DNA of 64,000 nucleotides from Eutreptiella sp. 'Long Island Sound 2002' (taxonomy: Eukaryota > Protista > Euglenida). The notes under the pieces are model-generated. The model worked only from the letters and a program-made list of their open reading frames with translations. It was not told the origin of the DNA and did not search any database. Made by a program: the position numbers and the translations under genes. How positions within the stretch are numbered: position 1 is the first letter of the stretch; each line of letters starts with the position of its first letter. The stretch spans positions 15,004,001 through 15,068,000 of the forward strand of contig OZ038378.1 of the NCBI GenBank assembly GCA_964036045.1, read 5' to 3'. Shown here piece by piece: positions 1 through 64,000 of the stretch.

Positions 1-699
1 CGAGGTGTTTTGCAAAACAGAAAGTGATGGTCCCCTTGCCCCCCCTCCCCCGGCGTACTATACAAGGGCGCTTACTATACCAGGGGGGTGGTTGTTGGCA
101 CGAGGCCATGGTGCTAGTTTGTTTGCCTTTGGCGGCGCCTATTGGCCTCTCGCCCTTACCCTCTGTGGGTCTAAACGTGTTTTGGTGCTGTCAATGGAGC
201 CCCTGGATGGCTTGTCCTGTTTGACTACTCTGGGGTCCGCTGTCCCAGAGACGGGCTGTTGCCCGTGCCAGGGGGGGGGTGCGGTTAGTACATCAGATAC
301 ACCCCGAGATGAAACCCCTGCACATCATGCAAATTGGCAGCAACATGCATTGGCTTCAATGCGGGCTACTGCTCAACTGGAAGAACTCACTCAAAGTAAA
401 AGCTCTTTCCCACCTGATATGAAACTCTGGATATCACTGTGGCCAAGATGTTTACCAAACAACGCCCCATTCCCACACTCTGTCCAAGAGGGGCATAAGG
501 CCCAGTCTCCCCTAGGTGTTGGAAGACAGTGGTGGCCTGGAAAACAATGATCCATGCAAACTGGGGATCATTTTGGGCCATATGTGTTGGGCTCCAACCA
601 CCTCAACTGCCCTGCTGGCGGCCACCCGTGCCATCCCCTCGCCTCGTGCGCCTAGTACGCTCCCTTGCACATAATATACAGAAGCCCAATGGCAATGAT

Positions 700-1260
700 G
701 CTATAGCTGTGCATATATTCTGGACCGAGTGCCCATGCGAGCAGCATGTAGCACGCTTGGCACCATCTTGCACCACGAACCCCCCCCCCCCCCCGCGCCA
801 CCAAAAAAAAACAAGAGGCCCTTATAGCCATGACACTTGCTCCTTGGCATGTAGACATGTGGGTAAAACAACTTAAAGGCCTCACAGGGGGGATGAGCGC
901 CAGTACCGCTGATGGGCACATCAACCAAAAGCACATGCTGAGCAGTGATATGAAATGGCTGATCCGGTTTGCCCTGGAAAGGAGCAATGTACACAAGCGC
1001 GGACGCTTGGTATGACATGCCTCATGACATCCCTTATGATTTCCCTGATGCCATCCCTTATGTTGAAGGCGGAGTGGCAGGGGTGTGCAAGAGGCTGTTC
1101 GGGCCTGCAGCGAACTCAACTGAGCAGGGAATCATGCATGAGTGTGTGCAGACCCAACAGCCAGGAGCAGCTGTTTGCCCTCGGATCACTTGTGGTTGTT
1201 GCTGATCTACAGACTTGGGGTGGGCCATGACTGCTGATGCGTGTCGCAGTCGCACTCGCA
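700..1260 (+). pseudogene. Decayed non-LTR retrotransposon RT fragments
   Basis: Short frames with RT-like remnants (KQLKGLTGGMSASTADGHINQ resembles the GFRxGxSTxD region); many stops and frameshifts. Confidence 0.3.
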
Positions 1261-1508
1261 AATAAAATTGACTATGCAGAAGACAGTTGCGAATCAAATT
1301 CTATTGCCCCTGGCAAGGCACCTGGAAGAGAGTGCTAGAACACTAGAGTCAGTCAATTAGGCTGACAGTCAGCCAATCAGTCAGGCACGCAGGCACGCAG
1401 GCACGCAGTCAATGAGGCAGGCAGGCATGCAGGCAGAAACACCCAGTTTGGGTATTATGGTGTCACCCTCTATCTTCAGCTGGAGAAAAAGCAACAGTTA
1501 ACACATCC

Positions 1509-1578
1509 TGTCGGTGGTCGAGTGGAAAAACAAGCAATGTGCAAGCAGGCGGGCATCGGTTCAATTCTCGGACCGACG
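1509..1578 (+). other. Degenerate tRNA-like sequence (possible SINE head)
   Basis: A-box-like TGGTCGAGTGG and B-box-like GGTTCAATTC; ends TGTCGGT/ACCGACG can pair as an acceptor stem; T and anticodon arms are imperfect. Confidence 0.3.
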
Positions 1579-2637
1579 CCGCGGCCGCGCCGCAGTTTGT
1601 CCCTAGGCTGCTTGACACACCAGAGTTCGAATCCCACTAAGCACAAACTTTTGAAACCCCCCCCCCCACATCCACACCCACACACCCCCACATGCACCCC
1701 CCAAAAAAGTGGTACCCAAGTACCCAAGTACGGGGGGGGGGGGGGTTAGAGGGCTCAAAATCGAAAAATTTGCTGGGGGATCATTTGTCTCACATCCAAT
1801 ATCATGCCTGGGGTTGTGCTACGCGAACAACCCCCAAAAAGGGGATGTATGGTGTCTGCGCCTACACTTGATCTAACAACCTCTCTTTGAGGTGATTTCA
1901 CCTTTTTCAGGTAATAGCACACTCTCTCTCGCACACCCTCTGGGCAGAACTCTCGTTCCTGTGAGGAACTCATGTTGGATGACCTCTTGTGGCAGTGCAC
2001 GAGGGCCCGCCAGGGTTTTTCTTAACCAACAGGGGGCAATTTGAGAGACGCACCCACCACAGAAACCCCAGGACCCAGACATGTCCAAGCTGTTGGGACC
2101 CACGCAGGGGGGGGGGGGGGGGATTGGACATTGGACAGAATTGCTGAAGAACCCACCCACCCATCCCCGCCCGCCCCGTAGGTAGGGCACACACGAAGAA
2201 GAACCCTGGACCCATCTCACCCACCGGCAAAGACAACCTACAGCAACCACACCACATGCATCACATGCTGCATGAGTGTGCACACATGGGCACTTTTTCT
2301 CCGTCCTGTATTTTCACTTTCTGGCTGCTTTGAAACGAGGGACTCAAAAGGTCAGGTGTGGACCTGCAACTTAACTCCAATCGCGGCTGCCTTCAAAAAG
2401 ACCTTCACTGCTTCATCAGTTGACTGCTTGACTGTCCACACAATGTTCTGTTGCATGAGTGCTTCTCATCCCTAGGGAGGGGGGAAGGGGACCCAGGGGG
2501 TTGCCATAAAGACTGACCCGCGGGGAGGGGGATCACCAGACTTGGAAAATTGTTATCCTAAAGCGCCATGAGTGGCACTGGTCCTCGTGGTCCAGCACAG
2601 ATTCTCCTTGGCAAGAAGCGAGAGAAGTTCATCATCA

Positions 2638-2672
<35 letters not shown>
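2638..2672 (+). repeat. (CAG)n microsatellite
   Basis: About 10 consecutive CAG/CAA units. Confidence 0.95.
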
Positions 2673-2673
<1 letters not shown>

Positions 2674-4554
2674 CCACCACCACTATCATCTTGTTTTTCA
2701 TGATCATCAGCATCATCACACGTGTGAAATCATCATGTGCAGCATGAATGTATACAGACAGTGGGCAATGAGGCACAGGGTGGAGCAGGCAATAGAATTA
2801 CAGGTAAAACGCCAACAGAAATAGGAAATGAAAAGGACAGAACAATGGCTCTCTTGCTTTACCAATGAATTGTGGGCAGCGGAGTTGGGGCCCATTATCA
2901 TCAATATCGGCAGACTGTTGGTGCTGGGTAAAAGATAGTGGAGACCCCTGCATTCTTTCACTTACCTGCAGCCGAACCAATGTCAACTTGACAAATGCCA
3001 TGGGTTGGGTGGGCGATCTTGGCGTCAACAGAGACAGAGCCCGGTTTTGGCTCTGGCCAGACCGATGAACACATTACCTAGAAGAGGTGATACATCCATC
3101 ACCTAGCATCACCTAGGAGAGGTGCAGGACTCGGGAGAAGGAGGCTTGTGGCTGCATAGAAACCACGACATAAGCTGACGGAAGCAACCCTGCGACTCAG
3201 CGCATGCAACCCCTGGGGTCTCCTCCAGAAGGCCTTTCAGGTGCATGTACTCAATCCGAATCTGCTCCATCATCTCATAGCCCGGCGTCTCCTTCGAAAA
3301 AATACAGTGCGCGCCTGCTGCTGCATACTGCTCCACATCCTTCACACATACACTGGAGGACCATACGCAAATGAAGCCCTGCAAGGGAGCACAGATGCAG
3401 TTGGGGGGACACACAGTGCAAGTGCAGTTGAAAGAACTTGAGGCACGTGCCACAGGCTGGACATCAGGTGCAGGTGCAGTGGGCAGCAGCAAGGGAACAC
3501 TTTCCCCGTGTGCAAAACAAAAAAGCTATGCTACCCAAGACAGGGCGGAGGGGCAATGAACCATCCACTGAATCGCCCAAGTCCATCCAGAATGCACCAT
3601 TAGGAGAGACCTCCAAGGGGCCATGACGGCAGGTTTTCAATTAAGCAGTACGATCCGGACCTCATGCCAGACTCAGTCAGTTCAGCCAATTGTTTTGCCA
3701 CGCTGCACTTGCAGTACCGAATGTTGCCTTGAGTTTGCCACACTGCTATGGCTATCCAATGTTTCTTAGGCTGATTTGGGTCAGCTCTGCCACCCCCATA
3801 GGCCAGGGGGGCGGGGGGATGGGGGGCTTGCAGGGGTGCGCATTTTTTACGGCTATTTCACCAAGAAATCCCCATCTTCCCCATACATGAAAAGCGCCCC
3901 ACAAGCGGCAACCGCAAAACACAAACACACAGTGCCACAGCATTTGCGGTTCACACTTTCCCATGTGCTAATTCTGCTGCTCCAGGTTGCAGACACCCAA
4001 AAGGGGCTCCCACAGGTCCCACAGATGACACAATAATGGATGCATCACTGCCCAACACCCGTGAAAACTCAGGTTGCCTAAAAGTCTGCAATTTCATTTT
4101 GACACCATGTGCACACTGCAAAGGGGTGGGGGGTCGGTTAGAACACGGAACACCCCCCAACTAACTGTTGGCCAGAGATCCCCTTCACGGGGATCTAGAA
4201 GGGGCCAATGCGGGGGGGTTGGTCTGCTTGCGCCAAAGCCAGGTCCCACGGCCTGTGTGTCCTTACCTCTCTGGCACAACTGGGTCCCGACCTCCGGTGG
4301 TCTGGTCTCACAGCCGCCCAGAGTGCTGACAGTCCCCAACCAAGGCGCTGGTGGGATACCAATTGGGGGGGGGGGGGGATTCCCCTGAGGCCTCGCGCTA
4401 GTTCATCACAGGCACCCCTTACCTCGCCTTGCCCTCCCTCTAACCATGACCTGTGCACCACCACCAGGATTAAATATTGGGACCGAGCTGGTGGGGGAAG
4501 GGACATCGTCTAGGAGACTTCAACGACAAATGAGGTACGCATTGGAAAGTGGAT

Positions 4555-5046
4555 GAGAGCGGCTCAAAAGGGGCTCAAAATCAGCCGTGTTCATCCGTTT
4601 GTGCACCACAACTGGACTAGGATCATTTTTGGAAAACCATGGTTTTGACCCATTTTTGAGCCCTTTATGGTCCCAAATTGGCCCATTTTCAAGGCCCTTT
4701 CGGCCTTGAGAGGGGCCAAAATTGCTCAAAATGGGCTCAAAATGGGCTCATTCGACTTGTTTGTGCACCCCAAATAGTCCAAAAGTATCTTTGGAAAACC
4801 ACATTTTTGATCCATTTTTGACTGATTTTTGGTCCCAAAACAGCCCATTTTCAAGGCATTTTGTGACTTCAGAGGGGCCAAAATGGCTTGCAATGGGCTC
4901 AAAATGGGCTCATTTCACTTGTTTAGGCACTCCAAATGGTCTCGGATCATTTTTTGGAAAAACACATTTTTGACCCATTTTTGACCCATTTTTGGTCCCT
5001 ATACAGCCCATTTTCAAGGCATTTTGGGATTTCAGGAGGGCCAAAA
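4555..5046. repeat. Tandem satellite, 3 diverged units of ~165-170 bp
   Basis: Recurring blocks GGGCTCAAAATGGGCTC, TTTTTGGAAAA, CCATTTTTGA, GCCCATTTTCAAGGC and GAGGGGCCAAAA at ~170 bp period. Confidence 0.85.
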
Positions 5047-5745
5047 GGTCCTGGTCACCACGGCGACGGAGGCGTATAAGGAGAGATACGAGGGTTCCGG
5101 TCGGTGGTCATCTTCATCCAGAAGTAGGGTGGAGGCCGAAATTCTGGAGGACGAGGGCCTGACGGAGGCCGGCAAGAGATTGAAGCGGGTTACGCGAAAG
5201 AGGTTCAAATATGTAGAGGGCGTGGAATACTTCGAAATACACAAAGGAGAATGGATCAAAACGAGTGAAGAGCCAGTAGGACCGTGTAAGACCTGCAGAG
5301 GACGTGCAGAAATCCTACGCCACTGGGTTGGCGCTGCCCGTATCTCGAATGACGAGACATACAGGGGGACCTGGGAACGGAGTCGCCAGTCTCAACACCT
5401 CATGAGACCCCAGCCCCCGCCGCCCACCCCGGGGCGATAGTTGGAAGGGGATCCTTATCGACTGGGTCAAGATGGGGAGACTGGATTGGGCTTTTCAGAC
5501 CCGGCGGATGACGTACAGGCAGGCCTGGTCAGCACCTCGAAGGAGGGTACCCGTATAAACTACGGGTCGCATCTGCGCCGGTTTGGATTCTTTTACCGAC
5601 CCACCCCCGCCGAGGAAACCTAGAAGGTGGCTAAAGAGGTCTTGCTCCTCCTTTTCAAATCGGGATATCGCCCAGCTACACTCCGTGGAGCGGTGTCTGC
5701 CTTGAAAGTCGTCTAGTGGTTTCCGCCCCTCAAAATTGCCCTAAC
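5045..5745 (+). mobile_element. Fragment of a YR retrotransposon (gag tail plus N-terminal tyrosine-recombinase domain)
   Basis: One frame broken only by TAG at 5438, 5621 and 5714. It contains TRINYGSHLRRF ... GYRPATLRGAVSALK, typical of the core-binding domain of DIRS-type recombinases, and an upstream CKTC motif. Confidence 0.55.
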
Positions 5746-7800
5746 AGACGCCTAGACCCCCGTACCTAGGCCTAGTGGGCTGTGGCTAGCTGCAAGAGGT
5801 AGCCCAAAGAGGTGGGTGCCAAAATGGGTCAACAAGGTCCACCGGGTGCAAAAAAAGACTTTATTCAAAAATGATCCTGGACCACATGGAATGCCAAAAG
5901 AAGTGTTTTTGGCGCGTTTTGAGCTTGTGGTGGCCCGGTGAGCAGAAATCAGAAAAGCCAGGTCTTCCACTGGCGGGAGGGTGAAGGATGCCGGTTTGAC
6001 CTTGTGCTGACTATTTAAATTCACCAAAATGAACGATCATGGATGCCTTTTCCCGGTTTTTCGGGGACGGGGAGCAACCACCGATTCGGGGGCAAAGAGG
6101 CGTCGTATGGTCGCAAGACCCCGTCCCGCACTGGAGCCCTCGCCATACGGAGGCCCTCCCCAGAGACCGGTCTATCTCCTGTAAACGGCGGGAGGCAATT
6201 GTTGAAAATTGCTCGGGAACCACGGCATGCCAAATGAAGGGGGGGATGTTGATGGACCCCACCTCCCCAATGCCCCTATCCAAGACTTCTTCAGAGAGGA
6301 CGACGAAATCGGGCTTCGGCGAGGTCGAGTCCTTGAACAACACGGCCCATGTACCACGCGCCAGACGATCTAAGTCCGCCATGAGGGCGTCGTCCAAGTG
6401 TGCCACCCCCAAATCCTCCGCAATCTCTCTACCCCGTAAGATCAATAATCGGAGACGGGACCGCAACCGGGGCAGGGCCCGCAACGATAGCTTCTAGCCT
6501 TCCGAAAGCATGAGCCAGCCATCGTATTCCCCTTGGGGAGTTCAAGAAGTCTTGCACGGCTTGTTCCCTGGCGTCGACAGAGCAGTTGTTTGGACGGGCG
6601 GAGGGTCTTGCTGATAGCTCGCTTGAGGCAGGGTCTCGCCCCTGTGGTCGAATCCCTGAGCCGACCCACGAACTTGGAGAACGCTGGAGCCGATGGTTTG
6701 TCCGGGGGGGGGGGGGGGGGGGGAACTAAAGGCTATGGTTGAACTTCGGATGCGACCCACGAAGTTGGATGCTGAAGGAACCGCTAGACCATTAGGAGGC
6801 TGGCATTGGGAGTCCTGGGCTCTGGGCTCCGTGACCTAGGTTTATTTTCGTGCTTTGGAGGGTGCGGTGCTTGCTTTCGTCCCGAGCGGTGCAACCCGAA
6901 CCCGTGGTGGGTCTGCGGCGGGAGTCGACGGCGGGGGTACTACGTCCCCTTCGGAGTCCTCCGCGGGTGTATCCTGGTCCCCTCGTGAGCGCTTGTCGCC
7001 GGTGAATGAGGTTCTTTCTGGGCGTTCGTAACGTACACACAAGTCGATGATGGATCGGGGCCAGAAGTCTTCCACTGCCACTAATTTCTAGCATACTCCG
7101 GTAGACGTTGGCCAAGGCAGCGGCGAAACCGAGCGAAAGACGAACTCATCGGGGGCGGCGGCATACCAGTGGGCCATCCTAACGCTGCCCCAGCGACCCC
7201 GCCAACATAGGTGGCGCCAGGGGCGGCCTTTCCATCGCAGGAGCGCCGCACCCGCACGGCGCCAGCTGTGCTAGCGGTAGCTGGCGCATACGGAGCCCTG
7301 GAGGAGGCAAGCCATGCCCTCTTCCAAGTAGGATGAGCTGCCGACGAGGACTTCACGACCCACGTGCGTCTCCATGAGCCAGAGGACCAACTCCTCGACG
7401 TAGCGCACCACGTACCTCGAGACCCACCATTCGTCTCTCTTGATCCCACTGTACGAGACCGAACCAGAACGCAATCTTGAGCGGCGCATGGAGGCGATTT
7501 CCCACACCCTTGTGAGGCACGCAAATGAAATGGCGGCCGCGGTGAAGACGGACCAGTCGGTGGGGGTGCTGCATGCATCTGCCATGTTTTGCAGGACGTG
7601 CGGGCCTGCACAGGCCCGTTCACCTTTGGTAGCCGCCGGCGCTTTCGCGAGACGCCAAAGGCGGTCCCAACCAAGGTCCGGATCCCTCCCGGTAATGGGA
7701 AAAGTGGGTGGTTGTGGGTGGAACAAGTGCTCTCGAATTTTGAGCCACGTAGCCTATGGTCTGTTTTTGGTTTGGGGCTGTCGGCGGCCAATGTGCACAA
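5745..7800 (-). mobile_element. Decayed YR retrotransposon (YR followed by RT), VIPER/TATE-like order
   Basis: YR frame LTRVWEIASM ... YR*HSWRRAGAA ... WRGRWGSVRMAHWY shows catalytic R, HxxR and Y with a TAG at 7271. The downstream segment GIGEVGSINIPPFIWHAVVPEQF aligns with the RT N-terminus of the element at 31-36 kb, followed by FTLPPVEDL and LPLAASHSP remnants. Confidence 0.75.
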
Positions 7801-8399
7801 ATTCTCAGGCTTTTAGGGGCCTTTTGGGGGCGGTTCGCGGACATATTGTGGAGTTAGAGGGACCTAGAGGGACCTTCGGCACGGGGAAATCTAGCTGCAT
7901 GTGTAGAGTAGCCACTATTTCCCTTCATTCGGCCGTTTTCAGCAAGTTCTAGGGCGGTTTTGGGCAAAAAAAGGCTGATTTTAGCCCTAAATTGCAGATT
8001 CTGAAATGGAGGTCCGGCACTTGCGACGCCCGTTCCCGGCCGCCACCGTTGAGTTTTTGGCTCATACTTCGTGTGGTTGTCCCTCACACCCATAGGTAGC
8101 ATCCACCAAAATTTTGGCCAAATCCGAAGCACCATGACGGAGCTGTGGTTTTCCCCCATTTCGCGCGTGCTTGCTGCTTGCTGCTTGCTACTTGCTAAAC
8201 CTAGTGGGTCCACCCTAGACACTGAAAAGGGTTATAAAACCAACACTGGTTCCACCAGCTCGGTGACCATAACCCTAAACCCCCCCCCTTTCTAAGGGCA
8301 TGCGCGTGTTCTTATTTTTTTGTGTGTTCTTATTTTTTGCGTGCTCTTATTTGGAAGACCCCTTGTGCAGTGTTCTCGGCCCTCTCCATTTTCAGCAAT

Positions 8400-8690
8400 A
8401 TGGCACAGCTAAACGTTCTTGACCCTTCTTTTTGGTTTGATGATGTTGTGGCTGCTAGAGATGAGGATGAGGCAATTGTGGATAATTGCTATGAGGCAGC
8501 CACAGATCCCTCAAACTATGCCGCCAGTGTGAGTGACAGTGATAATGACCATGATGACCATGATGAACACAGCCCACCAGAATTCTATGATGATCAACTT
8601 GGGTCTGAAGTTGTTGATGATGGGCGGGATGAAGCAGTGGAGGTTCCTAAGTATTTACCTCCTGATGATAGCTCAAAAACAGCTCATTTT
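8400..8690 (+). pseudogene. Acidic ORF fragment, possible truncated transposase N-terminus
   Basis: ATG at 8400 opens an Asp/Glu-rich frame that runs into a dispersed repeat; three GTGTTCTTATTTTT-like units precede it. Confidence 0.25.
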
Positions 8691-10300
8691 TGCCTCAAAA
8701 TGGACCACCGCATCGCACCACGGCGTGGGAGATGCCTCATTGAACACCCACTTGCAATCATTTGATACCCCAATCACCATGGAAGAAGAATGGCCCTCAT
8801 TGGAGACGCCTACTTGACACATCAGCCATGGTCCTCAACTTTCACGACGATCGGTGGCACCATGGTGTGAAAGATGCCCAAATGCTAGGGAAGAAGAACA
8901 GCCCTCGTTGGAGACACCTACTTGACACAATGGCGGTCGTCGTGAACTTTCAGGTTGGTCGTCCTACAAACAACCTGAAAATTGCCATTTTTGGACACTA
9001 AATTGGCCGCAAAAACGGGCTAGACGGCTCGAAATGGCACAAAAACTTGATGCAAGTGATACGCATTTGCCCTGCAGTCGTTTTGAGCTTCTTCGATGCC
9101 AATTTTGAGCCACGGTGTCTACGAAAAGAGTCTACTTGGTGGTGGTGGTGGTGGTGTGGTGTTGCTGCTGTTCCTGAGATGTGTTGCTCACCTTGGACCC
9201 TAAGAAGGTTTGTAAACCCATGACAGGGTAGACCTAGCTCATTACTCAAGACTTACCGCTAGGAACGAGCTGGGTCCGAGTCTTGCTCATTGCATAGGAA
9301 GTCACTGCGGAAGAAGAACAACCCTCATTGGAGACGCCTTCTTGACGCACTTGCAATGGCTAAATGTTCAAGACGATCGTCATGAAGACATGCGGGAAAA
9401 CGGATGATGTTCACCCCAAAATAGACGACGGCATGGCACCACAGCCATCAACCCGAACGTTAACTGAAGCTTGAGCTAGGTCCTAGTCTTAATGCATAGG
9501 AAGTTGCTATGGAATAAGAATGGCCTGTGTTGGATATGGTTGTGCACGATCATCGCGAAAACGGTTCATTTTCACCTCACCTGTGTTAAGATGAGAATTG
9601 TTAGTGTGTCAAGCAGTATCTTTTTTGCTATGTAGGCTTTCTCATGGCATCTCAAAGCCAGTCGGTCAAGCAGGCGTCGGCAATGAGGGCGCTTCTTCTT
9701 GCGTAGCGATTGGGCTATACCCCACACCGTGGTGCCATCCAGTGGTCCATTTTACAAAGGGTGCCACATGCAAAGAGATACACAACAATGCCATGAGAGA
9801 GCGACCAAAAAATGGCCCTTTTTAGCCTGTTTTTGGGATGATCATCCTAAAAGTTTAGGACGCTCACTATTTTGTCAAGCTGGCATCTCCAACAAGGACC
9901 GTTCCGCTTCCATAGCGATTGGGCAAAGAAATGATTGCAAAGGGGTGTTGAATGAGGTGTCTCCCACACCGTGGTGCCACGCGGTGGTCCATTTGGGTCT
10001 ACACTGAGCAACAAATTTTACCACCATCTAGCTGCAGCAGCACCAAGCACCAGCAAACACCAGAAAAAGAAGCAGAAAAGGTCCTTTTTGGGGGTCACCG
10101 TGGCTCAAAACCGGCATCGAAGTAGCCCAAAACAACCATAGAGCAAATGTGCATCATGGTTTCATGCCATTTCAAGCCGTCTAGCCCGCTTGGCGGCCGA
10201 TCAAGTGACCAAAAATGGCTAATTTTAGCCTGTTTTCAGGACCATCGTGCTAAAAGTTGAGGACGGTCGCCGATGTGTAGGCATCTCCAATGGGGGCCAT
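8690..10300. repeat. Dispersed composite repeat family (GAAGAAGAACGGCCCTCATTGGAGACGCC type), cluster 1
   Basis: The same modules recur at 14040-15850, 43590-45140, 46620-46760, 48310-48370 and 49230-49790 in both orientations. Confidence 0.85.
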
Positions 10301-10359
10301 TCTCTTGGGGGTACGAACCTGACATCCCGGGCCGACGGGGACCATGAAAACGGACAAAA

Positions 10360-13300
10360 AGTTTCACTGTTGGCCTGTGTGGCCAACAGTGAAACTCACA
10401 TAAAAATTCAATTTCCCAAAACTGCACTGTGGGGGCCATATTTCATAATGTTTCACTGTCAACAGTGAAACAGCAACTGACATAGAAGCATTGAGGTGTG
10501 ATGGACGGCATCCCCAGAACCCCCCCCCCCTCCATTCCATCCCATGCGAGGCTGTGGACCAAGTGCAGCCACGAACAACTTCCCTCCGTGACAAACGAGT
10601 GTATGTAAAGGAGCAACACAAAACACAGGTAGGACACTTGTGCACACAGTGTACCTACAGAGTAGAAGAATATCCGTAATGAAAAATACTGTCACTGGCA
10701 AATGACATCAGCAAGGGAGAGAGTTTCACTGTTAACAGTGAAACGGAGTTTTATACTGCACTCCAAGGTGCAACGTGGAAACAATACAACACATATATGA
10801 CCCTGTTGGTGAAACTGACATAGAAGATAAACAGTACATGGCTCCTGCAGTGAAGTACAGTGCAAATACGCAGGGACAGTGTCATATGTCCGTGCAGTCC
10901 AAGACAGAGGCTGAAGGGTACAGTTTATGGTTCATAAATGATTGTTCCTGTCTGTTGAAAAACAAAAGCACATAGTGGACTTCCGGACCAAACTGTGTGC
11001 AGTAGGTCATCACAGAGCAGTGCAGTGACAGGAAAAAATCTAACACCGGTTTCAAGCATTTCGGGCACGGGTGTCATTATGGAAGTGTGTTTCACAGTTG
11101 ACAGTGAAAGTACGGTGTGATAACCCAGCAAACCAGCACACAACACACCAGCAACAGAACAACCAGAAGCAGTTCTCAAAAAAGCACAACTGACAACTCC
11201 TCCCATTCAGCCTACTGCTTTGCACTGCGGGTGCTCCGGGAAGCTTGCTCAAGCTGAGCCACACTAAGGATGGTCACGGCAGGGACTTTGGGTTTCCGCT
11301 TCAACCCGGGGGCTCCTCGTCCGCCGGATCCCACGCTGTTTGCGTCCTAAAGCTACGCTGCAATTGCTTGCTACTGGCCCTTAACAATGTTGTGCGTGCA
11401 AATCCACGGTATCCTCTAGGTCCATCTGGGTGAGGGTGGTTTGCTCAGTCGGCCGCTTGGCACCTGCCTTGGCAAGGGGCTTGGCCTCCCCCTTCTTGTT
11501 CCTTGTTGCCTTCGCGGGAGCTGGCTTTGCATCGACACTAACGGCATTGAAGGCAGGTCCGAGGACAGTTGGGGGCACATGAACCACAGAATCGACAGCA
11601 CGGGATGAGGTAGCTTCCGGGCAGACAGTTTCACTGTCAACAGTGAAACCTCCTCGGAGAGTCTAGTTTTTTGGAATGCTGGTGCCAGGGAATAGGGTGT
11701 CAAGGAACTTCTGATGCTGGCTTCCTTGCCTGTGTTCATCATCAGCCTTCACACCATTCTCTTTGATTCCTCCTGCTTGTTGTATGTGTGTCCGTCCATG
11801 TACAGCACATTCAAAAAGGGCTAGCATGATATGATTCATGGTAGGGTTGGGCCATAAAGAATAGTGCACAATTAATTTCCGTCTTTATTGTGCATCCCTT
11901 GGCAGAAGGAACCACTACAAGTAAATGAGGAGCAGGAAGCATTATGTTGCAGCACCAGTTTACACAATGTTAGTTTTAAGAACTGATAGTTGCCTTGTGT
12001 CTTGTGTTCAACAACATATTCAGCAAATTGAAAACAGTCAAAATAAGGTGAACCCAGTATCTTGCGTGATAGTGAAATACTAAAACTAATGCTCTAGTGA
12101 CAACCAAAGGCAAATGGTCCTTTGAACCGAATCGTCTGCAGCACACTTTCACTGTTGACAGTGAAACCCCATTAGAAGAGGTGCCTGGGGCATGCAATTT
12201 CGTACTCTTTGGGGCTGCTTTTCTCCCACTTCTGGCACCTCCTTGATCCCCGCAGGCTGCTAAAAAATGGAGGCTCTTGCAAAATTGGTGTGCCCATGTC
12301 ACATAATCCTTGTGTGATTTCTTGGCGGATCCTCTCTTTTGCAAAGGCAACCCAGTTGGCCAATGGTGGTTCCCGCAAGAGTACAAAACCACTTCCCCGC
12401 AACTCAAGCCGTTGTTCCTTGGTTAGTGTTGTCATAGCCCTTGCATTGGGGACCATTTTTGCCACTATCATCGGCTTTGCGAGTACCAGCATGTGGCGGA
12501 AGAACTTGAACACAGCAGCTACAAAGCGCAGAAGCCATTGCTTGGACCCACGACTCGGCTAGTCCTGCTTCAGATCTGCAATACTTCGTCTTGTTCGAGT
12601 ATTCAAACGCAACTCCAGAGCCACCTCCATAAAAGGCAAAGCTGGTCCTCCTCCCAGAGCGCATTCCACCAATGGGTCCCCATCTTGGCATAGCTCACCC
12701 CGATCCACAACGTCATACAACCCCGAGCAAATGTCTTGTAGGCTGAATGGGGAGGCACTATTGTCAGTCATTGTGCCCTCTGAGGCAGTACAGGTAGATT
12801 ATATACAGACAGAACAAGCAGACAACAACCAGTGGTTTCACTGTTGACATTGAAACTCAATCGTGGATAGGTATTAGTAGGCAGAATAGCAAAACTTGTG
12901 TACAGGGTGCAATATGCCACCTGCTACTAACAGGGAGTGGTGGCAGTTGGTTTCACTGTTGACAGTGAAAGTCTCAGTGCTTCGGTGCTGTGCAGGCCAA
13001 CCACCTGAAAGGCAGGAGAACAACACATGGAATGGTGGCACAATGGGGGAGTACAACTGCAATAACATCCTCCTCTGGCACCCCGTTGTCCCCCCACCAC
13101 GGCACAAGCACAAAGAAGCACAAGGGCACATAGCTGCAGGAACTTACCATATGTACTTGATGACCAGAAGTAGTTTCACTGTTGACAGTGAAACTACGTG
13201 TGATAACCTGGCCTGGGTGGATGAGATGACAAAGTAAGCAAACTCAAACAGTTTCACTGTTAACGGTGAAACTGTTTGCCATACTGTGGTGTTAATGGAT

Positions 13301-13916
13301 AAGCAGGAAAAACGAGTAAAAAGAAATATTTTTTTGAAAAAGGTTGTAAAAAACGGAACCGGAAATATCACCAGACTGTTGTGTGGTCCAGTAGATAACC
13401 ACCTCGTCTCGTCCCAGTGGGGGGCTAGGTTCGAATCCCGCTACGTCCCCAACCTAGCCACCAGGTGGCATATCGCACCACCACGTGGTCACCCACTAGG
13501 CACGGCAAGTGCCCCGTTGAGAAGGGTAACTCATCTAACACTACCAAACTGGTAGTTTTGTGACATGTTTGGTAGTATATTGGTGACCAAGTGGTGAAAC
13601 ACCAGATTCCTAGCCCGGTCAGTAAGACAGGTACTCCACCAGGACCTTGAGGTACCAGCACAATTGTTCAAATGCAAGGTAGTTTCACTGTTGACAGTGA
13701 AACTACCTTGCAGGACAGGTAGTTTCCCTGTTGAGAGTGAAACTACCTTGCACTGTTAACCTCACTTGGGTCCGTGCATACTCCACCACACCCAAATGAA
13801 CCACTACCAGCACCAGGGGGGGGGGGGGGTTGTAGACAAGTGGGAGGGGTTGGATACGGCCCAAAGTGGCATATAATGTGGCCTTTCACCTCGAGTTTCA
13901 CTGTTGATAGTGAAAC
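10360..13916. repeat. Irregular array of 13 conserved palindromes AGTTTCACTGT-NN-ACAGTGAAACT
   Basis: Copies start near 10360, 10450, 10722, 11089, 11627, 12147, 12835, 12950, 13170, 13246, 13673, 13718 and 13895; a half site lies near 14026. Confidence 0.95.
13376..13450 (+). other. Degenerate tRNA-like sequence
   Basis: TGGTCCAGTAG A-box-like motif and exact GGTTCGAATCCC B-box; stems do not close properly. Confidence 0.3.
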
Positions 13917-14039
13917 CTTGGCCCGTTGGGGCCTAAAAATTCAATTTCAAAAAACAGTAGTGGTCAAAAACTATTGTCTTCAGAAATCTACTGAAGTATT
14001 GGGTGTTTGTGGTCATTTTTTTGCACCAGTGAAACTACC

Positions 14040-15850
14040 TATCCCGGGTGCATGCCGGCACCTTAGGATGTCAAGTTCGTACCCCCAAGATTCTTCTTCC
14101 ATAGTGATTCGGCTATCAAATTATTGCAAATGTGTGTTCAATGAGGCCTCGCTCACGCCATACGCCGTGGTGCCATGCGGTGGCCAATTTGAAGGCAAAA
14201 ATGAGCCGTTTTTTTTTAGCTGTTTTTGAGGACAATCGTCCTCAAGGTGCAAGACCATATCCAATGCAGGCCGTTCTTCTTTCACTATAATTTCCTATGC
14301 ATTGAGCAAGACTAGGACCAAGCTCGGTCCTAGTCGTAAGTCTTGATTGCCGAGCTGGGTTTACCCTGTTGAGGTTTTGCAACCCTACTTGGGGTCCGGG
14401 GTGAGTAACACATTTTAGCAGCTGCAAGCAACAGCAGCAAGCAAGCAGCAAGCAGCAAGCAAGAAGCAAGCAAGCGATTAAAAAAATTTTGCCACAATGT
14501 GGCTCGAGGTTGGCATCTGAGTAGCTCAAAACGACCACAGAGCAAATGCGCATAATTTGTAACAAGTTTTGTGCAATTTCAAGCCGCCTGGCCTAGTTCT
14601 ATGGCCAATTTGCTGTCGAAAGATGGCCGTTTTCGGCCTGTTTTGAGGCATTTTTCAGAACGATGATCCTGAAAGTTGAGGATGATCACAAGTGTGCCAA
14701 CGCACTATCTCCAATGTGCCAACCAGCTTGGTCCTAGTAGAAGTCTTGATCACTGAGCTGGATTTACCCTGTCGAGGTTTTACAACCCTTCTTAGGCTCC
14801 AAGGGTGGGCAACACACTTCACGAGCAGCAAGCAGTAAGCCGCGGCAAGCAGCAAGCAGCAAGCAGCAGCAAGCAAGCAGGCGAGCAAAATATCTCTGGG
14901 CAGGGGAGGGGGGGGGGGGGGTTGGCTCAAAACCAGCATGCAAGTAGCTCAACACGACCACAAAGCTAATGCGCATCACCTGCAACAAGTTCTGTGCCAT
15001 TTCCGGCCGTCTTGCCCGTTTTATGGCCAATTTAGTGTCCAAAATGGCTCTTTTTTTTTTTTGCTGTTTTCAGGACTATCGTCCTGTTTGCAAGATGATC
15101 GTCCTATAAGTTCAAGCCGATCGCCACTACAAGTAAGATCCAATCTTTGTGCCATTTTCAAAAACTCTATCTCAGCGGAGCATCAAAAGACAAAGGGAAT
15201 GCACTTCATGAAATTTGAACATGCAAATTAAATTCCAAAATTTGAAATACATTAAAAACATGGTGCAACAAAGTGGGCATCTCAAAAGTTGTCAAATTAT
15301 GCGGCCTAGCGGACAAAGGCACTGCACACAAACCGCATGGCCTCATGTCATGGCTCGATGTCCCCCAAAAGACTTTTTGGCCGCCTGCTTGCTGCTGCTC
15401 GTTGCTGCGTGCTGCTAAAATGTGCTTCTCACCCTAGAGCCTAAGATGGGTTGTAAAGGAAACCCAACTTACAACCAGGCACCAGCTGGGTCCTCATGGT
15501 TGCCTTGAACCTACTTACAACCAGGACCCAGCTGGGTCCTCATGGTTGCCTTGAACCTACTTGAAGAACCGCTGATTTTCACCTCAAAATGGACTCCCGC
15601 ATGGCACCACAACACGAGAGACGCCTCTTTGAACACCCGTTTGAAATCATTTGACAGACCAATGGCCACGGAAGAAGAACGGCGTGTGTTGGAGACGCTT
15701 GCTTGACACACTGATGATTGTCCTAAACTCTGAGGCGTCTTGAAAACAGACTCAGATTGCCATTTTTTGGACACCAATTTGGCAATAGAATGGGAGAGAC
15801 GGCTCAAAATCACACACAACTTGATCCCTTTGAGCTGCTTGGATGACAAT
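14040..15850. repeat. Dispersed composite repeat family, cluster 2, with GCAA/GCAGCAA microsatellites
   Basis: Same modules as 8690-10300; includes a 46-bp tandem duplication at 15467-15558. Confidence 0.85.
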
Positions 15851-16149
15851 TTTGAGGGAGGCCGTCCTCACAGACAATTTTTACCTGTCGGTTGTTGCTA
15901 TGCTGCTTGCTGACGCACCATCGGCACCGAGTGGTGCAGCGCGCACGGGGCATGTGCTGGGGTAGGGTTAAGGGGGGTCACGTGTGGGTCCAAAAGTGGA
16001 AAAAAATGATTCTTTCCAAAGTTGTTTCGAGACCACTTGGGGCGCGCAGACAAATGGTTTCAGGCTATGTTGGGCCATCTTAGACCCATATTAGTTGATG
16101 CAAATTCCCAAAAAAACCTTGCAATGGGCAATTTTGCACCAAAAGTGTA

Positions 16150-16500
16150 GTACAGCGGGGTCCTTGGGGGGATGCAAGGGGGGGCTTATGTCTTTAGCGA
16201 GCGAGAAAGGGTTTTGGGAGGGTATAGGGGAGGGGTGCGGGGAGAGTGCGGTTGGGGGCATGTCTCTCAAGTGTGCGAAGAAGGGTTTGGGGGAGGGTTG
16301 GTGGGGGGGGGGGGTGCAGGGGGGTGCTCCCGGGAGTGATGGGGGGGGGGGGGGAGCATGTCTCTTGAGCGAGCGAAGCGAGCAAGGAAGGGTTTGGGGG
16401 AGGATGATAAAGGGGGGGGGGGTGCTGAGGGAGTGCTCGGGGTGCATGTCCTCGAGCAAGCAAAGCAAGCGAGGAAGGGTTTCAGGGGGATAGGGGAGCA
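16150..16500 (+). repeat. G-rich diverged tandem units (CATGTC...GAAGGGTTTGGGGG)
   Basis: Three to four related units with multiple runs of 3 or more G. Confidence 0.7.
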
Positions 16501-18242
16501 GTGGCCTAATCGTTCTTCGTGTCCCTCAACATGTGTCCTTATACGGCCCCTTTTACTAGTGTACTTGATGTTACCTCCCACACCCCGGTCCCAACACTCA
16601 ATCTTGAGTAGGGTTGGTGTTGAGGTGCAAGGTGAAGGGGGGGGGAAACAGTGTTGTGTCTACAGGCAGCCACAGAAAAAAATTTTCCTTTGGGCACCTT
16701 TGGTGACTGCGGACTGTGAAGCACCTTTGGCACCCATGGACTCCTCAAGCAGGTACCTTCGGTGATCGACTCTAGATTGACTATTTGCCGGAGGCCCCCT
16801 AGGGGGACAGGGGGGTTTACTTAGTATCCTAGGACTGGTGGAGCTGGACCCATGGAGCCGGAGCCGTAAACATGCAGCCACACAAATTTGTGGATTGTGA
16901 GTCCATATCCCCAACTCAAGGGGCCACCCAATTTGTAGATTGTTTGGTGTGAATATGGAGTAAGGCAAAGCAGGGAGGGGGTCGAAAATGGTCATGGGGG
17001 ACTGGGCCCAAAAAGATGCCCGGCGCACTAACACTCCCCTCAGGGGCACATGATACCACGCCATGCGTGGGTTAGCCTAACCAGAGCCCTGGCCATATTG
17101 AGAGGATTGTGCATGTGCAAGGGCATGTGCAATGAATATGGTTGCGGATGAGGTGCATTTACTAGTTTCATCCCTTTCAAGCATAGCTCTCATGTGCTCT
17201 ATCATGTGATCCATTTTCCCGATGCCATATCGGTGCTTTGTGAGACATCCTATCCATCTCCAAGTGTGCCAGGTGCGTATAAAAGGTTATGTTGGCAGTG
17301 GATAATTTGGTAACAGTCACTGTGTGCCTGTCCGGATTACTTGCAAGAGTGGTGATGATAAGACTTGGTGATGATAAGACTTGGGATGAGTATGGGCCAC
17401 AATTGATTAAGGGATCTTTTTTGGAGTATGAGGTAGGTGTGCATGATTGTGTGTACAAAGGGTGGGTGCATACTTTGGGGGAGTTTGCCTACAACGCATA
17501 CACAACGCCTGTTGCTGGGTGAGTTCCGCAGACCACAGTCAAGCTCGGCTTGCCAATGGCTGCTGGCTGCTTGCCGCTTGATGCTTGCTTGATTATAATT
17601 GCTACTTCAATTTGGAGAAAAAACCCCCTCCCCACCATCCCAGGCCCACACTTGGACCACTCCACAACAGGCCACCCGGCCCCGAAGAAAAATACAGCGA
17701 CCACCCCTAGTACTTTGGGCGTGCAGCCCTCATGAGTCAGCCCATTTTCATGCCGATTGGGCGGCAAGGAAATGTCTACTGAACAGCAGTCTGCAAATTT
17801 TGCTTACTTCTGTACCCTACAGTTGCCCAAATACAGGTCAGACGGGGGCTGCCTGTCTACAGAACAGCCCGGCTTATGTGTAGCCCACATGTGGCATGCA
17901 CCCATAGATGCATAAGCCGTGGTGCATCACACCCATTGGTAAAGCCATGCCCACTGCAGAAAAACAAAACGTGCGGTCCATCTTTGCATAGTACCACTGC
18001 ATTCAGAAGCTGGAGGAGTAGCTTTCAGAAGAGCATCCACCCCTCTGAGTGAGCACCGTGGGAAAGTGTCACTGTTAACGGTAAATTCAGGCAAACACAC
18101 AAACAACAACCACCCAAATTACAATCCCCTGAAACAGCGACCCCCAAATAAATATCCATTGTGTTGCCCAAATACACTGGCTGGGTAACTCTATAAAATG
18201 ATGACGGGGGGAAAGGCCTAACTCAGCTTGTCAGACGCCAAC

Positions 18243-18782
18243 CTGGAAATTATGTTGCTGCAGATGTTGAACAACGTCGATGCCGCGGTAGCACACTCCC
18301 TCAAAATTGAGGATGTGGTCCACAAAGACGATGTCTGCGTTTTGAAGGGCCGTCTCCACAAAATCAGATACGTCCTCCTCAAGCGCCCCGAAGGTCTTTA
18401 CTGTGCCCGGGGCCGTGTACTTGTAGCAGAAGCTTGAGAATAAGTGTCGCGCAATGCAAGAGTCGTCGATGCAGCAGAAATTCAGGCCCTGGGGAAAATC
18501 ACTGGTCAGATGGTACTCAGCGCCGGACATGTCACAGCTGCCATCAGGAATCAGTGACTCCTCAGTGGTACTCTGCTTCAGGGTTCCTGATGTTCTGGCA
18601 TTGTTCTTCGTGGCCGAAATAGGGCTAGTGGTGGCGCTGAGTGTGTCAGGGGTGGAACAGAGATACTTTCGCTCGCTGTTGTTGCTGTTGTTACCTTTGT
18701 TGCCGTTGTTATTCGTGTCGTTGGTCTTGTCATTGTGATTGCTATCCGTGATCAGATGCGCAAACTTCATGGCCAGAAATCC
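18243..18782 (-). CDS. Probable internal exon encoding a response-regulator receiver (REC) domain after an Asn-rich linker
   Basis: FCCIDDSCIARHLF ... ADIVFVDHILNFEGVCYRGIDVVQHLQQHNFQ fits the REC beta1/alpha1/beta3-Asp pattern. A CAG acceptor precedes 18782 and CAG|GT follows 18243, giving 540 nt in phase 0. Confidence 0.55.
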
Positions 18783-19602
18783 CTGGGGCGAGGTGCATAG
18801 GTTTGAGTAGGGTTGAGTCCTTTTGGGGAAATACGGGGCTGTGTTGACAAATTTGTGCAGGGTACAGAATAAATTCATGAATCGTTCTGCGACTTAAATC
18901 AAGCAACAGTAAGCACATTTGGAAAATTCGAAACAAAATCTGAGGACTCAAACTGCTTGCTTTGGTTTCAGTCCACGGTCTTCGGGGCACCTTTGACATA
19001 TGGGGTACAAAGCCCGAATGGCCCACAGAACAGGAGTGTCTGCCGTGTGATATCCCAATGGCTCCCTTATACATGGGCACGGGGCAGGGCAGTCCTCTGC
19101 CAATAAAAAACACCTTGCTTTGCACATCACAGCAAACGATGCCCACACAGCCATGGGGAGACAGCCAGGTACAATACACAGCAAAGGTGCAAATTCATCA
19201 GTACCACATCCGTGAAAAAATTGTCATTGGTGAACAGGGAACATATGAACCTGCACCCACAGTTCCCACCGAATGAACAAAACACGGGCCATTAAGACAG
19301 TTGGTGGTCAACTGCCAACGGTTGGCGGTAGAGTGCCGGCGTCAGCCAACCACAGGCCCAAAGTGGCGTCCTTGAATGTGGGTCCTTAGTGAAATTAGAG
19401 ACAAATTGTTGTTCGAAAACTGCCCTAGCACGGGGCTAGGGGGATACCCCGTCGAGGGCAGCGGTGAGCAGGCATCAAGTGCAGGGATGCAAAAATATGA
19501 GGTGCTGATGTCATCTGCCAGAGCAACCCCTGTCGTGTCCATGGTGTGGTATGCATGCCTTGTTTCGAGATCTGTGTGCAGCACAGTTCCACTATTGACA
19601 CC

Positions 19603-22450
19603 TCATGTGCCATGGACACCGGAGGCTGTGGTCACAAAACCATGGAAATCGGCTGCCACACCCTGTAAAGAGCTAAGCCCTATTTAAGTGCCAAAGGTCT
19701 CCTGCAAGTGGTGATGATGCGTGGTCCCCTTCACCCATTGTGCTCCCCTCATTCAATTTGATTAGCACGGCTGATGTGTGATCATGGAAACCACCATGCA
19801 TATGGAGCTGGTGGTGGTTGCTAACAGCACCCCTCTTTGCTGATTCACATTGGATGATCGGTGTAGATCCACTGAATGGCCCTGTCGTAGCCACTTTAAG
19901 CACCGGTTGCATCGTAATTTCTGGAACACCAGGCACATCATCAAGGCACAATCACTGCCATGTTGTTGGCGTTCATCCCATGGTGCATTCCAGTGGCATC
20001 CCCAACGCTGTTGGTCCTACACCAGAACAAGTGATTTCCAGCACGACCAATGTACACATAGGCACCTGCTCCCACTCATATCAGTTGCAGTGCTCCTTCA
20101 AACAATTGCACCCTGGGACTGCCTGGTGGGCCCTGACAATTTTCAGAAGGAACGCACAGTAGCCACATCCTGTGTATCTCGCCTTTATCTATTTCTCCTT
20201 TCACTGGATGCCCAATCTGACACTGGACCCTCAACAGTCCGACAAGCTGGAGCACAGGGACAAAAGAGAAACTGGGCTCTCCAGTAACTCCTGCAACCCC
20301 AGTTTATCCCACCAGTCCTCTGACTTCAGTTGGCTGAGATCCACAACCTCTTGTTCCTCATGCACCTGATCATTACAACAAAGAGCAGTCTCTGGCCTCT
20401 CCCTGAGCACACAGCTGTGCGCCATCTCTTGTATCTCGTGATCTGTGTGCATTGTTTGGGGGCGGGCGGGCGGGGGGGGGGGGGGGTTCGCTCTCCTTCT
20501 ATTGTAAGAGGACGTCCCACACACCCCAAGTCTGTGGCAGAGCATCATGAGTGGTATGAAGCATGGTTGCATATTTGAGACCCAATTTCCACATTCATGC
20601 GCTGGTAGATCATCCTGGAGACTGGTTTGCACCCATCCACGTGCTAGCACAGCTCACAGGTTCAGCCAGTGCACAGATCTGGCCAGGGTTGAGGGGACCG
20701 AAATTGCACCCCCTCCCCCCCCCAAATGAGGACACAGGAATGTCAGCAGTCTTGGGTTGGGGGCTCAGTCCCTTTCAAAATCACATGGCCTCCCATGCAC
20801 ATTTCCTTGACCTCTTGGAAGCTGTTCTCTGCCTCTGCACGGCAACAATTGTCCCTCTACAAGTACCCTTTTGTAACAGCACCTTCCAGGACGCCCTGAG
20901 AACCCAAAAAATGATAAAAGAACTAGCTAGGAACACATTGTTGTACAAAACTATGAAACTCAAGAATGATGGAAGAATTTCTATGAGCACTTGTTTTGTC
21001 TTGACCACCACCCATTTGACCTACACATGACAACAGCTTGGCTACGGCTGTGGGACTTTGTGTCAGGGGCATGCAGTATGTGCACTCGCCTTGCACAAGA
21101 CTCACCTCTTTCATGAGGGTGCACATGCGCATGAGGAGGATGCAGGATCCGACTATCAACCGTTTCAAAAAGCGGGTCACGGCGGATAGCACCTTTCATG
21201 GGAGTAATCCTCTGCTGCAACGCTTGCTTTGGGGATGGGTTGCTACTTCCAATGTTTCACAACGCCCCCCCCCCCTCGGTTGGATCGAGAACGCATTTGG
21301 CTCTTTCGTAGTTCTTCTCTGTGATTCTATGCTTTAAGTGTGTTCTGCGGCCTCAAGACAGTGGTGGCCACAAATGATGCCCTTGGCATGTGCTATTTCC
21401 TTGATTCCAAAGGCCACGATTTTAACAAAGCGCATGCAACGGGGTGTCCGTCTTTAGACAAGCCTGGGCTGAAGCAAGAGGACCAGGGATGTACCAGCTT
21501 GCACTCGAATCGCTGGCGCTGGGGGTTCGTCCCAGGGATTAGCAGACACTGGTCCTCATGAACTGAAACCACCATGTGGCATTGGAGTAGAGTGGCTCAT
21601 ATTTTGCTGAGTGAGACAACCAATGCAATACTCTAGTGGCCCTTGAGCAATGCAGCGAATTGTTCATGGCTCCCTGTCTGAGGCTGCCAATGAAACATCC
21701 TAGTGGAACTTGAGTAATCCAGCTCATGGCACATTATCTCAGCTACGCCTTCCTTCAGCCACACTTCTTTTCAGGGCCGTATCTATTTTTTTTGGTACCT
21801 GGCCGCAGTAGGACAAGGGGGAGGGGGAGGGGAGGGGGCTAGGCAGGCTACATTTGATACCATTTTTCAAATCGTTTTGCACTTGGTTGCAGTCGTTTGC
21901 GATCATTTTACTTAAAATCATGTGCAATCGTTTGTGAAAATTTTGTGCAAAATGTTGCCCAACAACAGCATAAAATCCTGCCCCTGCTCAGAACTTTTTT
22001 GGTTGATCTCCAACAGCCATATGCCGCCCCAACCTACAATGTGCTGAGGCATCTGAGCCTCTGGGAAGTAGCCACCATGGTACGACGGTCCTCTCCCACC
22101 TCCGAGGGAACTTGAAATTCCCCCCCTTTTCGCAACCCAGGCCCCCCCCCTCCTCCCAGGGACGGGGTGATTGTCATCAAGTAGCGTCATGGGGGAAAGG
22201 TCATTGTCAAAACACCTCCTTGATCCAGGTATCATGAGCAATGATTGAGAATGCATTCATCCAAAGCCAACTCAGTTGATGCAATGCGCTGTTTCACGAT
22301 GCACAGTCCTTGGCATGATTGCCGTACCACCACACAAAAAAATAAGCACACCCACACCACTGATTTTCACTGACCTCCATGCACCTGGGCACAAGCCCAA
22401 TATGCATGTGCAGGCGTGCAAATCGCTTGTAGGGCTGCATATATAGGTGT
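19603..22450 (-). pseudogene. Heavily decayed LINE-like element (duplicated at 26792-29640)
   Basis: Scattered endonuclease/RT-like remnants (PGRRGGAWVA, LLIPG, VQGECT); no long frame. Confidence 0.3.
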
Positions 22451-22684
22451 CTCCTGTGAAACCCTACTCATATACAAGAATCGGGCCATTGCTCCAGGCA
22501 ACACAATTGCTCTCTAAGAGCATGGACACCTGCATTTCTCCGTGACTCACCTCACACTCCTGTTTTGGAAGCAGCCATCAGGAGACATCAGTAAAAGCTA
22601 TATGCTGGACAGGCAGCATGGCAAGTTCAGATTGTGTTTGACAACCTCACTCTCAAAAGAAATCACATGGTGCAGCGGTCAGCC

Positions 22685-23305
22685 TCACTTGAGGTTGCTT
22701 GTGACAAAGTCCCAGTTGACAATCTTCCAAAAGCTCTCAAGATATGAGTCCCGCCGGTTCAAGTAGTCCACGTAGTATGCATGCTCCCAAACATCGCAGG
22801 TTAGCAAAGGAGTATATCCGTCGGTGATAGGAACAGCTGCATTCGAGGTGTTCACGATCTCCAAACTGCCATCAGCAGCCTGACATAACCACGTCCAGCC
22901 AGAACCAAAATTTCCCATTGCCGATTCTGCAAATTTCTTTTGAAAGTCCTCAACGGAACCGAACGTTTGGGAAATCTTAGCCTCCAAAGCGGGGGGCATG
23001 GCACTGCCATTGGGCTTCAAGCAGTTCCAGTAGAAGGAGTGATTAAAGTGCTGCGCCGCATTATTGAAAACCCCTTTCTTCGCAGCGTCGGCAGCAGATA
23101 TCTGAATGATTTCCTCAAGAGACTTGTTCTTCAGGCTAGGATCAGCGTCGCAGAAGCCATTCAGTTTCACGACGTATGCGTTGTGGTGCTTGTTGTAGTG
23201 CAGATCAAGTTGCTTTGCCGAAATCACAGGAGGAATACCATCCGCCACAGGGTATGCCAAGGTTGGCAGTGCGTGTTGAACACGAAGAAGCGAACGGCGG
23301 AACAT
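22685..23305 (-). CDS. sodB: Iron superoxide dismutase, intronless, with a short mitochondrial-type presequence (copy 1)
   Basis: 206 aa; LHYNKHHNAYV, NNAAQHFNHSFYW (AAQ indicates Fe type), FGSGWTWL and CDVWEHAYY; N-terminus MFRRSLLR. Confidence 0.97.
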   Translation of the reverse strand: MFRRSLLRVQHALPTLAYPVADGIPPVISAKQLDLHYNKHHNAYVVKLNGFCDADPSLKNKSLEEIIQISAADAAKKGVFNNAAQHFNHSFYWNCLKPNGSAMPPALEAKISQTFGSVEDFQKKFAESAMGNFGSGWTWLCQAADGSLEIVNTSNAAVPITDGYTPLLTCDVWEHAYYVDYLNRRDSYLESFWKIVNWDFVTSNLK

Positions 23306-23318
23306 TTATCGTCTGATT

Positions 23319-23341
23319 AGAAAAAATTGACACCCAGAAAA
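23319..23341 (-). other. Relict spliced-leader sequence 13 nt upstream of the SOD ATG (copy 1)
   Basis: The minus strand reads TTTTCTGGGTGTCAATTTTTTCT versus the Euglena SL as recalled, ACTTTCTGAGTGTCTATTTTTTTTCG. Confidence 0.7.
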
Positions 23342-23829
23342 CGTGACCTCATAGGGCCATGAATTTATTCAAACGCTGCCCAAACTGCGAGGTTCACAAC
23401 ATTGCAGCAAATGTTTGCGTTCAATTGCCCTGCTGCTGGGCTGAACAAAGCTAGGGAGGTTAGGACCTGTTCACCCTGCCCAACAAGGCATTGGACAGCC
23501 GTCCCACACTTCCAAAGTGCTCAAAAAAGAATACAACACCCAATGCATGAGGTGCCTTGGGGGGGCGGGGGGAGGGAGGTTCAACACTTGCTCCCTCCGG
23601 ACCAAGAGGATGAATGGTTTCAAACCTCCGCCTGTGACTCAACAACCACGCATGCTACCACCTGGACGAACCCACCGCTGATAGTCACTGCCAATCATTA
23701 CGAATGAACCCTCATATCTGATTGCCTTGGCCTTGGCGCAATTCCTTGGGCACCTTGCAACGTGACATTTATTGGTATCCACAAAGGTTGGTTAGGAATT
23801 CCCAACTCAGCGCCGCGGGCCCAAGCTCA

Positions 23830-25518
23830 CTGAACCCTTGTCCAGCCACCAACGATGTTTGTGCTCCCTATGACCCTCCCAACTGCTAACATCTGTACTG
23901 GGAGCCAAAGAGCCATTACAGGAGTCATATCCTGAGAGCATCTCATCATACCTGGGGTGTTCCATGTGATTCGTTACCCCACACGAATCCGAGGCAGTTT
24001 CCCCTCCCAACTGAAACTCCGTAGCCTCAAGCTCTGTCAATCCCAACTCCTCCAACAGACCCATCACCGCTACCCATGCCCCCGCAGCGGCCAGGAATGC
24101 TGTTTGTTCAAAGGGGATCCCCACCCCTCTTTGAAGTTCCTTGCTAAAGGTAATAGTATTCAAATGTTCATTTTGTGTGTACTACCCGACGTTTCTTGGG
24201 TGGCCAAAGTGTGTTACCCCACTTAACCAGTGGTATGTAGTGCACCTGTTGAAGTTGCCGTACCACATGGCCTTGGGAGCAATCATTTGGGTACCTACCT
24301 TTCCAATATTGTCCGCAAATAAAAGAGGCTCGGCTTGAGTGACGTCAAAGATTTTTCTCAAGCATCAAGTAGCTACCCCATTGGTTATGTTCCCGAAAGA
24401 GCTGCACAACTTTTAAAATCCCCCCCGGTTCTTATGTAGCCCAACCGCCTGCCCACCTCTTGCAATTTTTCTGAGCCCTCCCTCTTCACCCCAAACCCAA
24501 AGGGGGGGCAACCAACCCTCCTATCCACAAAAGGAACGAGGGGCTGGCCTAGGAAGTTAGGGAATGGTGTACGCACATGGGCTCCATGCCTATGGCGTCT
24601 AACCTGCCCTATGTACAGCTTGGAATGGCCAAATCAGCCAATCTATCATTTTTTGGGTGGTCGGCTAAAGGGGGAGCACCTGACGCAGGGCGCATGTGGT
24701 GCGCTTGCGGCGTGCGGCGTGGAGATTTAGCCATGTCTCCCGACCAAGCAGCTGTATATTAACACGTGGCTAAGCCGGAAGAGCTAGAATTTCCCTCCGC
24801 TATTTGGACATGGGTGGAAAAAATTGACAATCTAGCAAGGAGACCCCAAACTAGGGTGGTGGTTGCTCCCAAGGGGCCATCTTATGTACTTTCACCTTGG
24901 GAAGCGCTGGATAGGGCAAGACGGAGGGATGTTTACACAGGTTTTGTACCTAATACTCAGCTATTCTAAGGGGGCATTTTAAGAGGGAGTAAGATGCAAC
25001 GCATTCACCCATTCCGGGTGAACCCACAGTAAAATTAGCACCCCTCACACACACACCACAGTGCATCAATGGGCGCCACTGGTGAGCTCATAAGCGGACA
25101 CAAAGGGCACCCCTTGCACCATTTTGTCTCCTTCCGCAATGTACATCCTGCTCTTACTACAACACCAAACTGATTTGGGAAGTTTTTGACCAAGCGCCAC
25201 TTTGGCACGAATCAACACACCAAGCATGCCCGCTCTCTCTTGAAGATGCAGAGGACACTCTACCTCAATAGCAATCCAGCTTTTAGCAAGATCTAGGGAA
25301 GCTGCAGCACACCTTTGGTTTGTTTGCATAACGGGGCTTCAAATGGTCAGGTTGCCTTGTCCGCATTAGGCTCTGGCTACGCCTGCCCCATAGCTGTCAT
25401 CGCCCTCTGTCCACCGTGTCAGCGCCCCACGCTTCTCGAGGCGCCTTTGGATTGTGCATCCCTACCCTTACTCCACGCTGTTCTCTGGCCCTATGGACCC
25501 TATGGGGTTATGCGTACA
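23830..25518 (-). pseudogene. Decayed non-LTR retrotransposon RT region
   Basis: SLDLAKSWIAIE ... GDKMVQGVPFVS resembles the RT LDLxKAFD and GxRQGCP motifs; related pieces at 36152-38300 and 61380-62100. Confidence 0.5.
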
Positions 25519-25689
25519 CTGAACCCTTGTCCAGCCACCAACGATGTTTGTGCTCCCTATGACCCTACCAACTGCTAACATCTGCTAACATGGAGCCAAA
25601 GAGTCATTACACCTGAGAGCATCTCATCATACACGGGGTGTTCCATGTGATTTGTACCCCCTGACAAGACCATGGACAAGCTGTCCATC

Positions 25690-26130
25690 TAGGTCTCCGG
25701 ATCTGTTCCCATGTCTGAGTTGGTCATCACCCCACCACGCAAGTATTCACTTGCCTCACCTTCTGCCTCAGCTGCGGCAAGCTGCCACTCCTCCGAAGGC
25801 CGCAACATGCGCCGCAACCGCTGCCTGGTTCAAACACATGCCTTTCAACACAAGCTCTTCCACTTGCATAAACTCTGGCACGCATGCCCCCTCACTCACC
25901 TATATCAATATCGTTTCTCAGCTCGGTTGTCGAAACAATTCTACCAGTTTCTCTTTGGTAGCAGGCCATGTGTTGTGGTCCACTGTCATCTCTGCCCATG
26001 CAACATTTTACTCCCCACTCCTCACAACACATATTTCAGCCACATGAACACAAGTAGTTTTGCCCCACCCCACGACGGCAACAACCACACTACCGCAAAG
26101 AGTTCCGCCGCATGCTGTGTTTGTGCATGC
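25690..26130 (+). repeat. Dispersed repeat with an inverted, diverged copy at ~38630-39100
   Basis: Both copies give the frame AATCAATxxWFKHMPxNTSSSTCINSGTHAPSL, on opposite strands. Confidence 0.8.
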
Positions 26131-29100
26131 TGCTCCGAAACCCCCACCAACAATGCCACATCTACTCATCCAACTCCGGCGAGTACACACCCATGCCTGC
26201 TGCACTGCCAATTGGTGACGATGTTAGCTCCAACACCAACCCATTATGCCTGCCCACCGCCAGAAGGGCTCCATGCGCACTTGTGCCACAGACCCCGGGC
26301 GCACGAGGCACTGCATGAAGGTATGGCTGTGCACCCACTGCACTCACAGGCCCAGTTGCACCTGCCCTAGTCCCCCTTCAGAAAGTAGCAGCATTAAAAT
26401 GGGCATAGTCAAATGCTAGGTACTCAAATTTAGCGCCACTTGGTGAATCATGTTTAATTGGAAGAGCACATGATCCGTTGGGGCGTACGCCCTTGTTGTG
26501 AAATTGACAAACCATGCGACCCCGGAAGCAAAAAAGAAACGCACGCCCTTGCATGCTGAGCGATAGGGAAGCCAACATCCTAGCCCGTGATAGCATTTTC
26601 GCAATGACTGGTGCATGACACTTCTCCACCCATTGCCCAACAGCATCCCCAAATACTTCACACTGTGAGTCCTGCTACAACCTTTGGCTGTGCCAGGTCC
26701 AGGTCAGACATTGTTACTATGGCATATGCTTTTCTGAAATTGTCGAACAGGCCTGACAAAAATTTGAAAAACTGCAGTGTGTATGTCAACGTCATGTGCC
26801 ATGGACACCGGAGGCTGTGGTCACAAAACCATGGAAATCGGCTGCCACACCCTGTAAAGAGCTAAGCCCTATTTAAGTGCCAAAGGTCTCCTGCAAGTGG
26901 TGATGATGCGTGGTCCCCTTCACCCATTGTGCTCCCCTCATTCAATTTGATTAGCACGGCTGATGTGTGATCATGGAAACCACCATGCATATGGAGCTGG
27001 TGGTGGTTGCTAACAGCACCCCTCTTTGCTGATTCACATTGGATGATCGGTGTAGATCCACTGAATGGCCCTGTCGTAGCCACTTTAAGCACCGGTTGCA
27101 TCGTAATTTCTGGAACACCAGGCACATCATCAAGGCACAATCACTGCCATGTTGTTGGCGTTCATCCCATGGTGCATTCCAGTGGCATCCCCAACGCTGT
27201 TGGTCCTACACCAGAACAAGTGATTTCCAGCACGACCAATGTACACATAGGCACCTGCTCCCACTCATATCAGTTGCAGTGCTCCTTCAAACAATTGCAC
27301 CCTGGGACTGCCTGGTGGGCCCTGACAATTTTCAGAAGGAACGCACAGTAGCCACATCCTGTGTATCTCGCCTTTATCTATTTCTCCTTTCACTGGATGC
27401 CCAATCTGACACTGGACCCTCAACAGTCCGACAAGCTGGAGCACAGGGACAAAAGAGAAACTGGGCTCTCCAGTAACTCCTGCAACCCCAGTTTATCCCA
27501 CCAGTCCTCTGACTTCAGTTGGCTGAGATCCACAACCTCTTGTTCCTCATGCACCTGATCATTACAACAAAGAGCAGTCTCTGGCCTCTCCCTGAGCACA
27601 CAGCTGTGCGCCATCTCTTGTATCTCGTGATCTGTGTGCATTGTTTGGGGGCGGGCGGGCGGGGGGGGGGGGGGTTCGCTCTCCTTCTATTGTAAGAGGA
27701 CGTCCCACACACCCCAAGTCTGTGGCAGGGCATCATGAGTGGTATGAAGCATGGTTGCATATTTGAGACCCAATTTCCACATTCATGCGCTGGTAGATCA
27801 TCCTGGAGACTGGTTTGCACCCATCCACGTGCTAGCACAGCTCACAGGTTCAGCCAGTGCACAGATCTGGCCAGGGTTGAGGGGACCGAAATTGCACCCC
27901 CTCCCCCCCCCAAATGAGGACACAGGAATGTCAGCAGTCTTGGGTTGGGGGCTCAGTCCCTTTCAAAATCACATGGCCTCCCATGCACATTTCCTTGACC
28001 TCTTGGAAGCTGTTCTCTGCCTCTGCACGGCAACAATTGTCCCTCTACAAGTACCCTTTTGTAACAGCACCTTCCAGGACGCCCTGAGAACCCAAAAAAT
28101 GATAAAAGAACTAGCTAGGAACACATTGTTGTACAAAACTATGAAACTCAAGAATGATGGAAGAATTTCTATGAGCACTTGTTTTGTCTTGACCACCACC
28201 CATTTGACCTACACATGACAACAGCTTGGCTACGGCTGTGGGACTTTGTGTCAGGGGCATGCAGTATGTGCACTCGCCTTGCACAAGACTCACCTCTTTC
28301 ATGAGGGTGCACATGCGCATGAGGAGGATGCAGGATCCGACTATCAACCGTTTCAAAAAGCGGGTCACGGCGGATAGCACCTTTCATGGGAGTAATCCTC
28401 TGCTGCAACGCTTGCTTTGGGGATGGGTTGCTACTTCCAATGTTTCACAACGCCCCCCCCCCCTCGGTTGGATCGAGAACGCATTTGGCTCTTTCGTAGT
28501 TCTTCTCTGTGATTCTATGCTTTAAGTGTGTTCTGCGGCCTCAAGACAGTGGTGGCCACAAATGATGCCCTTGGCATGTGCTATTTCCTTGATTCCAAAG
28601 GCCACGATTTTAACAAAGCGCATGCAACGGGGTGTCCGTCTTTAGACAAGCCTGGGCTGAAGCAAGAGGACCAGGGATGTACCAGCTTGCACTCGAATCG
28701 CTGGCGCTGGGGGTTCGTCCCAGGGATTAGCAGACACTGGTCCTCATGAACTGAAACCACCATGTGGCATTGGAGTAGAGTGGCTCATATTTTGCTGAGT
28801 GAGACAACCAATGCAATACTCTAGTGGCCCTTGAGCAATGCAGCGAATTGTTCATGGCTCCCTGTCTGAGGCTGCCAATGAAACATCCTAGTGGAACTTG
28901 AGTAATCCAGCTCATGGCACATTATCTCAGCTACGCCTTCCTTCAGCCACACTTCTTTTCAGGGCCGTATCTATTTTTTTTGGTACCTGGCCGCAGTAGG
29001 ACAAGGGGGAGGGGGAGGGGAGGGGGCTAGGCAGGCTACATTTGATACCATTTTTCAAATCGTTTTGCACTTGGTTGCAGTCGTTTGCGATCATTTTACT

Positions 29101-29872
29101 TAAAATCATGTGCAATCGTTTGTGAAAATTTTGTGCAAAATGTTGCCCAACAACAGCATAAAATCCTGCCCCTGCTCAGAACTTTTTTGGTTGATCTCCA
29201 ACAGCCATATGCCGCCCCAACCTACAATGTGCTGAGGCATCTGAGCCTCTGGGAAGTAGCCACCATGGTACGACGGTCCTCTCCCACCTCCGAGGGAACT
29301 TGAAATTCCCCCCCTTTTCGCAACCCAGGCCCCCCCCCTCCTCCCAGGGACGGGGTGATTGTCATCAAGTAGCGTCATGGGGGAAAGGTCATTGTCAAAA
29401 CACCTCCTTGATCCAGGTATCATGAGCAATGATTGAGAATGCATTCATCCAAAGCCAACTCAGTTGATGCAATGCGCTGTTTCACGATGCACAGTCCTTG
29501 GCATGATTGCCGTACCACCACACAAAAAAATAAGCACACCCACACCACTGATTTTCACTGACCTCCATGCACCTGGGCACAAGCCCAATATGCATGTGCA
29601 GGCGTGCAAATCGCTTGTAGGGCTGCATATATAGGTGTCTCCTGTGAAACCCTACTCATATACAAGAATCGGGCCATTGCTCCAGGCAACACAATTGCTC
29701 TCTAAGAGCATGGACACCTGCATTTCTCCGTGACTCACCTCGCACTCCTGTTTTGGAAGCAGCCATCAGGAGACATCAGTAAAAGCTATATGCTGGACAG
29801 GCAGCATGGCAAGTTCAGATTGTGTTTGACAACCTCACTCTCAAAAGAAATCACATGGTGCAGCGGTCAGCC

Positions 29873-30493
29873 TCACTTGAGGTTGCTTGTGACAAAGTCC
29901 CAGTTGACAATCTTCCAAAAGCTCTCAAGATATGAGTCCCGCCGGTTCAAGTAGTCCACGTAGTATGCATGCTCCCAAACATCGCAGGTTAGCAAAGGAG
30001 TATATCCGTCGGTGATAGGAACAGCTGCATTCGAGGTGTTCACGATCTCCAAACTGCCATCAGCAGCCTGACATAACCACGTCCAGCCAGAACCAAAATT
30101 TCCCATTGCCGATTCTGCAAATTTCTTTTGAAAGTCCTCAACGGAACCGAACGTTTGGGAAATCTTAGCCTCCAAAGCGGGGGGCATGGCACTGCCATTG
30201 GGCTTCAAGCAGTTCCAGTAGAAGGAGTGATTAAAGTGCTGCGCCGCATTATTGAAAACCCCTTTCTTCGCAGCGTCGGCAGCAGATATCTGAATGATTT
30301 CCTCAAGAGACTTGTTCTTCAGGCTAGGATCAGCGTCGCAGAAGCCATTCAGTTTCACGACGTATGCGTTGTGGTGCTTGTTGTAGTGCAGATCAAGTTG
30401 CTTTGCCGAAATCACAGGAGGAATACCATCCGCCACAGGGTATGCCAAGGTTGGCAGTGCGTGTTGAACACGAAGAAGCGAACGGCGGAACAT
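29873..30493 (-). CDS. sodB: Iron superoxide dismutase (copy 2)
   Basis: Translation identical to copy 1. Confidence 0.97.
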   Translation of the reverse strand: MFRRSLLRVQHALPTLAYPVADGIPPVISAKQLDLHYNKHHNAYVVKLNGFCDADPSLKNKSLEEIIQISAADAAKKGVFNNAAQHFNHSFYWNCLKPNGSAMPPALEAKISQTFGSVEDFQKKFAESAMGNFGSGWTWLCQAADGSLEIVNTSNAAVPITDGYTPLLTCDVWEHAYYVDYLNRRDSYLESFWKIVNWDFVTSNLK

Positions 30494-30506
30494 TTATCGT
30501 CTGATT

Positions 30507-30529
30507 AGAAAAAATTGACACCCAGAAAA
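30507..30529 (-). other. Relict spliced-leader sequence (copy 2)
   Basis: Identical to 23319-23341. Confidence 0.7.
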
Positions 30530-31048
30530 CGTGACCTCATAGGGCCATGAATTTATTCAAACGCTGCCCAAACTGCGAGGTTCACAACATTGCAGCAAAT
30601 GTTTGCGTTCAATTGCCCTGCTGCTGGGCTGAACAAAGCTAGGGAGGTTAGGACCTGTTCACCCTGCCCAACAAGGCATTGGACAGCCGTCCCACACTTC
30701 CAAAGTGCTCAAAAAAGAATACAACACCCAATGCATGAGGTGCCTTGGGGGGGCGGGGGGAGGGAGGTTCAACACTTGCTCCCTCCGGACCAAGAGGATG
30801 AATGGTTTCAAACCTCCGCCTGTGACTCAACAACCACGCATGCTACCACCTGGACGAACCCACCGCTGATAGTCACTGCCAATCATTACGAATGAACCCT
30901 CATATCTGATTGCCTTGGCCTTGGCGCAATTCCTTGGGCACCTTGCAACGTGACATTTATTGGTATCCACAAAGATTGGTTAGGAATTCCCAACTCAGCG
31001 CCGCGGGCCCAAGCTCACTGAACCCTTGTCCAGCCACCAACGATGTTT

Positions 31049-31151
31049 AGGTTATGCACCTTGCACTGAAACATGCACTGCACCACAAGTCCAACACACA
31101 GCCTGTCAATTGCTGACAACAACTCGGGGTTCAGGTCCATGCCCCTACCCG
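31049..31151 (-). repeat. Split direct repeat B2 (103 bp)
   Basis: Matches 31435-31537 with one C/T difference. Confidence 0.95.
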
Positions 31152-31351
31152 GGGGCAGGGCATGCGCAGCCAGGCAGGCTGCTTCCAGTAGACAGTGTTT
31201 GCATAGCGGTGGCGGCAGGGCTGACTGTACTGAGGCACAAGCGCTGGGTGCATTCAGCGACCCGGAGGGGGGGGGGTGGGTGGGGGCAGGGCACTGGCCG
31301 GTGTGGTGGGTGGGGAAGCAGATCCAGGGCCAGTAAGGGTGGGTGGGTGGG

Positions 31352-31434
31352 GGACCCAACCATCAGTGCAAAGAACACACTAAGCAACACAGTCGGGGTC
31401 CTAAACTATAGTTTATATCCATAAACTAAGGTTT
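31352..31434 (-). repeat. Split direct repeat A2 (83 bp)
   Basis: Identical to 36069-36151. Confidence 0.95.
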
Positions 31435-31537
31435 AGGTTATGCACCTTGCACTGAAACATGCATTGCACCACAAGTCCAACACACAGCCTGTCAATTGCT
31501 GACAACAACTCGGGGTTCAGGTCCATGCCCCTACCCG
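31435..31537 (-). repeat. Split direct repeat B1 (103 bp)
   Basis: Abuts A2, forming the circle-junction sequence AAGGTTT|AGGTTATG on the plus strand. Confidence 0.95.
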
Positions 31538-31709
31538 ATGAATACGCTGTGCGGCTCCCCCCCCCCCCCTGTCTCAAGAAAACTGTGGAGAGGGCACGGG
31601 GGGGTAGGGCAGGGTGGCGCTGGCTTACCTCGAAAACCGGGTAGCTCCCACGCGTTGCCCTTGCGGCCGCCGTGGGGTCTCCCTGCGCCTGTCCCCCCCC
31701 CCCCCCCCC

Positions 31710-33294
31710 TCAGCCTGTGTATCGCACTGTCCCTACATGCAGGGGTGTGTGCACGCGTTCCTGGTCCAAACGTGCCTGTGTGCATAGTGCTGCTACAAGC
31801 ATGTCGTCTGGAGAGTCATAAGATCTCCAGCGGGATGGAACATCCGCTGGGTTCAACTCTCCCTTGACCCACAGCAGTTCAACCACCGCCCCAGACCAAC
31901 GCAGAGTGTGCTGCAGCTGGCGCAGCAGCCTGTTTTGTGCATCACAGGCTGTGGCTGCTCTGCCCTTCATGGCAGAAAACAATGATGACATGTTGTCCCC
32001 ATAGATTCGCAGGAACTGCACCCGTCTGTATGCCCCCGTGCGCACTGTCTCTACAATACTTGCCAGCTCCGCTGCTTGCTGTGTAGCTACCCAATCAGGC
32101 AACCTCTTAATACGCATCCCCAGTGAATCCCCCCAGATGCCTACATAATAATTCTGGCCCTGTCGGGCCGCGTCGCAGTAGAACGTATCAGTTGATCCCA
32201 GGGTGCCGTGGGGCACCCATGGGACCAAAGCACATGCAATGCCTTCCAGGAGGCCCCGCAGGACCTTGGGTGGTGTACACTTCGCAGTACTGGGTCCCTG
32301 GTTGAGCCAACGGTACGCGCCAGCCAGGAAAGGCTGTGCCCCCCTCCCCGGCCGCAGTGCCCACTGTAGTTTCCCCAGCATGCGCCTCAGCGCTTTGCCC
32401 GAATATCCGGTGGTGGCTAGTCTAAGCCAACAGCAGACGAGGTGTGCCTGCAGCGCTGGGGCATTCTGCACCCCTCCCTGGTCTCCCCCGACCACCTTTC
32501 CCATCCACTTTACGCGGTCGCTGGGGTCCAGAGAGGACTTTGGGCTGACCACCCAACCGGCCTTTTCTAAATCCGCCTTCGTACGCAGTGCCTGCTGACG
32601 GACCGAGCTGGAGTGCCTGCCTGCCACCAACACATCATCTGCATATTGGATCACCACCACCGACCCTGGGAAATATTCTACAAGGAAAGCTGCCAAAATG
32701 GCTTGCGCCATGGAGGGACTGTGCTTCCAACCGAATGGCAGGGACTGCAGTGCGTACACCCGCCCCCCCACCCCCACCCTGATGCTGTCGCGCTGCGGTG
32801 GGGGTAGTCGACAGCTCCAGAAGTGGTTGCTTATATCAAGGGTGCAGTAAAACAATTGCTCCCCACGTAGTGCGCACAATTGCAGCAGGTGTGCCAGCCC
32901 ATCCAATGTGGGCAATTTAAATGGTAGGGGGTCCACACAGCGGGCATTCAGGTCCAGCATGGGTAAGATCAGGGAGCACTTGTGCTCATTCTTGTGCTGG
33001 ACATACGCCCTTGCATTCGGCGGTTTTTGCGACGGGGAAACCGCAACAAGCTGTTGCCCCAACAAGTGCAACCAACGGCGGGTCCGATGAAAATGGTTGG
33101 GGGGGGGTGCCCTCAGAGGCCCACAGGAAATTAGCCGGAGCCATGGCATCCCAGACACTGTCCGGTATGTCAATGGCCCCCGTGTCCCCCAGGCCCTTCT
33201 CGGCCACCTCTACTGGCACCACCAACTTAGACCGGTGTCTCCGCGAGGATGACGTGCTGATGTCCGGCGGTGAGATGTCCGTGGCCGCTTCCAC
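31710..33294 (-). CDS. Reverse transcriptase-RNase H ORF of the YR retrotransposon; N-terminus joined by a +1 frameshift near 33100
   Basis: TLDISNHFW, LPFGWKHSP and QYADD RT motifs; FYCDAA, QQAAELA, YGDN and NPADVPSR RNase H motifs. The N-terminal frame starts at ATG 33294. Confidence 0.92.
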
Positions 33295-33307
33295 ATTGGT
33301 GGTCGGC

Positions 33308-35128
33308 TCATGCAGAACCGCTCACAGGTGACGGCTGACTGGCCCCGCCTCCTCGTTCCATCGGCACATAGTAGTCATCATGTAGTCCCTCAGCAGGTCC
33401 CTCACCGTCTGCTCCTTCACCCGGATCGTCTCCGCCACCTTCCTGGAGGCCTGTAGCCAGTGGTCCGTCACCAGAGCCTCGCATTCCGGACACTTCATCT
33501 GGGCCAGCGCGGTGCACCTGCACAGGTCTCCACAGCTGGTACTGTGGACCTCGCCGAGTCGCTGTGACCACATACCCAAAGTGTGGGGCTGTGTCGGATT
33601 CGGGTTCCCGCATAGGCGGCTCGCCTCCACCTTCACGTTCTCTCCTGCATGCCCGCTTGGCGCTGTCAGGCAGGTCGTCACCATCGCGTTGCCGCTTGTG
33701 TCGGGCTGGCGTGTCGTCCGTCGCCGCCGGCGTCGCAGCGTTTGTCCCCAAATCACTAACTGGGTCACCACCATCATCCGAGTCATCGACCACAACGTGT
33801 ACCACATGCCCCTCAGCAGGTATGCTGTCGCTTGCTGCAGTAGCAGGGTCATCAAGAGCTCTCTCCACCTCGGTGTTCTCAGCCTCAGCACCCACACCCT
33901 CCGTGATCTTCGGTCCCTCCGCTCCTTGAGCGACATCATCGAATTTCTCCAGCAGCTCCACCGGCTCTGTCGTTGGCGTTTCCTCGTCTGCCGCATCTGG
34001 CCCCTCATCTGATGTGCAGGCGCTGGAGGTGTCAGAGTCGTCTCCCGGTGGTTCGGGGTCGTCCCTGTCCCCCCTAGTGAACATGGCTGCTGGGATCTTC
34101 GGCACTGGCGACCATGCATCCGCGGGCCAGAGTGACTTGGGTTGGACCAGTCGCCCCTCCACATCTCTGGCCAACCATCCGCTGTTCCCCACCGGCCATG
34201 GCACGTGGACTTCTGCTGGTAGTGACCATCCTGGCGGCGTCTTCCAGTAATGTTTGGGCTGGGCCTGTGACCACCAGCGGCCCTAGACTTGCAACCCTCG
34301 CAACTTTCCGCCTTGATGCCCCCAGGACACGGCCCCCGGCTTCTTGAGGCCGTGCCAGGCAGCTTTTGGGAGGTCCCGATGTTGCACCACTTGCTGGAGC
34401 ACCGTTTGTAGCACCGACCTTCCTCCTGGGACCAGCGGCTGTCGTACTTGCACGTGTCCAGGTCTGTGTTTCCAGAGATATGCCCTCCATGCCTCAAGAA
34501 AAGGCGAGAGGGCGTATGTGGTGACTTTCTTGTTGCGCTTTTCGTCCCAGAATGTAACGAACCCCGGCACTGATATCCACTCCCACGTGACGCTGGCCGC
34601 GTCGCCCACCCTCCAGAGGTACACGATGCTGCAAATGGCCAGGAACACCAGCCGGCCCCAGGCCCAGTGGCCCCGGCTGGTGGTGATCGTCTCGACGTGG
34701 TCCCATGTGGCGACCGGCTTAGGCTGTGCCCTGCGCGCCCATCCTTTACCAATCGCCCTGGTTTGCATCCAGTGGACCTCGGTAACCACCGCTTGGATGA
34801 TGCGTAGCTTTTCCAGTAGTCGCACCCCTGAGATGAGCGCTGTCGCGCTTGACCCGCTCTTTCGCCTGGCTGCCAAGGCATTGAGCCTCCTCTCCACGGC
34901 GTCCACCAGGAGCTCGTCTGGTGTCCACCGACCCGGGTTCCATGACCCGGATGGCTGTCGCTCCCGTGCTCGACCTTGAGTCGGTGTGCGTGAGCCTCCG
35001 GACATGCTGTAATGCCTCCCATGCATCGCGGACTGTGGGGGCCCCAGTGGGGACCTCCGGGCCCCCCCCGCCCCTTCACTGGCCCTCCCTTGCCGGGCAG
35101 GGGTCCTTGGACCAGTGCATATGGCCAC
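33308..35128 (-). CDS. Tyrosine recombinase with a long acidic C-terminal extension; in-frame TAG at 34283-34285
   Basis: YLWRVGDAA, WHGLKK and LQV*GRWWSQAQPKHY continue in frame into ORF 33308-34204. Confidence 0.85.
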
Positions 35129-36080
35129 ATTTTATGCACGGCGTGGGGGGCGGCTTGCTGGTGTCGTACGTCACTCCTTTCGCCGACACCCAGAGCCTGG
35201 TGTCGCCGATCTGCTGGAAACCTCCAGTGGACCCCTTCTTGCCGCAGTCCGCGGCCCGGTGCCCGTCTTCGCCACATCGGAAGCACCTGCCCGGCTTGGC
35301 AGGCCGTCCTTCGCCATTAGCTCCCGTCTGTTGCTTGGGTGTCTGCGGGGTCTGCGCGTTGTGCTGCTGGACTGTCGCCCTACCATTTTGCTTCGCCAGG
35401 ATTTCCTGGTGTAGCACGTTCCATACCGCCAACACGAACTTGTCCTCCCGCCAGTTTTCCGCATTCAAAGGTCTGGTCTGCAGCTCTGCCACCGCGGATG
35501 CCAGCGTGGTCATCCACTGGTATGGCAACGCCCTGCCCAGCATTTTCGCTATCTCCTCGTCGGTGAGCGCCGGGGCTGCCCGCGCTTTTGCCTTCTCCAT
35601 CTCGAGGGTGGCCCTGGCCAACTTCGCCTCCAGTTCCGCTATCCGTTGTTTGTCGGGCGTTTGATCTGCTTCCATGATGGCGTATGCATCTTTGACGAAG
35701 ATTCCCGCGTCGAAATCGGGTCGCATGTGCTTCTGGCCGTGATACACTCCCATTGCCCTGATCAAATCCGCCTTGTCGGTGAAATCTCCTCCGACCGTAT
35801 CCATGAACTGCTGCAGCATCTCGTCCGACACGTCCTCCACCGCCAGCCACTCGTGCATGCCGATTTCCCATCCCGCCACGTTCATCTTGTAGGCTTCGCT
35901 CTGGAGTAATACCCTGTACGGCCCTGCTGCCCACTTCTTCCAGTCAGACCGCACCTGGTCCACCGCCTCAGTGATCATGTCTGCGGCTCTCTGGTCCTGG
36001 ACCACTTCTGCTGATGACGCGCTTGTTGCTGGACTGGCCCCCCCTTGTCCCGTACCCCCATTTGCATCGGACCCAACCAT
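35076..36080 (-). CDS. Gag-like protein with a zinc knuckle
   Basis: CFRCGEDGHRAADC (CCHC) plus CIKCGHMHW; coiled-coil segment; first ATG (MVGSDANGG) lies inside repeat A1. Confidence 0.88.
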   Translation of the reverse strand: MVGSDANGGTGQGGASPATSASSAEVVQDQRAADMITEAVDQVRSDWKKWAAGPYRVLLQSEAYKMNVAGWEIGMHEWLAVEDVSDEMLQQFMDTVGGDFTDKADLIRAMGVYHGQKHMRPDFDAGIFVKDAYAIMEADQTPDKQRIAELEAKLARATLEMEKAKARAAPALTDEEIAKMLGRALPYQWMTTLASAVAELQTRPLNAENWREDKFVLAVWNVLHQEILAKQNGRATVQQHNAQTPQTPKQQTGANGEGRPAKPGRCFRCGEDGHRAADCGKKGSTGGFQQIGDTRLWVSAKGVTYDTSKPPPTPCIKCGHMHWSKDPCPAREGQ

Positions 36081-36151
36081 CAGTGCAAAGAACACACTAA
36101 GCAACACAGTCGGGGTCCTAAACTATAGTTTATATCCATAAACTAAGGTTT
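36069..36151 (-). repeat. Split direct repeat A1 (83 bp), 5-prime end of the element
   Basis: Identical to A2 and ends in the GTTT core. Confidence 0.95.
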
Positions 36152-39100
36152 GTGCTCCCTATGACCCTCCCAACTGCTAACATCTGTACTGGGAGCCAAA
36201 GAGCCATTACAGGAGTCATATCCTGAGAGCATCTCATCATACCTGGGGTGTTCCATGTGATTCGTTACCCCACACGAATCCGAGGCAGTTTCCCCTCCCA
36301 ACTGAAACTCCGTAGCCTCAAGCTCTGTCAATCCCAACTCCTCCAACAGACCCATCACCGCTACCCATGCCCCCGCAGCGGCCAGGAATGCTGTTTGTTC
36401 AAAGGGGATCCCCACCCCTCTTTGAAGTTCCTTGCTAAAGGTAATAGTATTCAAATGTTCATTTTGTGTGTACTACCCGACGTTTCTTGGGTGGCCAAAG
36501 TGTGTTACCCCACTTAACCAGTGGTATGTAGTGCACCTGTTGAAGTTGCCGTACCACATGGCCTTGGGAGCAATCATTTGGGTACCTACCTTTCCAATAT
36601 TGTCCGCAAATAAAAGAGGCTCGGCTTGAGTGACGTCAAAGATTTTTCTCAAGCATCAAGTAGCTACCCCATTGGTTATGTTCCCGAAAGAGCTGCACAA
36701 CTTTTAAAATCCCCCCCGGTTCTTATGTAGCCCAACCGCCTGCCCACCTCTTGCAATTTTTCTGAGCCCTCCCTCTTCACCCCAAACCCAAAGGGGGGGC
36801 AACCAACCCTCCTATCCACAAAAGGAACGAGGGGCTGGCCTAGGAAGTTAGGGAATGGTGTACGCACATGGGCTCCATGCCTATGGCGTCTAACCTGCCC
36901 TATGTACAGCTTGGAATGGCCAAATCAGCCAATCTATCATTTTTTGGGTGGTCGGCTAAAGGGGGAGCACCTGACGCAGGGCGCATGTGGTGCGCTTGCG
37001 GCGTGCGGCGTGGAGATTTAGCCATGTCTCCCGACCAAGCAGCTGTATATTAACACGTGGCTAAGCCGGAAGAGCTAGAATTTCCCTCCGCTATTTGGAC
37101 ATGGGTGGAAAAAATTGACAATCTAGCAAGGAGACCCCAAACTAGGGTGGTGGTTGCTCCCAAGGGGCCATCTTATGTACTTTCACCTTGGGAAGCGCTG
37201 GATAGGGCAAGACGGAGGGATGTTTACACAGGTTTTGTACCTAAATGCAACCCATTCCGGGTGAACGCACAGTAAAATTAGCACCCCTCACACACACACC
37301 ACAGTGCATCAATGGGCGCCACTGGTGAGCTCATAAGCGGACACAAAGGGCACCCCTTGCACCATTTTGTCTCCTTCCGCAATGTACATCCTGCTCTTAC
37401 TACAACACCAAACTGATTTGGGAAGTTTTTGACCAAGCGCCACTTTGGCACGAATCAACACACCAAGCATGCCCGCTCTCTCTTGAAGATGCAGAGGACA
37501 CTCTACCTCAATAGCAATCCAGCTTTTAGCAAGATCTAGGGAAGCTGCAGCACACCTTTGGTTTGTTTGCATAACGGGGCTTCAAATGGTCAGGTTGCCT
37601 TGTCCGCATTAGGCTCTGGCTACGCCTGCCCCATAGCTGTCATCGCCCTCTGTCCACCGTGTCAGCGTCCCACGCTTCTCGAGGCGCCTTTGGATTGTGC
37701 ATCCCTGCCCTTACTCCACGCTGTTCTCTGGCCCTATGGACCCTATGGGGTTATGCGTACATCCTGGTCTATGGTCATTCCCTCCCACAGGTGCTGTAGC
37801 TGGCCCCATTCGGCCCCTCGTCGTTGTGCAAAGCTTGGGCCATAGGTTGAAGAACCCAGTGGGTACAGGTCTGGTTAAGGTGAATGATCAGGGGACATAC
37901 AACATAGAGCAAGGGGGGGCGTTGGGGGTGGAGTTGGTGCGCTCGTGCCGCTTGTTGGGAGGAGTTTCCAGGCGATTACGGGAACCGGCGGGGCACCTCC
38001 ATTGCCATCAGCTTCAGGTCACGGCGTGAGACAGCATGAACCTTTGGTGCTGCATATAATGGTGGAGGTTGTCGCTGTGTCAGACCCCTCTAAGCGTACT
38101 GAACACACGCTCCGTGCGTCTGATTCCTCCCCTTCCATTAGGACTAGATTCAATGACTCAAGTAATCGCATTAATCCCCTATGCGACATTGGGTGGTCGT
38201 TCTTGGGGGGTGAGGAATGTGTGGTGCGTCGGGCCAACGTAATGGGGGGTCATCGTTGCTGCCGTCTCCCTGGGGTTTGGCACACATGTACCCTTTGTGA
38301 ACCGTCCTTTTGAATCTAGGTCGTATTTGACCTATTTTTGACTCATTCTTTACATTGTGCCTTGCTACCGTGCCCGTTTGCCGTGCTCTCTTCTCCTAAA
38401 ATTCAACAAAACTAAGGACTTCGAAAATGCACTTTGGTACCGTGTTGAAATACACACACTGACTGACAAAAAATTACATTCACACTCCCATTCACACGCA
38501 CATTCACAGGTCATTCATAGGATTTAGAAAAAGGCGAATTTAATACGAATTTGGGAAGAATTTGGCACGAATTTAGCATCAATCGCGTTAACTCGCCGGA
38601 GTTCGGTGAGCGGCCAAAGGTGCAATTGTAGGCGAGGGTTGCGGAGCAGCATGCACAAACACAGCATGCGGCGGAACTCTTTGCGGTAGTGCGGTTGTTT
38701 CGGTCGTGGGGAAGGGCAAAACTACTTGTGTGGCTGAAATATGTGTTGAGGAGCGGGGAGTAAATGCCGCATGGGCAGCAGTAACAATGGACTACAACAC
38801 GTGGCCCACCATCGAATGTATCGCTGTGCGAGGAACTAGTAGAATTGTTACAATAACTTAGCTGAGAAACATTGCTTATAAAGGGGAGTGAGGGGGCATG
38901 CGTGCCAGAGTTTATGCAAGTGGAAGAGCTTGTGTTGGAAGGCATGTGTTTGAACCAGGTCGGGGTTGCGGCGCATGTTGCGGCCCCAGAAGGAGCGGCA
39001 CCTTGCTGCAACTAAGGCAGAAGGTGAGGCAAGTTAATACTTGGGTGGTGGGGTGATGATCAACCCAGACATGGGAACAAATCCCGAGGCCTAGTCGGAC

Positions 39101-41449
39101 AACTTGTTCATGGCCTTGGCTACATGGGCCCAGCCGCCGCTACATAGGCCCTCACAGGTGCTAGAGTACCCGTATTGTCACCAAATGATGACCCAAACCC
39201 ATTTGCGAGCCAACACAAGGTTTTTGCAAAAAAAAATCAGATTTTCAAATTTTTTCAGGTGCCACTAAGCAGCCTACAAACAACACTATTGGGCATTTGG
39301 CAGCCCATGGCCCCGGCTACATGGGCCCACTTGCTGCTTCGTGCGTCCCCGTGCACCAAATGATGACCCAAAACTATCCTATAGCCGACCAAAGGTTTTG
39401 AAAAAAGTCAAATTCCATGGCCTTCCGCAAGTCCACGTCGTAGAGAATTGCTCTGAGCAATGCACCACCAAGTAGCTGTAGAGTTGTGCATGTCTATCTA
39501 CGCATATGGGCTAATACCCCACCCCCCTTGTGTGCACGAACCAGCAATGTTTTGCCATGTGACTATCGGGTGGTTCTTGGACAGTGCTTTCAAGCCAAAG
39601 AGTGCCGCGCAACCAAGGGTAGTTCTTGCACCTCCACCTCCCCTACCCCTGCGGGGGGATACAAATGTGAATGCGAACCTGTACTCTGCAAGGCACAAGG
39701 CCACAAAGCAAGAAAGTCAGAACAAAAAGCTCTTTAGTGACATTGCCATAAGCGCCTTTCGCTTTGACAACGAATGTGCCCAAAAGGTTACGGTATGGTG
39801 GACTCAATCAGGTGTCTGCACAGAAACTAACCTACACGATGCCGGATACATCCACTGAGTAATTTGTTCACAGTTGACTTACCCCCCCCCCTCTCCAGTA
39901 GTAGACCCCGTAGTCCACCACCGCTGGACTGGTGTGTTGCTCGGATAACCAATGCAGAGCCGTCGCACCAGCGCATCAGTCGGTGCACCACGCACCACAA
40001 GCACCCAAATGACACAGCTGGTAGGATGCATACATGCCGTCACTCCACACGGCATGTCGACGAAGCCTTTCCCAAAGTTCACCAGCAGAATATTCTGGAG
40101 ATTCCATCCACAGTGTTTATCTGCCTGCTGGACATGTCTGTGCTGATTTGAACATGCATGTAGTTGTACCAGGTGCTTACAGCTTCCCCTGACACCCTTG
40201 TAGATTGGCCTGGGGACTGAACGGTATGGAAGTCTCTCCAATGGCCTTGGTCAACTTTGTCTGGGACGAGTCATGCCTAAAACGCTGATGTTGGACTTAG
40301 GGGTTGTACTGAATCCTCGGGTGACGTTACTTGGGCGGAGCCAAAAGCAGAAGTAGACAACTTCTGCATGCCGGAACGTACACCAGGCCGCACTCATCAG
40401 ACACGTTGAATGCGGCCACTTCGGTGGCAATCCGGTGAAACACGTTGGAGGCTTGTGACAACCTGCGGGTTTGGACCCACTGTCCTGAAACTCCCGCTCT
40501 TGCACTTCCGGTTGTTAACACAAAGGCCAGCTGGTCGCCTCCCAGTCGCCCTCGCTATACACCCCTGCTACCAGGATCGAATTTCGGATTCAACGAAACT
40601 GCTCGCCATGAGCAAATGCGAGAGTTTCGAAAAATCCTAACAACATTATGTCGAGGGTTCGAACCCGAAGGGCTGACATGGTGGTTGACTCTGCATGTCA
40701 GCGCATGGGAGTTGGCACATGGGCCCCATGATGAAACGCACCCCCAAACACTCAACCACAAGGTGCTGACAAACACCTGAGATTCTTCCCTTCCACCATC
40801 ACGTGAACCCTATCCCTGAACCGAAGTCACAGGGCCCACAGTTTGCACATGGCACTGCAACCTCGTACCCTGACACCAGTGGAAGGGTTGGTACAGCAAC
40901 ACATGCAACCAGCCCCCACTAGGGGGGGGGGGGGGGGACAACGATGGGTCACAGTAGTGGTTATAAAATCTGGGTGAAGGCTCTAGGTCAAGAACATTAT
41001 GTGGGTGCACAGGGTTTAATGTGACCAAGGGCTGGGGCCAACACTGTGCCTTGGAAACCGGGATTCATCCAACTGTCTTAAACGAAAAAACACTGCTAAT
41101 GAGGTGGGCTGCCACTTTGCCAAATTGTATAACAAGAAGTGTGAAATAGCTATGGTAAAACGCCAACCCTGTGTGCTGGGTCATGGTCCCTTGTGTTGTG
41201 TAGTGTGTTGGTTGATCACACAGTCCAATCAGGTATCACTATTGACACTTGGGCAACAGTGCACTCTTGCTGTTGCCTGGAAGGTGTGTGTCCCTTCATG
41301 TGGGCGGTCGAAATACCAGTGGCATGCTGCATCAACCCAAATGGATCGGGGACCATTTTCTGAACTTGTGTGTTGTCAGCTCGTGCGTAAACAACAGTCT
41401 TGTCACACAACACCAGGTGTCTTGACCGCAACTTTTGGTGCATCTGCTG

Positions 41450-41720
41450 TTGCTTGAAACAGAGGGCCGCAGGTTCTATTCAAACACCCACAGCGTTACC
41501 ATCCCATACCATTGTAGGAGCATATTTTGCTGCTGTCATGCTGGAGGCAGTGCTTGCAAAAGAGGGTGAGGTATATCTTGTTTACGGACAGCCTCGCTGC
41601 AGGACGTGTCACTGGTCAGCCGATCAGTGAACCACGAGCAATTCCTGGCAAACTGCTGTGGGTCACCTCACACTGGCGGTGGCTGACCCCCAACTGCTAT
41701 TGGTTACTGTTCGTCGATTG
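41450..41720 (+). pseudogene. Decayed retroelement RNase H fragment
   Basis: ILFTDSLAA ... LLWVTSH resembles the RNase H IxTDS and WVPSH motifs. Confidence 0.35.
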
Positions 41721-42266
41721 GTATCAATCTCGCAGGTTGCGCGGGTCTGATGTGGTGGCAAGCCAAACAAATCCCATTCCCCATCACCAAATTATGCCAA
41801 ACCAAATACATCCATTTCTGTTCTAACCAAAAGGTACACAAAGCCCATGGTCCGAAAAGGAGCGGAAACAGCATGGTTTGGGCACTGCGCTGTTTGCGCA
41901 AGGGGGGCATGCAGCACAGTCCCTGACCAAAGTTTGCTGGCCTGCCAATGGGCGTTGCTTGCTTACGTGGTAGCTTAATTTAAGGGGACATTGGTAGAGT
42001 GACGTATATCCTCCACTCTACAAACCCCCTCCCTGACTGTAGCAGCCTCCTCAATGCGCCTCTAGTGCATGCTATAGTTGCAGAAGGGATGGGCCAAAAC
42101 GGGTCAAACTGGTTGGAAATATTCGCTAGTTGGCTCTACAAGCCAGGTCAACTCACGACCCTCATCATTATCCCTTGTGTGGGTCAGTTGGCTGGGACTC
42201 ATTTCCTATCCCCTCCGCCTTTGCTCCTGTTGCTAAGGAACGGCCTACACAGGGGATCCATCCCAT

Positions 42267-42701
42267 TTAAGCATCGTCTTGTTCGCACAATTGAATGTAT
42301 GTCTTGACCTTCCGCAATTTATAGAGGACGTCCTGCTCCGTCAGCATGGGCACACCGCACGCATTCATCATAGTCACAAAATTGTTGAACTCACTCTCCG
42401 AGAACACGCTGTTCGAAATATGGTCAATTTTGCAGGTGCTGATCTGGTCCCCGTATTGCAGGGTCATGTGCTTGTCAGTCTTGCCGTAGTCCCCCAGAGT
42501 GTACTTAGAGTCGTAGGTGATCCCGACGACTTCGCTGAGGCGGTACACTTTGTCTTTCGTCTTCTTGTCCACTAGCACCCGCACGAAGCACCCTTTCACA
42601 ATCTCCTCTACTTCCGGGTCATCTATAAACATTTCCATCGCCTTCCGTGTGAGCTGGAGGCGTCGAATGTGCTCGACCTGAACTGGGGTTGTTGGTGCCA
42701 T
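42267..42701 (-). CDS. Stand-alone Plus3-domain protein (Rtf1-like), 144 aa
   Basis: IRRLQLTRKAME ... IVKGCFVRV ... YRLSEVVGI ... ISNSVFSESEF is the Plus3 signature; ATG to TAA, uninterrupted. Confidence 0.85.
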   Translation of the reverse strand: MAPTTPVQVEHIRRLQLTRKAMEMFIDDPEVEEIVKGCFVRVLVDKKTKDKVYRLSEVVGITYDSKYTLGDYGKTDKHMTLQYGDQISTCKIDHISNSVFSESEFNNFVTMMNACGVPMLTEQDVLYKLRKVKTYIQLCEQDDA

Positions 42702-43218
42702 TTCAGCATAACATAAACACAAAGAAAGCTAAATGGAAATGGATTTTCATGGATTGAGACTATCCCTTTACAAGACAGTCCAGGACCTTAATAGCAGCTG
42801 CCCTCATACATACTGCAGTCCAGAACCTTAGAAACCGCCTGCCCTCATAAGTAATACAGAACACACAGCCATACACAGCCAGTGGCAGCAACACACAGCC
42901 ATTTGCAGCCACACACAGCCACACGCAGCACTACCACGGGGAATTCAGGTATCACATTTGCCATATCTATGAGGGACATTTGGTTTGTGCCAATGCGGTG
43001 GGTTTTGGCAGTTTTCCTGGGTTTTTGAACTTTTGGTCCCATGCGCCAAAACTTCGTTCCCTGGGGGGGGGGGGGGGGATGTATACTTTTTGAAATCTGT
43101 GAGAAAAGGCCGTTTCAGAAATGTATCGGTTATGGGGGGGGTAGGTGTTCACATTTTTGAGCAAACAGCTGAAAACTCAACGATACACGGGACGGAGCAC
43201 TGCACAGGGGACCGCTGA

Positions 43219-43293
43219 TTATTCCGAATCCGAATCGTCACCATTGTTGTCCCTCTCCACAAGGGCTGGGACCCGATTGGGGCACACATTGCC
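43219..43293 (-). CDS. Possible terminal exon (GNVCPNRVPALVERDNNGDDSDSE*)
   Basis: A pyrimidine-rich tract and CAG acceptor are followed by 25 in-phase codons ending in TAA. Confidence 0.3.
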   Translation of the reverse strand, partial: GNVCPNRVPALVERDNNGDDSDSE

Positions 43294-43589
43294 CTGCTTG
43301 TGAATGTGCTTGTGAAAGACAGAAAAACTGCCTAAGTAGGGAGGTGCAGACAAAAGTTGAGACGGGGCTCAACTAGTGAACAACACATTTCTTCAATTTT
43401 TCCCAATGCTGCAGCCTGCGCACCCTGTGTTGAGAGGCATGGCTCACAGGCCATCGGCCGTCAGTTGTCAGGTCCACATTTCGCTGTTTCGTCAGCTACA
43501 CCTGCTGCGAACCGGCTATACGGGGCTTTTTTGCCCGGCTGCCAGGCCGGTGCCGAGTCACCTTCACCCACTCTGCATCCCCAGAGCAA

Positions 43590-45140
43590 GCCCTTTTGGT
43601 TTTATTGTGTCGAGGTTTTACAACCCTACTTGAGGTCCAAGGATGAGCAATACATTTTAGCAGCAGCAAGCAGCAGCAGCAAGCAGCAGCAGCAGCAGCA
43701 GCAACAGCAGTAGCAAGCAACAAGCGGGCGCTTAAAAAGTCTTTTTTGCGTAGTCCGTGGCTCAAAACTTGGACCCAAGTAGCTCAAAACGACCGCAAAG
43801 CAAATGCGCATCACCACAAACAAGTTTCGTGCAATTTCGAGCCGTCTCGCCTGTTCTATGGCCGATTTAGTGTCCAAAAAATGGCCGTTTTCAGCCTGGT
43901 TTCAGGCAGTTTTCAGAACGATCGTCCTGAAAGTTCAGGACGATCATCGCCGCGCCAAGCTAGTGTCTCAAATGTAGCAATGCCATCTACCACCCAGCTC
44001 GGTCCTAGTAGAAGTCTTGATTACCCAGCTAGGTCTCCAAGTAGAGGTTTTACAACCCATTTTAGGGTCCAAGGTGAGTGGGGTATTGTAGCAGTAGTAG
44101 TAGCAAGCAGCAAGTAGCAAACAGCAAGCATTGGACAATCCAAAATTGCTTGTGTGGACACCGTGGCTCGAAAATTTCCCATTTTTATGGCCCTTTTAGT
44201 GTCCAAAAATGGCCATCCTTCGCCAATCCTTCGACGATCACCAGTGTGTGATGCAGGTGTCTCCAATGAGGGCCGTTCTTCTTCCACAATGATTGGGCTA
44301 TCAACCGATTGCCCATGGATGTTCAATGAGGCATCTCTCATGCCGTGGTCCCATGCTGTCGTCCGTTTTAAGGTGAAAATGAGCTGTTTTTCAGCTTGCT
44401 GCCAACACAATTGTCTTGAAAGTTCAGCACAATCACCAATGGGTCATGTAGCCGTCTCCAATGAGGACTATTCTTCTTGCACAGAGATTGGGCTATCAAA
44501 TGATTGCAAATGGGTCCGTGAGATGTGGCATTGCATATTTCTAGGGGACGTCGCTGATGGTGCCAACTCGGTGCGTTTTTAGGGGTGGTGGGGCTATGTG
44601 GGGTACATTTGGAAAGCCCTTGAAAAGGGCTATTTGGAACACCCTGGGTTTGCATGTTGTTTTTTTTTCCCCGACACTGGTGAGTTCGCCCATCAAGGCA
44701 GACAGTGTACTTAGGCAGCAATGGCCTAGAGGTACACCTTGGGTTTGCATGTTGTACTGACGACATGTTTCGACATGTTGTATTCGTTTTGGGCGAGGCC
44801 TGTGTTGCTTGTTGTACCTCTTTTTGTCGACACCTCTTTTTGTCGACAGGCAGCTACCATGTCCGCATACAAATTCACTCCATGGGTTGTTGCTTCCCCC
44901 AATGCACCTAGGACCGAGCTAGGTCCTAGTCTTGTTCATTGCATCCAAATTGCCGTGGAAGAATTGCAGATGCCTATAGACCTTTGGAGATGCCTATAGA
45001 CCATTAGGACAAGCATCCCGAAAAACACCTCAAAAATGGACCAGGGAGATACCTCATTGAACACGCATTTGCAATCATTTGATAGCCTAATTGCTGTGGA
45101 CGAAGAATGGCCCTCATTGGAGACACCGGCTTGAAACACG
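43590..45140. repeat. Dispersed composite repeat family, cluster 3, with a (GCA)n tract at 43659-43712
   Basis: Same modules as 8690-10300 and 14040-15850. Confidence 0.85.
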
Positions 45141-45399
45141 GGTGATTGTCCTAAACTTTGAGTGTACCCTTTGCGAACGGCCGGTAAGGGAACTTTTGAA
45201 TGGAGCGAAAATCACGCGAATATGGGTGCACAAATGTACGGTTTTGGCCAGAAAAGACTTGTTTCATAGAGTTGGGATGGTAGCAATATTTTTAAAAATT
45301 CTAAAAAAATTAAAATCTAGGTGCCTAGAAAAAGAAATGGCCCTTTTTTGAGACACTATGGTGCGACGGTGTCCCCCAAAATGCCCTATTCCTACCGTG

Positions 45400-46600
45400 G
45401 GCGTTCCCTGTGTCTGCGGCGCCATTGCAAAAGCCAATATTCACTAAATTCGCGCGAAAATCGATTTTCACATTGATTTTCGCACATGCGCGCACCTCCA
45501 CGGCGTAGCGTGCGCCAACTCAAGTACCCAGAGCCACCACAAGCCATGGTCGCATGTCCGCATGTCCCAGGCCCGCCGCTTGTAGACTCTGAAACACTGT
45601 GAGAGGACATGTACACAGTTGAGGTCACTAAGGGGGAATCTTTGCACTGCGCACGCACTGCGCGCTACTTTTAGACTATGTTCCCCCCGAAGAGCCCCCA
45701 GGCACACACACCTGGGAAATGCCCTTAGAATTAGGTGACCCAAACTGCCCTAGCTCAAGAAAGTTGCAAACTACCTTCCCTTCACATAACACACATCATG
45801 CACAACAGGAAAAGCCATGAACGGCGCATTGGTTGCCACCCTCAACAACACACAACTGTCATTCTGTTCCATTGTCGTTTCTCTCTTGAAAATCGTCTCG
45901 TTTTCCCAAAACTCAACAACCTCTCGCAGGATCTTTAGGCGGGGCACCAATTCGAAACCAATTCCACGATCCAAAGATAAACCCTGTTCAAAAGACATCG
46001 AAGTATCTTACATAACTCGATTGAACAGTTCCTTCACATGACGATGTTTCATATTAACATCTGCAGACTTGCGCGTGCTCGATGCGAGATCGCGGAAGAT
46101 CAAGGAAGGTTGGGGCCCAAAAGAGGGCGGAAATGCTATGTCACCTTGGCATTCTCGGGGATCCCCAAACAAAGGGGGACAAAATCAGAAGTCAAAACCT
46201 CCGCTAGGGGTCACCATGATGCCCCTAGGGGCCCCTAGTATCTCAAAGTATGGGTCTCTAGTACGGCTAGGCGCCCAAATAGTTGCACTGCGCGCGCACA
46301 CTGCGCTTAAGGCTCCCCCTAAGTGCCCTCTTGGGGGCACGCCCCGCCAACTGCCGCACTGTCACGGGCCCTTGTCCACGCATGGACCTCTTGGTGACAT
46401 CCCACCCCTCTCGACGGAGGCTGTCATCTATGGTGTAATTGTCAACCACGACTTGCACACCTAAGCGGCCACGCAAAAGGCTTAGGCCCCCGCTATTGCG
46501 CAGCATGCGCTTTAGCGTACGGTGGCTGCCTTTCATTGCTAGGACGATTGTCCCCAAAACTGCGGGCCGAAAAGGCTTTTTAATCACTTGTAGTTGCTAT
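45400..46600. mobile_element. Sister copy of the DDE_Tnp_4 element at 50957-52210 with different internal content
   Basis: 45628-45876 matches 50957-51194 and 46214-46270 matches 52129-52185, in the same order and orientation. Confidence 0.55.
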
Positions 46601-49600
46601 TGCGGCTTGCTGCGTCTAAAATGAGCTTCTCAACCTAGAGCCTAAGAAGGTTGGTAAACCATCCACTGGGAAACTTGGAATCCTACTCAGTGATCAAGAC
46701 TTACAACTAGGACCGAGCTAGGTCCTAGTTTTGCCCATTGCATGGGACATCGCAGTGGAAAAATAATGGCCCCCAATGCAAACGCCCGCATGATACACTG
46801 GCAACCACCATCCAATCCAAACACCCTTGCACCATCTTACTTGCGCCCGTCATGATCCCCAACCAAAGTCTTTGATCGCATGCGCTATGGCATGCAGTGA
46901 GTGACTCACGGTTGGAACCATCCATTGCTTTGACATTATGCACACGCAGCCGTACCTGCAACTCTCAAAGTTGTGCATGTATTTTTCTCTTTTCTTGGCA
47001 TTGTTGTGCCTCCTCTTGTTTGGTGGAGAGTTCGGCTTTCAACACCCTGCAAAGCCGCTACCTCCTCCCCTCGTCTACTTCGCTGTGAAAAATGGTCATC
47101 AATATTTCATTAGCTTGCCTTGTAGTATCAACTTGCAACCATCGTTGCTCAAAATACTCCCATCCACCGGGGACCACATGTACAGGTGATTATGAACGAA
47201 CCACTCTGTATAGAGGCAATGCGCGGCCACTTGATGCGTGTGTTGCCAATGTGTTCCTACCTCTTTTAATACTTGTGTTGCTTGCTACCACCATTGAAAC
47301 ACCTTTGGGTTCCACTAGCCCCGGCCCCCGCGAAACTCTACCCATGTCTTGCGGTGCCTTCTCATCAATAACTCCACCGAAAAATGAAACTGAGGCACCC
47401 TGCACTGATGAGGCGCAAGAGCGCATACCGAACAAGAGACTTGTGTGGCTTGGATGTAGCACCTGTGCATATCCTCACTTGTGGGGGGACAACTACAATG
47501 GCGGCGGGCTTGTGATTGTTTGACCCACCGGAGGTCCGGATGTCCAAGTGGCCGGGGAAAGACTACTGACGATTTAGGCGCGATATGTAGGGGAGGGGTA
47601 TGCCCCCACTGAAGTGACACACCTAGACGGAGAGGAATCGAGGTGGCCGTGGCTCTTGCTACAGCACTTTTGCACTTGCTGACATTTTGAACCTAACACT
47701 ATGCTCAACGTGGGACATGCAGGACCAATTGACTGATTGGGAAACCGGTACCCGTGGCACACCTCGTCTGCACTAACATGACAACCAACACGTGCCGCCA
47801 CTTGTTCCCAAAGACGTCCACCTTTGGACATGCATGACCTGCATGAAGTCTGTGGCTATGGTTTCAGTGGTTGTGCATATGCTAGGCAATTGCCTAAGCG
47901 CGTCTTCTTTGTTCACAGCTCGTCTGCGAACTCTGAACTCATGTGGTGCCGGAACACAAAAAAAACCAAAGCTGAGGCACAACTGGGTTTAGCGGTGGTT
48001 GTCCAAACTGCACCAAAATTGCTTTGTGGTCCGAACACACATCCAGCATTGTATACACCCCTTGCGCAACAGTGCAGACACATGCACCCTATCCAACCGT
48101 ATAGGCCACCACTTGACCCCTTGCTTTTTAATCCACCCAAAAGTATACCCCTACGGTCTATCATCTCCCTCTCCATGAATCAAATCCCACACACCATGCA
48201 TCCCCCAACGCTCTAGCACGTTCACTTCTTGTAGTCTAGCTTGGTCGATATGCTGCATCTTAATTTTACTTTCTTGCAACCCTTCATTGTCGAGAAGTTT
48301 CATGTGATTCACACACCGTGGCTCAAAACCGGCATCCAAGTAGCTCAAAACTACTGCAGAGCAAATGCGCATCAACCCCATGTGATAAAAGCATATGTAA
48401 GCCACACATAGAGAATATAAGTATACCACTCACTTATACACACCACTGTAATTTCCACAAAAACAATAAAACACCAACCTCAAGAACGCGACACCGATAT
48501 ACATCAACTTACAACTCACTTACAGTTTACACCAACAACCACCGCCGCTTTATCCACGCAGTGAATCGCCCGACATGTTTGGCGTTGGGGCTAGCAAGCT
48601 TAGCTTTCCAAAATTGCTCACCAGTGCTGAGAAGCTCCATCTCACGTTCCAACTCAAGACATGGTTGTGGCACACACAGTCATGGGAGGAAACTGATGTT
48701 GGCAGTGGGCCCTTACATTTCCTTGTGCCGGGACGCCGGCCTCCGGTGGTGTGCGCTCGTTCACGGAGTGGTAGGCGTCATGGCGCCGGGCCACACTGCT
48801 GGCGGTGCTCGCTTGGACGAGGCTCCCTTGGAAAATGTGTGATTTCAAGCCGTCTGGCCTGCTTTATGGCTGATTTAGGGGGAATGTTTGCTTAGTGCAT
48901 GCCCGGCGCGATACCTTTGTATTAAGTATCTTATCTTTAGCCCCAAGTTTATCCTCACCTTGGGAAGTCCCCCAAGTAGACCGCACTAGACCGCAAACCT
49001 TCTCTGCAAGGCAGCTTGCATAAGCCGATAATTCGACAACACAAAATGTCACTCCCACCACTTCCAAACACCACCCTTGCCATCGTCATAAACTGGGTGC
49101 AAAGGATGGGCCAAATGTTTAGACACGGCGAGAAGGTACTCCAAATTGTTTGGTGAGGTGGGGGCAAAAACAGGCACGGGTGGGGAATGGTCAAAAAAAG
49201 ATGCCCGGCACGCGCCCGACGCACTATCGCTCCCCCTTAGTGTCCAAAAATGACGGTTTTTAGGACGAGCGTCGTGAGGGTTCAGGACAATTGCCGGGGT
49301 GTCAAGTAGGTGTCTCCAATGGGGTCGTTCCTCTTCCACGTTGAGGGGAGCACAAAATGATTGCAAATGGGTGTTCAATGAGGTGTCTCTTACGCCCTGG
49401 TGCCATGCAGTGGTGCATTTTGAGGTGAAAGCCGGTTTCCATCTTGTTTTAGGAAGAATCTTGTGGAAGTAAAGGACGGTCGCAAGTGTGTCATGTATGA
49501 GGGCCAATGAGGGCCATTGTTCTTCCAAAGCAATTTCATAGGGCCCAGCTCGGTCCGAATCGTAAGTCTTGATTTTTGGTGTCCAAAAGTGGCTATTTTT

Positions 49601-50113
49601 AGCTATTTTTGAAGACGGTCGTCCCGAAGATTTGTCGCGAACACCGGTGTGTCATGTAGGCATGTCCAATGAGGGCCGTTCTTCTTCCATGGTGATTGGG
49701 CTATGAGATGATTGTAACTAGGTGTTCAATGAGGCGTCTCTCCTGCCGTGGTACCATGTGGTGGTCCACTTTGAGGTGGAAATGGGCCGCTTTTCAACGA
49801 GGTTCCAGAGAACCGTCGGGACCCCGCTCAGTTTGTATCATCTTCCCACACTTTTGAACTGAAACACATTGAATCATTCGTGAGACGAGCTTGGTCCTAG
49901 TCGCAATTCTTGATCACGGCTTCTTATTCTTTGGTAAAAACTATCCTCAACAAACAACAGGACACCGAACCTTTGTCCCTTTGGGGGGGAGGGTTGGACA
50001 GGGGGGGGGGGGGTGTACACGGTGCAACAACCTTGCCATGGTGCCATGTTGTGAGAATCCTAGTAGGGTGGTGCATGGGTCCACATTGTGAGAATTCTGG
50101 TTGGGGTGAATTA

Positions 50114-50900
50114 CGGGGGGGGGGGTTCGCCTGGGAACAATTTCGCCGGGGAAAATTTCGCTAGGGGAAAATTTCACCACCCTTGAAATCCGAAAAGCTT
50201 GGAGTGCCATACAGGCTCCCAATTCCTGCCCCTGCTGGCCCCTGCCGGTTTTTAGTCTGATGCTTGCCATGGCTCTGAGTGTCCCAATTTCTGCCCTGAT
50301 GCTTGCCATGGCTCCGAGTGTCCCAATTTCTGCCCTGCAAAGCGAAAAGACATGCACCAGACAGAGAGTCCAACATTGCAACACATTGCCACAAAATGGT
50401 CCCAAAATTGTGTTTTCCGAGAGGAGCCAAGCGCGCCTACGAACGTGCCTGAGCCAACCGTTTCTTGAGCAACTTCATGAATTCTGGTGCGGCTTATCCG
50501 GCAACTGGTGCTGAAGGTGCTGGCTTCTTTTTCAAGGCATCAACGATCCTTAATGCATGCCCATCCAAGACACCACACATTTTTGGCGCTGCATTATTAA
50601 TAAGAGTGAGCTCCTTCATGCATGCAATGTCAGCATTAAGGATTGCCGATGCCTTCAAAAAGAAGCCAGCAACTCCAGCACCAGTTAGCCAATCTTCAAA
50701 TTCATGCATTTGAGCAAGAAACAGTTGGCTCAGGCGCGTTCATAATCGCGCCTGGCCCTTCTCAGGAAACTGAAAACCTGCAGCTGTGGTGAAGGATTGA
50801 ACTGTTACGCCAAAGTTTCGCCAGGGAAAATTTTCGCCGCCTTTCTTAACGGCGAAATTTTCCCCGTGAAATTCTCCCCTGGCGAAATCCCCCCTCCCCG
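50114..50900. mobile_element. MITE/foldback element, 787 bp, TA-flanked, with terminal inverted repeats and a long internal hairpin
   Basis: TA|CGGGGGGGGGGGTTCGCC ... GGCGAAATCCCCCCTCCCCG|TA; subterminal TTTCGCCRGGGGAAAA-like repeats; internal arms 50431-50556 and 50633-50751. Confidence 0.8.
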
Positions 50901-51252
50901 TACAGGCAGGCATTCGGTGGACACATTCTTTGTCGTACCCACATGCATGGCCTTGTCTAAGGGGGAATCCTTGCACTGCGCGCTACTTTTTGACTATGTT
51001 CCCCCCGAAGAGCCCCCAGGCACACACACCTGGGAAATGCCCTTAGAATTAGGTGACCCAAACTGCCCCGGCTCAAGAAAAATGCAAACTACCTTCCCTT
51101 CACATAACACACATCATGCACAACAGGAAAAGCCATGAACGGCGCATTGGTCGCCACCCTCAACAACACACAATTGTCTTTCTGTTCCATTGTCAACTAG
51201 GTACACATTGAGAATACGCAACTTGTGTGCACAACATGACACAGTTGCAGAA

Positions 51253-52089
51253 TTAAAGAAATGTCACATTGTCACATGTGTGTGTGTCAATGCAATCCGT
51301 ACAATATTGCGGTTCACACTTGTCACACATGGACATCTTTTCAGGGTCAGACTTGTTGCAACAAAGGGCACATACATCCCCATCATCACCCACAACATCC
51401 TCATCATCATTGTCCTCCTATGTAGGTGCGGTCCATCCATGTGCAGGTATGTGTTCCCACGGACCATATGGAGGGTACCGTACCTGTCTTCGAATCAAAA
51501 GTTGCTGCAAATGCAAGAGTACACGCACGTACTCATGCAACTCCGTACCGGATCCCCTCCATATGTTCCTTACGATGCCCCAGTGCCACATGCGTGCAAA
51601 CAAGTGCTCAATATGTGCCCTATAGAAACTATGAACATCATTGTACTCCTTTTGTCGCTCGGTCAACATCTTTCGACCGATAAATGGCCATGCCACACCA
51701 CTTGAAGACACCTTTGAAGATGTCTTTGCCTAAGGTTTAGGGGCTGGTTTGGGCTGAGGCAACTTCAAATTCTTGGGAATGAAATTGCCTTGCATGTGGT
51801 CTCTTGTAAAATACAACTTCCCCTCAAACACATGGGCCATTCCCCACACACCTCGTGGCTGCACTACATTTTGTACCGAATTCAAATTAGGTACCAAATT
51901 AATACGGTCCCTACGCCTACTGTAACTTGGACAAGGGCGTAGCTTGTACAAGGGGGGGGGGGGGGTAAGAACGAACACGGTGCACACTTGCCCACCAAGC
52001 CTCCTCAGAGCACCCAGTTGCTCCAGAGAGGAGATGAGCACGCCATGCCTTGACACAAACATGCTACGCCTTGCCATGCCTTGACCCAA
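51253..52089 (-). pseudogene. DDE_Tnp_4 (Harbinger/ISL2EU-like) transposase remnant with a C-terminal Cys-rich finger
   Basis: PFIGRKMLTERQKEYNDVHSFYRAHIEHLFARMW; a single frame broken by TAG at 51730 and 51418 and ending VCALCC...CDKC...CTDCIDTHTC. Confidence 0.7.
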
Positions 52090-52880
52090 ACGTGCTACGC
52101 CTTGCTATGCCTTGACCCAAAAATGATGCCATGATGCCCCTAGGGGACCCTAGTATCTCAAAGTATGGGTCTCTAGTACGGCTAGACGCTGCGCTTAAGA
52201 CGCCCCCTAAGCACGGGGATTGAGCATGGACACCTGACATCACACTGCTTACAGTTTGTGGGGGGTGTGATGCTTGTGGTGACAGCCATCGTCGGATAGT
52301 GGCTAAATACGGCGTGCCTCTATGTTTTTCTGATTTTGGTTGTTCTTCCCCAAGTTGTTCTTTTTGTTTCGAGCCAACACACCCTCGTTGTGTCCGGCAT
52401 TTGACTACTACATTACAACATTCTTTATTGGACCAAGCAAACATGGTAGACAGGTGTCCTTCACATGTGCCAATTGGGAATTTGCACCTGCTACCACCAA
52501 AGCCCATCAGAGTGTGGTTAGAGCCTTCATTGGAGGTAATAGATAAACATGTAGCTTGTTGGTCCAAAGATGCGGGGATAAAGTAGCCTTCCATCTCATT
52601 GTGACTCCATGACCTGCAACTAGTTTGCAATCACGAAAGGCAAGGTGTCGTTCCCTGTTGTCACTGCTTGTACAGTATGATGGGTACATTTGAGCCCCCC
52701 AAACCCTTTTGCCATTGTGTTCTCTGAGGGGGGGGGGGTCACCTCGGTCACCAGCAATTTGTAAGGGGCAAACCTTCAAGGTTGCATATGAGGGAATCTC
52801 TTTTGGGTATTACCAATGGAGGAGGAGTTGAATGAGCACATTGGTATCCCCCCCCCCGCCCCATTGTAAGCTGCGGCGAA

Positions 52881-53216
52881 GTACCAAATCGATACGGTCC
52901 CTATGCCGACTGTAGCTTGGACAAAGCCGTAGACACCCAGGTTAAGAAACACAAGATTGCATGGTGAGTTGGTGCAAGAAAATGGAATATAATGCACAAA
53001 TATCCCCAGAATCAGAGCTATGTGGGTTCAATTGGCCAAACACTCATAACAAATGTGTCCGTGACTATGTAGCTGGCAAATTTGTCACCAAACGCGTGTC
53101 TTATGTGGCTGCACTACATTTGTACCAAATCAAATTAGGTACCAAATTAATACAGTCCCTACGCCCGCTGTAGCTTGGAGAAGGGCGTGGCTTATACAAG
53201 AGGGTTGGGGGGGGTA
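52881..53216. repeat. Two further partial copies of segment 51855-51965
   Basis: GTACCAAAT..ATAC.GTCCCTA.GCC..CTGTA.CTTGGA recurs at ~52881 and ~53105. Confidence 0.8.
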
Positions 53217-55975
53217 ATTGCGAAACCCCATAGACAAGTGATAGCACTGGATGTAGTGTGCCCATTGGAGTAGGATGAGGTCCCTTGAATGCCCCTCATC
53301 ACGTTTTGGTTACAACTTTGGAGGCAAACTGTTGAAAAGTTGCGGACCAAGCCCTTGAACCAGTGAGCCATTCATTGATGAAGCGTCTTCTTGGAGAAGC
53401 ATTTGTGTTGTGCCTGGATGATACTTGTGCCTCACTTCCCTGGGGTCACTAGCATAAGCCCCTCCTGATCCCCCCTTTGCCATAATGAATGTTGCCAGCA
53501 GCCATGCCTCTTCGACCTCTTCTGGTGTGTATCTGGCTCTGTAGTGCCTTTATGTGTTTTCCGATTTTCGCGTTTGGTGACAGCACTACCCCTGCGACAA
53601 GTGGATCATCAGTTGGAAGCTGTTCCCTATTTTTTTTGGCTCAGACCAAGATGAGCTGGCGTCGCCTGCTCACTTCGCAGTACTCAAGGTAACCCCTCGG
53701 GATCAAGGTTCAGAGCTGTTCAGTACTAAGATGATCCCACAGATGACTGTGGTAGCGGATCTGACACGTAGTGAGGATTAGCTGAGTCTGAAACCAGGTT
53801 ACCAGACCAGTTGGCAGCTGTTCCCTATGTTGCGTTTGTTGGCTTACGTGTGCCAATTGCCAATTGCCTGGCCACGGGGGTGCTTTTTCATGCAATCAGT
53901 TCTCACCTGTGGCAGTTCTTTGCTTCTTTGTCCAAGCATCTCTCGATGCAGGTCAGGCACACGTGTGTGTATGTGTGCGCGTGCTAGCACAGAGAGGGGA
54001 TGCAGATGGGGAGGGGGGGGGGGGTTGCGCGGTGGGTCGCTGGGGGGGGGGAGGGGGCACCCAAACCTAAATGGTATCCTGTGCTGGGCGGCTGCAAAGC
54101 GGTGCAAGCCCTGTATGCCATCAAGTGGAGAATGAAGGCTGCGCAGGCCGCACAGCACTTGCCTTCCCCTCCTCCGAGTCTGGAAGCACGCACGTGCCAA
54201 CAACATGCAGCACTCGCTTGCGCCACGTGCAGATGTCTATTCAGGTGCAGATGTCTATTCAGATCAGCACACCATACACAGGGATATTTGGCCGGATAGC
54301 CATTGTCCTTTCAATGTGGCCCACCTAAATACCTGCGATGTGTGAAGTTCTGATTCTGTAGATGGGGTGGACAACAGACAAAAGCGGCTCTCAATTCAGA
54401 ACAAATATGCCTGCCACCTCATGGATCTCCCTCATAAGTAATACAAGACTGCAAAGCGCGTGGTGTCCCCAGAAAGGGCACAAACATAGAGCCAAGAATA
54501 GTGAATATTGGCGGTACAACAGCAAGCTGCCGTGCTCATGGGACAGACAATGCCTTTATTGAGGTGTATTTACACAAGAAGACAGAAAAGATGTGCCTGC
54601 GGTCCATTTAAGACCTGTTTCCTCTGCACCATTTGATTTCATGTCTGCGTGAGGCCCTTACGGCTTAAGGCCTACTGGATCAAAAAAAGGCGAGGCACTG
54701 ACAAGTGTCTGGGCGGAAGGGGCAGGGGGTGGCAAGGAGAGCATACTTTTGGAACCAGCAATCCGGCAGCTGCAACTGCCGAAACATTTTTAATCGACTG
54801 CAGTCCACTACAGTCGAAGAGAAGCCAGGAAGGGTTGGAGGTTGTTCGTCCCTGGGCCTGTGTGAAGCACTGAAACATGCAGTGTCAGTTCACCTCGGCC
54901 GTCAGGAGACCACTTCAGTCCCTGTAAACTGACCACCAGGGCATTCCTGACCGGAAAAAGGGGAGGGGTTCCATAAAGGCCGGTTGAGCGCCACGTGATA
55001 CCATCATGCCCATGCCATATCTGTTGTGTGACCTAATTCGGTTGATCAAGGTCGTTCGTGTCTGATCACGCATGGGGTTGGAGAGTGCAGTTTTGTGGGT
55101 GGGAGAGGAATGGTAATCCCACTGCTCACAATGCAGCACATTGCCCTAGTGGCACCCAGTCCCCTACTAGCACCAGCAGGCTTCCCATGGGGTCATTGAG
55201 GATACATTGTGCACCGAGCGTGCACTGGGCAAACCTGTAGGTTTGAAGCCCCTGCCCAGCACTATCCCACACACTCCTAAGCCTGCCCTGCTTTTGGAAC
55301 CCTGATCCAAGGGGGGTTAGGGGGCCGTGTGAGTCCTGCGCACTTGCAGCAGTCGGTGTGCATTTTGTTGCACTTGACACAATTTTGCATTCAGAGGCAG
55401 GTCCATCACCCCCGTATGGGGCCATGGAAATATGTTCCCCCTCACGTGTCAAGCACTTCTGATGCAACCAACACGAATGCTTAGCAAGATGGTTGGGGGG
55501 GATGAGGTTGATGTTTGTGCTTTGTGCTGTAAAAAGCACACCACCACACTTGTGGACTTTGTGGTGAATGTTATGCATTTGGGCTTGATTTGGCTGGTAG
55601 GATGACAATTTTCTAGACTGCTTTGGGCTTGTCTTGAGTATGGTAAATCAGGGATGATAAATCTGGGACCGGATTCTCGGACACTCACACAAAAGTAGTG
55701 TGCTGGGCGCAAGCTGGGCAAACGTACCCCCATTCTCAGGACCTTGAAATCTGGAGGTTGCTCTCCACCACCACTGATGGAATGGGAATCGTCACACAGG
55801 GCCAGGGGGTTCTGGTTCACCAACTGTTACCTGTCAGCAGAGGCACTTTGCATATGGGGCTGTTGGTGGAGTGTTTGCGCGGCCATCAGCAGTCCTCATG
55901 GGCTCATCCTCGGGCCGAGGATCCTTGGACTCAAGGGGGGGGGGGTCCGTGGATCCCAGCAGCAGGGCCTCAGCT

Positions 55976-57754
55976 CTATTTCACTTCGACCCATGAAGGG
56001 GTTTTTTCCACTTTGCGCTGCTTCACCATCTCCCACTCAGGGGCCTCTGCATGGCGTTTGGGACTGTGGCTGAAGTCTCGGGGCTGAAATGCCGACAGAG
56101 CCTCCTGCGCCATGATGAGGATGTCCCCGTCCTTTAGTTTGGCATCCCTTGGTCGGGCCCCCCAGCTCAATGCCTCCATCCCCCCGTACCGACACACAAA
56201 CTGCTTAAGCGAGTGCGTCTCCTGGTAAAGATGGGTCACGCGGGGGCACTTGTCTTTCCATTCCCCAGCGACACGCGACAAGGGATTCGTGGTCAGCCAA
56301 ATCGTTTTGACTTGCGAAAGCGTTTGGTTGGGCAACAGCCGGAAAGACCCAATATATAACAGGCAGTCCTGGGCCGATGACCCCTGGGCCTTGGTGTCTC
56401 TGGAGACGAAATACTTCACGAACACCGTCACAACGTCCGCGCGTTCGTAAAGCGGGTGGTCGTCAGGGAAGTCGTCACGGTCGAATGGCTCCACGTAAAT
56501 CATGCGGTCCAGGGTCCGGGAGACCTCAATGCGCATCGGGTGCACGGAAATGCTCACCATCCACTGGTACTCGTTGTGGTCCATCCCGTTCCAGCCTGCC
56601 TCAAAAGACCACAGGCGCCTGCCACCCTCCCCAACCGCCTGCCCAACCGTCAGAGCCGCCAGCCGGCAAAACGTCGCAGTGTCACAGTTTGCAGCGGCTT
56701 GGAATGTCAAGGGCTCCCGCAGGGTCTGCACAGAGCCCACGGGCAGCGAAAGCCCCCGATTTAAGAGGCCAGCGACGGGCCCAACGGCCCGATGGTGCTC
56801 CACGAGATACTCATCGGTAATGATGGTCCACGTCTCCTGCTCATCATATGGCACTCTGGGCAGGGCCTGCTCTGCACGCATCCACGAGGGTAGGTACCAA
56901 CACACTGCTTTCATACGGAGGATGTCCAGGAGCTGGCTCTGCGTCAGCAGCTTGTAGGACTCCAACGTCTTGAACACTCCGTCACGCGTGACGAGGCCCC
57001 AATGGATGCCGCTCCACAGGAGGTCCAAAACGTCAGGCCGGCTGCGATCCTCGAACACTTTGTGGTCCTCATATACCCACTCTGCCGCCAACATGAAGCG
57101 CTCGTCTTCCGACCAGCCCAGTTTGGGGTGGGCAAGCACTTCCCGGAGGAACGGCGCGCCAAATGACCTCCATGTCCGCATGTATAGTGCCCGATCCAGA
57201 TCAAGTGGCTGCAGGAGGCGCTGGACCCATGGCACACTGAGCTCTTTGCTGTCCATGGCAGCATTCAGCACGTGCAGCAGCTCACGGGAAGAGTGCTCGT
57301 TGTACTCCAACATCGCCAGCCCCGTGAGACACTGCTCCGCATACTCAGCCAGCATGTACTTGTCGCATAGCACAAACATCGGGATGGCTTGCTCAGGCTT
57401 CAGCATGCAGCCCCCAGCGTACAGTAGTTCCAGAAACAGCCGGAAGATATCAGGAGACGCATCAGTCACGTGCACTGTTCTAGTGGAGGCCTCTAAGGAG
57501 TTGTGTTGGAAACCAACTGTCAGCTGTGGACAGCGGTTTGCCAAAATAAGGGAATGGACTCGGAACACGCAGGGACTCATCATGTGCGGCCCCGTCAAGA
57601 CAATGCTGCAGTCAGCAGTGGACTCGTCCTTCAGGATTCCAAGGAAGTCTTCCAAACGTTTGGAGAGACCGATTTGGATATACGTCCTCCATTCGGGAGG
57701 CGTCCAGTGCGGGTCTGGGGCAAGAGGGTCTGGATACTTGCAGTAGACAATCAT
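55976..57754 (-). CDS. BTB/POZ-BACK protein with C-terminal USP7-like ubiquitin-like domains, ~592 aa, intronless
   Basis: ADCSIVL ... FRVHSLILANRCP ... FRLFLELLYAG (BTB); WSEDERFMLAAEWV (BACK-like); VFVKYF ... LLYIGSF ... LYQET ... LKDGDILI resembles USP7 UBL units. The start is taken at the ATG of MIVYCK. Confidence 0.8.
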   Translation of the reverse strand: MIVYCKYPDPLAPDPHWTPPEWRTYIQIGLSKRLEDFLGILKDESTADCSIVLTGPHMMSPCVFRVHSLILANRCPQLTVGFQHNSLEASTRTVHVTDASPDIFRLFLELLYAGGCMLKPEQAIPMFVLCDKYMLAEYAEQCLTGLAMLEYNEHSSRELLHVLNAAMDSKELSVPWVQRLLQPLDLDRALYMRTWRSFGAPFLREVLAHPKLGWSEDERFMLAAEWVYEDHKVFEDRSRPDVLDLLWSGIHWGLVTRDGVFKTLESYKLLTQSQLLDILRMKAVCWYLPSWMRAEQALPRVPYDEQETWTIITDEYLVEHHRAVGPVAGLLNRGLSLPVGSVQTLREPLTFQAAANCDTATFCRLAALTVGQAVGEGGRRLWSFEAGWNGMDHNEYQWMVSISVHPMRIEVSRTLDRMIYVEPFDRDDFPDDHPLYERADVVTVFVKYFVSRDTKAQGSSAQDCLLYIGSFRLLPNQTLSQVKTIWLTTNPLSRVAGEWKDKCPRVTHLYQETHSLKQFVCRYGGMEALSWGARPRDAKLKDGDILIMAQEALSAFQPRDFSHSPKRHAEAPEWEMVKQRKVEKTPSWVEVK

Positions 57755-58769
57755 GAGGCTCAACAATTGGCAAATCCACAGAGTACACTGGCGCAGGCCA
57801 TGCTGCAGCCCATCACTTACATACAAAGCTGAAGTGCAGGGGCATTGATGGGGCCAGGGGCAGGAGCAGGGCACTGGCAGGGTTGGAGGCAGCCATAGGG
57901 GCAGCCTCAGGGGCAGAATGGAACTTGGATGATACTCTCGCACACTGCAGGCAGTGCAGGCTGGGAATAATTCTCTTACACCCCAAAATCACCAAACCCA
58001 ACAAAATTTGAAAAAGAAAGAAAACTCCACTATCCAACATCCATTTGGGATACTTGTCCACAAAATGGGTACCAAGGGGATGCGACAATGGCTCACTGCG
58101 AAGGAACGACCATGGCCCCAGCTCAAGGTGGTAAGCGTGGTCCATCCATTCCACTGGCTGGCTTTTTCCGCGGGTGCCCCAAAGGCGCACCGCAGGCACC
58201 GGAAGGGGGTTCCTCCCTTTGGTCAACCCTTATCAACGTTCATTGACCTTGAGACCCTTGACAGACAATGCTGACCCTGATTCGCAAGCGAAGCACGTTC
58301 TTTCCACCAATTGAATACTTGAATTTCACTAATTTTTTGCGTTGGGCAATTTGATTGTCGGGTGCAAAATTTGTGTGCTGCCACCAAAAAGCTACAAAAA
58401 TTGGTGTGTTCGATTTTTTGGCAAATTGCAATTTTCGCATTGGTATTGCACACTCAAGACAGTTCTTGGAAACATGGGCGACTCCAGCATATGATACAGT
58501 GGATCCCCGCAATGCGGGGCACGTGGTACAGACCCAAAGTTCATATGCGTATACCAGAGAGCTCTCTGGTGCGGTAGGTGACCGCCACGCCAGTAGGCAA
58601 CCTGTAAAATGAGTAATTGCATAGAATACGTGTCCCTCAACCGGGTTGATGGTGTAGAGGGGCGCCCTGAGCCGTAAGTGCCGGGTATTGCAGCGATGAG
58701 GGAGGGGAACAACACGGAGGCTACGTGGTAGGCATCGTCACAGACCCCGAGTGGTCACAGAATGACCTA

Positions 58770-59430
58770 TTGAGCCTGTTTGTGGATTGTGAGTCCGTAT
58801 TCCCAGCTCGAGGGGCCATTCAATTTGTGGATTGTGAGTCCGCATCCCCAACTCAAGAGGCCACAAATTTGTCAAGATTTTTTTTGTATTCCCGTGCGTT
58901 GTCAAGATCAAAATGTGGCTACACCAAGAAAAGTGAAAAATGGCTAGTCATTGGTGGGGGATTGGCCCAAAAAGATGCCCGGCGCACTAACGCTCCCCCA
59001 AGAGCCGAAATTACCAGTGCTCTGCTTGCCCGGCCCTCCCTTTGGAATTCCCGGCGCTTTGGCCGGCAACTTGGCCACCGAATTTCCAAGCCTTTGGTGC
59101 CGGTGGGCTTGGGGGCCGAGTTGAAAACAAAATTACCAAGGTCCGCCCCCAGTGCCCCTCACTAGCACAAGGCTAGGAACGATTGTAGTGGGCGTTGTGT
59201 TGCTGTGTGCTGTGCGCCTCCGGCACTCGAGGCGCCAAAACAAGGTGCAGTAACAACAAGGTGCAGTATTGGGAAGAGGATAGTGGCAAACTCAATAATA
59301 AAAAAAATGAACCCGGCTAAAGGGCCACTCCATTTGTGGATTGCTTGGTGTGAATATGGGGTGAGGCAAGGCAGGATGGGAGTCGAAAATGGTCATGGGT
59401 GGGGAACAGGCCAAAAAAAGATGCCTGGCG
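58770..59430. repeat. Dispersed repeat (TTTGTGGATTGTGAGTCC / CAAAAAGATGCCCGGC), also at 16880-17040 and 49150-49230
   Basis: Direct sequence similarity between the listed positions. Confidence 0.75.
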
Positions 59431-60449
59431 TGCCAATGCCCCCCCCCCCCCCTGCACGCTGGGCTGTAGGCTTGGCTGCCACCTGGGCAGCAGATTTGGC
59501 TGCACTCTTGGCTGAGGGTTTGGCACAAGGTTTGGCAGCTTTGGGGGCAGGCTTGGCAGGGGGCTTGGCAGGGGGTTGCAGCCACTGTGGCAAGCAGTTT
59601 GCCTCCAGAACATCGCATTTTCCAAAAACATTTACCAATCCCCATACACCTCATCCTTATCACCCAATGGCTCAACGACAGAGGCAAGCCAGTCCAAAAA
59701 GATTTCTCCACGTGCTGCCCAAAGCGCTGATTTATTTCTGCCTCATCACACCCCTGTGCAAACGCCATTGGGCGGGCTGATGCACCCTCACCCCCCCCCC
59801 CCCGGGTCCTCCCCCCCCCGGGGAAGACGTTACCCCCCACCCCCCCACCCCCGGGGGACGGTCACAAAGCGACGGTCCCCCCCACCCCAGTTCTAGTGTG
59901 ACCTAAAGAAAATTTTTCTTCCACGCCTAGTATTTCCTATGCTTTTTCGGCCAACTGACAGGCCCCCACCCACCCCCTGGGGAAGGACACAGGGCAGGGA
60001 AGGACACGCAGGGGAAGGGTACATGAAAAAACACAATGCACTACAAACTGTACACCCTGAGTACGTGTCAATATGATCGACATCCATGGCTGAAATTGCG
60101 AAAAACTGAAGTGTTCTGCATGATACAGGTTACAGTGTGGTGCCTCGGATGCAAGTCTGAGTACACAGCAATTCACCAATAATACCACCTTGTCCTGCGA
60201 GCAAAAGCACAGCAGAAGCTCAATGTCCAATATTCTGAGAAAATTTGCAAAACGGAAAGTGACGGTTCCCTCGCCCTCCCCCCCCCGTTACTATGTAAGG
60301 GCGGCTACTATGCAGGGGGGGGGGGGTTACTTCTTGTACTCCAGGAAAAGGGGGGGGGGGTCCATAAAGGCTGGTTGCCATGTAATACAACCAATATCCC
60401 GCAAATCTGCACTTTTCACTTCCCTTCCCCACTTCTGATCGACATAAGC

Positions 60450-62100
60450 GACCTAATCAACAAAAGCAGACAGCAGACGAGATACGCCACCGCAGGCTTC
60501 GCGTACAGTCATTCCATGACTGCGATGCTCAGAGGGTGCTCAACAGTCCAGTGGGGGGTGCTGTAGTTTTGACAGGTCGGGATCAGGGTGCCACAGACAT
60601 GTCAACATCAAATCGAAGAACCACTGAGCACACTCGTCGGGATTTGTAGGGTGGGTGGCGCTGAAGTCTCCTGTGTGTGTCCGCAAGTATAGCCTCATGG
60701 ACTGAGGAGGGTGCACACTTGCCAATTGCTTCCAGCTTGGAGATGTGTACCCCCCACAGCAGGCTCTCATAGTGCAACAGGTCTAACAATCCTTGCCAAC
60801 AGGCCTAAAAACCATTCACGAGCCCTGAAAATAGACAGATAATGCGCTCAGCAATACAATCATAGCTCCCGTGTGAATGAGATGATGGATTTCCCTTCAC
60901 AGATATGCAATCAAGGATGCAGCCAACTGAGGCGCACCATCCACCGATTGAAGCGGCGTGTGAGCATTTTCTCGCCCATGCATCTTGTTGAGGCATTGTT
61001 TGGATGCATCCGTTCGAGGGCGCACATCTTTTGAATGGTTGTAGGTCTGACTTCCTTCCATTCTTTGGCTACTCACCTGTCATGCATACAAAGCCCTCTC
61101 AAATTATCAACATCCCTGAGTAGCTCCAGACAACAAGTCAACTCTCTAGGATTTGGAAGTCCACACGCCTAGGCAACTCCTGCATAGGCAACATGCAATA
61201 TGCAATATTGTTCAAACAAAGACCACAAGCACTTCCATCCATGATATACTTCCCCTTTATAACCAAAATAATCTTGTGTGTCTAACTAGCAACACTTTGA
61301 AGCTCCAAAATAAGCCAAAACATGGGATTCTTCAACAAAAAACCCTTCCAGGGGCCAAGATTCTTCGTTCCCAAAACGGGGGCCTTAACATGGTCAGGTT
61401 GCAGTGTCCGCATTAGGCTCTGGCCGCGCTTGCCCTGCGACTGTCATTGCCTTCTGTCCCTGGTGCCAATGTACGGCACTTCCGCTGGGCGTTCAGTCAG
61501 CCGGTGCTCATCCCTCGACCCTGCCTCCACTAGCTACACTAGTGCTTCGGGCTCTATTGGGTTAGGCGTACATACCGGTCAGGGGTCACTCCCTCCCCGT
61601 GTTGCTATGTCAGCTGGCCCCATTCAGCCTCGTGTGGTCGGGCTGGTACGGGGCCTTAGGTTGAAAAACCTAGTGGGTCCAAGTCTGGTTAAAGTCAGTT
61701 TACACACAACATGCAACATTGAGGGGGTGAAACAGCACGACCCTTCCGTGCTGCATGACACCGATGAAGCCGTGGAGGGAGAGGTCGGCGCCGACTCGTC
61801 CGAGCGGACCCCCTATGACGAGGTCGAAAAGCTGAGATTGCGGGGGAGAGGGGGTTCCTCGCCCTCCATTGCCACCTCCAGCGATGCCAGCAGTTGTACG
61901 GACGCTTGGGGCGACATGGGGAAGAAGGGGTGTGGGGTGCGGAACGTTGTGCGTGGCGGCCCCACTTGGTACGGCGTGGCGGCTGCGGCGTACATCGAGG
62001 GGGTCCGGTCTACCCTATTGGCCGTAGTGGGGTGCACTGCAGACCACAGTGCATCAGTCCCTGGCGTGGGCCTCCTGGCCCTTTTGGAGGCCTGAACCGG
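60450..62100 (-). pseudogene. Decayed LINE fragments related to 37590-38300 and 25340-25518
   Basis: Nucleotide similarity (GCATTAGGCTCTGGC, GCGTACAT, GTCTGGTTAA) to the other copies. Confidence 0.5.
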
Positions 62101-62299
62101 GGTGCAAATTTCAATGTCCCACAGTGGCGTTAACGATGGTGGCTAGTGGCGCTGATGATGGTGGCTGTGACTTCGCTGGCGTGGTTGGTTGTGTTGCCGG
62201 CGGCGTGTAGGCTTCCTTCCCGGCGGGTGGGGCCGACTCTAGCTGTGACATTTGTCCCTCCTCCTAGCCCCAAATAGATTCTTCCTCCGGGTCCGGGCC

Positions 62300-63400
62300 C
62301 TAATCCTCCTGGCCGCAATTGGTCAGGGCCCTAATCCTCCGGGGGGGGGGGGGGGGGCGCACGGACACCTGCCAGAACAGTAGGGGGAAGCGACGATGTC
62401 CCACATCAGCCGGGTGGTCCGCCCGTTCATTGCCTTTGATGCCAACACGGGAGGGAATGTGCAGCCACTTTACCGCGTCTCCGAATTGCTCGACGAGGTC
62501 CAGAATTGCTGTCCACAGGTCCACATGTTTTCGTGCACCGGACGTGTTTTGCCATTTGTGTCGGCGCCACCGCTGTGCTCAACCTAGCACCCCATTGACC
62601 ACCAGCAGTGAGTTCCGGCAGATGAGGGAGCGGTGTTTTGCCCGGTGCCCCTGCAGGCTACACAGCGCTGCCTGCGGTTCGCCTCGGCTGTTGGTTTGGT
62701 CCTCCCCAAGGGGAATGTACTCCACCACATCGCGATGGTCCCCAAAGGATACGCCATACCCCCACCCACCCACCCACCCTTTCTCCGGGTGTTTTTCTGA
62801 GGAGCCATCCGGGTAGATGATGTCCCATCCCTGGTTTTATTATGAGTTGATGATGGTTTCATATTGGGCCGCTAGGGCTGCGGCATTGTCGAATTTTTAC
62901 TTCCTTTTGCATGCAGGGACGAACAATTTTTTTTGGGGGGGGGTGTTTGATATTGCCACTTTGGGGTGCTGCAGCACTGTGTTGTGACTCATGGATTGGA
63001 GCGCATGCACCAGTAGGGCAATTTCCTCCCTCGGCAACGTCGGGGTGGGGTGTTCCTCCCACCCCTGCAACACCTTCACCCACAGGGTTAGGAAGAGGTC
63101 CCACGTGCGACGGCCCATACGGCCGTTGTGCTTGTGCACGCATTGCTGGGACCACGCCGCCCTTACCGCTGACCATAGCGTAACGCCAAGGGGGGTGGTT
63201 AGGGACAGTTCGGGCTGCTCCCAAAGAATGACACTGGGATCCGTTGTCGGGCCATGGTCAATGGACGCAGGGCCCACGCATTGTGTCGCCACGTGGGCTG
63301 CCACCGAAAAGAACTTGCACCCCGTTACTGCATGTTGCATGGTTTCCAAGGACCCACACGACCGCGCGCACCCACACAGCGAACAGCAACATCAATAGCG
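62300..63400 (-). pseudogene. 3-prime part of a non-LTR retrotransposon ORF with a C-terminal RNase H1-type domain
   Basis: GYGVSFG ... PLGEDQTNSRGEPQAAL and DLWTAILDLVEQFGDAVKWLHIPSRVGIKGNERAD; upstream WSAVRAAWSQQC; frameshifted. Confidence 0.65.
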
Positions 63401-64000
63401 CAAGCAAGAGCACCCTGAACCCTCGTATGGCCAGTAGCAGCCTCGCGCTATGCGGTGGTCAAGCCGGAGGAGTACGACACGCATCCGGTGGGCCGACGCA
63501 CCCTTTTGAAGGCACCCGACGGAGCTTCCTCGCCGGCTCTGTCTCGCTTGAACTTGGGGACCAGTCGCAACACGGTTGGCGCTCCATGGGCGGAGTTGCC
63601 GCCCGTCGACGTTGAGGTTTCCGCGGGAGCCAGCACTTGCTGCCGGCCCAGGCGTTGGGCCTCTGGTGTCGCCGGGTTGCTGCCCCCCCCCCCCCCTCCC
63701 CGCGCCCTCCGCTGTCTAGCGAGCTGTCCCTTGGGCCGCAGCCGGCCCCCAACCACCCGCGAAGACTCCCAGCCCCCGGACGGCTGCTCGGCTGCTTGCA
63801 CTGCCCGCTGCGGCCTGAAGGCCACGTGTTCTTTTCTCTGCCTCCACTGTTCCCGGACCCCGGATGGCCACAGCTGCTCGAGCCGGAGGGACACAGTACG
63901 GCTTCGCCACCGGCCTCCCGCCCCTTCTCGCGGCGGTCTCGGCCAGAAGTCTTCGGCCTCCGCCGCCGACTCCGGGTAGTAGCGCGCCAGCCACTGCAAC

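Follow-up and report, generated by a model that had tools for sequence, protein, structure and literature searches.

The interval 10304–14089 of the window, by which we mean the whole 64,000-nucleotide stretch of DNA analysed, is a copy of a mobile element, and the array of palindromes found there is the internal repeated motif of this element. It probably represents a non-autonomous, internally deleted TIR transposon of the cut-and-paste type, in a host that is likely to be a euglenid, and the palindrome would serve as the family's cis motif for binding a protein encoded by the element. Loss of the greater part of the coding DNA from the window copy gives the array its appearance of palindromes alone, set between unrelated segments.

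The palindrome array and the element that carries it

A pattern scan based on a natural copy of the motif (13682–13703, with the two central bases left free) retrieved 12 sites matching the 22-bp palindrome with at most three mismatches and none elsewhere in the 64-kb window, compared with a chance expectation of 0 and 0 sites in 100 dinucleotide shuffles of the window. With a further, extended copy at 10360–10396 this bears out the 13 conserved palindromes reported by the first-pass annotation. Its description of them as irregularly spaced (40–689 bp from start to start), separated by unique DNA (no inter-palindrome segment has a second copy anywhere in the window) and centred mostly on TG, sometimes on CA or TA (8, 2 and 2 of the 12 sites, respectively), holds as well. 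Confinement of the array to 10360–13916 is correct for full sites, but a lone half-site at 14027–14035 lies just beyond that end, so that palindromes and half-site together occupy 10360–14035. All 18 occurrences of the 9-nt half-site (0.69 expected) fall inside 10361–14035.

The outermost pair of the palindrome is often broken, and the conserved unit is therefore about 20 bp long. Palindromy continues for at least three pairs past the 22 bp in four of the 12 window copies and in six of the 60 sites of five family copies; as a general feature, extended palindromy was rejected, because 40 of these 60 sites have no pairing past the core at all. No pattern was found that relates the orientation of the centre to position or to asymmetry of the outer bases. 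The features of the element are listed below, with strand where one applies.

10299–10303: left TSD copy, 5 bp, ATTCT (the identical five bases adjoin both TIRs)
10304–14089: whole element, non-autonomous, internally deleted TIR-transposon copy, 3,786 bp
10304–10327, plus strand: left TIR, 24 bp
10360–10396: palindrome 1, extended form with 15-bp arms and a 5-nt centre, its outer arm being the left-end subterminal half-site; DNA hairpin of −19.3 kcal/mol, z −7.5; extended form also in L027 and L036
10450–10471: palindrome 2, centre CA, pattern match; orthologue L029:17536
10723–10744: palindrome 3, centre TA; orthologues L029:17265 and L028:16542, both TA-centred
11089–11110: palindrome 4, centre TG, two mismatches, one of them also in orthologue L029:16902
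11628–11649: palindrome 5, centre CA; orthologue L029:16360
12146–12167: palindrome 6, centre TG, inside a 210-bp piece (12039–12248) that is inverted relative to L029:12820–13030
12272–12771, minus strand: remnant of the gene for protein 1 (putative transposase), about the first 165 of 709–745 codons
12835–12856: palindrome 7, centre TG, 64 bp upstream of the start of the gene remnant; orthologue L030:9916
12950–12971: palindrome 8, centre TG; orthologue L029:9796
13126–13652: segment inverted relative to L030 and L028, with palindromes 9 and 10 and a stretch of tRNA-like look
13173–13194: palindrome 9, centre TG, exact; orthologue L030:9137
13251–13272: palindrome 10, centre TA; orthologue L030:9218
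13682–13703: palindrome 11, centre TG, exact; tandem 40-bp duplicate with palindrome 12 (40-bp period, 1.9 copies)
13722–13743: palindrome 12, centre TG, two mismatches; corresponds to L030:9038; edge of a rearranged block
13895–13916: palindrome 13, centre TG; orthologue L030:8868
14027–14035, plus strand: lone right-end subterminal half-site, mirroring the outer arm of palindrome 1
14066–14089, minus strand: right TIR, 24 bp
14090–14094: right TSD copy, 5 bp, ATTCT

The boundaries of the element are marked by the surrounding DNA: a host repeat family breaks off at 10303 and restarts at 14090, and paralogous empty sites of this repeat near 49680 and 44280 contain the target sequence only once. 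The TIR has just two matches in the window (0 expected), in inverted orientation and identical at 23 of 24 positions. Alignment of the left end with the right as inverted repeats puts their half-sites in shared columns about 35–50 bp inside the TIRs. The layout is one of a half-site just inside each end and full sites every 40–690 bp, from start to start, through all non-coding DNA.

A second copy on another contig (L036:4669–8468) is collinear with the window element over 3,804 bp at 94.5% identity, has the same palindromes and is flanked by a different 5-bp TSD of its own; in all, three copies have 5-bp TSDs (ATTCT, ATGGC and CAGGT). TIRs are present in L029, L030 and L036. The deletion junction of the window copy is common to L027, and the longer relatives L029, L028 and L030 (4.6–8.9 kb) encode a protein of 709–745 amino acids. 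Over about 95 kb of related loci every palindrome lies inside family sequence, with one stray half-site outside. The first-pass annotation had considered that the motif might be a fixed internal part of one known TE. In substance it is such a part, although the TE is not a known one.

Relatives and the proteins they encode

Every palindrome of the window has an orthologue in other subfamilies. Between subfamilies, palindrome columns are 88–93% identical compared with 76–83% for other non-coding columns (Fisher p 1e-5 to 2e-5), an apparent conservation that concerted evolution among the sites could inflate; in two young copies, the identity of palindromes and of other non-coding DNA is no different. 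The full-length copies also have one palindrome that lies within coding sequence and is read through in frame.

In five distant relatives, whose proteins are 25–32% identical, a different palindrome is found in each, with 3–21 copies compared with 0 in shuffles. These palindromes are mostly intergenic, and they form clusters 43–120 nt upstream and 26–142 nt downstream of the large gene; in L031, L033, L034 and L035 the lineage-specific palindromes occur in nearly every intergenic region. The first nine TIR bases are identical in the distant relative L031, where TIRs are present and a clear TSD was not found. Together these elements form an unannotated and widespread group of transposons, each lineage having its own palindrome around its genes.

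The window copy retains only the 5′ quarter of the gene for the large protein (protein 1), and its DNA homology to L030 and L029 stops at 12272. The remnant has one premature stop and one large internal deletion of the remainder, the retained part being without frameshift, and alignment with P0142 and relatives places its two ORF pieces at residues 1 to about 155. Protein 1 forms clusters of 8 and 35 members at 90% identity, located on many contigs, and environmental data contain at least 488 clusters of its relatives at 50% identity. Eight alignment columns are invariant, including two Asp, one Glu and one His. An AF2 model from a deep alignment reached a pLDDT of 83 and a pTM of 0.81 (a model from 12 near-identical sequences, pLDDT 32, was discarded). 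Foldseek returned as its only high-probability matches P-element transposase (0.91 and 0.84), Hermes (0.30–0.57) and a Pandoravirus hAT-family protein (0.72), all of them weak (E 0.01–0.2, TM 0.2–0.44). In the predicted strand order one invariant Asp lies on the first strand and one after the fourth, an order consistent with an RNase-H-like core and a large helical region after it. Based on the invariant D, D, E and H and on these weak likenesses, we regard protein 1 as a putative DDE transposase.

Sequence searches with protein 1 yielded no Pfam domain match in 51 diverse members, no NCBIfam match and no match in the PDB with either a single sequence or a profile. A conserved second gene accompanies the putative transposase gene in some of the longer relatives, and its product has no recognisable domain in Pfam or PDB sequence searches. 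Small ORFs within the inter-palindrome segments were likewise without a Pfam match.

Possible functions of the palindromes

Iterated protein-binding sites had been the last of four options in the first-pass annotation, and this is the reading we favour. We propose that each palindrome would bind a dimer of a protein encoded by the element, either the N-terminal part of the transposase or the product of the second gene, the latter being pure inference on our part. With many sites bound, the two ends of the element may be recognised and paired more readily, and the palindrome clusters beside the starts and ends of genes probably have a regulatory role for the genes of the element too. Sites between genes in the middle of the element, far from its ends, and the one site inside the ORF are unusual for end recognition and fit a gene-regulatory or structural role equally. 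Likewise, perfect palindromy fits a hairpin or cruciform function as well as binding of a dimer.

It is unlikely that the palindromes act as hairpins in a transcript or in single-stranded DNA, either as transcript-end or processing signals or as promoter or terminator modules that delimit the individual genes of a multi-gene element; the closest likeness would be the hairpins that flank genes in certain large DNA viruses. The predicted stems are stable (9–14 bp, −6 to −19 kcal/mol, z −3 to −7.5), and a compensatory change in a flanking pair was seen at one orthologous site. By contrast, mismatches in palindromes 4, 6, 7, 8, 10, 12 and 13 are one-sided, which leaves these mutated copies uncompensated, and the lack of pairing past the core in two thirds of the 60 family sites also counts against this reading. 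As to location, in L031, L033, L034 and L035, where nearly all intergenic regions contain palindromes, the large gene is bracketed by tandem clusters immediately before its start and immediately after its stop; in the window, a few bases separate the stop of the remnant frame from palindrome 6, and the 64-bp distance of palindrome 7 from the start of this frame is the same for its orthologue L030:9916 and the ATG of the intact ORF. However, some copies lie in coding sequence, where they are read through in frame, and the outermost sites are half-sites and thus unable to fold. The earlier suggestion of transcript-end hairpins in an endogenised viral or giant-transposon segment survives in so far as the array belongs to a transposon and palindromes flank genes in relatives, whereas no viral hallmark was found.

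Recombination sites or hotspots that delete, invert or exchange modules, be it in a cassette-like manner or by palindrome-provoked breakage, are a still less probable explanation. Part of the rearrangement record agrees with it. A 4.4-kb module that contains the second gene is present in L029 and L028 and absent in L030; the left edge of this deletion coincides exactly with the centre of one palindrome, and the right edge is 21 bp away from that of another. The block 13126–13652, whose orientation or place varies among copies, matches L030:9103–9615 on the plus strand, in contrast to the minus-strand matches of the blocks on either side, and in four copies one of its edges is no more than 8–10 bp from the centre of a palindrome. 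By a rough hand estimate, about four of 14 breakpoints fall at most 10 bp from a centre compared with about 7% of the sequence (binomial p about 0.01). The majority of the breakpoints lie elsewhere, however: the main deletion edges of the window copy, the other edge of the inverted block and a 1.9-kb inversion between L029 and L028 are 40–570 bp away from any palindrome, and no repeat was found at their junctions. Moreover, the centre types TG, CA and TA are inherited along with their flanks rather than flipped, and no recombinase or integrase domain was detected in the 114 window ORFs of 120 or more amino acids or in ORFs of the related elements. The cassette or shufflon-like system envisaged by the first-pass annotation is therefore unsupported as stated, with segment order fixed in the two full copies; the search for reordered segments that it had suggested found the window copy and L036 fully collinear, and only a minority of breakpoints between subfamilies at palindrome centres.

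Finally, tiny TIR elements strung in tandem, or the footprint left by an invading miniature palindromic element, are hardly credible: the segments are formally bounded by inverted half-sites and vary widely in length, but they do not recur on their own, and individual palindromes have no flanking duplications. The subfamilies share orthologous palindrome positions, neither the window nor the flanking DNA of five related loci has a palindrome outside family members, and the 3.8-kb unit, of which there is a collinear second copy, was transposed as a whole with its own TIRs and 5-bp TSD.

As a separate observation on the inverted block, ARAGORN finds no tRNA in the window, and the tRNA-like look of 13380–13450 is thus unsupported. 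Rfam gave no match at gathering thresholds in the window, and on the hairpins there were only sub-threshold miRNA-like matches.

Comparison with known elements

The element shows three features of a class II TIR transposon, namely TIRs at both ends, locus-specific 5-bp TSDs and paralogous empty sites. P-element and hAT (Hermes) transposases are the sole high-probability Foldseek likenesses of protein 1, with low TM-scores. TSDs are 8 bp long in the hAT superfamily and 7–8 bp in the P superfamily, unlike the 5 bp in three copies here, and the 51 members of protein 1 differ from both groups in having no match to the hAT C-terminal dimerisation, BED, THAP or P-element domains of Pfam. A 5-bp TSD agrees with Transib and RAG1-like elements; RAG1 has no Pfam match in the 51 members, and no RAG1 or Transib chain is among the Foldseek matches listed. 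To our knowledge, none of Sola, Zator, Kolobok, Novosib, Dada and Academ has a 5-bp TSD. It is conceivable, and we suggest it tentatively, that the group forms an unclassified superfamily of eukaryotic DDE transposons with a 5-bp TSD and with termini kept across 25–30% protein identity. Its hallmark would be a lineage-specific palindrome of 17–22 bp around every gene and near both ends, and protein and site would co-evolve as a pair for end recognition and self-regulation, sometimes provoking modular deletion at palindrome centres.

Maize Ac and En/Spm have multi-copy subterminal repeats that are bound by the transposase. Our element resembles such foldback-type or subterminal-repeat TIR transposons in that a short motif is repeated near both ends, is absent outside and is kept in non-autonomous deletion derivatives. 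It differs from them in several respects: the unit is a palindrome of 20–22 bp and not a direct repeat, the sites span more than 1 kb per arm and occur between internal genes and even in coding sequence, the TSD is 5 bp long, and from lineage to lineage a wholly different motif sequence occupies a layout that stays the same. For the MULE Muta1, more subterminal repeats lead to stronger transposase binding and excision (PMC5499845), and the hAT element Herves is reported as another tested case of multi-copy subterminal repeats to which the transposase binds (PMC3143072).

CACTA/En-Spm and PIF/Harbinger elements encode a second protein that binds repeated motifs near the ends. Some of the longer relatives described here also carry a second gene beside the putative transposase gene, but this gene has no recognisable domain, and TSD length and termini differ. 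Baculovirus hrs are species-specific imperfect palindromes located in several intergenic places and bound by a dimeric protein encoded by the element. The likeness is one of layout only, lineage-specific palindromes recurring between the genes of one element; here the element is a chromosomal transposon of 4–9 kb with no viral gene and no homology. A viral or Polinton-like origin was rejected, since the element ORFs have neither a Pfam domain nor a viral hallmark gene and none of the 2.9 million viral contigs searched matched the TIR, the protein 1 profile or the palindrome, whether exact or with its centre left free.

DNA transposons of euglenids are almost undescribed. The sole Euglenozoa paper retrieved in our literature searches is reported to describe Merlin elements of kinetoplastids as a first (PMC8101967). 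For the present family the anatomy is complete, from ends and TSD to autonomous as well as non-autonomous forms, and a large protein family that lacks annotation now has a confidently predicted fold. Wholesale replacement of the palindrome with retention of the layout constitutes a natural data set on the co-evolution of a DNA-binding protein and its site. The palindrome signature could also help annotators of protist and metagenome assemblies to spot these elements, which are now called hypothetical genes. A palindrome scan of JGI metagenomes returned 24 loci, which we judged to be unrelated to the family of the window; each has a single site except for one 81-bp tandem triplet (L019), their DNA has a GC content of 26–32%, 40–43% or 53–66%, and one of them (L014) resembles a bacterial operator.

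The insertion and its palindrome array

The palindrome array is the contents of one insertion. Its flanks (8670–10303 and 14090–15830) consist of a complex interspersed repeat whose homology breaks off at 10303 and restarts at 14090, and alignment of both junctions with uninterrupted repeat copies showed that the DNA between them had inserted cleanly and is flanked by a 5-bp duplication, ATTCT. The inserted 3,786 bp (10304–14089; the window element) terminate in 24-bp inverted repeats, identical at 23 of 24 positions and with no further match in the window. When the ends are aligned as inverted repeats, the 9-nt half-site of the palindrome occupies the same columns about 35–50 bp inside each terminal repeat.

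The first-pass annotation had described a confined, irregularly spaced array of palindromes with a mostly TG centre separating unrelated segments, and the array is present as described. With a natural copy (13682–13703) as query, the central two bases free and at most three mismatches, a pattern scan found 12 copies of the 22-bp palindrome in the 64-kb window, all in the array region, with no match in the rest of the 64 kb or in shuffled sequences; an extended version makes a thirteenth. Spacing ranges from 40 to 689 bp, the centres of the 12 sites are TG (8), CA (2) and TA (2), and each segment between palindromes is single-copy within the window. The half-site occurs 18 times in the window, against 0.69 expected, in every case between 10361 and 14035.

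Features of the insertion and its target
10360–10396: palindrome 1, extended version with 15-bp arms, the thirteenth copy
14027–14035: lone half-site, among the 18 half-sites
8670–10303, 14090–15830, 43600–45160, 46600–46800, 48310–48374, 49240–49830, both orientations: interspersed repeat family, target of the transposon insertion, units of about 200–420 bp

A 29-bp stretch, 83% identical between 10401–10429 and 13934–13962, adjoins the first palindrome and, as a direct rather than an inverted repeat, also the last.

Structurally, the window element is a terminal-inverted-repeat (TIR) transposon. It departs from hAT and from P elements in the features compared (length of the target-site duplication, Pfam domains), and the 5-bp duplication is all that it has in common with Transib; for these reasons we class it as a variant of TIR transposon. 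On this comparison with hAT, P and Transib, the chance that it stands for a superfamily not yet classified is fair.

Copies of the family and their genes

The central open frame of the window element has 18 relatives (64–92% identity), of which 17 come from further long contigs of assembly ERZ25074135; six of these loci were retrieved for comparison. One copy (L036:4668–8468; 3,804 bp, 94.5%) is collinear with the window element, shares its palindromes and the terminal repeats at either end, and is flanked by a different 5-bp duplication, CAGGT; another, L027, shares an identical internal deletion junction. Longer relatives lie at L030 (4.64 kb), L029 (8.85 kb, duplication ATGGC) and L028, and protein clusters at 90% identity comprise 8 and 35 members from many contigs, with one intact form of 745 residues. 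Thus, the window element is a member of a non-autonomous subfamily that has been copied whole to new sites.

The large gene of the longer copies encodes a protein of 709–745 residues (protein 1), whose open reading frame is uninterrupted in L030. The window element retains roughly the first 165 codons, interrupted by a single premature stop and free of frameshifts, the rest having been lost by one large deletion. In L029 and L028 the gene is broken into several open pieces; the pieces of broken genes were searched separately. These two copies also hold decayed remains of a second gene, homologous to a 722-residue frame in L035 and to frames in L033, two contigs of distant relatives, and wholly absent from the window element. 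No Pfam model matches either gene product, neither has a PDB sequence match, and no NCBIfam model matches protein 1.

An exhaustive phmmer search returned 488 representatives related to protein 1 (E ≤ 0.001), many of 650–820 residues and 24–36% identical across most of their length; those looked up are all unnamed metagenomic proteins on contigs of 2–10 kb. A 51-sequence alignment contains eight invariant columns (D162, R243, P245, D247, H334, E378, G433 and R437; numbering of reference member P0142) and some twenty nearly invariant ones. The AlphaFold model based on it (pLDDT 83, pTM 0.81) predicts a core of strand-strand-(long helix)-strand-helix-strand-helix-strand followed by a large helical region, with D162 on the first strand and D298 just past the fourth. 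Foldseek gave no match significant by E-value; its only high-probability matches were the Drosophila P-element transposase (0.91 and 0.84; TM ≤0.44), Hermes (0.30–0.57) and a Pandoravirus hAT-family protein (0.72). We read protein 1 as a probable DDE transposase with an RNase-H fold and an inserted helical domain; its catalytic residues are putative.

Several further observations concern these loci. Immediately beyond the left end of the L029 element and its terminal repeat lies a fragment of another family member (L029:8122–8785), which suggests that one copy inserted into or beside another. Within the second-gene module, L029:14311–16196 and L028:14198–15475 differ by a 1.3–1.9-kb inversion with no repeat or palindrome at its junctions. 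Downstream of the L030 copy, BLAST self-hits outline a long array with a period of about 52 bp in both orientations (L030:16465–22130). A stretch in the window that looks tRNA-like by eye (13380–13450) is conserved in L030:9340–9420 and has no support from ARAGORN or Rfam; inside the L029 element, ARAGORN calls a tRNA-Ser(tga) (14787–14858) that Rfam does not confirm.

Palindromes across lineages and their putative role

Each palindrome of the window has an orthologue at the matching place in other subfamilies, in some cases with a mismatch or a TA centre in common. Related loci totalling about 95 kb contain palindromes only within family sequence. Between subfamilies, palindrome columns are 88–93% identical as compared with 76–83% for other non-coding columns (Fisher p about 1e-5). 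No such difference separates the two column classes between two young copies, as expected under neutral decay after insertion. The contig of each of five distant relatives (25–32% protein identity) has a palindrome of its own, 17–22 bp long, that did not occur in shuffled sequences.

Copies of the lineage-specific palindrome per contig
L032: 3
L035: at least 7
L031: 9
L033: 13
L034: 21

These sites are mostly intergenic, a few lying within coding sequence, and they cluster 43–120 nt upstream of the start of the large gene and 26–142 nt after its stop. The terminal inverted repeats of L031 begin with the same nine bases as those of the window element. Having such palindromes is a trait of the family, their sequence being specific to each lineage. 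The 20 outer bases of the window palindrome also recur, around a TATA centre, towards the ends of numerous peat-metagenome contigs with a GC content of about 62% (L003–L026, from JGI); these sites seem to have no relation to the euglenid element.

We infer that the palindromes would be binding sites for a dimeric protein encoded by the element, which may use them to recognise and pair the element ends and probably also to regulate the element's own genes. Their layout fits dimer binding: they occur only within the element, are mirrored at its ends, stay conserved in active lineages, give way to another sequence from one lineage to the next, and survive in deletion derivatives. Among the readings offered in the first-pass annotation, iterated protein-binding sites is the one we favour, binding itself being putative. 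Multi-copy subterminal repeats have an experimentally tested precedent in Muta1 (PMC5499845).

The palindromes may alternatively act as hairpin signals, given that they form stable hairpins and lie on either side of genes. Against this stand the half-sites at the outermost positions, the translation of some sites and the lack of compensation for mutations. They may also be recombination hotspots. The 4.4-kb deletion separating L030 from L029 and L028 has its left edge exactly at a palindrome centre, and block 13126–13652 of the window, which lies in the opposite orientation to its counterpart in L030, has one edge within 10 bp of such a centre, but other breakpoints lie away from palindromes and the window's open frames contain no recombinase. 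We take the breaks at palindromes as palindrome-provoked breakage, and not as the work of a dedicated system of the cassette or shufflon kind suggested initially.

Other features of the window

Outside the element, a duplication with 99.9% identity links 19600–23860 to 26789–31048, the latter continued at 36148–37000. The second duplicate is interrupted by 5.1 kb and resumes at 100% identity, its flanks overlapping by 4 bases; we regard the interruption as a young retroelement because of the domains in its frames.

Features in and beyond the duplication
22685–23305 and 29873–30493, minus strand: intronless Fe/Mn superoxide dismutase gene, two copies within the duplication
31049–36147, minus strand: young retroelement inserted in the duplicated block, frames with reverse transcriptase (RVT_1) and zinc-knuckle domains, apparent 4-bp duplication
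55976–57943, minus strand: frame with a BTB domain

The superoxide dismutase shares 73–75% identity with GGOE01 transcripts, a prefix that denotes Euglena longa (10.1101/573709); on this one gene, the host is probably a euglenid. One frame of at least 120 codons encodes a Plus-3 domain (E 2.7e-24); this frame and the BTB frame are ordinary host genes.
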